Positions 1-64,000 of a stretch of DNA of 64,000 nt are shown one piece after another; positions within the stretch are counted from its first letter, which is position 1, and each line of letters starts with the position of its first letter. The DNA is from an uncultured delta proteobacterium. GTDB lineage: Bacteria > Myxococcota_A > Polyangia > Palsa-1104. The notes below the pieces were generated by a model. The model was not told the origin of the DNA. It saw nothing but the letters and a program-made list of their open reading frames with translations, and did no database searches. A program made the translations under genes and the position numbers. The stretch covers positions 416,001 to 480,000 of the forward strand of contig CAWAWS010000039.1 in assembly GCA_963785725.1 (NCBI GenBank). The letters run 5' to 3'.

Positions 1-1113
1 TTCCTGGACGCGATCCGCGCCACCATCGAAACCTGCGTGGCGCTGCTGACGGCGCAAGCGACGATCGATCATTCGCTCAAGCGTTCGGCGCAGGTCGAGC
101 AGAACCTGAAGGTCGAGAAGCGACGCCTGCAGCAGCTGTTGGCGGCGGTGCACGTCGCGACCGGCGACTATGTCGACGGCTCGAGCCGGCTTCGCGCCGT
201 CGCCAACGAAGTAGCGGCGACGGCGACGGCGGCCATGGATCGCACGTTCGCCGACCTCGACCGCTTGTGGGCCACCGAGCTGAGCTCGGCCAGCGGCGTC
301 ATCGACGAGGCCGGCGCCGCCGCGCTGCGCGCGCTCGAGCAGCTGCTGTTGCAGCATATTCCGCCGCAAACCGGCGTGTCCTGGCACCTCGCGGCCAACG
401 CCAACGAAGACGGCTACGACGCCGACGCGCGCCTCGAGACGCGCGTTGGCCTCGACGCACACCTGACGCTGACGATCCCCGCGGCGCACGGCTGGGCGCG
501 CGTCCGTCGCGTCGTCGACGTCGCGCCGGCGACGACCGTGCTCTTGCCGCGTCCGCTCGGCCGCCGTCAGCGCGAAGGCCTGCAAGCCGTGTCGCTCGAT
601 CGCCTCTTCGTCAGCGACGTGCAGATCGCGCCCGCGCGCATCATGCTCGTCGTCCGCCAAAAGCCGCGCAGCGGCAGCGGTTGGCGCTTCGCCGTCGCCA
701 GCGAAGACGGCCGCACCTTCAGCCAGCCCATCGACGACGCCGGCCGCCCCTGCGGCGACGAGAACGACCTCGCCGACGAGCGCGAGCCCATCTTGCGCCT
801 CGCCAGCGCCGTCCTCGACGGCACGTTCGACCTCGCGCTGCGCCGCGAACGACTGACCGCCGCCACGCTCGACGGCCATCCGCTCGACAAGCGCCACGAG
901 CCGCGCGAGGTCTGCGCCCGCCTCATCAGCGGCTACGCGCCCGTCGTGGCCGAGATCGCGCGCCGCTCGCATCCGACGACCGAGCTCACGCTGCGCAAGA
1001 ACCTCGGCGGCGGCCGCCGCGAGGCGATGTTCATCCGGCGCGCCGAGCTGCTCGACCGAATCGCCCGCGTCCCGCCCTCGCTGCGCGCGCTCTTCGACCC
1101 GCTCGGCCTCTAA
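1..1113 (+). CDS. Hypothetical protein, 5'-truncated by window edge; paralog of 15581-16984
   Basis: Frame is open from base 1 (FLDAIRATIETCVALL...). C-terminus PVVAEIARRS..ELTLRK..GGRRE..F..LFDPLGL aligns by eye with the 15581-16984 protein. Confidence 0.75.
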   Translation, partial: FLDAIRATIETCVALLTAQATIDHSLKRSAQVEQNLKVEKRRLQQLLAAVHVATGDYVDGSSRLRAVANEVAATATAAMDRTFADLDRLWATELSSASGVIDEAGAAALRALEQLLLQHIPPQTGVSWHLAANANEDGYDADARLETRVGLDAHLTLTIPAAHGWARVRRVVDVAPATTVLLPRPLGRRQREGLQAVSLDRLFVSDVQIAPARIMLVVRQKPRSGSGWRFAVASEDGRTFSQPIDDAGRPCGDENDLADEREPILRLASAVLDGTFDLALRRERLTAATLDGHPLDKRHEPREVCARLISGYAPVVAEIARRSHPTTELTLRKNLGGGRREAMFIRRAELLDRIARVPPSLRALFDPLGL

Positions 1114-1271
1114 TGATGACAGCGAACATCATTAAAGATCAACGCCGCACCGAATCAGCGCGCGTCGATCGATTCAGGCGATCAGCGGATGGGTAATGGT
1201 GAGAATCCGTAGCAGCGGCGCGATATTTTGCGCGCTTGGTAGCGGTGGGGGCGCGTCCGTCTTACGCGGCG

Positions 1272-2360
1272 CTAATAATGATCGCCGGGCTTGGTCGTGC
1301 CGAACGCCGGGATCATCTCCGACTTCTCGCCGTTGATGGTCGTGCCGCCCGCGTGAATCATCCCCGCCATCGTCAAGAACGGCGCCGGGAAGTTCAGCGT
1401 CGGCGTCGTCAGCTTGTCGAGCTCCGCCGCCTGCTCCGCCGTCAGCTTCACTTCCAGCGCCTGCACGTTGTCATTGAGGTGCGCCAGCGTGCGCGCGCCG
1501 ATGATCGTCGACGACACGCCGGGCCGATTTTGCACCCACGCCAGCGCCACGCGCGCCACCGTCGTGTCGAGCTGCCCCGCGATACGCTGGAGCGCGTCGA
1601 TGACACCGTAAGCCGTCTCCCCGAGAAAACCCGCCGCCCACTGGCGCGCGTCCGGCCGCACCGTCGCCGCGTTCTGCCGCGTGTACTTGCCGCTCAAGAC
1701 GCCGCTCTTCAACGGCGACCACGGCGTCACGCCCATGCCGAGCTCCAGCGCCATCGGAATCAGCTCGCCTTCGACGGTGCGCTCGAGCAGCGAATACTCG
1801 ATCTGCAGCCCGACGAACGGCGCCCAGCCGCGAAACTGCGCGATCAGCTGCGCCTGCGTCGTCTTCCAGGCCGGCGTATCGGAGACGCCGAGATAGCGGA
1901 CTTTGCCCGCCTGCACGAGATCCTGCAGCGTCCGCATCGTCTCTTCGATGGGCGTGTGCTTGTCCCAGTTATGCAGCCAATACAGATCGATGTAATCCGT
2001 CTGCAGCCGGCGCAGCGACTCGTCGCAGGCCGCAATGATCGACTTGCGGCTCGAGCCGCCGCCGTTGGGATCGCCCGGCTCCAAATTGGCGCTGAACTTG
2101 GTGGCGATGACGAGCCGATCGCGCCGCTGCTTGTGCCGGCCGATATGGTCGCCGATGATCTTCTCGGAGTGGCCTTTGGTGTACAAATTGGCGGTGTCGA
2201 TGAAGTTGCCGCCCAGCTCGACGTAACGATCGAGGATCTTCTCCGACTCGGCGACGCTCGACCCCCAGCCCAAGTCTTCGCCGAACGTCATGGCGCCCAA
2301 GCAGAACGGGCTCACGCGCAAACCGGAGCGGCCGAGTGTCACATAATGATCGAGAGGCAT
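1272..2360 (-). CDS. Aldo/keto reductase
   Basis: LGRSGLRVSPFCLGAMTFG, FIDTANLY, IATKF, SLRRLQTDYIDLYWLH, PWSPL; SD GGACAGG/AGGAGG upstream. Confidence 0.95.
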   Translation of the reverse strand: MPLDHYVTLGRSGLRVSPFCLGAMTFGEDLGWGSSVAESEKILDRYVELGGNFIDTANLYTKGHSEKIIGDHIGRHKQRRDRLVIATKFSANLEPGDPNGGGSSRKSIIAACDESLRRLQTDYIDLYWLHNWDKHTPIEETMRTLQDLVQAGKVRYLGVSDTPAWKTTQAQLIAQFRGWAPFVGLQIEYSLLERTVEGELIPMALELGMGVTPWSPLKSGVLSGKYTRQNAATVRPDARQWAAGFLGETAYGVIDALQRIAGQLDTTVARVALAWVQNRPGVSSTIIGARTLAHLNDNVQALEVKLTAEQAAELDKLTTPTLNFPAPFLTMAGMIHAGGTTINGEKSEMIPAFGTTKPGDHY

Positions 2361-2444
2361 CCTGTCCTCCTGTCACCGCCAGTCGTCTGGCGGCGGCGGT
2401 TGTGGTAAGGTTTCATTCCGCGGCTGTATTGTTCCACCGCGGAA

Positions 2445-2478
2445 TAGTTCAATGTGGAACTAGTTTAACGTTGAACTA
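2445..2478. promoter_or_regulatory. Two abutting 18-bp palindromic operators, likely MarR sites
   Basis: TAGTTCAATGTGGAACTA (2445-2462) and TAGTTTAACGTTGAACTA (2461-2478) in the AT-rich gap between divergent AKR and MarR genes. Confidence 0.65.
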
Positions 2479-2522
2479 TCTCCTGTCAACGGATCATCGA
2501 CCATCGAGGATCGAAGTCACGA

Positions 2523-2930
2523 ATGCGTAAGGTTTCGCCCTGGACTTTGTGGACGCTCAATTTTCAGGTCATGACGGCGCTCATGAACGACGTGGGTCCG
2601 CGGCTGCGCGGGCTGCACATGGAGATGAAGGAGTTCCTGCTCCTCACCGAGCTCGACGCCCATCCCAATCCGGCCGATCTGGCGCGCGCCTTGTTGACGC
2701 CGAAGCCGACGGTGACGTTCATGGTCAAGCGCATGGAGGCGGCCGGCTACATCAAGCGCGAGATGCAGACCGACGATCTGCGCCGCTTTCATTTGACGCT
2801 GACCCCGTCGGGCCGGCGCGCGATGGAGCGCGCGCGCGAAATCTTCGACGAGGAGTTCGGCCAGCGCCTCGCGCGCCTGACGCAATCCCAGCGCCTCGAG
2901 CTCCTCCGCATCTTCGAACGCATGGTCTGA
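2523..2930 (+). CDS. MarR family transcriptional regulator
   Basis: 135 aa wHTH: LARALLTPKPTVTFMVKRME..GYIKRE...DLRRFHLTLTPSGR. Confidence 0.9.
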   Translation: MRKVSPWTLWTLNFQVMTALMNDVGPRLRGLHMEMKEFLLLTELDAHPNPADLARALLTPKPTVTFMVKRMEAAGYIKREMQTDDLRRFHLTLTPSGRRAMERAREIFDEEFGQRLARLTQSQRLELLRIFERMV

Positions 2931-3122
2931 TTCGCGCTCGGCGCGCCGGCCACGTTCTCGGCAGCGTCATCGCCGCCGGCAACTGCTTAGCGACTCTTAT
3001 CGTGTCATTTAGCGGCTTAGCGGGGTCGTTCGTTGAATTCTAACGCAGGGCGTAACCGCCGCGCATTCACGCGATTGGCGATCGTCGATCGCGATGTGCT
3101 AGGGTCCGCGCGGAGGTGCGAT

Positions 3123-3701
3123 ATGCGCGTTCCAGCTCTAGTTATCGCAATGTTGCTCGCCAACGGCGCCGCTCTTGCCAAGGGCGGCAAGGGTGACGGC
3201 AAGCCAACCACGATAGAAGGCGCGCTCGCCGACGCCGAATCGGCGCTCGAGGCCGGCCGCCTCGGCGACGCCATGAGCGAGTCCGAGAAGCTGCAAAAGA
3301 CGCACGGGCTGACCAAGGAAGAGCGCAGCCGGCTCGATCTCGTCATCGCGCGCTGCGATCTGTTCACCGGCAAATATGACGCGTCGGAGAAGCTGTTCGC
3401 GCGCATGACGAAGCAGTCGCCCGACGATACGCGGCTGACCGAGTGGTACGCGCGCGCTCTCGACGGCGCCGGCAAGGAAGACGCGGCGTTTTCGCTGTTG
3501 AACACGCTGGCGCAGAAGGACGCGCTGCAAGACGGCGACAGCTATTGGGCGCTGGCGCAGCTCGAGCGCAAGAAGGGCGACGAGACGAACGCCCGCGCGC
3601 ACGCGAAGCTGGCGCTGGAAAAGCCCATCGTTTTGCAGTCGGACGAGCTCGATCACGCGATTCACAAGTTCATTGACGATCTGACGCCCAAGGCAAAGTG
3701 A
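3123..3701 (+). CDS. Secreted TPR-like protein
   Basis: Signal peptide MRVPALVIAMLLANGAALA, then helical TPR-like repeats. Confidence 0.7.
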   Translation: MRVPALVIAMLLANGAALAKGGKGDGKPTTIEGALADAESALEAGRLGDAMSESEKLQKTHGLTKEERSRLDLVIARCDLFTGKYDASEKLFARMTKQSPDDTRLTEWYARALDGAGKEDAAFSLLNTLAQKDALQDGDSYWALAQLERKKGDETNARAHAKLALEKPIVLQSDELDHAIHKFIDDLTPKAK

Positions 3702-3707
3702 GAATTG

Positions 3708-4535
3708 ATGATGAAGATGCTTCGTAGCCCGCTGGCGCTATCGCTGTTGCTCGCGACCGCCTCGGTCGCGCACGCCGAAGGCGGTAAGAGCCAGCTGACC
3801 TGGTACGGCCACGCGGCGTTCAAGCTGGTGACGCCGGCCGGCAAGGTGCTGTTCATCGATCCGTGGATCTCGAATCCGTCGAATCCCACAGGCGCCAAAG
3901 ACGTCGCGGCCATCGACAAGGCCGACCTCATCCTCGTCACGCACGGCCACAGCGATCACGTCGGTGACGCCGTCGCCATCGCCAAGAAGACGAAGGCGCA
4001 GCTCGTCGCCAGCTTCGATCTCGGCAACGCCATCGTCCACGACGCCGGCTTTCCGGCCGCGCAGTTCTCGATGATGACGGGCGGCAACGCCGGCGGCGAG
4101 ATCTCGGTGCTCGACGGCGAAGTCAGCATCGCGTTCATCCCGGCGATCCATTCGTCGACGGTGGAATCGGGCGCGGGCACGCCGCAGGCGAAGTCGAATT
4201 ACGGCGGCGCGGCCGGCGGCTTCCTCATCACCGTCAAGAACGGCCCGTCGATCTATCACACCGGCGACACCGATCTATTCGGCGACATGGCGCTCATCTC
4301 GAAGTTCCACAAGGTCAATTACATGTTGGCGTGCATCGGCGGCCACTTCACGATGGGCCCCGACCGCGCGGCCGAAGCGGCCAAGCTCGTCGGCGCGACG
4401 ACCATCATCCCGATGCACTTCGGCACGTTCCCGGTGTTGACCGGCACGCCCGACGCGCTCGGCAAGGCGCTCAAGGCGACGCACGCCAAGACGCAGCTGC
4501 ACGCCATGAAGATCGGCGAAACCATCACGTTGTAA
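3708..4535 (+). CDS. Exported metal-dependent hydrolase, metallo-beta-lactamase fold (UPF0173-like)
   Basis: Signal peptide; [32 protein letters not shown]. Confidence 0.9.
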
Positions 4536-4733
4536 ACGGCCGTTTACTTGCAGTACCGCGCGCGAGAATCGGCGCGCACGTCCGATCCCCGCCAGTCTGC
4601 CCGCTCAATAAACGCCACCGCCGCCCAACGCCGAATGCCTCGATGGGCGGCGTTCACACATAATCGCGACGGCGGCGGGGAATAAAGGCAATCCTCAGTC
4701 CCACGCGTTCATTCGCGCCTCGTTGAATGACCT

Positions 4734-5366
4734 TCACTCGCGGAATTGGACGGGGCCGGCGTAGCTGCCGAGGCGCGCGTCGAGGTGGGCGCGGACGCGG
4801 GGCCAGTCGTCGACGATGACGGAATAGATGGCGCTGTCGCGCCAGCCGCCGTCGGCGCGCGGGATGTCGCGGCGCGAGATGCCCTCGAAGGTCGCGCCGA
4901 TACCGGCGATGGCGGCGCGCGAGCGCTCGTTGCGCACGTCGGCTTGGATCTTGACGCGTCCGAAGCCGTGATCGAAGGCTAGGCCGAGTAGGAGGCGCTT
5001 GGCTTCGGCGTTGACGGCGGTTCCCCAGACGCGCGGATCGTAGGCGGTCCAGCCGATGTGTGTGGCCTCGAGCGGCAGATTGAAGTCGGAGAGCGTGGTC
5101 GTGCCGACGAGGCGGCCGTCGTGCGCGCCGCCGACGAGCGTGACGCCGTAGACGTTGCCGTGGGCCCAGTCGAAGTAGCCTTCGGCCCAGGCGATGAAGT
5201 CGCGCACGTTGTCGCGATAGCCGGCCGCGCCGCCGCCGAAGCCGCCGGCGAAGACACGCGGCTGGCCGATGGCGGCGTGCAGCGCGGGCAGCTGCGCCGG
5301 CTGCAGCGGCGCCAGTCGGATGAAGCGGCCGTCGAGCGGCGTGAGCGCGGGGCGAGTCGCAGGCAT
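4734..5366 (-). CDS. GNAT N-acetyltransferase, RimJ/RimL-like
   Basis: IGWTAYDPRVWGTAVNAEAK..LL, NERSRAAI..IGATFEG, RDSAIYSVI..DWP; ATG at 5366 preferred over the repeat-derived upstream extension. Confidence 0.85.
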   Translation of the reverse strand: MPATRPALTPLDGRFIRLAPLQPAQLPALHAAIGQPRVFAGGFGGGAAGYRDNVRDFIAWAEGYFDWAHGNVYGVTLVGGAHDGRLVGTTTLSDFNLPLEATHIGWTAYDPRVWGTAVNAEAKRLLLGLAFDHGFGRVKIQADVRNERSRAAIAGIGATFEGISRRDIPRADGGWRDSAIYSVIVDDWPRVRAHLDARLGSYAGPVQFRE

Positions 5367-5479
5367 GACGTCAGTCTGGCAGCGCGGCGACCGCGCGTGA
5401 AGATCCAGCCCGGCGACCGCCGGCGCAATTCTGGCCTGCCGCCGCAAGCTGCCTCGCCGCATGCCGCTCGTGCGCCTTC

Positions 5480-5560
5480 GTCCTTGCGCGCGTCCTCGCC
5501 TCGTTCGCGTGCGCGTCCTCGCCTCGTTTGCGTGCGCGTCCTCGCCCTCGTTCGCGTCAG
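5480..5560. repeat. Intergenic 23-24 bp tandem repeat, about 3 copies
   Basis: GCGTCCTCGCCTCGTTYGCGTGC repeated. Confidence 0.7.
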
Positions 5561-5638
5561 CTGAGTCGATGATGATCATCGTCATCGTTGGTCATGTGTC
5601 TAACACCGGTAGTCAATAATGATTTCTGTCATCATTGG

Positions 5639-7132
5639 CTATGGCGTTTGGCGCGGAGGTGCATTGAAGACGCGGAGCAGCTGCATTTCGGGCGCGGCGC
5701 GCAGATGTGCGGCCGCGAATTCTGCGGCGTCGGCGCCGAGGAAGCGGCCGTCGGGGGCGCGCTCGACCCAGTCGACGTTGCCGAGCAGCCAGCCGCCGTA
5801 CTCGTGGCGGCGCCAGGCGGCGAAGGCGGCGTTGTTGACGACGCAGTCGAGGTTGACGATGGTGACGTCGGGGCGCCCGTAGCCGGCGAAGTAGCCGGCG
5901 GCGCCGGCGTTCTCGAGGCCGACGCGGCTGCCGGGCGGCAGGCGTGCGACGTCGGCCAAGAGCGCGGCTTGGGTCAGCTCGGCGCCGTGGCGACGAAAGG
6001 GCCCGCGCGCGCCGAAGCGCACGAGGGCGACGCCGCCGGCGATCGCCGCCAGCGCGATGACGACGCGCCACGCCGTCGGCGAACGCGCGCGCTCGCCGCA
6101 AAAGAGGGCGACGCCGAGCGCTAACGGCAGCGCGTACCAGGTGTAATACGCGCGGTAATACCAGGCGTAGACCGCGAGCTGCAGGGCGCAGTAAGCGTAC
6201 AGCGGCCAGAGCGCGCGCGGCGACGGCCGGCCGCGGCCCGCCCGCGCGGCGACGACGAGCTGCGCGGCGGTCGCGGCCAAGAGGACGCCGGTGTAGCGTT
6301 TGGGGTGCCATTCTTCGCCGCTGACCCAGCCGGCGGCGATGATGAGCGAGTGGCCGACGTTGCGCGCGGCGACCGCCAAGCCGCGCACGGGTGGCAGCCG
6401 GCCGTACAGATTGATGGCGCGCTTGGCGGCGCCGCTGACTTGCACGATCGTGCCGCAGCGAACGGCGCTCCAGACGAGCCAGGGCGTGACCGCGGCGAGG
6501 GCGACGGCGGCGAAGATCGCCGTCTTGCGCCAGGAGCGGCCAGTAATGATGACAAATATCATCATAGAGGCGCCGAAGAGGACGTGGTCGGTGCGGGCGA
6601 GGCCGGTGGCGCCGGTGGCGAGGCCGAGCCACGCGGCCGCCGCCGGCGATGGGCGGCGCGCGTAGACGCAGGCGGCCCAAGTCGCGAGCGCCAGCGTCAA
6701 CGCCGAGAAGGCCGCCTCGCAGCCGCGCAGCGGGATGAGCAGCGTAAACGGCGATAGCAGGAAGAGGACGGCCGCGCGCTCGCCGGCGGCGTCGTCGGAC
6801 AGCGCGCGACCGACGGCGGCGGCGACGAGCGCCGTCGCCGCCGTGGCCGCGACGAGCACGAGCAGCGCCGCGTGGATCGGGCGCCATGGGTCGTCGCCGT
6901 AGAGGCGCCAGATGGGCACGCACAGCCAGGCCCACAGCGGGTGGAAGCCGTTGGTGGCGTGCTGGCCGTCGAAGGTGAAGCCGTGGCCGGCGGCGGCGTG
7001 GCGCGCGATTTGGAAGTAGTAGAAGGCGTCGTCGCAGAGCAGGCTGTCGTCGGCGCCGCCGGCGAGCACGAACGCGCCGGCGACGGCCGCGTAGACGGCG
7101 GCATAGGCGAGCACGCGGGCGCGAGCGGACAC
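5639..7132 (-). CDS. Polytopic membrane protein, probable GT-C-fold glycosyltransferase
   Basis: First-loop motif DDAFYYFQIAR...TNGFHPLW, LARTD motif, many TM segments. Confidence 0.65.
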   Translation of the reverse strand: MSARARVLAYAAVYAAVAGAFVLAGGADDSLLCDDAFYYFQIARHAAAGHGFTFDGQHATNGFHPLWAWLCVPIWRLYGDDPWRPIHAALLVLVAATAATALVAAAVGRALSDDAAGERAAVLFLLSPFTLLIPLRGCEAAFSALTLALATWAACVYARRPSPAAAAWLGLATGATGLARTDHVLFGASMMIFVIITGRSWRKTAIFAAVALAAVTPWLVWSAVRCGTIVQVSGAAKRAINLYGRLPPVRGLAVAARNVGHSLIIAAGWVSGEEWHPKRYTGVLLAATAAQLVVAARAGRGRPSPRALWPLYAYCALQLAVYAWYYRAYYTWYALPLALGVALFCGERARSPTAWRVVIALAAIAGGVALVRFGARGPFRRHGAELTQAALLADVARLPPGSRVGLENAGAAGYFAGYGRPDVTIVNLDCVVNNAAFAAWRRHEYGGWLLGNVDWVERAPDGRFLGADAAEFAAAHLRAAPEMQLLRVFNAPPRQTP

Positions 7133-7326
7133 GGCGGCAGCTTAACGCAGCCGCCGGCGCGGCGTGCGGCTGCGGCGACGGGAATTCGTGCGCGGCGGCG
7201 CCGATTCGCTGGCGACGGCCACTCGCCCGCGCGTCGAGCGAGCACAGCCATCGTCCACACCTGCAGCCATCATCACAGAGGACGGCCGTCCCGGTTCTTG
7301 CACGAATGAACCGACAGGAGGCCGCG

Positions 7327-8943
7327 ATGCCGAAGAACGCCGAGACGAAGCTCTTTTCACCGGTACAGGTCGGTCCGATGACGCTGCAGCACCGCGTGGT
7401 CATGGCGCCGCTCACTCGCTCGCGCGCCGAGCAGCCGGGCGACATACCGGGAAACCTGATGCTCGAGTACTACGCGCAGCGCGCATCGCCGGGCGGCCTC
7501 ATCGTGACCGAGGCGACGACGATCTCCATCTCCGGTCGCGGCTGGCTCGGCGCACCGGGGCTTCATTCCGACGAGCAGGTCGCCGGCTGGAAGCGCATCA
7601 CGACGGCCGTGCAGGCCAAGGGCGGCCACCTCTTTTCGCAGCTGTGGCACATGGGCCGTTCGTCGCACAGCGACATGACCGAGGGCGCGATGCCGGTGGC
7701 GCCCTCCGTCGTGCCGGCCTATTGGCTCGAAGCGCAGCCCAGCATCTCCACGCCCAGCGGTTGGGTCAAGCCGTCGCCGCATCGCGCGCTCGACATTCAC
7801 GAGATCCCGGGCATCGTCGCGGACTATCGCCGCGCGGCCGAGCGCGCCAAGGCCGCCGGCTTCGACGGCGTCGAGCTGCACGGCGCCAACGGCTATCTGC
7901 TCGATCAATTCCTGCAAAGCGGCAGCAACCAGCGGACCGACAAATATGGCGGCTCGATCGAGAATCGCTCGCGCTTCTTGCTCGAAGTCGTCGCCGCGCT
8001 GGTGTCGGTGTGGGGCGGCAACCGCGTCGGCGTGCGCATCGGGCCGGGCGGAACCTGGAACGCGATGTCGGACAGCAATCCGACCGCGCTCTTCAATTAC
8101 GTCGCGGCTGAGCTCAATCGCTTCGAGCTCGCTTATCTCCACATCATCGAGCCGCGCGTCAAAGGTAATGTCGTCATCGCCGAGGGAATGGCGCCGACGG
8201 CGGCGGCGCAGCTGCGCAAGATCTTCAAGGGCAAGATCATCGCCGCCGGCGGATTCGAGCCCGATAGCGCCAAACAGATCGTCGATCAAGGCGACGCCGA
8301 TCTGGTCGCATTCGGGCGCCACTTCGTCGCCAATCCCGATCTGCCGAAGCGTATCGAGCGCGGGCTGCCGCTCAATGCTTACGATCGCGCGACATTTTAT
8401 ACATTCGATTATCACGGTTATACCGACTATCCGTTTTATGATCGGCTGCAGAATTGCCTCGTGTCGGATCCGTTCTGTCCGCAGCTCGCCAATTCGCCTT
8501 TTCATTTCGACAGTCAGATGCAGGCGCGTTTGGCGCAGTCTTCGGCGGCGCAATGCGAGTCGCGCAACAAAGCGTTCGTGCTCGAAGCGTTCGACGCGCT
8601 GTTCAACCGGCGCGATTACGCGGCAGCGGAGCGATACTGGTCGCCCAACTATATCCAGCATAGCGCGCATATCGCGCCGGGAAGAGAAGGGCTGTTCAAT
8701 CTCGTCAAGAGCAGCCCGGCGACATTGAATTACGAGCCGGGCACGATCGTGGCCGATGGCGACTACGTGATGCTGCACGGGCGCTTCTCGGGAACCGGCC
8801 TGCCGGCGCCGTGGATCGTCGTCGACATTCTGCGCATCGCAGAGGGGCGGCTGGCCGAGCACTGGGACGTCATTCAAGACGAGGCCACGCGCGAGCAATC
8901 GAAGAGCGGACAGCCCATGTTCGGCAATCGCTTCCCTGCGTGA
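7327..8943 (+). CDS. Old Yellow Enzyme (NemA-like alkene reductase) with in-frame C-terminal SnoaL/NTF2-like domain
   Basis: MAPLTRSR, QLWHMGR, GFDGVELHGANGYLLDQF, NPDLPKR, YTDYP; then NKAFVLEAFDALFN..YIQHS..EHWDVIQ. SD AGGAGG at 7316-7321. Confidence 0.9.
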   Translation: MPKNAETKLFSPVQVGPMTLQHRVVMAPLTRSRAEQPGDIPGNLMLEYYAQRASPGGLIVTEATTISISGRGWLGAPGLHSDEQVAGWKRITTAVQAKGGHLFSQLWHMGRSSHSDMTEGAMPVAPSVVPAYWLEAQPSISTPSGWVKPSPHRALDIHEIPGIVADYRRAAERAKAAGFDGVELHGANGYLLDQFLQSGSNQRTDKYGGSIENRSRFLLEVVAALVSVWGGNRVGVRIGPGGTWNAMSDSNPTALFNYVAAELNRFELAYLHIIEPRVKGNVVIAEGMAPTAAAQLRKIFKGKIIAAGGFEPDSAKQIVDQGDADLVAFGRHFVANPDLPKRIERGLPLNAYDRATFYTFDYHGYTDYPFYDRLQNCLVSDPFCPQLANSPFHFDSQMQARLAQSSAAQCESRNKAFVLEAFDALFNRRDYAAAERYWSPNYIQHSAHIAPGREGLFNLVKSSPATLNYEPGTIVADGDYVMLHGRFSGTGLPAPWIVVDILRIAEGRLAEHWDVIQDEATREQSKSGQPMFGNRFPA

Positions 8944-9049
8944 ATGGGACAGGACGCGAGCGGCTCGCGCGGGTCGACACTTCGCGTAGGACTCTGACGA
9001 CCGCCGTTGTCGCTCGCTCGACCGGGCGGCGAGCACGTCGCCACTCGAG

Positions 9050-9230
9050 CCGCGCTCGGCGTCGACCCGGCCTCGCCGTTCGCGATGGTCGGCAAGACCC
9101 ATGCGGACATGTTTCCACCCGATCAGGCCAAGCTGCTCGACGCCGTGAAGACGCGCGGTCGCGCAACGGCTCGAGCGCGCCCAGGAGTGCCGCCGTTCGC
9201 CGCCACCGTGCGCTTGCCGCGCGTCGCCGC
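9050..9230 (+). pseudogene. Possible remnant of a PAS/histidine-kinase gene
   Basis: VGKTHADMFPPDQAKLL resembles a PAS segment and FAATVRLPR resembles an HATPase end; no complete gene. Confidence 0.25.
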
Positions 9231-9357
9231 CGCCGCCGCGCCGCTGCACGAGACGATGAGCCCGACCGCTCATTGGCGATCGGCCATTCCGCCGCGCGAC
9301 GGCGACTACGATTCAGCAGCTGGCGTCAGTCGATGGTGCGCCGCGCGGCCGTGTCAT

Positions 9358-11251
9358 TCAGCGTGCCGGCGCCGCCGCGTCGAGCTGCCGCAGCGCGTCC
9401 GCGATCTCCGCGCTGCGCGCCGGCGCCAGCCCGCGGGCGCGCACGAAATCCGCGCGCGCCGCCGCCGGGTCGGTCATGAGCCGCGCCCACCCGCGATTGA
9501 CGAGCGCCCGCGCGTCGTCGGGCGCGATGGCCAGCGCCCGATCGTACTGCCGCGCCGCGCCCGCCAAGTCGCCCGCGCGCTGCAGCCGTGCGCCGACGTA
9601 AAAGCGCGCGTCCGCCTCTTCCGCGCCGCGCAGACAGCCGCGCGTCAACGCGTCGCGCCGCGCGTCGAGCGCGCCGTCGCTGTCGCCGTCGTCGTCGAGC
9701 ACGCGCGCGAGCCGTCGATCCCACTCGCACGGCGGCACCGGCGAGCGCCGCGGCGGCGACGGCAGCGGCAGCGCGCGCGTGCCGTCCTCCCAGCGGAAGG
9801 CCAGCCGCAACGGCAGCTCGTGCGCGGCGATGAGCGCGTCATGCTCCGGCGTGCGCCGCGCGAACACCAGCGCCGACGGTCGCCGCCACACGAGCGCCCA
9901 CTCGTCGGGATCGAACGAGCCTGCATGGCGATTGATCCCGGGCTCGTTCAACAGCGCGGCATCGATGTCCCAACGTCGCAACAGCGCATCGAACGTCGGC
10001 GGATCGAGCGGCGTGTCGTCGATGGCGCGGTGGAAGTCGTCGGGATAGGCCGGCAGCCGCGCGTCTTCGAACACCGACCACGCGGGCCAGCCTTGCCAGG
10101 CCAGGTAGCAGCCGACGTCGAGATCGTGGAACATGCGGCGGCGCAGACCCGTCGTCGTCACGAAGTCGATGGCGTCGAAGGGCACGACGTCGGTCGCCGA
10201 GACCCGGCGGCTCCGGGTCGGCGACGCGCTCGACGGCGATCGTGGCGGCCAACGCGACCGTGATGGCGACGGCGACGAGCGCCTGCGCGCGCGTCGACTG
10301 TCCGAGGCGCGGCGCGTGCGCGGCGATGAGGCGTCCGAGGCCGTCGGCCACGAGCGGCGCGGCGATGAGCGCGAATTCGGCGACGAACCGCACCGATCGC
10401 CACGCCAGCAAGGCGACGACGGCGACGCCGACGAGGTCGCGCCACCGTCGCGGCCGCGCGCAAGCGACGGCGAGCGCCACGGCGACGAAGAGGAAGAACC
10501 ACGGATCGTTCCAGGCGTCGGCGTGGCGGAACTCGTCGATGTTGCGGGTCGCGCCCAAGCCGGTGTGCCACAAGAGGTAACGCGGCAGGCGCGTGCCGGC
10601 GGGCGTCGCGAACATGGCCGCGCCGGTCAGCGCCAGCGCCGCCCACGCGCGCCGCCACGGCAGCTGCAGACCGTCGCGCCGCGCGCCGATGAGCCAGCAC
10701 AGCGTCAACAGCGTCGCGAAGAAGACGCCGGCATGGAACTGCGCCCACACGAGCGTCATGAGCGGCAGCCAGCGCCAGCGTCGCGGATGGTCTTCGATGT
10801 CGGCCATCATCATTGCCAACGCGCCCAGTCCCACGAACGTCACGAGGTGCGGTCGTTCCACCAGCCGCGGCCGCATCGTCTCGACGGCCGCGACCAGCGC
10901 CAGCGTCGTCGGCAGCGCGGCGATGCCGCGGCGGCGGCAGGCGAGCCACACCAGCGCCACCGCCGTCGTCACCAGCGCGGTCTTGGCGACGACGATCGCC
11001 GCGAACCCGCCGACGCGATAGAGCAGCGACACCAGCACTTGGAAGGCCCACGCCAAGTCGGGATCGGGCTGATTGGGATAGGTGAACGAGAACAGGTTGC
11101 GAAAGGGAATGTGATGCGTGGCGACGATCAGATCGCCCAGCTTCAGGTGAAAGAAGAGGTCGGTCTCGGCGAGCGGGAAGAGCGCGCGATGGGCCGTCCA
11201 CGCCAGCGTGGCGACGAAGAGGAGCCACTCGATGACGCGCGCCCGCGACAT
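9358..11251 (-). CDS. Membrane protein (GT-C-like N-terminus, C-terminal TPR), apparent +1 frameshift near 10196
   Basis: ETDLFFHLKLG..FSFT, ERPHL, WAQFHAG in one frame; removing one base at GGT CTC (G) GCG ACC GAC GTC joins it to the 9358-10185 frame ending in a TPR. Confidence 0.7.
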
Positions 11252-11450
11252 GCCGCGACGATAACATCGCGCGGCCGGCAGCAGACGCTCGCCGGCGTGC
11301 CCGACGGACGTGGCGGCGATCGCGGTGCGCGCCGACGTGCGCCGCGGCCGCGCGGACTGCGGCGAATGCGGGCGCGCGACTGCGCCGTCGCCGCGCGGCA
11401 TTCTTGGCGACGGGTATTGCGCGGCGCGCCGGAGACGTTATCGTGCGCAC

Positions 11451-12332
11451 ATGGCGACGAAAGCGGAGCGACGGCAGGCGTTCTCCACGGCATACGACGC
11501 GATGCTGGCGCGCTGGACGCTGGCGCCGACCGCGCGCGACGTCGCCACCAACGGCGCGACCACGCGCGTGAACGTGTGCGGCAAGGCCGACGCCCCGCCG
11601 CTCGTCATGCTGCACGGCTTCAAAGTGACGTCGACGATGTGGGCGCCCAACGCCGCCGCGTTCGGCGCCGTGCGCCGCTTTTACGCCGTCGACACGCTCG
11701 GCGACTACGGCTTCAGCCACGCCGCCAAACCGCCGCGCAGCCTCGACGCGCTCATGGTCTGGCTCGAGCAGCTGCTCGACGCGCTGGCGCTGCCGGTCGT
11801 CGACTTGGGCGGTATGTCCTACGGCGGCTGGCTGTCGGCGCACTTCGCGGCGCGCCATCCGGCCCGCGTGCGCAAGCTCGTCTTGCTGGCGCCGGGCGCG
11901 ACCTTCGCCAACTTCACGGGCGCGTGGGTGATGCGCGGCATGCCGATGATCTTCTGGCACCGGCGCGCCTTCGTCGAATCCTACTTGCGCTGGGCGGGCG
12001 TGGCGCCGACCGAGCCGGCCGCCCGCGCCGCTTACGACGACACGATGGGCGCGCTCGTCGACGTCATGCACGCCGGCCATCGCACGTTCCCGCTGTTCGG
12101 AATGCCGCTGCCGAAGCCGATCCCCGAAGACGTGACGCGCAAGATCGTGGCGCCGACGCTGCTCGTCTACGGCGCGCAAGAGAAACAATATCCGGCGGCG
12201 GCGGCGGTGGAAGTGGCGAAGACGCGGATCGCGACGCTACAGGCCGAGCTGATTCCACAGGCCAGTCACGACTTGACGTTCGGCCAGGCGACGCGCGTCA
12301 ACGAGCTGGTGACGCAGTTTTTGACGGGCTGA
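11451..12332 (+). CDS. Alpha/beta hydrolase
   Basis: LVMLHG, VDTLGDYG, nucleophile GMSYGG, C-terminal ASH. Confidence 0.9.
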   Translation: MATKAERRQAFSTAYDAMLARWTLAPTARDVATNGATTRVNVCGKADAPPLVMLHGFKVTSTMWAPNAAAFGAVRRFYAVDTLGDYGFSHAAKPPRSLDALMVWLEQLLDALALPVVDLGGMSYGGWLSAHFAARHPARVRKLVLLAPGATFANFTGAWVMRGMPMIFWHRRAFVESYLRWAGVAPTEPAARAAYDDTMGALVDVMHAGHRTFPLFGMPLPKPIPEDVTRKIVAPTLLVYGAQEKQYPAAAAVEVAKTRIATLQAELIPQASHDLTFGQATRVNELVTQFLTG

Positions 12333-12872
12333 TTACTTGAGCGCGGCGTCGATGGCGTCGTGCAGCTCCTTCGACTCCGGCGTCACGTTCGACGGAAACG
12401 CCTTGATGACCTGACCATCCTTGCCCACGAGATACTTGTGGAAGTTCCACTTCGGCTCGCCGTTCTTCGCCGTGACGAACTTGTAGACCGGCGACTGATC
12501 GGCGCCTTTGGTCGCGACTTTCTCGAACATCGGGAACGTGACGCCGTAATTCTTCTCGCAGAACGTGTGAATCTGCTCCGACGTGCCCGGCTCCTGCTTG
12601 CCGAAGTCGTTCGACGGGAAGCCGAGGATCACGAGACCCTTGGGCGCGTAGTCTTTGTACAGCTTCTCCAGCCCGGCATATTGCGGCGTAAACCCGCACT
12701 CCGACGCCGTATTGACGACGAGCGCCACTTTGCCTTTGTAGGCCGCGAGCGGCTGCGGCTTTCCGCCCAAGTTGTTGACGGTCAGATCGTAGAGCGACAT
12801 GGAAGTCTCCTTGGCGACGACGACGCTGCCCGACAATAGCAAAGCAGCGACGAGCATGAGCTTCTTGTGCAT
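12333..12872 (-). CDS. Glutathione peroxidase family protein (Cys type) with signal peptide
   Basis: VNTASECGFTPQY, LGFPSNDFGKQEPG, KWNFHKYLV. Confidence 0.95.
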   Translation of the reverse strand: MHKKLMLVAALLLSGSVVVAKETSMSLYDLTVNNLGGKPQPLAAYKGKVALVVNTASECGFTPQYAGLEKLYKDYAPKGLVILGFPSNDFGKQEPGTSEQIHTFCEKNYGVTFPMFEKVATKGADQSPVYKFVTAKNGEPKWNFHKYLVGKDGQVIKAFPSNVTPESKELHDAIDAALK

Positions 12873-12946
12873 GTCGATTGTGATGCACCCGCGCCGCCGC
12901 AGTTACAAGTAGATCCGCGCCGTCCGTCGTTTTACGCTGATCGGCG

Positions 12947-14752
12947 GTGAGCGCCGTCGTCGTCGAGCACGAGGTCAGCTGCAAGAGCAGCGTACACGCG
13001 CTGTGGCAGGTCTTGACGGACACGTCGTATCTGAACCGGTTGAGCGGCGAGGCGCCACGCGAAATCACGCCCATCGAAGGCCCGAACGGCGCGCGCTATC
13101 GCATTCGCATGCGCGCCGGCGGCTTCAACGTCGAGTGGCAGGAGTGGCCGTTCGAGTGGGTGGTCGAGGATCATTTTCGCACGCTGCGGCTGTTCAACGC
13201 CGGCCCGGTCTCGTCGGTGGACACGCTGCTGACCTTCTCGCCGGCGAATGACGGCGGTGCGCGCGTCATCATTCGCCTCGCGCTTACGCCGAAGCTGTCG
13301 TGGCTGCGCTTCGTCATTCGGCTGGGCGCGCGCAAGGCGGCCGACGCGCTGGCGACCGCGGTGCGGCGTATCGACGCGGCGTTGGTGCAGCGTTCGCCGC
13401 TGCCGCTGCCGACGAAAGCGCCGCTCGCGCCGGTCGCGGCGACGTCCGCGGCGACCTCGGCGTTCGGGCGCGCCCACGAGCGGCTGCGCACCGAGGCGTC
13501 GCCCGAGCTGGCCGATCGGCTGAGCACGTTCGTGGCGCACGGTCGTGACGAGGAGCTGGGGCGCATTCGTCCCTACGCGTTGGCGGCGGAGTGGGGCGTC
13601 GATCGGCGCGCGCTGTTGGCGACGTGCCTGCAAGCGGTGCGCGTCGGTCTGCTCGAGCTGCGTTGGGAGGTCATTTGTCCCAGCTGCCGCGTCGGCGCCG
13701 AGGTCGTCAGCACGCTGTCGGCGGTCAAAGATCACGCGACCTGCCACCTGTGCGAGATCGCGTTCGGGCTCGAGCTCGACGAGGCGCTGGAGGCGACGTT
13801 TGCGCCGACGCCGGCCGTGCGCCGCATCGACGTCGCGCAATATTGCGTCGGCGGGCCGGCGCGCACGCCGCACGTGCTGGCGCAAGCGGCGCTGCCGGCG
13901 CGCGGCCGGGTGACGCTGCCGGTGCCGGCGACGGCCGGCCGCTATCGTCTGTTCGTGCGCGGCGGCGCCATGCGCGCGCTCGAGCTGGCCGACGACGCGC
14001 CCGCCGACCTCGAGCTCGCGTTCGCCGACGACGCCACGCCGGCGCGCGTGCGGCCGGGCGGCCACGTCACCATCGTCAGCAACTTCGCCGACGAGCGCCA
14101 CGTCAAGCTCGAGCGCGTGGCGACCGAGACGCTGGCGGCGTCGGCGCGCGAGGTGACGGCGATGCCCGGTTTCCGTCGCGATTTCGCCGCCGAGGTCCTG
14201 CGTCCCGACTTGGCGCTCAAGGTCTCGACGGTGACGCTGTTCTTCAGCGATCTGACGGCCTCGACGCAGCTCTATGCCGACGTCGGTGACGCGCCGGCGC
14301 TCAAGCTGGTGCACGACCACTTCGATCTCGTGCTCGCGATCTTGTCGAAGCACGGCGGCACGCTGGTCAAGACCATCGGCGACGCGGTGATGGCGGCGTT
14401 CAACGACGATCTGGATGCCGTCGCCGCGTCGCTGGAGGCGCTGACGGCGTTCGAGACGTTCCGCGCCGAAGCGCCCAACGGCGAGCGTACTCATTTGAAG
14501 CTGGGCGTGTATCGCGGGCCGAGCTACCTCGTCACGGCCAATGGCGTGCTCGATTACTTCGGGCAGACGGTGAACATCGCGGCGCGGCTGCAGGCGCAGG
14601 CGAATTCGGGCGAGCTCGTCATCGAGCAGACGCTGGCCGACGCGGCCGTGCGCGCGGGCCGGCTGCCGGCGACGGCCGTGCGCGAGCGTTACCGAGCGTC
14701 GCTCAAGGGCGTGGCCGAGCCCATCGACGTCTGCCGCGTCGTTGCCACCTAA
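12947..14752 (+). CDS. Class III adenylate/guanylate cyclase with SRPBCC-like and DUF5939-like N-terminal regions
   Basis: WEVICPSC..CHLC, FSDLTASTQLY..GD, VKTIGDAVMAAF, DYFGQTVNIAARL. Confidence 0.9.
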   Translation: MSAVVVEHEVSCKSSVHALWQVLTDTSYLNRLSGEAPREITPIEGPNGARYRIRMRAGGFNVEWQEWPFEWVVEDHFRTLRLFNAGPVSSVDTLLTFSPANDGGARVIIRLALTPKLSWLRFVIRLGARKAADALATAVRRIDAALVQRSPLPLPTKAPLAPVAATSAATSAFGRAHERLRTEASPELADRLSTFVAHGRDEELGRIRPYALAAEWGVDRRALLATCLQAVRVGLLELRWEVICPSCRVGAEVVSTLSAVKDHATCHLCEIAFGLELDEALEATFAPTPAVRRIDVAQYCVGGPARTPHVLAQAALPARGRVTLPVPATAGRYRLFVRGGAMRALELADDAPADLELAFADDATPARVRPGGHVTIVSNFADERHVKLERVATETLAASAREVTAMPGFRRDFAAEVLRPDLALKVSTVTLFFSDLTASTQLYADVGDAPALKLVHDHFDLVLAILSKHGGTLVKTIGDAVMAAFNDDLDAVAASLEALTAFETFRAEAPNGERTHLKLGVYRGPSYLVTANGVLDYFGQTVNIAARLQAQANSGELVIEQTLADAAVRAGRLPATAVRERYRASLKGVAEPIDVCRVVAT

Positions 14753-14841
14753 TCCGCCGCGTCGCCGCGAGCGCGCCGCATCGGCACCGCGTCGGCGATG
14801 GCGACGTCACGACGACGTCATTCTCGGACTGGTCTAGGGAA

Positions 14842-15561
14842 TCAGCCGCAGCGGTTGGGTTGGCCGACGGCGCCGCAGATTTGACCGTTGGGGCAGCCGT
14901 TGCAGTGCAGCACGCCCGAGCAGCCGTCGGGAATGTCGCCGCATTGGCCGGGCTGACACGTCAGCGGCGTGCAGATGCGCTGGTTGCCGCAGGTGTAGGC
15001 GTCGTTGGCGTCGCCGCACAATTGGCTGACGCCGCAGGCCGGGCAGTTGAGGACGCCGCCGCAGCCGTCGGGATACTGGCCGCAGTGGATGGTGCTGAAG
15101 TCGGAGCACGACTTGTGCGGCGTGCAGGTGCAGCTGTTGGCGGTCTGCGCGCTGCACGTGTTGGCGACGGCGCAATCGCCGCAATGGAGCACGTTGCCGC
15201 AGCCGTCGTTGGGCAAGGTGCCGCACTGCTGGAACGCGCATTTGATGCTCGGCTGGCAGACCGACGCGAGGTCGCCGCTGCGCGCCAGATCGGGCGGCGA
15301 CGCCGGCATGTCGACGACCGGCAGCGGCAGATCGCGCGGCGACATCGCCAGATCGGCGGGCACCGACGACGACAGATCGGGCACGCTCAGGTCGCCGACG
15401 AGCGGCATCGAGCCGGCGACATAACAGCGACGATCGCTCGCACATTGGTAATCGGGCGGACAGCTTCCATCGTCGGCGCAATGGATCTGGCCTTGGCCTA
15501 AGTTCGGCGCAAAGCAGCCTGCCAGTAGGAAAACGAGCCCTAAAATCCGTCGTCTCGCCAA
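14842..15561 (-). CDS. Cys-rich lipoprotein
   Basis: Lipobox LLAGC, D-[LM]-[AS] linker, three CGxxPxGCxxVLxCxxC repeats. Confidence 0.8.
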   Translation of the reverse strand: MARRRILGLVFLLAGCFAPNLGQGQIHCADDGSCPPDYQCASDRRCYVAGSMPLVGDLSVPDLSSSVPADLAMSPRDLPLPVVDMPASPPDLARSGDLASVCQPSIKCAFQQCGTLPNDGCGNVLHCGDCAVANTCSAQTANSCTCTPHKSCSDFSTIHCGQYPDGCGGVLNCPACGVSQLCGDANDAYTCGNQRICTPLTCQPGQCGDIPDGCSGVLHCNGCPNGQICGAVGQPNRCG

Positions 15562-15580
15562 GGAGACAGCAGCATAACAG

Positions 15581-16984
15581 TTATTCTGGCTTACGAATGG
15601 TTGCTTCGGAAATAATCAGCCGATCGAGGGAATCGTCGAGGCGAACCGAGGGCTCCGGGCGCGGCGCGGGCGGCGGCACGGTCACGGCGGCATCGGTCGC
15701 GGCCGTGGCCTTGCCGAAGATCGACCGCTCGATGGCGCGCGTCGCGGCCGTCGGCGGAGCCGCCGATGGCGCGGCTGCCGACGACTCGGGCTCGACGAGA
15801 TCCTCGGCCGGCACGTCGCCGAGGCCGAGCGGCGCGAAGCGCGCCCGCGACGCCTCGCCGAGGCTGCGCAGCTTGAGCTGCAGGTCGCGCCGCGACACGA
15901 AGATCTCCTCGCGGCGGCCGGCGTCGGTCTGGCGCTTGAGGACCAGCTCCGTCGGCGTCAGCGAGCGGCGCGCGATCTCTTGCACCACCGGCGCCATCAG
16001 CGTCACCAAGCGCTCGACGAGCTGCTTCGGATCGCGATGATCGCCGAGCGGGATCTCGCCGATGGCCGCTTCGATCATCGACTGCCGGCCGCGCAGGACG
16101 TCGGTCGTCGCCGCGCGCAGCTTGTCCTTGAGCTCGATGACGCGCGCCGAGTCGGTGTCGTCGAGATCGAAGGGCGGCAGATCCGTGGCTTCGCCGGCGC
16201 GGCGCAGGATGACGCGCGTGGCGTCGTCGCGCATGACCAAGTCGTAGCCGACGCCGCTGCCGTCGGCGGCGGCGCGCAGCTGGATCTCGTTCTCGCGGCC
16301 GCCCGACACGAACGCCGTGATGAACTCTTTCTCGAGCCGTTGCGGGCGCAGCTTCACCTCTTTGCGCAGCCAGCCGCCGGCTTCGGGCGCGTGCACTTCC
16401 AGCCGCTCCATCAGCTTGTCGACGCGCGCCACGTGCGCCAGCACGTTCGACGACGGGATCTCGAGCTCCAGCACCGCCTGCAGATCCCCGAGCGCGCGAA
16501 TGTAGAGCCGCGCCGCGTAGACGTTGTTGGCCTGCTGCTGCAGTCGCAGCTCGCTCGTCATCTCCGGCAGGTCGTGGCGCTTCAGGAACGCGGCCAGCGC
16601 GTCGACGCAGCGGCGACGATCGCGGCGCGCCTCCTCCTCGATGCGGCCGGCGTCGGCTTCGGCGACGGCGCGCACGCCGTCGATGGCGGTGCGCACGACC
16701 TCGGCCGCGCTGCGCAACAGCGTCTGCGCGCAGGTCGCGGTCGCCGAATCCTCGGCGCCGACTTCGACGCCGTTGATGGCCGCCGCCTGCGTCGCGCCCA
16801 GCGCCTCGAGCCGAATGACCTCCTGCTCGGCGCGGCGGCGCGCGTCTTCGACCCGCGCCGCGCCGGCGGCCATGCGCTCGTCGGCGGCCAGCACCTGCAC
16901 GCAGAAGTCGAGCGCGTCGCGCAAGAAGTCGATGTAGTCGATCTGCAACGTAGACGGACTAGAGTCGCCGAACAGAAAGCTCAT
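15581..16984 (-). CDS. Hypothetical protein, paralog of 1-1113
   Basis: Starts MSFLFGDSSP after SD GAGGTG; coiled-coil-like N-half; shares C-terminal motif with the first ORF. Confidence 0.75.
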   Translation of the reverse strand: MSFLFGDSSPSTLQIDYIDFLRDALDFCVQVLAADERMAAGAARVEDARRRAEQEVIRLEALGATQAAAINGVEVGAEDSATATCAQTLLRSAAEVVRTAIDGVRAVAEADAGRIEEEARRDRRRCVDALAAFLKRHDLPEMTSELRLQQQANNVYAARLYIRALGDLQAVLELEIPSSNVLAHVARVDKLMERLEVHAPEAGGWLRKEVKLRPQRLEKEFITAFVSGGRENEIQLRAAADGSGVGYDLVMRDDATRVILRRAGEATDLPPFDLDDTDSARVIELKDKLRAATTDVLRGRQSMIEAAIGEIPLGDHRDPKQLVERLVTLMAPVVQEIARRSLTPTELVLKRQTDAGRREEIFVSRRDLQLKLRSLGEASRARFAPLGLGDVPAEDLVEPESSAAAPSAAPPTAATRAIERSIFGKATAATDAAVTVPPPAPRPEPSVRLDDSLDRLIISEATIRKPE

Positions 16985-17254
16985 CCAACACCTCGCCCTC
17001 ATCGTACGCCGCCTCAGGCAGGTCCGTCGAGGCGGATCGGATCCGCACGGCCATTGCGACTCGTGAGCTTGCACTCGTTTTTTACGCTGCGTGTGCGGGC
17101 GAACGTGGGCGCTTCGAGACCGAGCCCGCGATAAACCAATCACCGTTTGCGCGATCAACCGCCGGCCTCGAAATACAGGATTCCTTCGTCGTCGCGCCTG
17201 GCCGTGAACGCCGAATCCTCGCCGGGGACCCAGCAAAATCACGGTGGCGAGGTA

Positions 17255-18221
17255 CTAGGACGCCCGCTGCCGCAAGTCGCGCACGCTGCGGCCGACCTTC
17301 CGCCGCAGCAGCGTCCGCAAGCGTCACGGCGTCCGCGTACCCGACCTCGGTCGCGATATCGTCCAGCGTCGCGTCCGACGTCTGCAGCCGATGCACGGCC
17401 CGCTCGACGCGCAGATCCTGAATGTAGCCGAGCGGCGACTTGCCGAGCACGCCGCGCAGCCGTCGCGCCAACGTGCGCTCGCTCGCTCCGACGGCGCGCG
17501 CCGCCTCCGACAGCGAAAACCGGTCGACCAAATGCGCCCGCGCCCACGTCTCGAAGCGCTCGACCAACGGATCGGCGTGCGCCAGATGATCCGGGATCGC
17601 GAACAGCGCCTGCGACGGCCGCGAGTCGACGACGAGATAGCGCGCGCACAACGCCGCCAGCGCCGGGCTCTTGCTGCGCACCAGCCACAGCGCCAGATCG
17701 AGGTGCGCCAACGCCGCGCCCGCCGTCACGACGCGCCCGGCTTGCACGACCATGCGCGAGTCATCGAGCGTCACGCGCGGAAAGCGCTCGCGAAACAGCG
17801 GCGCCAGCCACCACGTCGTCGTCGCCGCGCAGCCGTCGAGCAGGCCGGCGGCGGCGATCAGGAACGTGCCCGTGCAGGCGGCGCAGACCATGGTGCCGGC
17901 GGCGGCGTAACGCGCCAGCAGCGCGATCGCGTCGCGAACGTCGGCACGCTCGAGCATGCCGTCGACGAGCGCCGGCGTCTTGGCGCCCAGCGCCGGAATG
18001 ACGACGACGTCGGCGCGACCGGCGCGCGCCGGCGTCGTGACCGGCACGGCCAGCCCGCGTCCGGTGCGAACGCGACGGCGCACACCGACGAGCTGGACCT
18101 CGAAGCGCGAGGCGCCGCGGCCGCCGGCACTGGCCAAGTCGCCGGCGGTGCCGAAGGTGTCGAGGATCGCCGACAGCCCCAAGTCGAAGACGCCATCGAG
18201 CACGAGCACGTGGATGCGCAT
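17255..18221 (-). CDS. GlxA family regulator (DJ-1/PfpI + AraC), apparent +1 frameshift near 17320
   Basis: ACTGTFL..AGLLDG..ATTTWW, SERTLARR, VGYADAVT; removing one base gives LRTLLRRKVGRSVRDLRQRAS* ending at 17255. Confidence 0.85.
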
Positions 18222-18311
18222 GGCGATAATGATACTAAAGTTGTCGGTTTCGCCAACTGGTCGTCTGCGATCGCGGGGACTATCTTGCAGTCTCACCCAA
18301 GGAGAACGCTC

Positions 18312-18614
18312 ATGGTCAAAGTCGGTCTGCTGGTGCGTTTGGAAGCGAAGCCGGGCAAGGAAGAGGAGCTGGGCAAGTTCTTGGCGAGCGCGCTGCCCTT
18401 GGCCAATCAGGAGACGCAGACGACGGTCTGGTTCGCCCTCAGGATTGGGCCGTCGACGTTCGGCATCTTCGACGGGTTCCCGGGCGAGCCCGGTCGTCAG
18501 GCGCACCTCGACGGTCAGATCGCGGCCGCGCTCATGGCCAAGGCGCCCGACCTCTTGGCCGGCAAGCCGACCATCGAAAAGGTCGACATCTTGGCCGCCA
18601 AGGTTCCCGGCTAG
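18312..18614 (+). CDS. Antibiotic biosynthesis monooxygenase (ABM) family protein
   Basis: LLVRLEAKPGKEEE, FGIFDGF..E.GRQAHL.GQIAAALM; SD AAGGAG; divergent from the GlxA regulator. Confidence 0.9.
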   Translation: MVKVGLLVRLEAKPGKEEELGKFLASALPLANQETQTTVWFALRIGPSTFGIFDGFPGEPGRQAHLDGQIAAALMAKAPDLLAGKPTIEKVDILAAKVPG

Positions 18615-18717
18615 CGCGAAAATGCGCCGATGGGCGCGCGCGGTCCGACCGACGCGCGCGCCCGCGACGACGCTTCAACGAATTCGACGGCCGCGGCACA
18701 GCATCTGGAGAGGCCAC

Positions 18718-19023
18718 ATGGAACGATCTCCAGGCACGCTGACGTGGAGCCGTACGGGCCCGTGGGCTTACGCGCTCGGTGAGTTCGGCAGCATTCGCGG
18801 CTTCAGCGGGCTGCCGCCCTGGCTGGTGCGCGTGCGCGGCCGCATCCTCGGCCACTATCGCAACCTCGACGCGGCGCGGGCGGCGCTCGAGCGCTCGGCG
18901 CGGGCGGCGCACTACGGCATCAGCCTCGACGTCGTCGCCGTGCGCGAGCGCGAGAGCGTGCTCGACGAGCCGGCGCAGCTGGGCGGTCGCGCGGCCTGGC
19001 AGCGTCTGCACGCGCGTCGCTGA
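18718..19023 (+). CDS. Hypothetical protein
   Basis: ATG after GAGAGG; non-repetitive 101-aa frame with GC3-biased codons. Confidence 0.45.
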   Translation: MERSPGTLTWSRTGPWAYALGEFGSIRGFSGLPPWLVRVRGRILGHYRNLDAARAALERSARAAHYGISLDVVAVRERESVLDEPAQLGGRAAWQRLHARR

Positions 19024-19075
19024 GCGCGCTAATTGTCGGGGCGCGTCTACGCATGGGGACACCTCATCGCCGCGG

Positions 19076-20101
19076 CTACGGCGGCGGCCAGCTCTTGGGC
19101 GCTAAGCAGGGGATGAATTTGACGGTGGTGAGCCGGCAGCTGCCTTGCGTCGATTGCGCGCCGCAGACCCAGTTGAAGGTGCCGTCGTCGAGGTCGAAGT
19201 GCGGGTGGTTGCTCGACGCGCACCAGTCGCAGATGGCGTTGACCGGCGTCGAGCAGCCGGGGCCGGCGCCGCAGCATTGCGTGTACAGCGTGCCGGCGGT
19301 GCCGACGCAAGGGCAGTTCGGCGTCAGGTCGGCGGCGTTGACGCACGGGCCGCACTCTTGATAGCCCGAGCCGTTGCACTTGCAGTAGCCGCCGCAGCGA
19401 TCGGTGAGCGCGACGACCGCCGTGCCGCCCGGGCCGGTGATTTGGTAGCACAACCCCGACGCCTCGGTCGTGCCGAGGCCCCACGGCGTCACCGGCTTGC
19501 CCGTCGTCGGATCGAGCGCGTTCTGCGAGTTGCCGAACAGCGGCGCCGACGTGGCCATGATGCCGATGCAGGAGTCGCCCGCCATCTGGTCGCACAATTG
19601 ATGGCCCATGGCCTCGCCGATCATTTGCGCGGTCGTCAGCGGCGGGTCGTCTTGCGTGACGCCGCTGCAGCCGCCCATCGACAGCTGGCAGTAGTTCGTG
19701 GCCCACGCCTGCGGATAGGTGGCGACGCCTTGGTAGCCGGTGCCGTAGACGCACTGGTTGTTGACGCACTTGCCGTACGGCGGCGGGCAGTTCTCGGGCA
19801 GACACGTCGACGGCGGGACGCACAAGTCGATGCCGTCGACGACGTGGAGCGGCGTGCCCTGCGACATGTAGCCGCAGCCGCCGCCGCTCGGACCGCCGCC
19901 GCCCGCGCTGCCGCCACCGCCGCCGCCGGCCATGCCACCGCCGGTTCCGCCGGCTGTGCCGCCGCCGGTTCCGCCGGCTGTGCCGCCGCCGACGCCGCCG
20001 CCGGCAGCGCCGTCCTTGCCGTTGCCGCTCTTGCCGCAGGCGGCGCCGACGAGCGCGCACGCGATGAAGCTGCAGGCGATCCACGCGCGCAACCGAGCCA
20101 T
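19076..20101 (-). CDS. Cys-rich lipoprotein with expansin/GH45-like DPBB domain
   Basis: Lipobox GAAC, Gly/Thr linker, GLCYQI..VVALTDRC and HPHFDL motifs. Confidence 0.7.
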   Translation of the reverse strand: MARLRAWIACSFIACALVGAACGKSGNGKDGAAGGGVGGGTAGGTGGGTAGGTGGGMAGGGGGGSAGGGGPSGGGCGYMSQGTPLHVVDGIDLCVPPSTCLPENCPPPYGKCVNNQCVYGTGYQGVATYPQAWATNYCQLSMGGCSGVTQDDPPLTTAQMIGEAMGHQLCDQMAGDSCIGIMATSAPLFGNSQNALDPTTGKPVTPWGLGTTEASGLCYQITGPGGTAVVALTDRCGGYCKCNGSGYQECGPCVNAADLTPNCPCVGTAGTLYTQCCGAGPGCSTPVNAICDWCASSNHPHFDLDDGTFNWVCGAQSTQGSCRLTTVKFIPCLAPKSWPPP

Positions 20102-20306
20102 GTCTCATCGTACCCGGCTCATCGGGCCACGGGAAGCGGCAACGCAGCGCTGCCGACGACGACACGCGCCCGCGGCTCGCGTCTGCTCGCGAGCGTCGCG
20201 CCGCTATCGCCGGCGATTCCGATGCGCGCTCGTTTTGCATCCACGCAAAACGGTTGTGCGGAGATGTGACTTCTGCGCAAAGCGAAGCCGCACTACGCTT
20301 TGCGCC

Positions 20307-21122
20307 ATGTACGACTTCACTGGCAAGACGACGCTCATCACCGGCGCTTCGGCGGGAATCGGCGCGCAGTTCGCGCGCGAGTTGGCGGCGCGCAAGAGCG
20401 CCCTCGTGCTCGTCGCGCGCAGCGAGGACAGGCTGCGCGCGCTGGCGGCCGAGCTGACGGCGGCGCACGGCGTGCCGGTCGCCGTCGTCGCGGCCGACCT
20501 GGCGCAGCCGGGCGCCGCGGCCAAGGTTCAGGCCGAGACGGCGCGCCGCGGCCTGCGCGTCGACGTGCTCGTCAACAACGCCGGCCTCGGCATGCACGGC
20601 CGCTTCCGCGAGATCGCCGTGGCGCAGATGTCGTCGCAGATCGCGGTCAACGTGACGGCGCTGATGGAGCTGACCTACGCCTACCTGCCGGAGATCGAAG
20701 CGGCGCACGGTGGGATCATTCAAGTGGCGTCGGTGGCGTCGTTTCAACCGATCCCGTACATGGCCGTCTACGGCGCGACCAAGGCGTTCGTGCTCTCGTT
20801 CAGCGAGGCGTTGTATGCCGAATATCGCGGGCGCGGCGTGCGCGTCTTGTGCCTCTGCCCGGGCGCGACCGAGACGGAGTTCTTCGCCGTCGCCGGCGAG
20901 GCGGCATCGGGCAGCGCCAAGCGCGTCAGCCCGGCGGGCGTCGTGCGCGTCGGGCTGCGCGCGTTCGCCGCCGATCGCTCCTACGTCGTGCACGGCTTCA
21001 CGAACTACTTGGCGTCGTCGAGCGCGCGCTTCTTCCCGCGCGCGTTCACGGCGCGGATGGTGGCCAAGCTGACGAAGCCGAAGATCGCGCTGCCGCCGGC
21101 CGTCAAGCAACCGACGACCTAA
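20307..21122 (+). CDS. Short-chain dehydrogenase/reductase
   Basis: TGASAGIG, NNAG, YGATK. Confidence 0.95.
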   Translation: MYDFTGKTTLITGASAGIGAQFARELAARKSALVLVARSEDRLRALAAELTAAHGVPVAVVAADLAQPGAAAKVQAETARRGLRVDVLVNNAGLGMHGRFREIAVAQMSSQIAVNVTALMELTYAYLPEIEAAHGGIIQVASVASFQPIPYMAVYGATKAFVLSFSEALYAEYRGRGVRVLCLCPGATETEFFAVAGEAASGSAKRVSPAGVVRVGLRAFAADRSYVVHGFTNYLASSSARFFPRAFTARMVAKLTKPKIALPPAVKQPTT

Positions 21123-21126
21123 TCGG

Positions 21127-21600
21127 TTAGCGATACGGGCCCTCGGCGGGCCGGGCGCTGTCGAGGCGGACGATGAAGAGCGGCTCGGCTTCGCTGCCGG
21201 CGAAGACCACGCGCGCCGGCCGCTCGGCGTCGATTTCGCGGTCGATGCGCGGGTCGGCGGCGCGCGCCACGCCGACGACGGCGACGCGATCGCCGGCCAC
21301 GAGCGCGCAGTCACCGCCGTCGCGGCCGCACCACACGGCCGCGGCCGCGGCCGGCTGCACGAGCGCGCGCTGGCCATCGTCGCCGACGAGGAAGAACGCC
21401 GCGCGCCCCGCCGTCACCGGCTCGACGACACCGTCAACCTTGCAGCGCAGCGCGGTGCGCACGTCGCCGATGGGCAGCGCCGTCATCGTCAGCGTGCGCA
21501 GCCGCTGCTTGTGCATCTGCGCGCGCTCGACTCGCTTCAAGATCGGCTGCATCAGAAATACGACCAGCCGCGCGAGGTTGATGAGGACGAAATCCCACAC
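21127..21600 (-). CDS. Hypothetical membrane-anchored protein
   Basis: N-terminal hydrophobic segment, beta-rich body, ends GPYR; GTG start uncertain. Confidence 0.55.
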   Translation of the reverse strand: MWDFVLINLARLVVFLMQPILKRVERAQMHKQRLRTLTMTALPIGDVRTALRCKVDGVVEPVTAGRAAFFLVGDDGQRALVQPAAAAAVWCGRDGGDCALVAGDRVAVVGVARAADPRIDREIDAERPARVVFAGSEAEPLFIVRLDSARPAEGPYR

Positions 21601-21712
21601 GCCCGCAGCTTAAAGTCGCCGGCCGGCATGCGCCAGGCCAAGGTTCGCGCTAGGGTGTCGGCCGCGGCATGACGACGATGCCGGAACCGCGGAACGAGAT
21701 CGAGGAGACGAC

Positions 21713-24379
21713 ATGAACGTCAAGCTGTTGGCGCCGCTGCTGGCGCTCCCGCTGCTCGCTTGCCAACACGCGCCGTCACCGGCGACGCAGACGCTGGGGC
21801 TGGCCGCGGCCGATGAGAATCCGCCGACGCTGCGGCTCGGCGATCGCGCGCGGCCGACGCACTATCGCGTCGAGCTGACCGTGGTGCCGACGAACGAGCG
21901 CTTCGACGGCGCCATCGACATCGACGTCGACTTGCGCGCGCCCACCGCGACCTTGTGGCTCAACGCGCAGAAGCTCGTCTTCAAAGGCGCCACCGTCGAC
22001 GGGCAAGGCGCCAAGGTCGTGCCCGGCGGCGGCGACTTCATCGGCGTCAGCTTCGGCCGCGCGCTCGGACCGGGCCCCATCCACGTCCACCTCGACTATT
22101 CGGGCGAGATGACGGCCAAGGCGTCCGACGGGCTCTTTCGGCAGAAGGAGGGTGACCGCTGGTACGCGTTCACGCACTTCGAGCCCATCGACGCGCGGCG
22201 CATGATGCCCTGCTTCGATGAGCCCGCCTTCAAGACGCCGTGGGAGATGCGCCTCAAGGTCAAGCAGTCGGATACGGCCGTCGCCAACGCGCCGATGGTC
22301 AAAGAGGAGCCGCTCGCCGACGGCATGAAGTTGGTGACGTTCGCGGCCACCAAGCCGATCCCGAGCTACCTCATCGCCATCGGCGTCGGGCCGTTCGAGC
22401 TCGTCGACGCCGGCAAAGCGGGGCGCAACGGCACGCCGATTCGCATCATCACGCCGCACGGCCGCGGCGACGAGGCGCGCTTCGCCAAACAGGTGTCGGG
22501 CCAAGTCATCGAGCGGCTCGAGGCCTACTTCGGCATTCCCTATCCGTACCCAAAGCTCGACGTCATCGACGTGCCCGTGATCGGCGGCGCGATGGAGAAC
22601 CCGGGGCTGATCACGTTCGCGCAGCAGCTGGTGTTGTCCAAGCCGGCCGAAGAATCCTTACGTTTCCAGCGGCGCTACACGTCGATAGCCATGCACGAGT
22701 TCGCGCATCAATGGTTCGGCGACTTGGTGACCACGGCGTGGTGGGACGACATCTGGCTCAACGAAGCCTTCGCGACCTGGATGACCGATCACGAGCTCGA
22801 GGCGTGGAAGCCCGATTGGCACGCCGACGCCGATCGCACCGACGCCAGCCTGGGCGCCATGTCCGACGACGGCTTGCAGAGCGCGCGGCAGATTCGTCAG
22901 CCGATTCGCGGCAACGACGACATGGTCAACGCCTTCGACAGCATCACGTATGAAAAGGGCGCCGCCGTCATCGCCATGTTCGAGAGCTGGGTCGGCGCCG
23001 ATCGTTTCCGCGCCGGCATTCACCGCTACTTGGTCGAGCACGCGTTCGGCGCCGCGTCGTCGGACGACTTCTTGGCCGCGATCGACATCGAAGCAAAGGC
23101 GCCGATTCGCACGGCGTTCCACAGCTTCCTCGATCAGCCGGGCGTGCCGCTGGTCAGCGTCGGGCTGCGCTGCGACGCCGGACAGCCGCCGGTGGCGACG
23201 CTGACGCAAGAGCGCGATCGGCCGGCCGGCGTCGGCGGCGGCGCCGCGCAGACGTGGCAAATTCCCGTCTGCATGCGCTACAGCGGCGACGGCAAAGACG
23301 CGCACGCCTGCACGCTGATGACGACGGCGACCGCCGAGCTGCCGCTGCCGGAGGCGACGAGCTGCCCCGCCTTCCTCGCCGGCAACGACGGTCAGCGCGG
23401 CTATTATCGCGTGCGCTACCTCGGTGACGCGTGGACGCACCTCCTCGAGAACGCCGACAAGCTGAGCGTGCCCGAGCGCATTGGCCTGCTCGGCGACGTC
23501 GGTGCGCTGGTGCGCGCGGGCAAGCTTCCCATCGCCGACGCGCTGACGCTGGCCGCGCAGTTGGCCAACGATCGCGAGCGCGGCGTCGTCGACGGCACGA
23601 TGGACCTGGCCTTCCAAGCGCGCGTGCTCGACCTCGTGAGTGAGCCGCAGCGCAAGAGCTGGGCGCACTTCGTGCGCGCGACGTGGGGCGAGCGGCTGGA
23701 GAAGCTCGGCTTGCGCCCGCGCGCCGGCGACGACGACGACACGCGCCTGTTGCGTCCGCGGCTCATCACCTTCCTGGCCAACCTGGGCGAAGACGAAGCG
23801 CTGCGCAAAGAGGCGCGTGCGTTGGCGCTGGCCTGGCTGAGCGATCGTAAAGCGATCGATCCCGAGCTGGTGTCGGCCGTGTTGACGGCGGCGGCGTACG
23901 GCGGCGATGGCGCGCTCTTCGAGGCGTATGTCAGCGAAGCCAAGAAGCCGACGACGGCGCGCATCGATCGCACGCGCCTCTTGGCGGCCATGGGCGCGTT
24001 TCGCGATCCCGACGTCGCGCAGCGGGCGGAGCGGCTGCTCATCAGCCCCGACTTCGATCTGCGCGAGTCGCGGCCGATCGTGCTCGGGCAGCTGGGCGCG
24101 CCGTCGCTGCGGCAAATGGCCTACGACTTCGTCAAGACGAACCTCGACGCGCTGACGGCCAATCTCTCGCCGCGGCTGGCGGCGACGTGGGGCATGGCGG
24201 TGATGGGCTTCTGCGACGAGGCGCACGCCCACGAAGCCGAGCAGTTCTTCAACGGCCGCACGACCCGCCTCGTCGGTGGTCCGCGCATTCTCGCGCAGGC
24301 GGTGGAGACCGTGCGCGTCTGCAGCGCCGCGCACGCCGCGCAGGCCGACAGCTTCGCGACGTTCCTGAAGAAGTATTAG
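21713..24379 (+). CDS. M1 family aminopeptidase, lipoprotein, ERAP1-like C-terminus
   Basis: Lipobox LLAC; GAMEN, HEFAHQW-x-WLNEAFA, YEKG. Confidence 0.95.
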   Translation: MNVKLLAPLLALPLLACQHAPSPATQTLGLAAADENPPTLRLGDRARPTHYRVELTVVPTNERFDGAIDIDVDLRAPTATLWLNAQKLVFKGATVDGQGAKVVPGGGDFIGVSFGRALGPGPIHVHLDYSGEMTAKASDGLFRQKEGDRWYAFTHFEPIDARRMMPCFDEPAFKTPWEMRLKVKQSDTAVANAPMVKEEPLADGMKLVTFAATKPIPSYLIAIGVGPFELVDAGKAGRNGTPIRIITPHGRGDEARFAKQVSGQVIERLEAYFGIPYPYPKLDVIDVPVIGGAMENPGLITFAQQLVLSKPAEESLRFQRRYTSIAMHEFAHQWFGDLVTTAWWDDIWLNEAFATWMTDHELEAWKPDWHADADRTDASLGAMSDDGLQSARQIRQPIRGNDDMVNAFDSITYEKGAAVIAMFESWVGADRFRAGIHRYLVEHAFGAASSDDFLAAIDIEAKAPIRTAFHSFLDQPGVPLVSVGLRCDAGQPPVATLTQERDRPAGVGGGAAQTWQIPVCMRYSGDGKDAHACTLMTTATAELPLPEATSCPAFLAGNDGQRGYYRVRYLGDAWTHLLENADKLSVPERIGLLGDVGALVRAGKLPIADALTLAAQLANDRERGVVDGTMDLAFQARVLDLVSEPQRKSWAHFVRATWGERLEKLGLRPRAGDDDDTRLLRPRLITFLANLGEDEALRKEARALALAWLSDRKAIDPELVSAVLTAAAYGGDGALFEAYVSEAKKPTTARIDRTRLLAAMGAFRDPDVAQRAERLLISPDFDLRESRPIVLGQLGAPSLRQMAYDFVKTNLDALTANLSPRLAATWGMAVMGFCDEAHAHEAEQFFNGRTTRLVGGPRILAQAVETVRVCSAAHAAQADSFATFLKKY

Positions 24380-24385
24380 CGACGA

Positions 24386-24547
24386 AGAGCGGGCCCTCGA
24401 AACCTGTTCGGTCGCCAAGCCGGCTGCGGGCGCGGTCTGCTTCGTTGCTCCTCGGTCAGATACACACCGGTATCTTCCCTCGTCGCGCCTCGCAGCCCGC
24501 GCTCCTCGCTCGGCCTGGCTCGGTCACAGGTTTTGAGGGCCCGCTCT
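24386..24547. mobile_element. 162-bp MITE/REP-like non-autonomous element
   Basis: 22-bp terminal inverted repeats with one mismatch (24386-24407 AGAGCGGGCCCTCGAAACCTGT; 24526-24547 ACAGGTTTTGAGGGCCCGCTCT) and an internal AGATAC..GTATCT stem; no transposase. Confidence 0.65.
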
Positions 24548-24917
24548 AAGGTCTCGTCAGGTGGCGCAGCGCCGCTTCCTCGTCGAGAAACACCTCGCCC
24601 TCACCCTCCGACAGCCGCTTGACGTGCAGCTTGCCGACGGCGCTGCGCACGACGATCGCCACCCGCGCAAAGCGCGACAAGATCTGCGTGCGTAGATCGC
24701 GCGTCGCCGCCTCGAACTCGGGATCGTTGCGGCCGGGACCGAGGCGCAGATCGAGCAGCACGCGACCGCCGAAGTGCGGCGTCAGCTGCGGCAGGAGGCC
24801 GGCGAACGCCGCGCGCACGTCGTCGGTGCGCTCGGGCATCGGCGTCGCCGTGCGAATGACGCGCACCAGCTGCCGCTTCGCATCCGGCTCGACGCGAAAG
24901 TAGATCGGATTCGGCAT
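24546..24917 (-). CDS. Small STAS/SEC14-like hypothetical protein
   Basis: LLDLRLGPGRNDPEFE, VAIVVRSAVGKLHVKR, FLDEEAAL. Confidence 0.7.
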   Translation of the reverse strand: MPNPIYFRVEPDAKRQLVRVIRTATPMPERTDDVRAAFAGLLPQLTPHFGGRVLLDLRLGPGRNDPEFEAATRDLRTQILSRFARVAIVVRSAVGKLHVKRLSEGEGEVFLDEEAALRHLTRP

Positions 24918-25155
24918 CGCCAAATTGTAATCCGTCTCGCGGCGCCTGTAAGCAGTGTCGCGTTTTGAAGTCCGTGCGCGTCATACATGTATGGCACCAT
25001 CCCGTCTACACACCGGGTGGGACTGCCCCGGTCGGCGGTGCTTGCCCCCGCCTACAGTGTGGACGCGGCGCTAGCGATCCCGGCGGCTTGCGGGCTGCGG
25101 CGGGCGCGACGCGGCCGGTCGTGACCTGGCCGCGACCTTGCTACCCAAAGGCGCC

Positions 25156-28100
25156 ATGCCACTCGAGATGGTTCCCGCGGAGCAACCGAACAGCGGCGGG
25201 CGTTCGGCCGACCTCGCCCCGCAGATCGAGCAGCAGCTGTCGCCCCTGTTGGGCGACGTGCCGGAACAGCCGTCGTTGCGCGACTTGCCGGCGCAGCTCG
25301 AGCAGCAGCTGGCGCGCATCGATGCCGAGGCCGATCCGCAGCGGCGCGGGCAACGGCTGCGCGAGCTGGCCTCGGCGCTCGAGCATCAGCACGACGATCC
25401 GGCGCGCGCGCTCACCGCGCTCTTGACGGCCTACCGCGAAATGCCGACGCGCGCCGCCTGGAGCCACTTGGAGCGTCTGGCCACGATCACGAACAATTGG
25501 TCCGAGCTCGCCACCGAGCTGGCCGCGGCCATGGACGATCTCGACGCAGCCGATCGCGCCGGCGCCTGGCTGCACCTCGGGCACATCTACGAACGGCAGC
25601 TCGACCACGCCGAGCACGCGCTGGCCTGCTACGAGCATTCGCTGACGCTCGACCCCGATTACGCCGCGGCGCGCTTGGCCGTCGAGGCGACGCTGCGGGC
25701 GCGCGGCGATCACGCGGCCTTGCTGACGCGGCTCGAAGATCGGCTGCGCCGCGCGCCCGAGCTCGAGCGGCGCGCGATTCGCCTGGAGCTGCGCCGGCCT
25801 GAGCGTGCAGCTGGGCGAGCGCGCCGAGGCGATCGGCCGCTACGAAGAGCTGCGCCGCGAGCTGCCCGGCGATCTGACGATCTTGCGCGCGCTCGAAAAG
25901 CTCTACGACGACGCGCGCCGCGTCAACGATCTGGTCGACGTCTTGGAAGCGCAGGCCGGGCTCGTCGACGGCGCGCGCGATCGGGCCACGCTCTACCGCC
26001 GCTTGGCGATCGAATGGGAGGAGCAGCTCGGCCGCCTCGACAAAGCCGCCGAATGCTGGCAGTGGCTGCTCAGCTTCGACGCCACCAGCGACGAGGCCTA
26101 TCGCGCGCTCGAGCGGCTCTATTGCGCGGCCGGCAACTGGCGCGCCGCCGTCGACATCTACTGCCGCCACGCGGCCACCATCGCCGACAGCGGCGAGCGC
26201 GCGCGCTTGCACACCGAGGTCGCGCGCATCTGCGAACGGCAGCTCGAAGACGCCGCCGGCGCCATCGAGTTCTATCGCAAGGTCGAGGCCGATCGCCCCG
26301 GCACCGTCGACGCCATGTCGGCGCCGATTCGGCTCTACGAGCGCACCGAGGATTACGGCCAAGTCGTCGCGCTCTTGGAGCGTCGCGCCGAGCGCGCGCA
26401 GGGTACGGCGCGCGCCGAGCTCTACCATCGCGCCGCCGAGCTGCTGCGCGTGCAGCTCGACAAGCCCGATCGCGCCGTCGAGCTGCTCGACTCGGCGCTG
26501 GCCGCCGACGCCGCGCACGTGCCGTCGCTGGTGACGCTGGCCGAGATCTACCGCGAGCGCGCCAAGCTCTCGACCGCCGATCGGCTGCTCGAGCGCGCCG
26601 TGGCCGCGACCGCGCATCCGCTGCAGCGCACGCGGCTTTACGTCCGCCGCGCCGAGCTTCGGCAGGCGCTCGACGACGCCGACGGCGCGATCGCCCTTTA
26701 CGGCGCGGCGCTGGAGCTCGATCCCGACGATCATGACGCCGCTACCGCGGCCATCGCGCTCTTGGAAAAAGCCGGGCGCACCACCGAGCTCAGGCCGCTC
26801 GTCGAACGCTTGGCGGCGACGGAGGGCGACGTCGAGCGGCGCGTCGATCGTTGGCTGCAGCTGGCGCAGCTCGACGAGGAGTTGGGCGCGCCCGAGCAGG
26901 CGTTGAAGGCCCTCGACCGCGCGCTCATGCTCGCGCCCGGCCGCCTGACGACGGTGCACAAGCGGGGCGCGCTGCTCTTTCGGCTCGGCCGCTTCGCTGA
27001 CGCGCACATCGCGCTCGGCTCGCTCGTCGACGACTTGGGCGCGCTCGGCGTCGACGAAGTGGAGCTGCGCTGGCAGCTCGGCCGCTGCGCGCTGGCGCTC
27101 GGCTTGAAGCGCGACGCGCACCTGCACTTCAGCTGCGCCTTGGCGCTCGATCCGCAGCACAAGCCGTCGCGCGCGGCGCAGATCGAGCTCGATCGCGAGC
27201 ATCCGTCGGCGTTGATCGATCATCAGCGCGCGCTCTTGGCCGCGGCCGCGCCCAGCGAACGACCGGCGCTGTGGGCGGCCATCGGCGATCTGTACGCGTC
27301 GCTGTCCGATCCCGATCAGGCGCTGGAAGCCTATCGGCAAGCGCTGGCGTTGGCGCCCGAAGACACGCGCCTCTTGCACAAATGCCTCGATACACTGGTC
27401 GCGCAACACGAGTGGCCGGCGACGTTGCCGCTGCTCGATCGGCTCATCGCGCTGGCGCCGCCGGGCGCGCGGCGCGGGCGCTACTTGGAAGCGGCCGGCC
27501 TCATCACTTACGACGAGCTCGATCGCCCCGACGCCGCCGTGCCGCTCTTGTCGCGCGCGCTCGAGGACGACGCCACGCTCGACCGCGCCGCCGATGCGCT
27601 CGAGGAATTATGGACCCAGCGGCGCGACTGGACGGCGCTGGCGAACCTGCACGGCCTCAGGCTGCAGCGGCTCGGCCCCGCGTGTCACGACGGCGAGCAG
27701 GCGGTGCGCGGCCGCTTGTGGTCGAAGCTCGGCGATCTGTGCCTCAATCGGCTCGGCGATCGCGACAGCGCGCTGGCGGCGCTGGAGGCGGCGGCGCGCT
27801 TCGATCCCTACGACCTCGAGCGCCATCGGCTCTTGGCCGCGCTCTACGCGCAGACGCCGGGCAAGCTGCCGGCGGCCATCGTCGAGCATCAGCTGGTCGT
27901 CGCCAACTCGGGCGGTGAGCTGGAGTCGTACGCGGCGCTGGAGCAGCTCTATCGCCGCACCGGGCTGCCGCTGCGCTCGGCGGCGTGCGGCACGTCGCTC
28001 AACTTCCTCGAGCAGCGCCGCGACGCCGCGGCCGCCGACGACGTGACCGATCTGGCGACGCTCGACGGCGACAGCGCGGTCGACGACGTGCCGTTGCCGC

Positions 28101-28966
28101 GCGCGGCCGCTTCGTTGACGCCGCAGCTGTGGGCGCGGCTGCAGCATCGCGACGAAGATCGCCACTTGTCGGCGCTGTTCGCGCTCTTGACGCCGTTCCT
28201 CATGACCGATCAAGCGCAGGCGCATCGTCAGCTCGGCCTCGACAAGAAGGACCAAGTCGCCGGCAACGATCCGCGGACGTTCGCGCGCGTCATGCAGTAC
28301 GTCGCCCGCACGCTCGGCGTGCCCGCGCCCGACGCGTTCGTGCGCTACGATCAGCCGGCGGCGGCGCAGTTCGTCAGCTGCCTGCATCAACAGCGGCTGC
28401 AGGCGACGCTCATCATCGGTAAGCCGCTGCTCGGCACGCGGCGCTCCGAGCGCGAGCTGGCGTTTTACCTGGCGCAGCAGCTGTCGTATCTGCGTCCGGG
28501 ACGCATCGTGCGTTGGCTGGCGCCCGATCCGCTGCGCCTCTTGCGGCTCGTCGAAGTGGCGCTGGCGTTGGCCGCGAACGAGCCGCTCGAAGGCGAGCGC
28601 GCCGCGACGGCGCTGCAGGTCAAGGCGTCGCTGACGCCGCTCGGCTTCGATCAGCTGCTGACGCTGGCCGAGCCGCTGCGCGCGTACGGCGCCGAGCTCG
28701 AGCTGCGCATTCGTTGCTGGATGCGCGCCACCGATCTGACGGCCATGCGCGCCGCGCTCTTGCTCGTCGGTGACTTGGAGCTGTGTGCGCGCTTGGGCGA
28801 GCTCGAGACGTCGCTCGCCGATCGCCGCGTCCTGCATCTGGCCGCCGCCAACATCAGCGACCCGATGTTCGCCGCCCGCGAGCACTTGAAGCTGCTCAAC
28901 GCCCCGACGCAGCCGCGCCGACTGCGCTCGCGTCGTCCGCACGTGGCCAAAGCAAAATCGCTGTAA
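25156..28966 (+). CDS. Large TPR-repeat protein, apparent +1 frameshift near 25792
   Basis: TPR repeats in both frames; removing one C at GAG CTG (C) GCC GGC CTG AGC GTG joins the 25156 frame to the 25805-28966 ORF. Confidence 0.8.
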
Positions 28967-29186
28967 CTGCCGCTTCACCGGCCAGTGAAGTCGACCCACC
29001 GTTCGTCCGCCAGCTCGCAGCGGCTGTAGCCGCTCGTCGTTCCCACCTCGCGCAGTTCCGCGTCGCGCATCGTCGTGTCGGCGCATCAGCGACAGTAAAT
29101 TCGCGGAATCGTGTCTGGTCGATCGCGCGCTCGAGCCGTTAGTCTCGCGCTGCGCGAGCTGTCGTGCGGCTCGCTCGGAGGCTCAC

Positions 29187-31091
29187 TTGATTCGACATTT
29201 GCTTATAATGACCGTCATCATCATTGGCTTCGGCGGCTGCGGCGGCTCGTCATCGCATCCGACGTCCGACTCCGGCTGCCCCATCACGATCGCGCCCGAC
29301 GCCGCCGCGCCGGTCGCGCACGACCTGGCGATGACGACGCCGTCCGCCGACATGGCGCCGCCGCCGATGACCGCGGCCGGCCCGTTCACTATCGCCGTCA
29401 TCCCCGACACGCAATACCTGTTCGATGAAGATCGCGGCAACGCCAGCGTCCTGCAGGCCAGCTTGCAGTGGATCGTCGATCACACGGTCGACCACAACAT
29501 CGTCTTCACCGCGCACCTCGGCGACTTGACCGAGAACCACGAGCTGTCGGAGCTCGCCGGCGTCGATCAGGTGTTCCGCCTGTTCGACACCAAGCAGATC
29601 CCCTACAGCACCGTCGCCGGCAACCACGATCTGACCAACTCGTCGCAGGATGACGGCTCGCGTGGTACCGAGCCGTACCAGACCTACTTCTCGCCCGCGC
29701 GCTTCGCCACTCAGCCGACGTACGGCGGCGCCAGCACCAACGGCTGGAACACCTATCACATCATCGACGTCGGCGGCGGCCTCCAGATCCTGATGCTGTC
29801 GCTCGATTGGCGCATGTCGACGGCGTCGATCGCGTGGGCCGAGAGCATCCTCGCGGCCAATCCGACGCTGCCGGCGATCTTGACGATGCACGAGCTCGTC
29901 GTCGACAACGGCGGCGGCGCGGCCGTGCTCTCGGCCTATGGGCAGACGCTGTGGGACAACCTCATCAACACGCACGACCAGATCTTTTTGAGCATCAACG
30001 GTCATTATTGGCCGCCAGCGCGCACGATCTTGACCAACTCCGCCGGCCACTCCGTCTTCGCCCACGTCGCCGACTATCAGGACCGCTACTACGGCGGCAG
30101 CGGCATGATTCGGCTCTACCAATTCGACATCGCCAACGGCACCATCGACGTGACGACGTTCTCGCCGTGGCTGCAAGGCATGGCGTCGCTCAACCCGCTG
30201 CAGCAGATCGAGGTCGAGCAGCGCGATGACCGCAACCGCTTTCGCGTCGACGTCGACTTCACCGATCGCTTCCGCGGGTTCCGCGGCCCGTCGCTGCCGA
30301 CGCCGGCGCCGGTGCCGGCGGCGCAAGAGGTCATCCCCAACACCGTCGCCTATTGGCGCTTCGACACCGGCGTCGACGGCGTGCCCGTGCCCGCGACCGG
30401 CGTCGTCGCGCCCGACCTGTCCGGCAACGGCAACGACCTGACGCGGGTCACGCTCGCCGGCGGCACCGACGCGAGCCTCGTCTGGTCGAGCGACTACCAC
30501 CCGAGCCAGCCCAGCCGCGGCGGCCTGCGTTTTTACGGCACGAAGTCGAACCCGGCGTTCGGCGGCGCCTACCTGCGCACGGCCGACAACGCGCCGCTCA
30601 ACGCGATGACCTTCCCCAACGGCTACACCATCGAGGCCTTCGTCAAGCTGCCCACCGGCTGCTGCGCCAACAACGCGTGGATGGGCCTCCTCTCCACCAG
30701 CGCCGTCGGCGCCGACGTCGGCAAGACGAGCGACGATCCGCTGGAGCCGCTGGCGACGATCTCGTTGTCGCCCGAGTCGTTCGTGCAGTGGGCGCTCTAT
30801 CCGACCAACGTCGACGCGACGCTCACCAACTGGAGCCAAGCGATCTACGATCAGTGGACGCACATCGCCGTCGTCAACGACGGCCAAAAGACGACGATGT
30901 ACACCGAGGGCTATCCGATCTTACGCAATCCCGCGGCGGAGAGCACCGGCATCGCCGCCAACGGCACTTATTGGACGATCGGCGCCGCCAACTACAACCA
31001 CGTCATCGACCAATCGTTCTCCGGCGAGCTCGGCGACGTGCGCATCGTCGCCCGCGCGCTCACGCCCGCCGAGTTCATGATCGCCCGCTGA
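29187..31091 (+). CDS. Lipoprotein: calcineurin-like metallophosphoesterase + LamG-like jelly-roll
   Basis: Lipobox FGGC; PDTQY, HLGDL, GNHD, NGHY; C-terminal AYWRFD..YTIEAFVK..WTHIAVV..GELGDVRI. Confidence 0.85.
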   Translation: MIRHLLIMTVIIIGFGGCGGSSSHPTSDSGCPITIAPDAAAPVAHDLAMTTPSADMAPPPMTAAGPFTIAVIPDTQYLFDEDRGNASVLQASLQWIVDHTVDHNIVFTAHLGDLTENHELSELAGVDQVFRLFDTKQIPYSTVAGNHDLTNSSQDDGSRGTEPYQTYFSPARFATQPTYGGASTNGWNTYHIIDVGGGLQILMLSLDWRMSTASIAWAESILAANPTLPAILTMHELVVDNGGGAAVLSAYGQTLWDNLINTHDQIFLSINGHYWPPARTILTNSAGHSVFAHVADYQDRYYGGSGMIRLYQFDIANGTIDVTTFSPWLQGMASLNPLQQIEVEQRDDRNRFRVDVDFTDRFRGFRGPSLPTPAPVPAAQEVIPNTVAYWRFDTGVDGVPVPATGVVAPDLSGNGNDLTRVTLAGGTDASLVWSSDYHPSQPSRGGLRFYGTKSNPAFGGAYLRTADNAPLNAMTFPNGYTIEAFVKLPTGCCANNAWMGLLSTSAVGADVGKTSDDPLEPLATISLSPESFVQWALYPTNVDATLTNWSQAIYDQWTHIAVVNDGQKTTMYTEGYPILRNPAAESTGIAANGTYWTIGAANYNHVIDQSFSGELGDVRIVARALTPAEFMIAR

Positions 31092-31261
31092 CACCGAGAT
31101 ACTGGGCGAAGCGTCGGCCGACGCCGCGCCCGGCTACGAAGCCGTGTCGCTGCCGTCGAGCGCCGGCGGCACGCGCCGCGATCGAGCCACGTGGTGCGGT
31201 GGTGAAGCACCGAAGGGCGCGCCGCCGGCCACGCGCGGCGCGCCCTTCCGATTCCTACGGG

Positions 31262-32419
31262 TTACGTGCCCTTGAAGCTCAGCCGCGGCCGCAACGTGCG
31301 CGTGATGCGCACGAGCTCGCGCTGCGCGCGCATCACGGCGCCGATGTCTTTGTAAGCCGCCGGCGCCTCTTCGCGCAGCGCCTCGGCGCGTCGATGATCG
31401 AACCACACGCCGTCGAGCTGCCGCATGAGCGCGCGCGTCGACACCTGCCGCCGCGCGTCGCCCCGCGGCAGCGCGCGGCCGGCGCCGTGCGAGCTCGACG
31501 CGAGCGCGCGCGCGACGCCGCGCCCGATGGTGTGAAAGCTCGGCGTCCCCATCGAACCGGGGATGATGCCGACCTCGCCCAAGCCCGCGGCGATCGCGCC
31601 TTTGCGATGGATCCACCATTCGGCGCCGTCGTGGAGCTCGCGCCGCGCGTGGTTGTGGTCGCAGGCAATGATGTCATCCGTCATCATTGATACGCCGAAT
31701 CGTTGGCGCATGATCTTGGCGACGGCGTCGAGCATGCGGCGGCGATTGAGGTCGGCATAGTCGATCGCCCACTGCATGTCGGACAGATACGCGCGGCCCG
31801 CTTCGCTCGTGACCTCGAGGCCGTGCAGGCCCAAGTGCCGTTCATTCGACGCGCGCAGATGATGATCGCGAATCGACTTGCCCATGATGCGCGATCCCGA
31901 GTGCACCATGAGCCACAAGCGATTGTCGTCGTCGGCTTGCAGCTCGAGGAAGTGGTTGCCGCGACCGAGCGTGCCCAATTCGCGGCGACCTTCGCGCTCG
32001 GCCAGCCGCGCCAACTGCGGATGGCTCAGCCGCTTCGCCGCCACAGTCGCCGGCAGATCGGGCGCGCGCGCCGACGGATGATGCAGCGTCGGCACCGCCG
32101 CGTACAGCGCGCCCAACAGCTGCGCGGCCGCGCCGGCGTCGTCGAGCAGCGCGGCGTCGCAGTCGAACGGCGCGGCCGCGACGCCGCAGCCGATGTCGCC
32201 GCCGACCGCCGCCGGATAGACGAGCCGCGTCGTCGCCGCCACCGTGCCGATGCAGACGTCGCCGGCCAGGTGCACGTCGGGCATGACGGCGATGCGGCGC
32301 ACGTCGTCGGCGCGCGCCAGCCGCTGCAGCGCCGCCGCGACCTCGGCCGGCAGCGGCTCGGTCAACCACGCGTCGATCGTGGCCGCAGCAGACGTGACGG
32401 TTGCCGTTTCATGCGTCAT
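31262..32419 (-). CDS. rtcB: RtcB family RNA ligase
   Basis: MPDVH, GDIGCG, GTLGRGNHFLE, HSGSR, HNH, HRKGA, PGSMG, SHGAGR, EEAPAAYK. Confidence 0.95.
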   Translation of the reverse strand: MTHETATVTSAAATIDAWLTEPLPAEVAAALQRLARADDVRRIAVMPDVHLAGDVCIGTVAATTRLVYPAAVGGDIGCGVAAAPFDCDAALLDDAGAAAQLLGALYAAVPTLHHPSARAPDLPATVAAKRLSHPQLARLAEREGRRELGTLGRGNHFLELQADDDNRLWLMVHSGSRIMGKSIRDHHLRASNERHLGLHGLEVTSEAGRAYLSDMQWAIDYADLNRRRMLDAVAKIMRQRFGVSMMTDDIIACDHNHARRELHDGAEWWIHRKGAIAAGLGEVGIIPGSMGTPSFHTIGRGVARALASSSHGAGRALPRGDARRQVSTRALMRQLDGVWFDHRRAEALREEAPAAYKDIGAVMRAQRELVRITRTLRPRLSFKGT

Positions 32420-32838
32420 TCCGGCACCTCCGCTTGCAGCGCCGGCACGATGCGAAAGGCCAGCTCCGGCGTGCGTTTTCGCTGCAGCGCTTGCGCGATC
32501 TCCTGCCGCAAGAAGCCACGTAATTCACCCAAATGCGCCAACAGCTTGGCGACGTCGACCGACAACGCGCCGGCCGGATACAGCGTCACCATCAGCCGCG
32601 AGCCGTCGGGCGCCGGCTCGACCGACATGACCGACAAGTCGCGCACCAACGAATCGCGCGACGACGAGAGCGCGACGCCCAGCGTGCGCTCGACTTCGCG
32701 GCACAGCTGCCGCGTCTTTCGTTCACTCCGTTCGTCGCGCTGCGCTTGCGGCGCACCAAAGAAGACGGACGGATCACCAATGTTACCGCACTCGTCCGGC
32801 GGCGACGCGCGCCTCCGGCGATCTCGAGAAGAGCTCAT
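32416..32838 (-). CDS. RbfA-like protein (ribosome-binding factor A paralog)
   Basis: RKTRQLCREV..L..RD..V..VEPAPDGSRLMV..GFLRQEIAQALQRKRTPELAF; ATGA overlap with rtcB; SD GGGAG. Confidence 0.8.
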   Translation of the reverse strand: MSSSRDRRRRASPPDECGNIGDPSVFFGAPQAQRDERSERKTRQLCREVERTLGVALSSSRDSLVRDLSVMSVEPAPDGSRLMVTLYPAGALSVDVAKLLAHLGELRGFLRQEIAQALQRKRTPELAFRIVPALQAEVPE

Positions 32839-32843
32839 GAAAA

Positions 32844-33005
32844 CTCCCACCAGGCGACGGCAAGAGCCGTCGCGCTCGTGTCCACGACCGATTGAAATGG
32901 GTGAGAGCCTGGCGGACGCGGCGGAGCGGAATGCTACCGAGCGACGAAGCCGAGGCTCGACGAGAAACGAAGATTCACACGCATGGTCGGCCTCCTTCGG
33001 CTTCG
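32844..33005 (-). promoter_or_regulatory. Putative translational attenuator 5' leader
   Basis: Perfect hairpin 32854-32873 next to the SD; anti-SD CTCTCACC (32900-32907) can pair with GGTGGGAG (32844-32851); leader SD region 32994-33005 can pair with 32945-32955. Confidence 0.55.
32934..32984 (-). CDS. Putative 16-aa leader peptide MRVNLRFSSSLGFVAR
   Basis: AAGGAGG SD (32991-32997) 6 nt before ATG; stops 95 nt before the RbfA-like start. Confidence 0.6.
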   Translation of the reverse strand: MRVNLRFSSSLGFVAR

Positions 33006-33160
33006 CGTTCGCGAGAGTGCGATGAGCGAAGCCGGCAAGGTAAAGATCGCTGCGCCAATCGTCAAGCGCGTCGTCGCAAACGGCTACGGCGACATGCGTT
33101 TCGTCACGGGTTGCGCGCGGCTCTTTTGACGCGGCGTCGGCGAACCTGGCAAGCTGAGGC

Positions 33161-34336
33161 GTGCGATTTGCTTTGGCGTCCTTCGCGGTCCTCACCGTCG
33201 CCTGTTCGGCGCCGACCGCCGTCGTCGTCGACTTGACCCTCGCCTCCGGCGATGCGACGCCGTCGACGTTGACGGCCAGCGTTTACGATCGCACGCACGC
33301 GCTGACGCTGCTGCGCACCGTGCCCGATCCGCGCTTTCCCGGCGCGCTGGCGCTGACCGGCCTGCCCGACTCCGCCGAGCCGCTGCGCATCGCCTTCGAC
33401 GACCCGGTCGCGCTCGCCGGCGTCACCGTCGAGCTCGCGCCGCATCACACGACGCACGTCGCCGCCGAGCTGACCGTCGCCACCGTCGACAGCGACTTGG
33501 ACGGCGTGTCCGACGCCATCGACAACTGCACGTTCGTCGCCAATCCCGACCAAGCCGACGCCAACGGCGACGGCACCGGCGACGCGTGCGCCGGCGGCCG
33601 CGACGCAGGCGCGAGCTCGGACTTGGCCTACGACGTCCCGCGCGATCTGTATGGGGCCGTCGCCAGCGCGTGCCCGATCGCCGGCACGACGCTGTGCGAA
33701 GGCTGGGAGAACGGCATCCCTGCGATCTGGCAGCCCGCCACCGACAACACCGTCACGTCCAGCGTCACCATCGACAGCGTGCACACCTACAAGGGCAACG
33801 GCGCGCTGCACCTGCACACCGCGGCCAAAGCCGGCGGCGTCTACACCGAGACCGACCTGGCGGAGACGGCGTCGTTCCCGCTGGCGACGGCGTACATGCG
33901 CACGTACGTCTACTTGCCGAGCGCCACCGAGCCGCTCGACTCGTCGATCTTGTCGCTCTACCAAAGCGACGCCGAGCCCTACGAAAACGCCTATCTCACG
34001 CTCGATAGCGGCGGGCACCTCGGCTTCGTGGACACGGTGGCGAAGTCGTCGCCGGTGTTGACCGCGCCGACGGCGATGCCGACCGATCGCTGGGTCTGCC
34101 TCGAGTGGTCGTTCACCGATCAGACGAGCGACATGGCCGGCGCCAGCGGCGCGCTCGACGTCTGGATCGACGGCGCCGAGGTGCCGGCGCTGCATGCGAC
34201 GATGAACGTCGCGTCGTGGCCGCCGTTCACGGAGTTCGCGCTCGCGCTCAACAACGAATCCGACCCGCGCCCGGCCGGCAGCGACATCTGGTTCGACGAG
34301 CTGGCCATCGGCCCGGCGCGCATCGGCTGCGAGTGA
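33161..34336 (+). CDS. Lipoprotein with thrombospondin type-3 repeat and C-terminal jelly-roll domain
   Basis: Lipobox TVAC; DSDLDGVSDAIDNCTFVANPDQADANGDGTGDAC; MPTDRWVCLEW, IWFDELAI...IGC. Confidence 0.75.
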   Translation: MRFALASFAVLTVACSAPTAVVVDLTLASGDATPSTLTASVYDRTHALTLLRTVPDPRFPGALALTGLPDSAEPLRIAFDDPVALAGVTVELAPHHTTHVAAELTVATVDSDLDGVSDAIDNCTFVANPDQADANGDGTGDACAGGRDAGASSDLAYDVPRDLYGAVASACPIAGTTLCEGWENGIPAIWQPATDNTVTSSVTIDSVHTYKGNGALHLHTAAKAGGVYTETDLAETASFPLATAYMRTYVYLPSATEPLDSSILSLYQSDAEPYENAYLTLDSGGHLGFVDTVAKSSPVLTAPTAMPTDRWVCLEWSFTDQTSDMAGASGALDVWIDGAEVPALHATMNVASWPPFTEFALALNNESDPRPAGSDIWFDELAIGPARIGCE

Positions 34337-34506
34337 CCGAGCGTGTCAAAAATAATCACCCGTCTTCGATGTATAAGTACATGAAACAGCTGACCTTGCG
34401 ATTGACGCAGCCGGGTAAGTTGCGATTACATCTGACCAAACAGTCAGGCGGAACTATCTATTGAATAAGGTATGATGTTCGTCGTCGTACCAGCGTGGAG
34501 GAAGTC

Positions 34507-35283
34507 ATGAAGACCCTGCAGATTGCGTCGCTCTCGCTCGTCCTGTTCGGATCGGGCTTGGCGTCCGCTCAAGAGCCGGCGGAAGACGCCCAGCCGCAGG
34601 CGATCCAACCGGCATCGCCACAACCGACCATGCAGCCGCCGGCGCCGCGCGTCGTGCCCGCGCCGCCGCAAACGCAGCAGCAGCAAATCGCCGTCGAGCC
34701 ACAGGCGCAGCAGCAGGCGCCTGCGAACGGCCAGTGGGTGTACACGCAGCAGAACGGCTGGCTGTGGATGCCCTATGGCCAGGAATATATGTCGCAGACG
34801 ACGGACGCCGAGGGCGCGCCCTACGAATATGTCTACGAGCCTAGCTACGGCTGGAACTGGGTCGCGGCGCCGTGGACGATCGGCATCGGCGTGAGCCCGT
34901 TCTTCGGCGTCTACGGTCCGGGCCGCTTCGGCTGGTACCATCCCGGCTTCTACACGCCGGGCTGGGCTTACGCGCACGGCTACGGTCGCGGTTACGGCTA
35001 CGGGGGTCGCGGCTTCTACGGTCACGGCGGTTACTACGGCGGCTATCGCGGCGCGCCGGCGTTCCGCGCCGGTGTCGGCGTCGGCTTCCGCGGCGCGCCC
35101 GGCGTGTATCGCGGCGGCGTCGGCTTCCGCGGCCCGTCGGTGGGCGTCGGCTTCCGCGGTCCGGTCGGCGGCGGCTTTCACGGCGCGGTCGGCGGCGGCT
35201 TCCACGGGGGTGGCGGCTTCCACGGCGGCGGCGGCGGCGGCTTCCACGGCGGTGGCGGCGGTCACGGCGGCGGTCACCGCTAA
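34507..35283 (+). CDS. Secreted Gln/Pro- and Gly-rich protein
   Basis: Signal peptide, GQWVYTQQNGWLWMPYG core, GVGFRG and GGFHG repeats; SD GGAGG. Confidence 0.8.
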   Translation: MKTLQIASLSLVLFGSGLASAQEPAEDAQPQAIQPASPQPTMQPPAPRVVPAPPQTQQQQIAVEPQAQQQAPANGQWVYTQQNGWLWMPYGQEYMSQTTDAEGAPYEYVYEPSYGWNWVAAPWTIGIGVSPFFGVYGPGRFGWYHPGFYTPGWAYAHGYGRGYGYGGRGFYGHGGYYGGYRGAPAFRAGVGVGFRGAPGVYRGGVGFRGPSVGVGFRGPVGGGFHGAVGGGFHGGGGFHGGGGGGFHGGGGGHGGGHR

Positions 35284-35461
35284 CCAGCCCGCAGCATCAC
35301 CCGCAGCGATCGCGTAACACTCGCAACAAACCCCTCATTTCACGCTCGAGAAGTACCGCGCGGCCGAGACGGCAAGGCCGCGCGGTCGCTGCGCCGTCGG
35401 CACGTCCGCGGCGGGGCGCGGCAGTTAGACAAGGCCGCGCGGTCGCTGATATAATCGAAGG

Positions 35462-35749
35462 ATGCGGCTTCTCTTAATCCTAGCGCTGGGCCTCGGGGTC
35501 ATCGGCTGCGGCGACGACGACATGAAGCCCACCGTCGACGCGTCGCTGCCTCGCTGTGCGGGCCAGCCCAACCAAGGCGGGCTCTGCTCGCCCGACGTCA
35601 ACCAGCCGTGCGTCGACGCGTCGCTGCTCTTGTGCTCGTGCGAGTGCGGCTTCTTGTGGATCTGCGGCCTCAACATCGCCTGCGACATGGGCACGGTCAC
35701 GATCACGCCGCTCGACATGACCGGCGTCGACCTCTCCAGCCACGATTAG
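35462..35749 (+). CDS. Small Cys-rich lipoprotein
   Basis: Lipobox VIGC, eight further Cys, D-[LM]-[STG] tail. Confidence 0.7.
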   Translation: MRLLLILALGLGVIGCGDDDMKPTVDASLPRCAGQPNQGGLCSPDVNQPCVDASLLLCSCECGFLWICGLNIACDMGTVTITPLDMTGVDLSSHD

Positions 35750-35806
35750 CGCTGCCTACGATGCGGTTTCGCGTCCGCATTTCGTGGTAGGAGAACGATC
35801 CCTCAA

Positions 35807-37051
35807 ATGGCGTCTTGCGGACTCGATTTCGGCACCAGCAACAGCACCGTCGCGCTGCCGTCGGGGCAAGCGCTCCCCATCGATCCCAACGCGCCGTCGC
35901 CGCGGCTGTTTCGTTCGGTGCTGTTCTTTCCCGAAGAGGCCAAGAACGTGCTCGCCGGGTTCGCGGCCATCGAGGAGTATCTCGAGCGCTCCGAAGGTCG
36001 CTTCATTCAGTCGGTCAAAGGCTGGCTGCCGTCGACGTCGTTCACGGCGACGCAGATTCGCAACAAGGCGTTCAAGCTCGAGGATCTGATCGCGCTACTG
36101 CTGCGGCGGATTCGCGAAGCGGCCGAGAGCGCGGCCGGCACGACGCTCGAAGAGGTGACGCTCGGTAGGCCGGCGGTGTTCTCGCCCGACGCCGCCGCCG
36201 ACGCGCACGCCGAGGCGCGCCTGCGCCGCGCGGCCGAGCTGGCCGGCTTCCGCGACATTCGCTTCCTCATCGAGCCGATCGCGGCGGCCTTGGCGTACGA
36301 AGCGACGCTGACGCACGACGAATTGGTGCTCGTGGCCGACTTCGGCGCCGGCACGTCGGACCTGACGCTGATGCGGCTCGGTCCCGGTCGCGGCGGCGCG
36401 CGCGATCGGCGCGCCGACGTCGTGGCATCGGGCGGCATCGACATCGGCGGCGATCGCTTCGACGCCGCCATCATGCGGCACAAGCTCTTGCGGCACTTCG
36501 GCGCCGGATCGACGTACGAGCAGCAGGGCAAGCAGATGCCGATCCCCAATCACATCTTGGGGAAGCTGCTGTCGTGGCACGAGATGTCGTTCATTCGCGA
36601 GCGCTCGACGCAGCAGCTCATCGATCGCATGCTGTACGCGAGCGACAACGTGCCGGCGATCGAGGCGCTGTACGATCTCGTCGAGGAGAACTTGGGCTAT
36701 CGGCTGTTTCGCGCGATCGAGGCGGCCAAGATTCGCCTGTCGGCGGGCGACGCGACGACGATCGACTTCGAAGAGGCGCGCATCAGCATTCACGAGCCGA
36801 TCACGCGCGCCGAGTTCGAGCAGTTCTCGGCGCCGCTGTTGGCCGGTTTGGCGACGACGACGCAGGAAGTGCTCGACCGCGCGCAAGTGGCGCCTAGCGC
36901 GATCGATTCGGTGTTCTTGACCGGCGGCTCGTCGCAGATTCCGGCGGTGCGGCGGCTGTTCGGGCAGCAGTTCGGCGACGCCAAGCTGCGCACGGCCGAC
37001 GCGTTCACCAGCGTCGCCGAAGGCCTCGGCCGCAGCGCCGGCGCGCGGTAA
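35807..37051 (+). CDS. yegD: Hsp70 family protein, YegD-like
   Basis: GLDFGTSNS, GRFIQSVK, EPIAAA, DFGAGTSD, FLTGGSS, FTSVAEGL; no substrate-binding domain. Confidence 0.85.
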   Translation: MASCGLDFGTSNSTVALPSGQALPIDPNAPSPRLFRSVLFFPEEAKNVLAGFAAIEEYLERSEGRFIQSVKGWLPSTSFTATQIRNKAFKLEDLIALLLRRIREAAESAAGTTLEEVTLGRPAVFSPDAAADAHAEARLRRAAELAGFRDIRFLIEPIAAALAYEATLTHDELVLVADFGAGTSDLTLMRLGPGRGGARDRRADVVASGGIDIGGDRFDAAIMRHKLLRHFGAGSTYEQQGKQMPIPNHILGKLLSWHEMSFIRERSTQQLIDRMLYASDNVPAIEALYDLVEENLGYRLFRAIEAAKIRLSAGDATTIDFEEARISIHEPITRAEFEQFSAPLLAGLATTTQEVLDRAQVAPSAIDSVFLTGGSSQIPAVRRLFGQQFGDAKLRTADAFTSVAEGLGRSAGAR

Positions 37052-37267
37052 AGCCAAGCATCGCTTCAGCCATTTCGCCTACCGTTCGATCTAACTGGAC
37101 GTTCGTCGCGCCTAGTCTAGTCGGCGTAGCCAAACGCGCTCGATCGGGCGCGACGCTGGCTTCTCCGGCGCGAACGAAGTGGCCGGGCGCGACTGCAAAC
37201 GAACGTGCGCGACGGTTGATCGCGCGCACACGAGGCCCCGATTTGGCGCGCGGGTACACTCACGAGG

Positions 37268-37564
37268 ATGGCCAAGCTCATCGATTGTGCGACGTGCGGC
37301 GGGCTGATTCCGGCGGATCGACGCTGCTGTCCCCATTGCCATTGTAAGACTTCGTTGTGGAAGCATTGGGCGCTGGCGCTGTCGGCCGCGCTCGGGCTCG
37401 GCGCCGCCGGCTGCGACTCGACGACGGTTGTCACGCACTACGGCGGCGCGATGATCGGCGGTGGCGGCGGAAGCAGCGGCGGCGGCGGCACGATCGCGCG
37501 CGACATGGCCGTGCCCGACTCGAGCGGCGGCGACGACGCGGGGAATCCCGACGGCGGCAAGTGA
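37268..37564 (+). CDS. Zn-ribbon + lipoprotein-like small protein; putative radical SAM substrate
   Basis: CATC-x10-CPHC, hydrophobic helix, LGAAGC lipobox, VVTHYGG; GTGA overlap with the radical SAM gene. Confidence 0.75.
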   Translation: MAKLIDCATCGGLIPADRRCCPHCHCKTSLWKHWALALSAALGLGAAGCDSTTVVTHYGGAMIGGGGGSSGGGGTIARDMAVPDSSGGDDAGNPDGGK

Positions 37565-38811
37565 CCGACGAGCTCGTGCAGCTGCGGCAGTCGTCGCGGC
37601 GGCCCGATCACGCGCGCGCTGAGCATCCGCGTTATGTCGTGTGGGAGCTGACGCTGAAGTGCGATCAGCGCTGCGCGCACTGCGGCTCGCGCGCGGCCGA
37701 GGCGCGCGACGACGAGCTGACGACGGACGAGGCGCTCGACGTCGTGCGCCAGCTTCAGGCGGCGGGCGCGCAAGAGGTGACGCTCATCGGCGGCGAGGCC
37801 TATTTGCACGCGGGATTCCTCGCCGTCGCGCGCGCCGTCGTCGCCGCCGGCATGCGCCTGACGATGACGACCGGTGGCCGCGCGCTCACCGCCGAATTGG
37901 CCGCGCAGCTGGCCGCCGTCGGCATGTACTCGGTCGCCGTCAGCGTCGACGGGCTGCGCGCCACGCACGATCTCGTGCGCGCGCGGCGCGGCAGCTTCGA
38001 TGACGCGCTGGCGGCCATCGCCCACGTGCGCGCGGCCGGGTTGCCGGCCGGCTGCAACACGGTCGTCAATCGGCTGAACGTCGACGAGCTGGAGACGCTG
38101 TTCGAGACGCTGGTGGCGGCGGGAATTCGCGGCTGGCAGGTGCAGCTGGTCGTGCCGATGGGGCGCGCCGCCGACCGACCGGACCTCTTGCTGCAGCCGT
38201 GGCAGCTGCTCGAGCTGGTGCCGCGGATCGCGCGGCTCAAAGAGCGCGCCTTCGCCGCCGGCATCCTGCTCATGCCCGGCAATAATGTCGGTTACTACAG
38301 CCGCGACGAGAAGCTCTTGCGCTCGGTCGAGCCCGGCGGCCGCGATCATTGGCGCGGCTGTCAGGCCGGCCGCTTCGTCATGGGCATCGAGTCGAACGGC
38401 GCCGTCAAAGGCTGCCCGTCCTTGCCGACGCGCGGGTACGTCGGCGGCAACGTGCGCGACCGCTCGCTGGCCAGCATCTGGGACGACACGCCCGAGCTCG
38501 CCTTCGCCCGCGTCCGTACCGTCGACGATTTGTGGGGCTTTTGTCGCAGCTGCCCGTTCGCCGAGAGCTGCCTCGCCGGCTGCACGTTCACGACGCATTC
38601 GTTGCTCGGTCGCCCCGGCAATAATGTCTATTGTCATTATAGGGCCAAGACGTTGGCCGCCGAGGGCTTGCGCGAGCGGCTGGTGCCGGCGGCGCGCGCG
38701 CCGGGCGAGCCGTTCGATTACGGCCGCTACGACATCGTGTGTGAACCGATCGACGCGCCGGCGCCGCCGCCCGCGCGGGGCCTGGCCGCATTGCGCGTCT
38801 GGCGCGGCTGA
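37561..38811 (+). CDS. Radical SAM/SPASM protein
   Basis: VWELTLKCDQRCAHCGS (CX3CX2C), LIGGE; SPASM CQAG..GAVKGC..CRSC..SCLAGC..YCHYR. Confidence 0.95.
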   Translation: MTDELVQLRQSSRRPDHARAEHPRYVVWELTLKCDQRCAHCGSRAAEARDDELTTDEALDVVRQLQAAGAQEVTLIGGEAYLHAGFLAVARAVVAAGMRLTMTTGGRALTAELAAQLAAVGMYSVAVSVDGLRATHDLVRARRGSFDDALAAIAHVRAAGLPAGCNTVVNRLNVDELETLFETLVAAGIRGWQVQLVVPMGRAADRPDLLLQPWQLLELVPRIARLKERAFAAGILLMPGNNVGYYSRDEKLLRSVEPGGRDHWRGCQAGRFVMGIESNGAVKGCPSLPTRGYVGGNVRDRSLASIWDDTPELAFARVRTVDDLWGFCRSCPFAESCLAGCTFTTHSLLGRPGNNVYCHYRAKTLAAEGLRERLVPAARAPGEPFDYGRYDIVCEPIDAPAPPPARGLAALRVWRG

Positions 38812-38940
38812 TCCTCGGCGCCGCCGGCGGCGCCACGAATCACGGCGAGCTCGTAGGCGCGCCAATAATGACGGGAATCGCGGTTAATTTTTCGTCGCGC
38901 AGGCGATGACGCGAATTGCGGCTGCGCGGCGCGCTGGGGA

Positions 38941-39741
38941 TTAGGCGAATTGCGGCTGCGCGGCGCAGACGGCCGCGAAATCGGCGGGCGCATCCGACGG
39001 GCGCGGCGCGTCGGCGCGCGCGAGGCGTTCGAGCCAGCGACGGTCGAGCGGGCGCGCCAAATCGGCGGCGACGACGGCGGCGGCGGTCGTTTGCGCCTTG
39101 TCGCCGATGGGATCGCCGACGCCGACGGCCCAGCCGGCGACGAGCAGCGCCACGCGCGTCGCCGTCGACGCGCTGTAGGTCACGAGCGTGCAGCGCGGGC
39201 CGGCCGTGGCGCGCAGCGCGCGGAAGGCGGCGATCGTCCACAGCGACGGGTTGGCGCGCGGCGAAAACGGATCCCAGAAGACGATGTCGGCGCGCTCGGT
39301 CTCGCGGTGCAGGCAGTCGAGCAGCTCGCCGTGACGGAGCAGCCAGCGGGTGCGTGCGTCTTCATGGCCGCCGTCGGCGAGGAGGGTGCGCGCGGCGTGG
39401 CCGTGGTCGCCGTCGAGGCCGAAGGCGGCGGCGTGGTCGAGCGCCAGCGTCAACGCGCCCAAGTCGCGCTCGAAGCTGACGAGGTGCAGCTGTGCGGCGT
39501 CGTGTGGCGCGCGGGCGGATTCGGCGCGCGCGGCGACGGCGTTCGAGCCCGCGCCGAGGCCGACGTCGAAGACGACGAGCGGCGCCGTCGCGTCGCGCAG
39601 GCGGTCGCCGAGTCGGGACTGCTGCACGTAGAGCCGGTCGGCCTCGACGAGCGGGCCGACGCCGGGATGCATGACCTCGCCCGCGTCCAAGGAGCGCATG
39701 GCGAGCGTGCCGCCGCGCGTGCGGACGACTTCGTGGGTCAT
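38941..39741 (-). CDS. MnmC/MnmD-like SAM-dependent methyltransferase
   Basis: GEVMH..GPLVEA..LYV, DVGLGAGSN, LVSFE, FWDPFSPRANPSLWT, LVTYS. Confidence 0.85.
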   Translation of the reverse strand: MTHEVVRTRGGTLAMRSLDAGEVMHPGVGPLVEADRLYVQQSRLGDRLRDATAPLVVFDVGLGAGSNAVAARAESARAPHDAAQLHLVSFERDLGALTLALDHAAAFGLDGDHGHAARTLLADGGHEDARTRWLLRHGELLDCLHRETERADIVFWDPFSPRANPSLWTIAAFRALRATAGPRCTLVTYSASTATRVALLVAGWAVGVGDPIGDKAQTTAAAVVAADLARPLDRRWLERLARADAPRPSDAPADFAAVCAAQPQFA

Positions 39742-39829
39742 GCGCGCGCTCGACGGCGGAGCGGGCGCGTCATTCGGCACGCGATGCGCGCCCGATGGCC
39801 TGCGTGGCGCGTCATCGGACGCGGCTGTA

Positions 39830-40155
39830 GCGGTTGCGCGGCGAGCGCGACGCGGTTGCGCGGCGAGCGCGACGCGGTTGCCTGGCGAGCGCGACGCGGT
39901 TGTGCGGCGAGCGCGACGCGGGCGCGCGGTTCGCGAGCATGGGCGCGCCGTGCGAGTCGCGCGGCGCGAGCGCGGCGGGTTCGTCGTTCGCGAACATGGG
40001 TTCGCGGCGTGCGTCGCGCGGCGAGCGCGAAGCCGGCATGCAGCTCGCACGGCGTGCGTCGCGCGGCGAGCGCGAAGCCGGCGTGCAGCTCGCGAAAATG
40101 AGCGCGCGGCGTGGGCTCAGCGACGAGCGCGACGCCGACGCGCGCGTCGCGCTCG
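39830..40155. repeat. Degenerate intergenic tandem repeats between tgt and the MnmC-like gene
   Basis: GGCGAGCGCGACGCGGTTG about 4 times (period about 22) and GCGTCGCGCGGCGAGCGCGAAGCCGGCRTGCAGCTCGC twice. Confidence 0.8.
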
Positions 40156-40170
40156 AGCGTTCGCCGCAGA

Positions 40171-41301
40171 TCAGGCGCGCACCTCGGCGTGCTCGTGCCG
40201 GTCGATGCGCGCCAGCTTGTCGCGCGCGAACGCCGCGTACTCCCCCGCGTCGATGGCCGCGCGCACATCGCGCATCAGCTGCAAATAATGGTGCAGATTG
40301 TGCGTCGTCAACAGCCGCGGACCGAGCGGCTCGCCGCACTTCAGGAGGTGGAACAGATAGGCGCGGCTGAAGCGGGCGCAGGTCGAGCAGGCGCATTCGG
40401 CGTCGAGCGGCGCCTCCGAGCTGCGATATTCGGTGCGGCTGATCTTCACGCGGCCCGTCGACGTGAAGGCCGTGCCCTGCCAGGCGAGCGACGTCGGGAT
40501 GACGCAATCGAACATGTCGACGCCCCAGCCGACGGCGCGCAAGAGGTCGGGCGGCGTGCCGACGCCCATGAGGTAACGAGGACGATCGACCGGCAATAGA
40601 TCGGCGGCGAGCGCCGTCATCTCCTCGCGCTGCTCGCGCGTGTCGCCGACGGCCAGGCCGCCGATGGCGAAGCCGTCGAACGGATGCTCGCACAAGAACT
40701 GCACCGACTCTTGGCGCAGCTGCGGCACGACGCCGCCTTGCACGATCGCGAACAGCGCCTGCTCGGTCGTGCGCGCGGCTAGGCTGCGCAGCGCCCAGCG
40801 ATGCGTGCGCTCCATCGCGGCGCGCATCGTCGGCTCGTCGGCGGTGGAGTCGATGCACTCGTCGAGGACCATCATGATGTCGGAGCCGATGGCGGTCTGC
40901 ATTTCGATCGAGCGTTCGGGCGACAGCAGATGCGGGCGGCCGTCGATGTAGCTGCGGAAACGCGCGCCCTCTTCGGTCATGACGCGATTCGAGGGCAGCG
41001 AGAAGATCTGATAGCCGCCGGAATCGGTGAGCACCGGGCGCGGCCACTGCATGAACTGATGGATGCCGCCGAACTGCCGAAACAGCTCGGGACCCGGACG
41101 CAGCAAGAGGTGATAGGTGTTGGCGAGGACGATGGGCGCATCGAGGGCGAGCATTTCGTCCGACGACAGGCCGGTGACGGTCGCGCGCGTGCCGACGGCT
41201 TGGAAGACGGGCGTCTCGACGCTGCCGTGCGCGGTGTGGAAGGTGCCGCGACGGGCGCGCGAGCCCGGATCCCGGGCGCCGAGGGTGAAACGGAACGACA
41301 T
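40171..41301 (-). CDS. tgt: Queuine tRNA-ribosyltransferase
   Basis: LANTYHL, LTDSGGYQIFSL, MVLDEC, IVQGG, RYLMGVG, DMFDCV, CACSTC..HNLH Zn site. Confidence 0.95.
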   Translation of the reverse strand: MSFRFTLGARDPGSRARRGTFHTAHGSVETPVFQAVGTRATVTGLSSDEMLALDAPIVLANTYHLLLRPGPELFRQFGGIHQFMQWPRPVLTDSGGYQIFSLPSNRVMTEEGARFRSYIDGRPHLLSPERSIEMQTAIGSDIMMVLDECIDSTADEPTMRAAMERTHRWALRSLAARTTEQALFAIVQGGVVPQLRQESVQFLCEHPFDGFAIGGLAVGDTREQREEMTALAADLLPVDRPRYLMGVGTPPDLLRAVGWGVDMFDCVIPTSLAWQGTAFTSTGRVKISRTEYRSSEAPLDAECACSTCARFSRAYLFHLLKCGEPLGPRLLTTHNLHHYLQLMRDVRAAIDAGEYAAFARDKLARIDRHEHAEVRA

Positions 41302-41471
41302 GGGCGCAGCCTAGCAAACGCGCCGGCGGGAAGCGCACGAATCTGCGGTGTTCGACGTAGACGCCGTGAAATTGTGGCGGTTGCGTCGTCGATCGCGCGC
41401 CGGGCTGCCTTTGCCTGTCCCGGCTGGAGCGAATACCGGGAGGTTCCGTCGACAGCCGGTGCGCCTACGCT

Positions 41472-42836
41472 ATGATGATGCTCGACATGAATGACCGAGC
41501 CGATGCGCTGGTGATCTTCGGGGCTACGGGCGACCTCGCCTTCAAACAGATCTTCCCCGCCGTCCAGGCGCTGGCTGCCAACGGTCGCTGCGACGTGCCC
41601 GTCGTCGGCGTCGCGCGCGAAGAGTGGGGCATCTCCGAATTCCGCAAGCGCGTCGACGACAGCCTGACCGCCAACGCCGGCAAGCCGACCCGCGTCGACG
41701 AGCAGCTGGGCGCGCGGCTGCGCTACGTCGGCGGCGATTATCGCGACGAGGCGACGTTCACGAAGCTCAAAGCGGCGCTCGCCGGCACCCAGGCGCCGCT
41801 GTTCTACCTGGCGATTCCGTCGAGCATGTTCGCCACCGTCGTGCAGGCGCTGCAAAAGGCCGGGCTGACCGAGCACGCGCGCGTCGTCGTCGAGAAGCCG
41901 TTCGCGCGCGATTTCGCCTCGGCGCGCGAGCTGAACGCCAAGCTGGAGGCGGTCTTCCCGCAGGATCGGCTGTTTCGCATCGACCATTTCCTCGGGAAAG
42001 AGCCGGTGCAAAATCTGCTCTATTTCCGCTTCGCCAACGCGATCATGGAGCCGCTGTGGAACCGCGAGCACATCGAGAGCGTGCAGATTACGATGGCCGA
42101 GAATTTCGGCGTCAAAGGGCGGGGCGCGTTTTACGAGGAGACCGGCGCCATTCGTGACGTCGTGCAGAATCATCTGCTGCAGGTGACGGCGCATCTGGCG
42201 ATGGATCCGCCGTCGGCGGGCGAGTCGCCGCGGCAGGAGAGCGCGCGCCTGTTGGCGGCGATCGAGCCGCTGCAGCCCGGCGACGTCGTGCGCGGGCAGT
42301 TCCGCGGATATCGGCAGGAAAAAGGCGTCGATCCGCGGTCCAACGTCGAGACCTACGCGGCGGTGCGGCTGCATATCGACACCTGGCGTTGGGCGGGCGT
42401 CCCCTTTTACATTCGCGCCGGTAAGTGTCTGCCGGTGACGGCGACGGAAGTCTTTGTGACGTTCAAGCGGCCGCCGTTTTCGGTGTTCGGCGAGCCGGTC
42501 AGCGAGATGAAGAACTACGCGCGCATGCGGTTGGGGCCGACGGTGAACATCGCGGTCGGGATGCGCGTGAAGAAGGAGGGCGAGGCCATGGTCGGCGAGC
42601 CGGTCGAGCTGTTGGCGACGGAGGCGCAGGCCAAGCTGTTGGCGTACGAGCGGCTGCTCGGGGATGCGATGCGCGGCGATCAGACGCTGTTTGCGTCCGA
42701 GGCGCAGGTCGAGGCCGAATGGCGCGTCGTCGACGGGATCTTGAGCGAGTCGACGCCGCCGGTGGAGTACGAGCCGGGATCGTGGGGTCCGCCGACAGAC
42801 GCGCTGTTGCCGGGCGGCTGGCACGATCCCGTCTGA
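41472..42836 (+). CDS. zwf: Glucose-6-phosphate 1-dehydrogenase
   Basis: [46 protein letters not shown]. Confidence 0.95.
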
Positions 42837-42893
42837 GCAGGCGCGGCGAAGCGGCGAAGCGGCGGTCGCGGTCGCTTCGGACGACCGGCCGCA

Positions 42894-43002
42894 CCGCGTA
42901 TCACGGCCGATGCGATGCGTCGAAGCCGATGCGCTGTATCACGGTCGATGCGCCGTATCACGGCCGATGCGGCGTATATCACGGCCGATGCGCCGTATCG
43001 GC
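42894..43002. repeat. About 19-bp tandem repeat GTATCACGGYCGATGCG, 4-5 copies
   Basis: Read directly; shares the GCCGTATC/GATACGGC core with the array downstream of the kinase. Confidence 0.8.
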
Positions 43003-43121
43003 TCGCGCTGACGGTGTCGCCGCGGGCGGACGGTCACGGCCGCGGGCCGCCCCTGATCGCCGCGCGCCACTGCCGTCGCCGACGCACGCCGTCGCCGCTT
43101 CGCTGCTAAGATCTTCGTCCC

Positions 43122-46316
<3,195 letters not shown>

Positions 46317-46328
<12 letters not shown>

Positions 46329-46752
46329 CGCCGAAATTACGCCGTATCGCGGCAGGCGCCGATACAGCGTAGCGCTGGGAATACGCTGTATCGAAGCGCA
46401 ATCGTCGATACGACGTAGCGCGGAGGATACGCTGTATCGAAGCGCGGTCGCCGATACGGCGCAGCGTGGGGAACGCGCTGTATTGAACCGCGAGCGCCGA
46501 TACGGCGTAGCGTGGGGAATGAGCTGTATCGAAGCGCGAGTGCCGATACGGCGTGGTGCGGAGAATACGCCGCGCGGTCGCCGATACAGCGTAGCGCGGA
46601 GAATACGATGTATTGAAGCGCGAACGCCGATACGGCGCAGCGTGGGGAACGCTTCTGTATTGAAGCGCGGTCGCCGATACGGCGTAGCGCGGAAAATACG
46701 CCGTATCAGGCGCGGCTATCGATACACTGTAGCGTCGAAAATACGCTGTATC
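46317..46752. repeat. Tandem array of 10 hairpin units, modal period 46 bp
   Basis: GATAC starts at 46317, 46361, 46407, 46453, 46499, 46545, 46583, 46629, 46676, 46721; consensus GATACRGCGTA-N10-TACGCTGTATC. Confidence 0.9.
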
Positions 46753-46859
46753 GCGGCGGTCGATCCGAAACGTCTGCCGATCGACCGCCGGTGCCGGACC
46801 AGCGACTGCCGGCTTGCCGCAGCCGACCGTGGACTGCCGGCCGACCGCGGTGGCGCGGC

Positions 46860-46891
46860 GATACGCCGTAGCGGCCGCGCTACGGCGTATC
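46860..46891. terminator. Perfect 14-bp hairpin of the same motif family between convergent genes
   Basis: GATACGCCGTAGCG-GCCG-CGCTACGGCGTATC; no U-tract. Confidence 0.4.
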
Positions 46892-46905
46892 GCGCGCCCG
46901 CGCCG

Positions 46906-48006
46906 CTAGTCGACGCCGTCCGCGAGCCAGACGCCCCCCTCGGCGCTGCGCGTGGCGATCGTCGGACAAGGCGGCAGCAAAACCCCGTTGCAGATGCCGT
47001 TGAAGCCGAGCTCGGGATGCCGCATTTTGCCGACGCAAGTGGCTCCCGTCGGCGTCCAATAGGCCTCGACCTGCTGAATCTCGCTGTCCTCGATGTGCGA
47101 CGAATCATCGATCAAGATCTGCGTGCCCGAGATCGTGTAGTAGCTGCTGTCGCCGCAATATGACGCGCGCTTCATGTGCAGCCCGGCCGCGAAGAAGTAG
47201 TCGCTGCCGCTGGCGTAGGGATAGCCCCACCAATAGACGGTCGCGATGCCGCCGCGGCGACAGGAGAGCGTGACCGTGTCCACCGTCGTCGCGTCGCGCG
47301 TGACCGCCGCCGTCGTCGGATTGACGGCGATGCCGCGCTGGAACACGACCGGATCGAGCTTGCCGTTGGCGTCGTAGCAGTACGATTGATCGGTCGTCGC
47401 GCCCTCGACCTTCCACGTCATGTCGTACTTGCGCAGCGGCCGCACGCCCGCCTCCGTCAGCACCGAGTCGAACCCAATGACGTACATATCGAGCTTGCCC
47501 GTCGCCGGATCGGCGAAGCTCAGGTGCAGCTTCAGGTTCACCAGCGCCGCATTGCTGACGTCGATCAGCGTACCGTTGGTCTCTTGCAGCACCCAGGTCG
47601 GCACGGTGTTGGTCTCCGTCACCGACTTGACCTCGAGCCCGGTGACGCCCTGATAGTCGGCCGACCAGACGCTGCCCGGCTCCGGCAACATCAGCCACTG
47701 ATTCTGCCGGGAGTCGTAGTAGCGCGCCTGAAACGTCACCGCCGTGCCCGTGTTCTGGAAGCTGGTGATCATCGCCTGCAGCGTGTCGTCGATATAGGCG
47801 TGGCCGCCCTCGTCGGTGTAGACGCCGACGCCGTTCGACATGGTGCAGTCGGTCGTCGGATCGGGACAGCGGTACTTGATCTCCGCCGTTTCGCTGCCGG
47901 TCGTCATCGTAGGCGGCGTCGTCTCCACGCCACAGCCGCCACACAACAACAGCGCGAACAGCACGCCCCCTTTGCTTCGCTCGCTGCCTGTCATTCCCAT
48001 GTTCAT
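46906..48006 (-). CDS. ADYC-domain secreted protein or lipoprotein
   Basis: Lipobox CGGC; TLSCRRGGIA..WWGY..HMKRASYCGD...TISGT.I..EAYWTPTGATC; start may be 48006, 48000 or 47994. Confidence 0.75.
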   Translation of the reverse strand: MNMGMTGSERSKGGVLFALLLCGGCGVETTPPTMTTGSETAEIKYRCPDPTTDCTMSNGVGVYTDEGGHAYIDDTLQAMITSFQNTGTAVTFQARYYDSRQNQWLMLPEPGSVWSADYQGVTGLEVKSVTETNTVPTWVLQETNGTLIDVSNAALVNLKLHLSFADPATGKLDMYVIGFDSVLTEAGVRPLRKYDMTWKVEGATTDQSYCYDANGKLDPVVFQRGIAVNPTTAAVTRDATTVDTVTLSCRRGGIATVYWWGYPYASGSDYFFAAGLHMKRASYCGDSSYYTISGTQILIDDSSHIEDSEIQQVEAYWTPTGATCVGKMRHPELGFNGICNGVLLPPCPTIATRSAEGGVWLADGVD

Positions 48007-48174
48007 TCCCCTCCGAATTCGTGACCCGCCGTACCCCTCAGCAAAGGGCGGGCCGCTGTCGTCATGGCGGCGAGCGCCCATAAGTCCACGGCCGGCGCGG
48101 GTTTCGCAGCGGCACGTGCCTCGACACCGCGGCGATTGTGCCAGAACGTGTCAGCCGGCTACTCGCGGCGCCGC

Positions 48175-49614
48175 ATGTATAATCGCGCCAGCCTCGTGGA
48201 CCATCCGACCCTTCCCCCCAGCGAACCCGGCCAGCGCGGCGGTAATGATGACGCCGATCATGTACCCGGCCTCGTCCTCGTTTTTTGCAGCGGCGCGCCG
48301 CGCGCGGAGGTCATGCGCCTCACGTCGGGCGCGCTCGAGCTCGGGCGCGGCGAAGGCGCCGCCGGCAAGCTCGCCGACGGTCGCGTCTCGCGCCGCCACG
48401 CGCTCGTCGAGCATGACGGCGGCGGCTTTCGCGTCACCGATCTCGGCAGCCAAAACGGCACCAGCGCCGACGCGCAGCCGCTGCCACCGCACACGCCGAC
48501 GACGCTGCAACGCCTACTGCGCGTGGGCGATTCGCTGTTGATGCCGCTGCCCGACGTGCGCCCGCTCGAGCGTCATCCGCTGCGGCGCGTCGACGGCATG
48601 ATCCGCGGCGCGGCGCTGCAGCTGGTGCTCGAGGACGCGGCGCGCGCGGCACGGGCCGGCGCGACTTTGCATATTCGCGGCGAGAGCGGCAGCGGCAAGG
48701 AGGGCGTGGCGCAGGCGTTCCATCGCGCCGCCGCGCGCGACGGCGGCCAGCTCGTCGCCGTCAACTGCGCGTCGATCCCGCCCAATTTGGCCGAGCGGCT
48801 GCTGTTCGGCGCCAAGCGCGGCGCCTACTCGGGCGCCGAGAGCGACGCCGCCGGTTATGTGCAAGAGGCCGACGGCGGCACGCTCTTCCTCGACGAGGTG
48901 GCCGAGCTCGACTTGGCGGTGCAGGCGAAGCTCTTGCGCGTGCTCGAGTCGAAGGAGCTCTTGCCGCTCGGCGCTTCCAAGCCGCGTAAAGTCGACTTCC
49001 AGTTCTGCTCGGCGACGCACAAAGATCTGCGAGCGCTCGTTGCTGGTGAGCGGCTGCGCGAGGATCTGTACTTTCGCATCGGCCGGCCGGCGTTGACGCT
49101 GCCGCCGCTGCGCAATCGTCCCGAGGAGATTCCGGCGCTGGTCGCCGACGAGCTGAGTCGCGCGACGCCGCCGGCGAGCGCGCACGTGTCGCTCGTCGAG
49201 CAGTGTCTGTTGCGCGCGTGGCCGGGCAACGTGCGCGAGCTCTTGGCCGAAGTGCGGGCGGCGGCGCAGACGGCGGCGCGCGACGGTGGGCGCGTCATGG
49301 CGCAGCATCTGTCGCCGACGGCGGGCAGCGCGTTCGGCGGGACGGCGGCGATGGCGACGGCAGCCGGCGCGGCGCTCCCGGCCGGCGATCCGGCGGGCAC
49401 GCCGACGTCGACGCCGACGCCGCGCAAGCGCATGCCGCAAGTCGACGACGATTGGCGACGGCGGATCCAGGACGCGCTGCGCGTCAACGGCGGCAACATC
49501 GCGGCGACGGCGCGGGCGCTCGGCCTGCATCGCACGCAGCTGCGCCGGCTGCTCGAGCGTCATCAGATCGACGTCGCCGACAGCGGCAGCGACGACGATT
49601 CCGTCGACGACTGA
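48175..49614 (+). CDS. FHA-domain sigma-54-dependent activator (Fis HTH)
   Basis: LGRG..VSRRHA..DLGSQNGT; GESGSGKE, GAYSGA, LFLDEV, WPGNVREL; C-terminal HTH. Confidence 0.9.
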   Translation: MYNRASLVDHPTLPPSEPGQRGGNDDADHVPGLVLVFCSGAPRAEVMRLTSGALELGRGEGAAGKLADGRVSRRHALVEHDGGGFRVTDLGSQNGTSADAQPLPPHTPTTLQRLLRVGDSLLMPLPDVRPLERHPLRRVDGMIRGAALQLVLEDAARAARAGATLHIRGESGSGKEGVAQAFHRAAARDGGQLVAVNCASIPPNLAERLLFGAKRGAYSGAESDAAGYVQEADGGTLFLDEVAELDLAVQAKLLRVLESKELLPLGASKPRKVDFQFCSATHKDLRALVAGERLREDLYFRIGRPALTLPPLRNRPEEIPALVADELSRATPPASAHVSLVEQCLLRAWPGNVRELLAEVRAAAQTAARDGGRVMAQHLSPTAGSAFGGTAAMATAAGAALPAGDPAGTPTSTPTPRKRMPQVDDDWRRRIQDALRVNGGNIAATARALGLHRTQLRRLLERHQIDVADSGSDDDSVDD

Positions 49615-49723
49615 AGCCGGCGCCACGACCGACGCGCCCGAGCGCGCCACCGAGTCGCCGTCAGGCGCGACGACGCGGGCTTGGTCGCGAGCTGCCTTTT
49701 GCGGCTGCGAAAGCCATGCGGTT

Positions 49724-49871
49724 GATCGGCGGAGGCGTGTCTCGGCAACGCGCCAATGGTCGCGCGCACCACAGAATGCAGGCGCGACGCGACATCCGAT
49801 CGGCGGAGGCGTGTCTCGGCAACGCGCCAATGGTCGCGCGCTGCACGGAATGCAGGCGCGAGGCGACATCG
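49724..49871. repeat. 74-bp direct repeat, 2 copies
   Basis: GATCGGCGGAGGCGTGTCTCGGCAACGCGCCAATGGTCGCGCGC at 49724 and 49798. Confidence 0.9.
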
Positions 49872-49952
49872 AAGCGAGCGGTTGCTGCGCATACGACGCC
49901 GCTCTGTCGACGAATACCGCTGCGTTCGTCAGGATCGCGGGTGCGCTCGTTA

Positions 49953-50582
49953 CTATGGCGCGGTCGGACGCGTGAGCGGGCGTTGCATGCGGCGAAAGCC
50001 GTCGAGCCCGCGGCGACCGCGATAGGGACGCTCGCCGACGACGACGAAGCCGAGCCGTTCGTAGAGCCGCTGTGCGCGCGGGTTGCCGAACGAGACGTCG
50101 AATTCGGCGACGGTCAGCGACAGATCGGGCGTCGTGCACACATGCGCGAGGAACGCGGCGAACAGGCCTTGGCTGCGGCGATCGGCGACGACACAGGCGT
50201 TGGCGAGGAACAGGCTGTCGCGGCGCGGCGTGGCGAAGAGCGACGTCAGCGCCAACGAGCGCCACACCGCGCGCAAGAAGCGGCCGACGCCGAGCGCGCC
50301 GAAGGCCGAGCGCAGCGTGTGCAGCGACAAGCGGTTGATGTCGCGGCCGCGGTAGGCGGTCAGGGTGGCGACGAGCTGGCCGTCGGCGGCGATGGCGACG
50401 ATTTGGTGGCGATAGCCGAAGATGCCGTCGCCGCGCAGGAAGTCGCGGCGCAGGAACGGCTCGGGCCCGTCGTCGCCGAAGCGGAAGCAGGCGTCGACGA
50501 GGCCGCGCGACGACTCGTACATCAGCGGCACGACGGCGTCGGCGTCTTCGGGGCGCGCGGGGCGAAAGTGGAGCTCGGTCAT
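49953..50582 (-). CDS. GNAT N-acetyltransferase, last gene of the beta-lactone operon
   Basis: FRPARPEDA, RSQGL (motif A), NPRAQRLYERLGF; ATGA overlap with the NRPS stop. Confidence 0.9.
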   Translation of the reverse strand: MTELHFRPARPEDADAVVPLMYESSRGLVDACFRFGDDGPEPFLRRDFLRGDGIFGYRHQIVAIAADGQLVATLTAYRGRDINRLSLHTLRSAFGALGVGRFLRAVWRSLALTSLFATPRRDSLFLANACVVADRRSQGLFAAFLAHVCTTPDLSLTVAEFDVSFGNPRAQRLYERLGFVVVGERPYRGRRGLDGFRRMQRPLTRPTAP

Positions 50583-53500
50583 GTCTGGGCCTCGGCGGCG
50601 GCGGCGCGGCGGACGTCGCGGATGGCGGCGCATAGTCCGCCCAGCGTCGGGCGGCGCAAGATGGGGCGAATGTGCTGCATGAAGCGCGGCTCGAGGTCGG
50701 CGCCGACGATGCGATGGCCGATGGCGGCGAAGAGCTGGACCATTTGCAGCGAGTCGCCGCCGAGGGCGTGGAAGTCGCTGTCGGGGTGGATGGCGGCGGC
50801 GTCGACGGCGAGCAGCTCGGACCAAATGGCGGCGACGGCCGCGGTCAGCGCGTCCGCCGATGCGGCCGGCGCGCCGTTTGCGCCGTGGACGGCCGCGGTT
50901 TGCGCGTCGGCGCGCGGCGACGCGAGCTGGGGCGCGTCCGCGCCGCGCGACGCGAGCTGGGGAGCGTGCGAGGCGAGCGGCGCGAGCTGGGGCGCGTTCG
51001 GCGAGAGTGGGGGCGCGTTCGCGGCGAGCGGCGCGACGATGTTCGCGGCGGGCGTGGCGAGGGTCGCGTCGCCGTCAGATGACGTCGGTGCGGTCGCCGC
51101 GCGCTGCATGTGGTCGGCGGGATTCGGCAGCCGCCGTAAGTCGGCCTTGCCGTTGACGGTCAGCGCAATCTCGTCGACCGCGAAGATGAACGACGGGATC
51201 ATGAACGCCGGCAGCTGACGCTCGAGCGCCCGTCGCAGCGCCGCCTCATCGACGACCGCGTGGCGCCGGGTTTCGTCCGCGCCCGTCGGCTGCGCGCCGG
51301 CGAGCGAGGTCTGCGCGGCGGTTTCGTCGATCACTGCGGGCCGACGAGATGCGTTGGCTGGCGTTGCCTGCGCGTCGGCGAGCGAGGTTCGCGAGGCGGC
51401 TTCGTCGCCGCTCGCTGCGCTTCGCGCGCGTTCGCCATCGATCGCGCTCGGCACGTAATACGCGCACAAGATCGGATCGCCGCCGGCGCCGCCCGCTCGC
51501 GCGCGACCGACGACCAGCGCCTGCGCCACGCCCGGCTGCGCCGCGATCACCGCCTCGATTTCGCCCGGCTCGATGCGATGGCCGCGAATCTTCACCTGCT
51601 CGTCGGCGCGGCCGAGGAACTCGAGCAGGCCGCGACCGTTCAGCCGTGCCAGGTCGCCGGTTCGATAGGCGCGGCGACCGTCAAGTAGCTTGACGAATCG
51701 TTCGCGATTCAGATCCGGACGGTCCAGATAGCCGCGCGCCAGACAGTCGCCGGCCAAGTACAGCTCGCCGCTGGCGCCGCGTGCGACTGGGCGGCGGTCG
51801 GCGTCGAGGAGGTGGGCTTGCATGTTGCGGCCGGGGACGCCGATGGGCACGGCCGCCAAGTCGCCGTCGCGCGCGGCGTCGAAGACGTGGCAGACGCAGC
51901 CGATGGTGGCCTCGGTGGGGCCGTATTCGTTGACGATGCGGCAGTCGGCGCCGAAGCGCGCTTGCGCTTTGCGTGCGAGCGTCATCGTAAGCTGCTCGCC
52001 GCCGACGATGAGCGTGCGAAAGCCGCGCGGCGCCGCTCCCTCGAGCTGCGTGATGAGCTGAAGGTGCGTCGGCGTCAGCTTGAGCGCGTTGGCGCCGCTG
52101 TCGTGCAGGATCGTGCGCAGCGTCAGATGATCGAGCGCCTCGGGCACGAGCGCGATGCTGCCGCCGGCCAGCAGCGGCGGGAAGATCGCCGTCGCCGTGA
52201 GGTCGAACGCGAGCGACGTGAAGAGCGCGAAGCGGCTGCCGGCGTCGATGCCGTAGGCCGCTTGGGCCCAGCCGACGTAGTTGACGAGGCTGCGATGCTC
52301 GATCTGCACGCCCTTCGGCTGCCCGGTCGACCCCGAAGTGTACAAAATGTAAGCAAGCGATCGAGGATCCTCGTCGATCGGCGTGAAGACACGATGTCTT
52401 TCCGTCGGCCTGAAAGCGCTGGGTTCGTTCGTCGGCGGCACGGCGCCGTGCGTGTCGACCGCCGCGACCGCGCTGTGCCCGTCGGTCGGTGCGACGGCGC
52501 TGTGCCCGTCGGTCGGTGCGACGGCGCTGTGCCCGTCGGTCGGCACGACGGCGCTGTATCTGTCGCGCGGCGCAACCGCGCTGTGTCCATCGAGCTGCCC
52601 AACGGAGCCGTGTTCGTCGAGCGGCGCAATGGCACTGTGTTCGTCGAGCGGTGCAACGGCACTGTGTTCGTCGGTCGGCGGAACCGGGCCGTGTCTGTCG
52701 ACCGCGACAACGGCGACGCGCGTGTCGGTCGGCGCAACGGTGGCGTGTGCTTCAGTCGGCACAAGGGCGCTGCGGTCTGCGGTCGACATCGCCGCGTCGT
52801 CGCCGAGCTCGTGGGCGAGCGCGAGGGCGCCGGTGAAGACGCCGTCGAGCCGCGCGGCGTGGGCGCGCGTCGTCAGGCAGAGCGCGGCGCGGGCGTCGGT
52901 CAGCAGCCAGCCGAGCCGCTCGGCGGGATATTGCGGATCGAGCGGCAGATAAGCGGCTCCAGCTTTGATGATGCCGAACATCATTACGATCGCTTGCGGA
53001 TCGCGGTCGACGAGCAGGCCGACGACTGCGCCGGCGCCGACGCCGCGGGCTCGCAGTGCGGCGGCCACGGCGTCCGAGCGTCGCGCCAGCGCAGCGTAGG
53101 TCACGGTCTCGTCGCCGCACACGAGCGCGACGGCGTCTGGCGTGCGCGCCGCCTGGTCGGCGAACAGGCCGGCGACCGTGCGCGCCGGAATCGGCGCCGC
53201 CGTGTCGTTGGCCGCCCACTCATCCAGGGACGGTCGAGAGCCGTCGTCATCATTAGTGGCGTCGGCCGGCGCTGGGGTCGTAGCCGGGCGTTCTTTGGCA
53301 GCGGCGCTCGGATGCTGTAGCCGGTCTGGCGCGCGGAGGTCTTCGCCGTCCAGCGTTCCAATGTCATTCCGCTCGGGCGCCGACACCGCGTCGAGACGCG
53401 GTTGAACGCTAACGTTGCGCGAGGGCGAGTTCGTGCCGTTGGCTATGGCTTCGCTGCGCGAGGGCGGGTTCGTGCCGTTGGCGACGCCGTCGCTGCGCGA

Positions 53501-54826
53501 GGGCGAGTTCGTGCCGTCGGTGACGGCTTCGCTGCGCGAGGGCGGGTTCGTGCCGTCGGCGACGCCTTCGCTGCGCGAGGGCGAGTTCGTGCCGTTGGCG
53601 ACGCCTTCGCTGCGCGACGGCGGGTTCGCGTCGCCGGTGACGGCTTCGCTGCTCGGCTGCTCGACGGCGGTGACGATGCGGTCGAGCAGCGCGTCGGCCG
53701 CGGCCGCGACCTCGGCGGGACAGACCAGCGTCAGCTCGACTCGATCGCGACACTCGATGGCGACGAGCGACAACGCCGCCAGCGGCACATGCACCGGCAG
53801 CGAATAGATCGTCGTCGCGCGGAAATCGCCACCGGACAGCGCCCGCGGATCGACGCGCCCGAGGTGCGACAGGATGGCCGTCGCCGCGAAATGTCCACGC
53901 CGGCGCAGACGCAACGACGCTTTGATGATGCTCGTCATCATCCAGATCGGCATCTTCGCCAGCGCGCCTTCCGAACCATCGACGGCGAGCTCGCGCTTCT
54001 CCGCCAACGCCGACAACAGCTGCTCGTAGAGGCCTTCCCAGGGTTCGTTCGGCTGCGCGTCGAGGAAGATGGGCAGGCTCAAGTTGCTCGTCGCGGACAG
54101 CGCCGGCGCATGACGGCGCAGATCGACGGGCACCATGAAGCGCAAACGCGTGCCGGGCGCGGCGTTGGCGGCCAACGTCGCCGCCAGCTTGGCGACGAGG
54201 CCGGGCTGCGCGCCGGCGAGCGTGCGCCGCTTCCAGACGAACGCGTCCGCTGCGTCTTGCGCGTTCGCCGCCGTCGTGGCGAGCGGCGACGGGCAGTCGA
54301 ACGTCGGTCGCGTCCGGCGATGGCGGGCGCCGAGCTGCGTCAAGAGCGCGACGTCGGTCATCGTCGCGGCGGCGGCGCGCAGCGGCTCACCGCGATAGGC
54401 GCGCCAGATCTCGTGGGCCCATATGAGCGCGCCCTTGCCGTCCATGACGCCGTGGAACGCGCGAATGATGACGGTCGTACGCATTGGGCGGCGGACGACG
54501 ACGACTTCGCAGGTCGGGCCGGCCTGCACGTCGAGCGACTGACGCCAGCGCGGCGACTCTTCGTCGGGCCGTTCGTCGCCGTCGACGACCGTGACCGGCG
54601 GCGCGACACCGCTCTCGACCCACTGCTTGCCGTCGAGGACGAGGCGCGCGCCCGGGCAGGCGGCCGCAGCTTCGGCGACGGCGCGCGTGAGCCGCGCCAA
54701 ATCGACGTCGCCCTCGCCGTCGATGAAGAGCTGAATCGCGAACGGCCCGGCGATGCGCGCGCCGGCCAAGTACAGCCGTTCGTTGGGCGAAACGTCGCGC
54801 CGAAATGTTGGAGTCGCCGTCATCAT
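50579..54826 (-). CDS. Monomodular NRPS C-A-T (LstE-like), predicted Asn-activating
   Basis: C: FHGVMDG. A: YTSGSTGQPKGV, FDLT, GGE, NEYGPTE, YRTGDL, QVKIRGHRIE, NGKAD. T: GGDSL. No TE. Confidence 0.9.
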   Translation of the reverse strand: MMTATPTFRRDVSPNERLYLAGARIAGPFAIQLFIDGEGDVDLARLTRAVAEAAAACPGARLVLDGKQWVESGVAPPVTVVDGDERPDEESPRWRQSLDVQAGPTCEVVVVRRPMRTTVIIRAFHGVMDGKGALIWAHEIWRAYRGEPLRAAAATMTDVALLTQLGARHRRTRPTFDCPSPLATTAANAQDAADAFVWKRRTLAGAQPGLVAKLAATLAANAAPGTRLRFMVPVDLRRHAPALSATSNLSLPIFLDAQPNEPWEGLYEQLLSALAEKRELAVDGSEGALAKMPIWMMTSIIKASLRLRRRGHFAATAILSHLGRVDPRALSGGDFRATTIYSLPVHVPLAALSLVAIECRDRVELTLVCPAEVAAAADALLDRIVTAVEQPSSEAVTGDANPPSRSEGVANGTNSPSRSEGVADGTNPPSRSEAVTDGTNSPSRSDGVANGTNPPSRSEAIANGTNSPSRNVSVQPRLDAVSAPERNDIGTLDGEDLRAPDRLQHPSAAAKERPATTPAPADATNDDDGSRPSLDEWAANDTAAPIPARTVAGLFADQAARTPDAVALVCGDETVTYAALARRSDAVAAALRARGVGAGAVVGLLVDRDPQAIVMMFGIIKAGAAYLPLDPQYPAERLGWLLTDARAALCLTTRAHAARLDGVFTGALALAHELGDDAAMSTADRSALVPTEAHATVAPTDTRVAVVAVDRHGPVPPTDEHSAVAPLDEHSAIAPLDEHGSVGQLDGHSAVAPRDRYSAVVPTDGHSAVAPTDGHSAVAPTDGHSAVAAVDTHGAVPPTNEPSAFRPTERHRVFTPIDEDPRSLAYILYTSGSTGQPKGVQIEHRSLVNYVGWAQAAYGIDAGSRFALFTSLAFDLTATAIFPPLLAGGSIALVPEALDHLTLRTILHDSGANALKLTPTHLQLITQLEGAAPRGFRTLIVGGEQLTMTLARKAQARFGADCRIVNEYGPTEATIGCVCHVFDAARDGDLAAVPIGVPGRNMQAHLLDADRRPVARGASGELYLAGDCLARGYLDRPDLNRERFVKLLDGRRAYRTGDLARLNGRGLLEFLGRADEQVKIRGHRIEPGEIEAVIAAQPGVAQALVVGRARAGGAGGDPILCAYYVPSAIDGERARSAASGDEAASRTSLADAQATPANASRRPAVIDETAAQTSLAGAQPTGADETRRHAVVDEAALRRALERQLPAFMIPSFIFAVDEIALTVNGKADLRRLPNPADHMQRAATAPTSSDGDATLATPAANIVAPLAANAPPLSPNAPQLAPLASHAPQLASRGADAPQLASPRADAQTAAVHGANGAPAASADALTAAVAAIWSELLAVDAAAIHPDSDFHALGGDSLQMVQLFAAIGHRIVGADLEPRFMQHIRPILRRPTLGGLCAAIRDVRRAAAAEAQT
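52400..52760 (-). repeat. In-frame 27-bp repeats (HSAVAPTDG-like) inside the NRPS A domain
   Basis: About 10 degenerate copies visible in the translation. Confidence 0.85.
53416..53652 (-). repeat. In-frame 39-bp repeats (SEGVANGTNSPSR-like, 6 copies) in the NRPS C-A linker
   Basis: Visible in DNA and translation. Confidence 0.9.
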
Positions 54827-55169
54827 TAGGCCTGCCGGCTGCCGCAATGACGGCGATCGCGCGTCAGCCCAGGACGGCGTCGCAGCGCGCGCGGTGAAGT
54901 GTGGGGCGAGCTTGGCGTCGTGTGCGTGATGGGCGCCGCTGGTTGGGAAAAGGCGTCGTGCCGAAATGTTGGAGTCGCCGTCATCATTAGGCCTGCCGAC
55001 TGCCGCAATGACGCCGATCGAGCATCAGCCGAGAACGGCGTCGCAGCGCGCGCGGTGAAGCGTGCGGCGAGCTCGGCGTCGGGCACGTCGTCATTTGACG
55101 ACCGCCTGAATCGGCCGCGAAATCGCCGTGCGGCAGTTCGGGCGAGCGTGGCGTCGGGCACGTCGTCAT
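54826..55169 (-). other. Two duplication-derived mini-ORFs (54987-55169, 60 aa; 54826-54987, 53 aa) bridging lstD-like and lstE-like genes
   Basis: ATGA, TAATG and TAATG overlaps; both end in DRRHCGSRQA; the second starts with the NRPS N-terminus MMTATPTFR. Confidence 0.6.
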
Positions 55170-56225
55170 TTGACGAACCGCGTGAATTCGTCGAGGCCGC
55201 CGATTTCGTCGACCCAGTCGCGCAATCGGCGTAGGCCGGTCGGCTGATCGATCGTCGGGCGAAATCCGAAGTCGCGGCGCGCGGCGGTCGTGTCGTACGT
55301 CGCCGTCAGCGTCAGGAGGCCGAGCGCGTAGCGCGACAGCGGCGGGGAGCGGCGATCGCCGAGGCCGGGCAGCTGCCACAAGACGTCGATGGCGCGGGCC
55401 AGCGCGCGCGCCATCGGCAACGGTATGCGCCGGCGCACGCGCGGCAGCTCGAACAGCTCGGCGAGCACGTTCGCGAACGGCCAGACGTCGGTCGGCTCGG
55501 CGTCGCACACGAAGTAGGCCTTGCCGCCGACCGCCGGCGAGCGCGCCGCCTGCAGGCATGCGGCGGCGGCGTGGTCGACGTAACAGAGGCTCGCCTTGAA
55601 CGCGCTTGCCGCCCGAGAGGTCGGGCAGTCGACCGGCGGCCAGCTTGGCGACGATCTTCGGCAGGAAGCCGGTGCGATCGCGCGGTCCCCAGATGCCGCG
55701 CGGCCGAATGGCGCAGGTGACGAAGCCGCGGCCGTTGGCGCCGAGGACGAGCTGCTCGGCCAGCGCCTTGGTCTCCGAGTACAAGTTCACGAAGCGAGGC
55801 GGATAAGGATAGCGCTCATCAATGGCCACCTGATCGCGATCGTCGGCGACGACGCTGGGGCTGCTGACGAACACGAAGCGGCTGACGCCGTTGCGGCGCG
55901 CGGCGTCGACGAGGGCGCGCGTGCCGGCGACGTTGGCGTCCCAGAATTGACGGCGCGTGCCGAAGTCGCTGACGCGCGCGGCCGAGTGGTAGACGACGTC
56001 GACGCCGCGCGTGGCGGCGGCGAGCGACTTGGGCTCGGTGACGTCGCCGGGGACGAGCTCGACGGCGCCTCGGTCGCTGGCGGTAACGGCGGCCGAGCGC
56101 GCGCGCAAATGAGCCGTGTCGCTCGTCGGCCGAACGAGCGCGCGCACGTCGTCACCGGCGGCGAGGCAGTGGTCGACGAGGTGGCCGCCCAAGAAGCCGG
56201 AGGCGCCGGTGACGAGGACCTTCAC
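55166..56225 (-). CDS. 3-beta-HSD-type NAD(P)-dependent reductase (OleD/LstD-like), apparent +1 frameshift near 55599
   Basis: VLVTGASGFLG, VSSPSV, YSETK, RPRGIWGPRD; removing one base gives KRVKASLCYVDHAA..GKAYFVCD..ARRDFGF. Confidence 0.85.
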
Positions 56226-56587
56226 GTGCTCGGTCCCACGGGAAAGCGAGGCCGGACGAGGCGGCCGCCCAAGAAGTCGGCCGAACTGGCTGTGACTGCT
56301 CTCCGCTTGCACGGCCGTAAGGCAAAACCAGGCGTGACGAGCACGGCGCCCGAGCAATGCGCGGTGCCGGCCGCGCTCGCCGTTCCGCGGCGCGGCGGCG
56401 CGGCGAAGCCAGGCGGGACGAGCACGCCGCGCCCGAAATCCACCGCGTTGCGCGGCGGCGCGGCGAAGCTAGGCGCGACGAGCACGCCGCGCCCGAAATC
56501 CAACGCGCGGCGCGGCGGCACGGCGAAGCCAGGCGCGAGGAGCACGCCGCGCCCGAAATCCACCGCGCCGCCGATCAACGCCTTCAC
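56222..56587 (-). other. Repeat-derived 121-aa spacer ORF (about 60-bp units) between lstC-like and lstD-like genes
   Basis: GTGA overlaps at both ends; 60-bp unit GGCGAAGCYAGGCG..GAGCACGCCGCGCCCGAAATCCA three times. Confidence 0.55.
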
Positions 56588-58821
56588 GTGCGCGGCCCCG
56601 CTCCGGCGTCGAGGAACTTCCACCACGTCGCGCCATACAAGAACGTGTAAGCCACCGTTTGCGTCCGCGAGTAGCCGGCGCGCCGACCGCGCGGCAACGC
56701 CGTGAACAGCTGCAGCCCATGCACGACGACGCTCAGGAACACGTCGATCGCCCACAGCACCCGCAACAGCGACGGCAGCGGCACGACGAGGCCAATGATG
56801 ATGAACAACCAACCCGCGAGCGGAATCAGCTTGAGCGCGTGCGGCGGCGGCGCCAGCTGACGCGCGGCCCATTCGGCCAGCTGCCCGCGGTCGATCTTGG
56901 CGTTGTGGCGAATGTCGACGGGAAAGCCGCGATGAAACAGGAACGCGCGCGCGCCGCGCGTCAACGGATTCGCGGCCGCCAGCGCGATGAGCTGCCGCTC
57001 GATGGCCGGCCGGTTCCGCCACTGGTCGCGCTGCAGCTCGACGCACACCACCGGCTGTTGCGCGCCGATCGGCCCGACACCGACGAGCGCGCTGCGATAG
57101 ACGGCCGGATGCGCGTCGAAAATGCCCTCCCATTGCGCCGTGTACTGCGGTCCGCGCACCGTGTGCACCGTCTGGCTCTTGCGCCCGGCGAACCAGACGC
57201 GTCCGTCGCCGTCGACGCGGCCGAGGTCGCCCGTGCGATGCCAGCTGCGCGCGCCGTCTTCGATCTTCATGAGCGCGTTCGACTCGGGCGACTCGTGATA
57301 GCGGCGACTGACGAGCGGCCCGGCGATCGTCAGCTCGCCCACCTCGCCCGGCGCCGCCAGCAGCGCGTTGGACCAGCGCGTGATCGGGTCGTCGCTCGTG
57401 CGAATGACGCGCAGCTGCAGCGACGGCAGCGGCCGGCCGACGCAGCTGCCGTGGCCAGCCGCGCTGCGCGCCGAGAGCGAGCCCGCATGCTCGCCGTTCT
57501 TGGGAGATGATGCGTCTGCGAGCGTGGCATTTCCCGACCGAAGCGCGCCGTCCCGCGCGGGTCGGCCGGCGGCGCCATCGCCTGCGGCCGCAGCGACCGC
57601 GGCGGCAGCGCCGGTCACCGCATCGCCCGCGGCCGCGTCGCCGGTCGCCGCCGCGCCGGTCGCCGCCGCGCCGGTCACGGCATCGCCCGCGGCCGCGTCG
57701 CCGGTCGCCGCCGCGCCGGTCACGGCATCGCCCGCGGCCGCGCCGGTCGCCGCCGCGCCAGTCGCCGCGTCGCCGGCCGCCGTATCGCCGAACAGCTCGT
57801 CGGCGGCGATCGACGCGATCGGCAGCGCCTCGGTCGCGCCATACGTCACGTGCAGCCGCGCGTCCGCCGCCATTAGCCCGACGAACCGCCGCGCGATCGA
57901 CGGCAACACCGGCGCGCCGCCCGCAATCACCCGCCGCAGCGAAGGCAACTTATGATGATGCTCGACCGCATAGTCGCCCACCCGCCGCAAGAACGCGGGC
58001 GACGCGAACATATGCGTGACCTCGTGCTGCGCGATCGTCGCGATCATCGCCGCCGCGTCCGCCAGCGCCGGCCGGTTGGGATCGATCGGCGGCAAGATCG
58101 TCGTCGCGCCGATCAGCAAATGAAAGGCCGTGAACAGCGGCAGCGGCGCCAGCGCGACATCATCCGGCCCGTGCGCGAACTCGTGCTCGATGCTGCCGAT
58201 CATGGCGTCGGCGATGCCATGCGTGTACTCGACGCCTTTGGCCGGCCCGGTGGCGCCGGTCGTGAAGTTGATCATCAAGAGATCGTCGGCGCGCGTCTCG
58301 GCGATCGGAAACGGCCCGCTCGGCGCCGTGAAAGCGGCCGGCGGCGGCAGCGTGGCGCCGGTCCAGCCGAGCTTGCGCCCGACGGTGACCCAGCTCCGTA
58401 ACGACTCGAACGAGCGCGGAAACAGCACGCGCACGACGTGCGCCGCCGGAATGCCGACGAGCGCGTCGGCCCCGACGGTGCGATAGGCGTGCAGCATGCG
58501 TCCGAGGCCCATGCCCGGGTCGACGACGACCGGTACGGCGCCTACCTTGAACAGCGCGAACAGCACCGTGAACAGCTCGGGGCTTGGCTTGACCATGAGC
58601 AGCGTCTTCGTACCGCGCCCGATCCTGGCCGCGACCAGCGCGTGCGCCCAGCGGTCCGACTCCTCGTCGAGCTCGCGGAACGTCTTCGACGCATAATGAT
58701 GACGTGCGTCAGCATTGAAGTAGAGCGCGCGCTTGTCCGGCCAGCGCCGCGCGTTTTCCCGCAGCCGCGTGGCGACGTTCAACGGCGAGGCGTGCGGCGT
58801 CTGTGGCGCGAGCGTAGCCAA
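56584..58821 (-). CDS. Beta-lactone synthetase (OleC/LstC-like adenylate-forming enzyme) with C-terminal membrane segment
   Basis: VVDPGMG, FTTGATGPAKGV, YGATEALPI, WHRTGDLG, WFAGRKSQ, FPVDIRHNAKI; TTG start. Confidence 0.9.
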   Translation of the reverse strand: MATLAPQTPHASPLNVATRLRENARRWPDKRALYFNADARHHYASKTFRELDEESDRWAHALVAARIGRGTKTLLMVKPSPELFTVLFALFKVGAVPVVVDPGMGLGRMLHAYRTVGADALVGIPAAHVVRVLFPRSFESLRSWVTVGRKLGWTGATLPPPAAFTAPSGPFPIAETRADDLLMINFTTGATGPAKGVEYTHGIADAMIGSIEHEFAHGPDDVALAPLPLFTAFHLLIGATTILPPIDPNRPALADAAAMIATIAQHEVTHMFASPAFLRRVGDYAVEHHHKLPSLRRVIAGGAPVLPSIARRFVGLMAADARLHVTYGATEALPIASIAADELFGDTAAGDAATGAAATGAAAGDAVTGAAATGDAAAGDAVTGAAATGAAATGDAAAGDAVTGAAAAVAAAAGDGAAGRPARDGALRSGNATLADASSPKNGEHAGSLSARSAAGHGSCVGRPLPSLQLRVIRTSDDPITRWSNALLAAPGEVGELTIAGPLVSRRYHESPESNALMKIEDGARSWHRTGDLGRVDGDGRVWFAGRKSQTVHTVRGPQYTAQWEGIFDAHPAVYRSALVGVGPIGAQQPVVCVELQRDQWRNRPAIERQLIALAAANPLTRGARAFLFHRGFPVDIRHNAKIDRGQLAEWAARQLAPPPHALKLIPLAGWLFIIIGLVVPLPSLLRVLWAIDVFLSVVVHGLQLFTALPRGRRAGYSRTQTVAYTFLYGATWWKFLDAGAGPRT
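57575..57785 (-). repeat. In-frame Gly/Ala/Thr/Asp 15-bp repeat insertion in the OleC/LstC-like gene
   Basis: GDAAT/GAAAT/GDAVT run in the translation. Confidence 0.85.
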
Positions 58822-58826
58822 TGATG

Positions 58827-59711
58827 TTAGCGACGATAGATTGTGCAGGCGGTGGTCAGGCCGGCGCCGGCGGATACGAACAAGACCTGCTCGAAGCGCG
58901 CCGTCTGACCGCTCTTGCCGCCCTCATGAAAGCCGAGCGTCAGCGCCGACGTGTGCGGGTCGCCGCCGACGTCGACGCGTACCGTCGCCGCGTCGTCCAC
59001 TTTGAGCTGCGCGGCCAAGGCGGCGCCGAAGCGCGGCGTCACCTGCGACGTCACCAGCAGCGTCTTGCCGAGGTCGATGCGCTCGGCGACGACGTATTCG
59101 TGCACGGCGTCGCGCGCCAGCTCGATGAGCCGCTCGGCGTACCCGTCGTCGGTGTGCACGCTGATTCGCTCGCGTCCGTTCGGCCCGTCCTCGACGAGCA
59201 CGCCCTGCCGGCCGACGAAGCCGTCGTTGGAGTCGCGCACTTGCAGCCGGCCGAAGCCGCGCCCGTCGTCGGCGTCGTGCTGCAGCAGCATCGCCGCGCC
59301 CATCGTCGCGTAGGGAAAGCCGGGCACGTTCGTGCGCCCCGACGGATGCGCGTCGCTCGACACGATCAAGATCGACTGCCCGCGATCGACCGCCAAGAAC
59401 GCGCTCGCCACCTGAATCGCATTCAAGATGCCGCAGCCGCCGTTCATGAGGTCGAGCGACAACGCCGCCTTCTTCGTCGGAAACTTCACGTAATCGAGGT
59501 TGAGCCCGATCTCCTTGGCGACGAGCGCCGCCATCGCCGGCTCGACCATGTTGGCGTCGCGATAGACGCCGACGTTGATGAGCATGTCGATCTCTTCGAT
59601 GGCGACTCCCGCGTTCGCGAGGCAGTCCTTGGCGGCGAGGGCCGCGTGTGCGATGGAGCTGCCGATCCGGCCGTCGGTGGAGACGCCGGTCGCTTTGATG
59701 ATGGCGCCCAT
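58827..59711 (-). CDS. FabH/OleA-like subunit lacking the canonical triad (LstB-like)
   Basis: MVEPAMA retained; NGGCG, TSQV and GDPHTS replace NACxG, HQ and GNT. Confidence 0.8.
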   Translation of the reverse strand: MGAIIKATGVSTDGRIGSSIAHAALAAKDCLANAGVAIEEIDMLINVGVYRDANMVEPAMAALVAKEIGLNLDYVKFPTKKAALSLDLMNGGCGILNAIQVASAFLAVDRGQSILIVSSDAHPSGRTNVPGFPYATMGAAMLLQHDADDGRGFGRLQVRDSNDGFVGRQGVLVEDGPNGRERISVHTDDGYAERLIELARDAVHEYVVAERIDLGKTLLVTSQVTPRFGAALAAQLKVDDAATVRVDVGGDPHTSALTLGFHEGGKSGQTARFEQVLFVSAGAGLTTACTIYRR

Positions 59712-59713
59712 CG

Positions 59714-60766
59714 TTAGGCCGCCTCGAGCGAGCTGATCGTCGCCGCCAAGCAGCCGGTCACGACGCCCGACGCCGCGGGCACGAGCAGAAACTTTGCGCC
59801 GCGCTTCACCTTCTTCTCCTGCAGATGCTGATAGAGCACGATGAAATGCGAGGTCGTCGCCGTGTTGCCGAGCTGCTCGACCGATACCAGCGACTGCGGC
59901 ATCTCGGTTCCGAAGATCGTGCTCGCGTGGCGCGAAAACTTGCGAATCGCCTTCGTCCCCACTTGGTGGTGCACGATATAATCGTATTTCTCCGCCGCGA
60001 ACGTCGTCCCGCGCTTGGCCAGGAAATCCATATGGAAGCGCGGCCACAGCTGAATGCGCTCTTCTTTATGCATTTCGGCGTTATTCGTATACAGCGCTGG
60101 TCCCGAATGCTCGATGCTCGGCATTCCGATACAAAGCTTCGAATATTCGGCGCAGGTCATGAGCTCGATATAATGAATCTTGTCGGCGTCGTTCTCCGCG
60201 CGATCGAGAATGACGGCCGCGCCCGAATCGCCGACGGTGAGCGAGCCGAACTGCGAGTCGAACGGCTCCTTGATCTCCTGGACGGCGGTATCGGCGATCG
60301 GCGTGATGCATTCGCCGGAGACGACCATTCCGTTACGAACGATGCCGGCGCGAATCATGCGATCGAGCAGGTGAACGCCGGTCATCATTCCCGCGCAGGC
60401 ATTGGAGACGTCGAAATGAATGGCCGAATGCGCGCCCAAACCGCGCTTCAAATGCAGCGCGAATGACGGCTCGAAATGCATCGCATAACTGCCGCCTTTA
60501 TATCGAGTAATCGACGCCGAGATAATGACGTCGAGATCGCGCGCGCGATAACGCGAGCGCTTCAAGCAGTCGCGCGCCGCCAACATCGCCAGCGCGAACG
60601 AGTCTTCGAACGACTCCGCCCGTTTGTCGTGCACGCGCCGCGTCTCGATGCCCGTGATCTCCTGCAGGTCGAACAGCGGCTCGAATTGCATCTGGCTGAT
60701 CAAGTCGCGCGTCGACACCTTCGTCGACGGCAAGTAGGCACCCAAAGCTTCGAACCGCGTATCCAT
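59714..60766 (-). CDS. FabH/OleA-like Claisen-condensing enzyme (LstA-like)
   Basis: FDVSNACAG, SLTVGDSGAA, HHQVG, LGNTATTSH; SD GGAGG. Confidence 0.9.
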   Translation of the reverse strand: MDTRFEALGAYLPSTKVSTRDLISQMQFEPLFDLQEITGIETRRVHDKRAESFEDSFALAMLAARDCLKRSRYRARDLDVIISASITRYKGGSYAMHFEPSFALHLKRGLGAHSAIHFDVSNACAGMMTGVHLLDRMIRAGIVRNGMVVSGECITPIADTAVQEIKEPFDSQFGSLTVGDSGAAVILDRAENDADKIHYIELMTCAEYSKLCIGMPSIEHSGPALYTNNAEMHKEERIQLWPRFHMDFLAKRGTTFAAEKYDYIVHHQVGTKAIRKFSRHASTIFGTEMPQSLVSVEQLGNTATTSHFIVLYQHLQEKKVKRGAKFLLVPAASGVVTGCLAATISSLEAA

Positions 60767-61753
60767 CCGTCCTCCGTTGAAGGCGCCCGCTTGTGCAAGC
60801 AAGGTGCCCTCGTGTTTCAGCGCCAAAGCCAGGCGGATGGCGGCTTCCAGAAATCGACCCTGGAGACTGCAGCCCCGCTTCTAAGTCCCCGTGGGGACAG
60901 CTGTACTCGGCGTGCGCTGTATAGGACGCAGTGGCCCTTACAACGTCGCCCTGGCCGCGTCTCGTCGTCGCGTCGAGCTTTCGACCCCGCCGTTACGCGC
61001 TACATCTCCATACCCCAAATCGATGCCGCGGTGAGTCAAAATGTTTCGGTCGGCGCGAATTAAATGATTCGCCGCGCGCATTCCACGCGGATGTCGGATA
61101 GTTGCGCTCGCCCGAGAAAATACGAAGAAAAAGCCGCTCGTGAGGCATCTACGTGACGAGAAGACGAGCGTGGCGCAAATCGGAAACATGGCAATCGAGG
61201 CTGCTCGGCGAATGCGAAATGTGAGCGGAGACGGCGACCGCGGCCGCGAAGCCATCGCGAACGACGCGGCGCTGTGCCTATATGGACGCGAGGCCGCGCG
61301 AGCTTGGGCTGCAGACGAAACATTCGGCGTGCATTTTCGCCGCGCGAAAACGGCGATCTCGGCAATCGCTACGGCCGCCACGGTCGTACCGTTGGTATGA
61401 CGCGCGCTGACGTGGTGTTGCGAGCGACACCGGCGCGAAATCGGCGCGAACGCGGTGCGCGCTCGACGCCGCGAAACCCGCGCGACGCCAGCGCGCGAGC
61501 GCGCCGCTTCGTCGACGGGCGCGGCGCGAATTTGGCCCGACCATTTCGCCCTCGACAGCGGGCGCTACGTTCGCTATCAAGCGTCGCGGCCAGGACCTCG
61601 CGCGGCGCGGCCCCAGCCTCGGCGCGATGCGTCATGGCACCAACGAGAAGTGCTCTTTAGTATCGCCGCTTTCGTAGGGTATAAGGAGCGCGTTGGTGGG
61701 CGGCGGGCAGGACGGGTCGCTCACATTTCACGAATCTGGACGGTGCTGCTTTG

Positions 61754-62773
61754 ATGAATAACGCGCATAAGATCGACTCCGCTCCGCTCGCGCCCGAGCT
61801 CTGCCTGCGCATGCATGACTTGATGGTGCGCGCCCGCGTTCTCGAAGAGCGGCTCGTCTCCATGTATCGCCAAGGCGATGGTTACTTTTGGATCGGCGGC
61901 CCCGGCGAAGAGGCGTTCAACGTGCCGCTCGGCCTGCTGGTGAAAAAGGGGCAGGGCGTGCAGTACGATTATCTGCACCTGCACTATCGCTCGTCGGCGA
62001 CGCTGCTGGCGATGGGCGCCGACCCCGTCGATTCCTTGCGGCAAATGAAGAACACCGCGACCGATCCTTATTCGCGCGGGCGTAATTTCGCCGGCCATTA
62101 CTCGGTCAATAAATGGAATATCCCGCCCGTTTCCTCGCCGATCGAAGTGCAATATTCGATCGCGCCCGGAACGGCGTTGGCGCAAAAGCGCGCCGGCGGC
62201 GACGGCATCACCATCGTCACCGGCGGCGACGCCGGCACCGCCGAAGGCGACTTCGCGACCTGCCTCGTATGGAGCTCGCGCCGCGGCCACGAATTACCGT
62301 TACTCATTCTCGTCACCAACAATCGCTGGGGTATTTCGACGAGCTGGGATGGCCAGCACGGCGAAGAGCGCATCTCCGATCGCGGCAAAGCGTTCGGCAT
62401 GCCGACGCGCACCATCGACGGCAACGATCCCGAAGTCAGCTATCGCGCGCTGCAAGAGGCGATGGATTACGTGCGCCGCGAGCGGAAGCCCTATTTGCTC
62501 GAGGCGAACGTGTCGCGGCTTTACGGGCATTCGTCGGCGTCGGGCGCGAACTTCGTGCAGAGCGAGAACGACTGCTTGGCGCGCTTCGAGTCGACGCTGG
62601 AGGAGCGCAAGCTGATTACGCGCGCGCAAGCCGACGAGACGCGGGCGCAATACACGCAAGAGCTGTTGAAGGCGCATAAGCGCATTCGCGACGAAGCGCA
62701 GCCGTCGGGCGACGATATCTTCAAGCACGTCTTTGCCGACGCGCCCGCGTTCGACGATCAGGAGGTCGGCTGA
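61754..62773 (+). CDS. TPP-dependent 2-oxoacid dehydrogenase E1 alpha, probably branched-chain
   Basis: LHYRS, GGDAGTAEGDF..NNRWGIS TPP motif, RLYGHSSAS. Confidence 0.9.
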   Translation: MNNAHKIDSAPLAPELCLRMHDLMVRARVLEERLVSMYRQGDGYFWIGGPGEEAFNVPLGLLVKKGQGVQYDYLHLHYRSSATLLAMGADPVDSLRQMKNTATDPYSRGRNFAGHYSVNKWNIPPVSSPIEVQYSIAPGTALAQKRAGGDGITIVTGGDAGTAEGDFATCLVWSSRRGHELPLLILVTNNRWGISTSWDGQHGEERISDRGKAFGMPTRTIDGNDPEVSYRALQEAMDYVRRERKPYLLEANVSRLYGHSSASGANFVQSENDCLARFESTLEERKLITRAQADETRAQYTQELLKAHKRIRDEAQPSGDDIFKHVFADAPAFDDQEVG

Positions 62774-63837
62774 TGTCGACGATGGTGCAGGCGATTCGCA
62801 TGGCGCTGCATGTCGGCGAAGAGCGCCTCGGCGTCACCGACATCTTCGGCGAGGACGTCGGACCGCCGCTCGGCGGCGCCTTTACGCAGACGCAGGGCCT
62901 GAAGACGTCGTGGAATTCGCCGCTCGACGAGCGCGGCATCGTCGGCGCGGCCATCGGGCTCGCGCTCGCGGGTCAGCGTCCCGTCGCCGAGATTCAGTTC
63001 TGCGACTATGCGTTCAACGCGATCGATCTATTGAAGCTGGCGGGCAACATTCGCTGGTCGTCGGCGGGCGATTGGGAAGTGCCGATGGTGCTGATGACGC
63101 CCGTCGGCGCCGGTATTCGCGGCAGTATTTATCATTCGCACTCGTTCGACGCGCAGGCGACGCGTCTGGCCGGCTGGAAAGTGGTCATGCCGTCCAATCC
63201 GCGCGACGCCTACGGCCTCATGTTGTCGGCGATTCGCGATCCGAACCCGGTCATGTATTTGATGCCCAAGGCGCTGCTGCGGGTCAAAGGCGGCGAGGGT
63301 CAGGACGTTCCCGGCGAGCCGGCGAATCCGCGCGAGCTGTCGAAGATGATCGACGCGCCGCTCGGCGAAGGGCGCAGCGATTGGTCGCCCAATTGGCCGG
63401 CGCTCGAAGAGCTGTTCGTGCCCATCGGCAAGGCGCGCGTCGCGCGCGCCGGTCGCGACGTCACGCTGATTACCTACGGTCGCAACGTGCATATGGCGCT
63501 GGCGTCGGCCGAGGAGTTGGCGGCCGAAGGCATCGACGTCGAGATCATCGATTTGCGCTCGCTGCATCCTTACGATTGGCCGGCGATCGTCGAGAGCGTC
63601 ACCAAGACGAACCGCGTCATGTGCGTCAATGAGGACACCGAGATCACCAACTTCGGTGAGCACTTGATTCGCCGCATCGTCGAGGAGCTGTTCTACCAGC
63701 TGCACGCGCCGCCGAAGCTGTTGGCGGGCGCGCACGTTCCGGGCGTCGGGCTCGCCGACAACCTCGAGCACGCCAGCGTGCCGCAGACCGGCCGCATCAC
63801 GGCCGCGCTCCGCGAGCTCGCCAAGCACGTGCCTTAA
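62773..63837 (+). CDS. 2-oxoacid dehydrogenase E1 beta
   Basis: FGEDVG, PLDERGI, VAEIQFCDY, YHSHS, IDLRSLHPYD; TGATG overlap with E1 alpha. Confidence 0.9.
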   Translation: MSTMVQAIRMALHVGEERLGVTDIFGEDVGPPLGGAFTQTQGLKTSWNSPLDERGIVGAAIGLALAGQRPVAEIQFCDYAFNAIDLLKLAGNIRWSSAGDWEVPMVLMTPVGAGIRGSIYHSHSFDAQATRLAGWKVVMPSNPRDAYGLMLSAIRDPNPVMYLMPKALLRVKGGEGQDVPGEPANPRELSKMIDAPLGEGRSDWSPNWPALEELFVPIGKARVARAGRDVTLITYGRNVHMALASAEELAAEGIDVEIIDLRSLHPYDWPAIVESVTKTNRVMCVNEDTEITNFGEHLIRRIVEELFYQLHAPPKLLAGAHVPGVGLADNLEHASVPQTGRITAALRELAKHVP

Positions 63838-63877
63838 CTCGTTTAGTTTCTGGGTTTATAAATCGAGTTTCAGAATG

Positions 63878-63908
63878 AGACGCCGGCGCGATGAATGCGC
63901 CGGCGTCT
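63878..63908. terminator. 12-bp GC hairpin between convergent genes
   Basis: AGACGCCGGCGC-N7-GCGCCGGCGTCT. Confidence 0.6.
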
Positions 63909-63919
63909 TCGTATTGGCG

Positions 63920-64000
63920 TTAGTTCTTGGCGGCGGGCTTGTACGGGACGCCGAGCTCGGCGAAGAAGAAGGCCCACATGTCCGCCGACAGCGCGACGCG
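63920..64000 (-). CDS. C-terminal fragment, possibly prolyl oligopeptidase (S9)
   Basis: ..ALSADMWAFFFAELGVPYKPAAKN* resembles S9 C-termini; cut by window edge. Confidence 0.4.
   Translation of the reverse strand, partial: RVALSADMWAFFFAELGVPYKPAAKN

Follow-up and report, generated by a model that had tools for sequence, protein, structure and literature searches.

The closest described relatives of the gene pair considered here are the spliceases. In the available text of PMC11414181, the known enzymes act at XYG motifs, those from outside the cyanobacteria form two-gene systems without a Y protein, and a Y protein or leader helix still works when it is moved between precursor and enzyme. 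PlpX, a member of IPR026482, excises tyramine at Xaa-Tyr-Gly (PMC11002830, available portion); splicing entails the loss of C8H9NO, and spliced peptides inhibit proteases whereas unspliced peptides do not (PMC11626197, available portion). The native products of spliceotide loci were unknown as of a 2022 review (PMC9811515, available portion). A separate precedent is provided by the DAG-RiPPs, for which the accessible text of a preprint describes a RiPP that is modified in the cytoplasm and then lipidated through the lipoprotein pathway, the modification being fast enough to rival export (PMC12636315).

The pair lies in a stretch of 64,000 nucleotides from an uncultured delta proteobacterium, called the window below, and its features are listed in Table 1. 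As stated in the original prediction, a 98-amino-acid ORF with CxxC and CPHC motifs, a hydrophobic stretch, a cysteine at about residue 49, a single tyrosine and a Gly/Asp tail overlaps a full radical SAM/SPASM gene by the sequence GTGA. The 416-amino-acid product of the latter scored above both Pfam cut-offs (Radical_SAM, 80.5 bits; SPASM, 30.9 bits over residues 267-332). The noted absence of an adjoining protease or transporter was also borne out: the pair is preceded by an Hsp70-like gene and followed, on the opposite strand, by MnmC-like and Tgt genes. Third-position GC was 0.84 in the partner and 0.90 in the enzyme, in line with coding frames. The partner reads C7-x2-C10-x10-C21-P-H-C24, K32, 16 uncharged residues, AAG-C49, an 8-residue spacer, H57-Y58-G59 and the Gly/Asp tail; its cysteines are at positions 7, 10, 20, 21, 24, 26 and 49, and its sole tyrosine, Y58, is followed by G59-G60. 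It had no Pfam match and no relevant NCBIfam match, and the ESM Atlas returned unnamed myxobacterial clusters only. The same genome encodes a second pair (G000:C16, L001:6215-7752, minus strand) with an enzyme 65% identical to the first and a partner of the majority LMAC-YG form that also bears an SRRLFK Tat-like motif; a profile search of the genome found two partner genes in total, each adjoining its own enzyme.

Table 1. Positions of the features discussed; coordinates are those of the window unless a locus is named.
Feature	Position	Strand	Basis
Partner gene, 98 aa, predicted zinc-ribbon lipoprotein precursor, likely substrate	37268..37564	+	Motifs, profile matches, alignment A3
CxxC-x10-CPHC zinc ribbon (C7, C10, C21, C24), inferred docking/activating module	37286..37339	+	Four Cys invariant in 73-row A3
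16 uncharged residues after K32 (33-48), closed by lipobox-like AAG-C49 (predicted site of signal peptidase II cleavage)	37364..37414	+	Sequence
His57-Tyr58-Gly59, predicted XYG splice site	37436..37444	+	Y58 and G59 invariant in A3 (73-row alignment)
Gly/Asp-rich variable tail	37445..37561	+	MopE-type or acidic disulfide repeats at this place in relatives
Radical SAM/SPASM enzyme, splicease group, 416 aa, GTG start	37561..38811	+	HMM scores, Pfam, identity, tree
CxxxCxxC radical SAM cluster motif (C34, C38, C41)	37660..37683	+	Invariant in 76 enzymes
SPASM cysteines C267, C285, C328, C331, C337, C341, C358	38359..38634	+	Invariant in 76 enzymes
TIGR04133-adjacent lipoproteins	L136:2578-3420, L137:3062-3451, L138:4511-4999		

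A promoter and terminator scan of the pair yielded nothing useful, and one metatranscriptome gave a contig of 189 bases within the enzyme gene (depth 3) together with two short GC-rich pieces, which is not evidence of expression or of operon structure. The hexamer TACACT (37255-37260) stands 7 bases 5' of the partner ATG, as in a leaderless transcript; TAnnnT was present 5-8 bases 5' of a start in 10 of 71 relatives, with several starts allowed per gene, compared with 0.9% of ATGs generally. About 2 kb upstream of the pair, a 262-amino-acid signal-peptide protein (34495-35283) has a Tyr/Gly-rich middle with many Tyr-Gly pairs; it had no family match and is not recurrent near the enzymes. On the minus strand, an ORF that we take from its motifs to be RtcB-like adjoins an RbfA-like ORF (31262-33195).

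A scan of GTDB genomes identified 229 relatives of the enzyme, and the loci of the best 80, most of them titled myxobacteria or deltaproteobacteria, were combined with the paralogous locus of this genome. A partner was found by profile search within the fetched flanks in 72 of these 81 loci, so the pairing is not a matter of chance, and homologous enzymes keep the partner as had been anticipated. Three of the nine loci without a match have little or no upstream DNA; the genomes of five of the other six were searched, and all five encode a strong partner elsewhere with no enzyme within 1.5 kb. The 75 partner matches were upstream on the same strand (45), divergent (29) or downstream of the enzyme (1), and one close partner homolog is labelled Polyangia, which makes a myxobacterial host probable. 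Among 41 related genomes, some of which are incomplete and some of which overlap the 80 loci, a full partner (E below 1e-9) was present in 10, the enzyme in 11 and neither gene in 30, weak matches to generic kinase-type zinc ribbons lacking a lipobox or Tyr-Gly having been dropped before this count (9 of 19 genomes); all 12 full partner genes adjoin an enzyme. The eleventh genome encodes more distant enzymes, the neighbours of which again show a ribbon, a hydrophobic run and a lipobox-like cysteine. Seven partner genes of this distant subfamily were seen, with up to four xYG sites each. In loci L132, L133, L134, L135, L128 and L129 the repeated xYG sites lie in Pro/Gly-rich tails of ribbon-lipoprotein-like genes; in L132 partners flank the enzyme on both sides, and L129 encodes a protein of more than 900 residues that begins with the ribbon and signal. 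No third gene recurs across the enzyme loci, and none of the window neighbours does so. In 16 of 82 loci (L048:5213-8320 and 15 others), nearly all of which belong to one syntenic Kofleriaceae-type lineage, the enzyme is followed by a peptidase with an S9-like C-terminal motif, named from the motif and not from a family scan, which could be a target or mere synteny. In L067 partner and enzyme seem to be fused, but the joined frame crosses an N gap and was rejected as an assembly artefact. The pair is a real, conserved two-gene system, and the partner is, as judged from its motifs, a member of an unnamed myxobacterial family with a zinc ribbon, a hydrophobic stretch, a lipobox-like cysteine, Tyr-Gly and a variable acidic tail.

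The enzyme scored below the cut-offs of all three named families proposed for comparison: 452.1 bits against 725 for TIGR04103, which we take to be equivalent to IPR026482; 415.6 bits against 591.75 for TIGR03913, the profile being matched only to position 393 of 477; and 149.8 bits against 425 for TIGR04133. True members of TIGR04103 and TIGR03913 gave 435 and 415 bits on each other's model. These cross-scores resemble those of the window enzyme, which is thus about as close to each family as the two are to one another. The enzyme was 48% identical to the Nostoc TIGR04103 enzyme, 43-46% identical to three GDL-type enzymes and 26-28% identical to three of the TIGR04133 type, and 60 positions were invariant across 28 enzymes of the splicease-like group. 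In an unrooted IQ-TREE phylogeny of 32 sequences, these 28 grouped together (UFBoot 100) against Agathobacter and TIGR04133; support was 100 for the main myxobacterial clade and 88 for the five-member subclade of the window enzyme. The order of the deep groups, including the nesting of cyanobacterial and GDL enzymes among the lipoprotein-linked ones, had bootstrap values of 62-73, and we therefore claim no ancestral state. The AlphaFold model (pLDDT 90) has a barrel from about residue 25, with neither a separate N-terminal recognition domain nor a C-terminal ribbon. Kinship with the splicease families rather than with TIGR04133 thus stands on scores, identity and tree, while membership of any of the named families does not, and at the level of sequence comparison the enzyme is confirmed as a splicease-group radical SAM/SPASM protein.

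Conservation of the Tyr-Gly motif in the partners, on which the original prediction depended, was evident in all eight close homologs and in 74 of 75 profile matches, the remaining one being a frameshifted fragment. As the first profile had been seeded with Tyr-Gly sequences, the count was repeated blind to the motif: ORFs were selected for a ribbon, a hydrophobic run and a cysteine within 1.3 kb of an enzyme, and Tyr-Gly was scored within 10 residues of the cysteine. It was present in 69 of 69 partners and at 2 of 283 control lipobox-like starts of this genome. The usual form is Cys-Tyr-Gly (64/74), and a spacer of 3-8 residues separates the cysteine from the motif in the other 10; the window partner, with 8 residues, is of the spacer form, which arose on several branches. 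In partners P0008 and P0010 Tyr-Gly lies some 25-27 residues beyond the cysteine. The residue before the tyrosine varies (C, V, I, L, A or H) and the glycine is invariant, which is the XYG pattern. The tails that follow differ widely and are in many cases short; 68 of 72 family members have a net acidic tail, and of 29 partners scanned eight contain MopE-type repeats and two acidic disulfide repeats. Given this pattern, the tyrosine of the partner is very probably the target of the enzyme.

In all 72 partners 11-24 uncharged residues (median 16) run up to a cysteine, and the window partner has the expected succession of a basic residue (K32), a hydrophobic run and C49. The signal cysteine of a lipoprotein normally lies within about 35 residues of the N-terminus. 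The late position remarked on in the original prediction was found here, at residue 49, and throughout the family, at 45-65; the signal is not at the extreme N-terminus, a family trait that results from the N-terminal ribbon. Translation from an internal TTG, codon 30, would yield a textbook signal peptide; the long form of the partner is nevertheless favoured because the ribbon is invariant. The strict lipobox [LVI][ASTVI][GAS]C, as given in the available text of PMC12462473, is absent from the window partner (AAGC) and present in 16 of 72 relatives, the commonest sequence being LMAC (46/72). Where Tyr-Gly has shifted away from the cysteine, the latter still closes the run, and the two are therefore kept separately. 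Genes for Lgt, LspA and Lnt are present in the genome; there are eight Lgt-family matches on several contigs, some clustered with LspA matches on contig C2. Tat export was considered as a family trait and rejected, with a Tat-like motif in only one of 72 partners, so that any modification must outrun Sec export. From these features we think that the partner is probably lipidated. In the Cys-Tyr-Gly majority, splicing would alter the lipidated cysteine itself, a substrate that Lgt or LspA might not accept.

The ribbon occurred on the substrate or on the enzyme, and never on both, in the loci examined. A C-terminal ribbon was found on none of the 75 main-clade and none of the five distant enzymes with ribbon-bearing partners and, the Nostoc system aside, a ribbon was found on all six examined enzymes whose neighbours lack one. 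The GDL-type enzymes of Azospirillum (two) and Aureibacter end in CxxC-x10-CPHC and a helix, a Tropicibacter enzyme has the ribbon at its N-terminus, and two myxobacterial enzymes without a ribbon-bearing neighbour carry it at the C-terminus (L130:3130-5402, L131:339-1750). The Nostoc enzyme is ribbon-less and is followed by a 71-amino-acid gene at the place expected of the Y gene. Weak matches to TIGR03913 profile positions 427-459 (E 0.01-0.03) were obtained with three of 29 partners. Against a profile built from the ribbons of the seven distant partners, four enzyme-borne ribbons scored 23-36 bits, compared with 16 for the best of 92 ribbon motifs in the genome; on the main-clade ribbon profile they scored 11-14 bits, which 8-11 of the 92 equalled. 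Enzyme and substrate ribbons are thus linked specifically in the case of the distant subfamily, and indirectly in that of the ribbon in the window. This either-or placement suggests that the ribbon is likely a docking module, and since a Y protein or leader helix can be moved between precursor and enzyme (PMC11414181, available text), we infer that the ribbon and the helix after it form the docking element. Two of these loci have further features: a larger protein encoded 5' of the L130 enzyme ends in a Tyr-Gly-x9-Gly-Asp segment resembling GDL-type peptides, and on the Tropicibacter plasmid (L085:3680-5302) the splicease-like enzyme adjoins a second radical SAM gene, a phosphotransferase, a trypsin-like peptidase and an M23 peptidase.

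We lean towards a scheme in which tyramine would be excised at His57-Tyr58-Gly59, after which the product would receive its lipid at Cys49 and be held on the membrane as a small keto-amide lipoprotein; excision by the enzyme, taken by itself, is probable. The precursor would dock on the enzyme in the cytoplasm through the zinc ribbon and following helix, in place of a Y protein or leader helix, and would lose C8H9NO (135.07 Da; 135.06 Da in PMC11626197) to leave an alpha-keto-beta-His residue. Sec export would be followed by diacylglycerylation at Cys49, cleavage by signal peptidase II, which would discard the ribbon and helix, and N-acylation. The mature product would be an anchored peptide of roughly 50 residues with a keto-amide near the membrane. 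With the general lipoprotein pathway handling export and cleavage, no dedicated protease or transporter would be needed. The last step is the weakest: because spliced and not unspliced peptides inhibit proteases, the anchored keto-amide might inhibit or trap a serine or cysteine protease of the periplasm or surface, and protease trapping at the envelope is our guess at a function. The late non-canonical lipobox, the need for modification to outrun Sec export, the altered cysteine of the Cys-Tyr-Gly majority, the indirect ribbon link and the enzyme scores below curated cut-offs count against the scheme, as does the presence of a partner with no enzyme nearby in all five genomes tested in which an enzyme lacked a neighbouring partner.

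One alternative is that tyramine is excised, but the hydrophobic stretch is an enzyme-binding helix or an uncleaved inner-membrane anchor and Cys49 is never lipidated. The activation of type II spliceases by a leader helix (PMC11414181, available text) would be consistent with this, as would the unusual lipobox and the ribbon-then-helix end of the GDL-type enzymes. We nevertheless regard it as fairly unlikely, given that the cysteine still closes the hydrophobic run when Tyr-Gly is 3-8 or about 25-27 residues away, that the tails hold acidic, Cys-rich repeats and that lipoproteins of the TIGR04134 type, which have ordinary N-terminal signals, share the Cys-then-Tyr-Gly layout. Another possibility is that Tyr58 is the target of other radical chemistry, such as a Tyr-His or Tyr-Cys crosslink of the kind made by other SPASM maturases. 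Searches of the PDB returned no splicease structure and only distant radical SAM enzymes, the nearest solved folds being those of the crosslink-forming SkfB, PqqE and SuiB (16-22% identity); the enzyme falls short of the TIGR04103 cut-off, and the cysteine adjoins the tyrosine in most matches. Against this, the 43-48% identity to TIGR04103 and GDL-type enzymes, the positions held invariant across the splicease-like group and the variable residue before Tyr with its invariant Gly argue for splicing, and crosslinking seems unlikely.

It could also be that splicing and lipidation are alternative fates: modification would block lipoprotein maturation or redirect it, the pair would act as a switch under the control of zinc or Fe-S status, and the keto-amide would not be a displayed warhead. 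In the majority form X is the lipobox cysteine and the Tyr to be excised stands at +2, and the variability and frequent shortness of the tails and the lack of a conserved third gene would fit such a switch; however, the spacer forms, that of the window included, place the site away from the cysteine on several branches, and partners of the distant subfamily have as many as four xYG copies well removed from it, making a switch quite improbable. That the small protein is instead a regulator or membrane tether of the enzyme, with the true substrate encoded elsewhere, would account for the few enzymes that sit apart from a partner, but an invariant Tyr-Gly inside an otherwise variable region fits a substrate and pairing in this genome is one-to-one; we consider this role very improbable.

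The chemistry and the enzyme group are already known; the substrate architecture is without a Pfam or NCBIfam family. A full-text search for splicease with lipoprotein gave no paper, and papers found by family accession did not concern the pair, although Scott et al. 2022 may cover it: that survey, as cited in the available text of PMC10849128, counted 189 genera with splicease-like enzymes, confirmed 27 pairs and, as cited in the supplement of PMC11414181, defines spliceotide types up to V, and so may well include the ribbon-lipoprotein family. What is added here is the count made blind to Tyr-Gly with its control, the either-or placement of the ribbon and the parallel with TIGR04134. Whether spliced lipoproteins exist in myxobacteria and, by way of TIGR04133/04134, in Bacteroidota and spirochaetes, with a non-alpha-amino-acid backbone, a keto-amide beside the lipid-bearing cysteine (or, in the Cys-Tyr-Gly majority, within it) and a mobile, disposable ribbon ahead of the signal, as a combination not described before, is doubtful, if conceivable. 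A lipid-anchored product, if real, would direct the search for native products to the membrane fraction of cultured myxobacteria with the pair (Sorangium, Corallococcus, Pyxidicoccus and Citreicoccus), would add radical SAM backbone splicing to the chemistries known from RiPP-lipoprotein hybrids and would equip the cell envelope with a keto-amide that blocks proteases. Tools for protein splicing with a single component could use the ribbon as a new recognition module.

Compared with described systems, the pair is closest in outline to the type I PlpAXY/PcpAXY systems (TIGR04103, IPR026482), with an enzyme of the same radical SAM/SPASM group, near the Nostoc member in identity, and an adjacent XYG precursor; it differs in having no Nif11/NHLP leader and in the zinc ribbon and lipoprotein-like signal of the precursor, and ORFs of 60 amino acids or more 3' of the window enzyme included no candidate small gene for a Y protein. 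Like the type II RhaA/RhaX systems (PMC11414181, PMC11626197, available text), it consists of an enzyme and a precursor only, the N-terminus of the precursor being thought to supply the activating element; their leaders are delimited at a double-Gly site (PMC11414181 supplement), whereas the N-terminus here is a ribbon with a predicted signal peptidase II signal, RhaX and the partner being set apart by description and not by sequence comparison. The TIGR03913 GDL-type systems have similar enzymes that bear the CxxC-x10-CPHC ribbon at the C-terminus, and Y-x10-GDL (DUF1843) peptides adjoin those of Azospirillum and Aureibacter; the window enzyme is ribbon-less and its partner has neither the Y-x10-GDL motif nor a DUF1843 match. 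DAG-RiPPs such as DybA/DybH (PMC12636315, preprint) likewise combine cytoplasmic modification with lipidation by the general lipoprotein pathway in a minimal two-gene cluster, but there an MNIO modifies a Cys motif at the C-terminus, and the main text of the preprint mentions neither radical SAM enzymes nor spliceotides. The TIGR04133/TIGR04134 pairs share the gene logic and the substrate signature of a lipobox Cys followed by Tyr-Gly, although their lipoproteins begin with an ordinary signal, lack a ribbon and are larger in the mature region, and no TIGR04134 match was found for the partner or anywhere in the genome. In all three TIGR04133-adjacent lipoproteins inspected, from Parabacteroides and Treponema (annotated) and Phocaeicola (unannotated), Tyr-Gly-x-Pro follows the lipobox Cys, with spacers of 9, 0 and 11 residues, the Treponema protein reading Cys-Tyr-Gly. 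In this small sample (n = 3) Tyr-Gly-x-Pro is likely the target site of that uncharacterised family, which would give the pairs of gut Bacteroidota a testable target residue; their enzymes are too distant for the chemistry to be safely inferred. With an enzyme of the PlpX group and a linked precursor with a conserved XYG, the window pair has the sequence features of the spliceotide class, whose chemical hallmark is a loss of C8H9NO that gives an alpha-keto-beta-amide.

Follow-up and report, generated by a model that had tools for sequence, protein, structure and literature searches.

Six open reading frames, all on the minus strand within positions 49953-60766 of the window (the whole 64,000-nucleotide stretch analysed, from an uncultured myxobacterial genome), apparently represent an uncharacterised variant of the known lst pathway and, judged from their sequences, are likely a route to esterastin-type compounds. 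In our assessment they probably form a lipstatin-type operon for an esterastin-like dialkyl beta-lactone esterified with N-acetyl-asparagine. The anti-obesity drug orlistat derives from lipstatin, and beta-lactones of this class are drug leads; esterastin is a lipstatin-like beta-lactone carrying N-acetyl-Asn. The lipstatin operon lstABCDEF of Streptomyces toxytricini was compared by means of a proxy, the plasmid operon of S. globosus LZH-48 (NZ_CP030864.1, locus L250), which is classed as lipstatin-type by identical residue numbers (C128/H271/N305/E60) and layout, not by its product. Orthologues of lstABCDE were found with 37-59% identity to this operon (A 57, B 37, C 45-47, D 59 over its 5' part, E 37-51%), which bears out the lipstatin-type assignment and the lstABCDE gene order of the preliminary description. 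Both operons have the order A-B-C-D-NRPS-acyltransferase, the triad spacing of LstA, the LstB glutamate and a C-A-T NRPS without TE, and both lack oleB. The operon described here differs in its adenylation code (DLTKIGEIGK versus DIFALGGVAK), in a GNAT gene where the proxy has a formyltransferase, and in its myxobacterial host, frameshifted D gene and larger repeat inserts. The six genes had also been called co-oriented and tightly linked; the former is correct, and the latter applies to A-B (2 bp), B-C (5 bp) and E-F (4-bp overlap) but not to C-D and D-E, whose gaps are filled with diverged duplications of junction sequence. From lstA to the last gene the features are:

59714..60766, minus strand: LstA/NltA-type KAS III subunit, triad C124-H267-N301
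58827..59711, minus strand: LstB/NltB-type KAS III partner subunit, no triad, conserved Glu57
56584..58821, minus strand: LstC/NltC-type beta-lactone synthetase (ANL family), by PRK09274 above cut-off and by tree
56226..56583, no strand: 358-bp C-D gap, composed of diverged 60-81-bp repeats plus a degenerate copy of the start of lstD
55166..56225, minus strand: ketoreductase of the LstD/NltD type (extended SDR), its frame broken by a single additional base near 55595-55600
54827..55165, no strand: D-E gap of about 340 bp, in which 135 bp from the start region of lstE (90% identity) and 36 bp from the end of lstD are duplicated
50579..54826, minus strand: LstE-type C-A-T NRPS lacking a TE; H125xxMD129G in the condensation-fold domain, code DLTKIGEIGK, carrier Ser in GGDSL
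49953..50582, minus strand: GNAT acetyltransferase, located where the lipstatin operon has its formyltransferase gene; 4-bp overlap with lstE

Genes for the beta-lactone core

Protein A scores below the cut-offs of the NCBIfam PRK09258 and FabH models. Its Cys-His-Asn triad is intact, as had been claimed for a FabH/OleA-like protein, and the residue spacing of 143/34 is that of the published LstA (C128/H271/N305). The FabH-like B protein indeed has no triad and carries instead Glu57, which is invariant in all 40 aligned sequences and corresponds to E57 of NltB and E60 of LstB. By analogy with LstAB and NltAB, A and B would form a heterodimer joining two fatty acyl-CoAs head to head, with Cys-His-Asn supplied by A and Glu57 by B. 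The nltABCD genes of Nocardia brasiliensis are described as encoding a heterodimeric NltAB with Glu57 in B, a reductase and a beta-lactone synthetase (bioRxiv 10.1101/856955). This nocardiolactone pathway resembles the present operon in these three components and in the absence of OleB, but has neither NRPS nor acyltransferase, whereas E and F follow D here.

Protein C passes the NCBIfam model PRK09274 (581.6 bits, cut-off 478) and stays below the cut-offs of the OleC equivalogs NF045785/6. It contains an in-frame repeat insert of 102 aa (57472-57777), and its C-terminus is extended by a hydrophobic stretch. The motif FPVDIRHNAKI, from which an OleC-type enzyme had been proposed, is present but not diagnostic, as LstC and OleC share it or close variants. 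The tree that had been suggested as a check places C with lst-type enzymes and outside the clade of oleB-adjacent OleC (SH-aLRT 100 for the split). By analogy with NltC and OleC, C would adenylate a beta-hydroxy acid and then close the beta-lactone.

In the oleABCD olefin pathway the condensing enzyme, the reductase and the beta-lactone synthetase are homologous to those found here, and it could be argued that the genes serve membrane olefin synthesis, with OleB supplied in trans and the NRPS and GNAT unrelated. Genes of the OleC family are widespread in the phylum (117 of 301 genomes), a distant LstAB-like pair adjoins oleB-C-D in one genome (G127), and the host genome (G000) is only 88% complete. 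As no OleB-specific NCBIfam model was among the top matches of 40 of its 64 alpha/beta hydrolases, an own OleB profile was built. No OleB was found with it near the operon or in the 88%-complete genome, where the best match reached 152 bits against 423-501 bits for 24 OleB-like proteins, labelled as such by adjacency to oleC and similarity to haloalkane dehalogenases. This agrees with the preliminary description, which had listed no OleB decarboxylase. Together with the position of C among lst-type enzymes, and with E following D at almost every one of the 57 related loci that have a full NRPS, this makes an olefin pathway very improbable; the two-subunit condensing enzyme and the added NRPS and GNAT are further differences from oleABCD.

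The SDR motifs of D (GASGFLG, S, YSETK) agree with the OleD-type reductase claimed before; given an intact frame, the enzyme would catalyse NADPH-dependent reduction of the beta-keto acid. Seven homologues match D as two abutting frames, with 4 bases for one residue. If this frameshift were real and the repeats a sign of relaxed selection, the operon would be of lst type but decaying and without a product, for which the repeat inserts of C and E and the duplicated junctions may also be cited. Such inserts (100-135 aa in lstC and lstE) are absent from most homologues. On the other hand, 155 matched genes of the assembly (55,405 aa) show 8 distinct frameshift-like sites, corresponding to about 0.5 expected per operon of this length, and two contigs of related strains that span 55488-55692 each have one letter less than the window somewhere in that stretch. 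The extra base is therefore probably an assembly or sequencing error. Furthermore, every repeat insert preserves the frame, C and E of S. globosus have low-complexity inserts at similar loops, and the catalytic motifs are all intact. Decay is accordingly considered quite unlikely, and a functional lipstatin-type operon is preferred.

Promoter and terminator scans gave no signal above chance level. Long end branches were not seen. The neighbouring E1 alpha/beta genes occur near none of the 155 related loci and were left out of the system.

The NRPS and the acetyltransferase

Protein E is about 400 aa longer than its homologues due to in-frame repeat inserts. The large inserts of the A domain are missing from P0238, a close relative with 68-81% identity and the same type of code, which counts in favour of the esterastin-like reading. 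Its A and T domains are recognised by Pfam and a TE is absent. The N-terminal domain was not recognised in Pfam, NCBIfam and PDB sequence searches (WS/DGAT weakly in 3 of 24; CDA C1 with E 0.03), but its predicted structure (pLDDT 89.5) has a condensation fold (Foldseek E 6e-20), so that the C-A-T architecture without TE proposed earlier holds. The top fold match is AzeD, a dehydrating condensation-fold enzyme, and thus the fold does not fix the chemistry of this domain. From fold, His/Asp residues and the structure of lipstatin, it would transfer the amino acid residue to the lipid side-chain hydroxyl as an ester, with product release in the absence of a TE.

For the A domain, Leu is not predicted. 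The code is identical in 9 of 10 positions to DLTKIGEVGK, which stands in the Asp/Asn section of PMC12283262; a supplement search for the code strings gave no match. The predicted specificity is Asn-like, and the A domain would load Asn onto its own carrier domain. The N-acetyl-amino-acid guess of the preliminary description, which had not given the code, survives, with the code as an independent pointer to Asn. Two PPTases are encoded in the genome.

The formyltransferase LstF is absent from the operon and the GNAT gene stands in its place. Taken alone, the GNAT match is weak (Pfam E 0.002-0.01, below the Pfam cut-offs) and the acetyl-CoA motif reads RSQGLF, with a similar motif in one related locus (L089). 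The protein is, however, 46-59% identical over its full length to proteins encoded next to lstE homologues; six of these reach E 1e-10 to 1e-15 as GNAT, which confirms the earlier assignment of the last gene. A search among plasmids gave no match for it. An Asn-like code was found in 20 of the 57 related loci with a full NRPS, accompanied by GNAT in 14, a formyltransferase in one and neither in five. The other 37 loci have different codes and no GNAT (36 with formyltransferase, one with neither), and the two acyltransferases never occur together beside lstE. This association comprises only 1-3 independent pairs, too few for a statistical test, and it may therefore reflect shared ancestry. From position and co-occurrence, the GNAT would N-acetylate Asn in the way LstF formylates Leu.

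The same lipid beta-lactone core could nevertheless be decorated otherwise: with Asp, beta-cyano-Ala or free Asn, with the GNAT acting elsewhere (on the finished product or in self-protection), or with an amide formed by the condensation domain. Asp and Asn codes overlap, and DLTKIGEVGK also fits beta-cyano-Ala according to PMC12283262. Moreover, six of the Asn-code loci lack a GNAT in the manner given above, and in one locus (L066) the GNAT gene lies upstream on the opposite strand. The 4-bp overlap with lstE is, in contrast, the exact site of the formyltransferase in the S. globosus operon, and GNAT and formyltransferase exclude each other across the 57 loci. Such a different decoration is thus rated as unlikely, and N-acetyl-Asn is retained as the predicted ester group.

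Esterastin is described in PMC7449042 as a compound of Streptomyces lavendulae MD4-C1. In the literature searched, no esterastin gene cluster or producer sequence was found. Esterastin corresponds to the product type predicted for the present operon.

Host, relatives and origin

Relatives were recovered with an LstB alignment; a query with a single A protein gave no related loci. Actinomycetes account for 63 of the best 80 named loci, and 10 named actinomycete genomes among these have the same Asn and GNAT six-gene layout; lstB was found in none of 40 relatives of the host, the variant thus being rare in its group. From this it might be suspected that actinobacterial DNA was misjoined into a myxobacterial bin. 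The operon, however, lies inside a 788-kb contig carrying a MYXO-CTERM protein, and DNA within 20 kb is 70-84% identical to that of congeners. GC3 is ordinary, with no sign of recent transfer, and in the trees the window falls outside the clade of actinomycetes. In an independent JGI assembly, relatives of LstE and of Tgt are each on a 38,200 bp contig, inferred to be the same one. A misjoin is thus hardly credible, and the myxobacterial host suggested from the sequence stands up to the contig-taxonomy check.

The position outside the actinomycete clade also means that the operon is not a recent gift from the actinomycetes sampled. The non-actinomycete grade could not be rejected as a clade (p-AU 0.435), so nesting of the actinomycetes inside this grade is not demonstrated. 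The surprise expressed earlier at finding this class outside actinomycetes was overstated, as lstABCD(E) sets are also present in Gammaproteobacteria, other Myxococcota and Desulfobacterota, and the 14 Asn and GNAT loci include cultured Streptomyces, Krasilnikovia and one Pseudomonadota MAG. A wider proposal, which we regard as possible but doubtful, is that the Asn-code NRPS and GNAT form is the missing esterastin pathway and ancestral to the family, having arisen outside actinomycetes, in either Myxococcota or proteobacteria; formyl-Leu lipstatin would then be a later actinomycete variant, and this genome the first myxobacterium with a complete set.

As the core chemistry is known and LstAB pairs have already been called widespread in a review (PMC12141560), the surprise is moderate. 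Serine lipases and esterases would be the targets inhibited by the product. If the reading holds, the long-known inhibitor esterastin would be tied to genes, which could be tested in the cultured strains S. inhibens NEAU-D10, S. kronopolitis, S. sioyaensis DSM 40032 and Krasilnikovia. On this reading, the amino-acid and acyl-cap modules are swappable (at least 8 A-domain code types among the 57 loci), which is of use for making analogues. A class of lipase inhibitors would likewise be added to myxobacterial chemistry, and the results suggest that the lst family may not have started in Streptomyces.

Gene content and integrity of the operon

The preliminary description listed six co-oriented, tightly linked genes. 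Six genes do occupy 49953-60766 of the window, all on the minus strand, and the junctions A-B, B-C and E-F are tight, but C-D and D-E are separated by 358 bp and about 340 bp, both gaps consisting of diverged copies of the junctions.

59714-60766, minus: A, LstA-type, with C124, H267 and N301
58827-59711, minus: B, LstB-type, without the triad; E57 invariant across 40 aligned sequences
56584-58821, minus: C, LstC-type, passing NCBIfam PRK09274 and not the two OleC equivalogs
55166-56225, minus: D, LstD-type, with SDR motifs; one extra base near 55595-55600
50579-54826, minus: E, LstE-type NRPS, with A and T domains and an N-terminal condensation fold
49953-50582, minus: F, a GNAT

The expected condensing pair, one partner with a Cys-His-Asn triad and one without, the OleD-type reductase, and the C-A-T NRPS with a GNAT were thereby recovered. 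No Pfam family matched the first 390 residues of E; their predicted structure (pLDDT 89.5) resembles that of NRPS condensation domains, with a best match at E 6e-20 and TM 0.67, and H125 and D129 are invariant in 24 sequences. The host genome holds no close paralogues of A, B, C, the condensation domain or F, and it carries two PPTases. C contains a 102-aa repeat insert in frame, and E exceeds the median homologue by about 400 aa. Diverged tandem repeats at 39830-40093, 42898-42999, 46307-46753 and 49724-49870 fill many intergenic gaps of the window, the same habit that enlarged the operon junctions and protein loops. At its C-terminus (56584-56880) C is extended by about 90 aa of hydrophobic character that end in a GATWW-type motif. 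Of 123 C proteins 63 share this extension, none of them oleB-adjacent; it is possibly a membrane anchor marking the lst branch.

The lstD frameshift was confirmed as an extra base, which could mean that the operon is decaying. Decay is less likely than an assembly error: comparison with congener proteins gave nine rows with a frameshift-like signal, from 8 distinct sites of which some may be real or in the query, over 155 matched genes and 55,405 aa of the host genome, so that about 0.5 would be expected for a stretch as long as the operon. Two run X1 contigs spanning 55488-55692 (7 and 15 substitutions) each lack one letter relative to the window somewhere in that span, all inserts of the operon keep the frame, and C and E of S. 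globosus carry low-complexity inserts at similar loops. A JGI relative of LstE (P0238) is without the A-domain inserts and has its own insert in the condensation domain.

The S. globosus LZH-48 plasmid operon (order A-B-C-D-NRPS-formyltransferase; residues C128/H271/N305 and E60) was used as lst stand-in because of its gene order and of its residue numbers, the latter equal to those given for LstA and LstB in PMC12141560. Identity of the window proteins to this operon is 57% for A, 37% for B, 45-47% for C, 59% for the 5' part of D and 37-51% for the domains of E. A tree of 49 C proteins places window C among lst-type enzymes, apart from 16 oleB-adjacent OleC (SH-aLRT 100), with three distant lstAB-linked rows on the OleC side. 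A profile of 24 oleC-adjacent OleB-like proteins gave at best 152 bits in the host genome (88% complete) versus 423-501 bits in leave-one-out scoring. The assignment to the lstABCDE type rather than to olefin synthesis was supported, as was the lack of an OleB decarboxylase within what the 88%-complete genome covers. Streptomyces and Rhodococcus plasmids carry lst-type operons as well (14 records). In another genome a distant LstAB-like pair is divergent from oleB-oleC-oleD (L223, G127:C31, 5670-11038), which suggests that a two-subunit condensing enzyme may also feed olefin synthesis.

Asn-like code and GNAT partner

The A-domain code of E is DLTKIGEIGK, its positions set by motif via LgrA alignment and GrsA numbering. 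With Glu at position 322, Asn is preferred to Asp. Nine of ten residues agree with DLTKIGEVGK, listed in the Asp/Asn section of PMC12283262.

Searching with an LstB alignment gave 408 loci from GTDB genomes; the best 80 of them (63 actinomycetes, 17 others) were combined with 72 metagenomic loci, and 57 of the resulting 152 hold a full C-A-T gene. The DLTK code occurs in 20 of the 57, partnered by this GNAT family in 14, a formyltransferase in one and neither in five; the 37 loci with other codes have 0, 36 and 1, respectively (unrelated GNATs near L075 and the S. globosus operon, L250, left out). The 14 Asn+GNAT loci comprise ten named actinomycete genomes (three Krasilnikovia, S. inhibens, two S. 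kronopolitis, S. sioyaensis, Streptomyces sp., Actinoplanes with a partial GNAT, and one MAG), three metagenomic contigs and one Pseudomonadota MAG. The ABCDE set of Algicola sagamiensis comes with a different code. Because only one to three Asn-GNAT pairs are independent, the rest being kin that share traits, the counts show mutual exclusion of GNAT and formyltransferase at one position, not repeated co-evolution.

Closest to the window in the trees of C and E are metagenomic contigs (L089/L088) with the order E-GNAT-A-B-C-D. In a Dactylosporangium MAG (L004, 13865-16096) a partial GNAT lies less than 500 bp behind a condensation-domain match, with a transposase-like ORF next to it, which suggests loss of the A and T domains by deletion.

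Host, neighbourhood and history

A chimeric contig is unlikely: the host genome has 20 MYXO-CTERM matches, one on the operon's contig, whereas 14 control genomes have none; the Tgt gene, at a distance of 9 kb, has three NCBI-named entries among the 120 matches listed, from Myxococcales (84%, 75%) and Polyangia (75%); DNA at 30,000-49,900 is 70-84% identical to all four congeners searched; and GC3 of the six genes (0.80-0.92) lies inside the genome range (mean 0.83, sd 0.10). In an independent assembly, P0238 and a Tgt of 91% identity (P0118) each lie on a contig of 38,200 bp, which suggests that lstE and Tgt are linked there too. As proposed, the host belongs to the Myxococcota.

Divergent from lstA lie 2-oxoacid dehydrogenase E1 alpha and beta genes (61751-63837, plus), for which four congeners and one family member gave no match at E 1e-50 and which do not lie close to any related locus; the next long ORF is prolyl oligopeptidase-like, not E2. 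At the operon's 3' end (43122-49614) are a Ser/Thr kinase with TPRs, an ADYC-domain protein and an FHA/sigma-54 activator.

Searching 40 relatives for LstB gave no orthologue, only two weak matches (E 3e-4 and 1e-3). Of 400 other genomes of the phylum, 4 have LstB, and of 400 in the class, 7 have the condensation domain, in searches that scored only 4-5 candidates per genome. The surroundings of six of these seven showed ABCD with a free domain (one), a complete Asn-code NRPS within a different cassette (one) or free domains only (four), and none the six-gene set. A myxobacterial host is unusual, not unique. Another genome of the class carries a full LstE-like C-A-T gene (L263, G462:C13, 2117-9360; DLTKVGEVGK) ahead of an adenylating enzyme, KAS III and SDR of a different cassette; a distant LstAB pair (L270, G462:C5, 4632-8713) is preceded by two ATPase-like ORFs.

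The actinomycetes form a clade (100/99) in the A+B tree (53 rows), and the window falls outside it, at an open fork shared with rows from Sandaracinaceae, Myxococcales and metagenomes; the proteobacterial rows are the next to branch. Joining the window to the nearest actinomycete subclade, a group picked after the tree was seen, was rejected (p-AU 0.001); monophyly of non-actinomycete rows was not (p-AU 0.435). The A+T tree, with long outgroup branches, likewise has an actinomycete clade (98/99) that excludes the window and L089. Asn+GNAT occurs there in the window, L089, another GNAT-bearing locus (L066) and several actinomycete branches, and 12 of 14 formyl rows form one clade (96/99), which fits, short of proof, Asn/acetyl as the older state.

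Proposed pathway and product

The initial observation is confirmed with small corrections and its interpretation supported. Esterastin is a lipstatin-like beta-lactone with N-acetyl-Asn. From the genes, motifs, orthology, fold, code and absence of an OleB match, and with the core chemistry based on the NltABCD (bioRxiv 10.1101/856955) and LstAB (PMC12141560) studies, A and B would condense two chains head-to-head, D would reduce the product and C would close the beta-lactone. By analogy to gene layout and lipstatin structure, E may load Asn, F may acetylate its amino group, and the residue would be transferred, as an ester, to a side-chain hydroxyl. The operon would work as that of lipstatin does, but lacks two of its features, the predicted choice of Leu and the formyltransferase, and is therefore a variant of that type.

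In the accessible text of PMC7449042, PMC10616362 and PMC2886142 esterastin appears as compound or reference only. A gene cluster for esterastin, an lst variant combining Asn and GNAT, or an lst operon from a myxobacterium was described neither in the open literature searched (a prior description, as in subscription journals, is possible) nor in the accessible parts of PMC7064751, PMC11427300, PMC12766979, PMC9486936, PMC13311259, PMC4979870, PMC6596283 and PMC7413640. The main value of the operon is that it offers a testable gene set for esterastin-type compounds.
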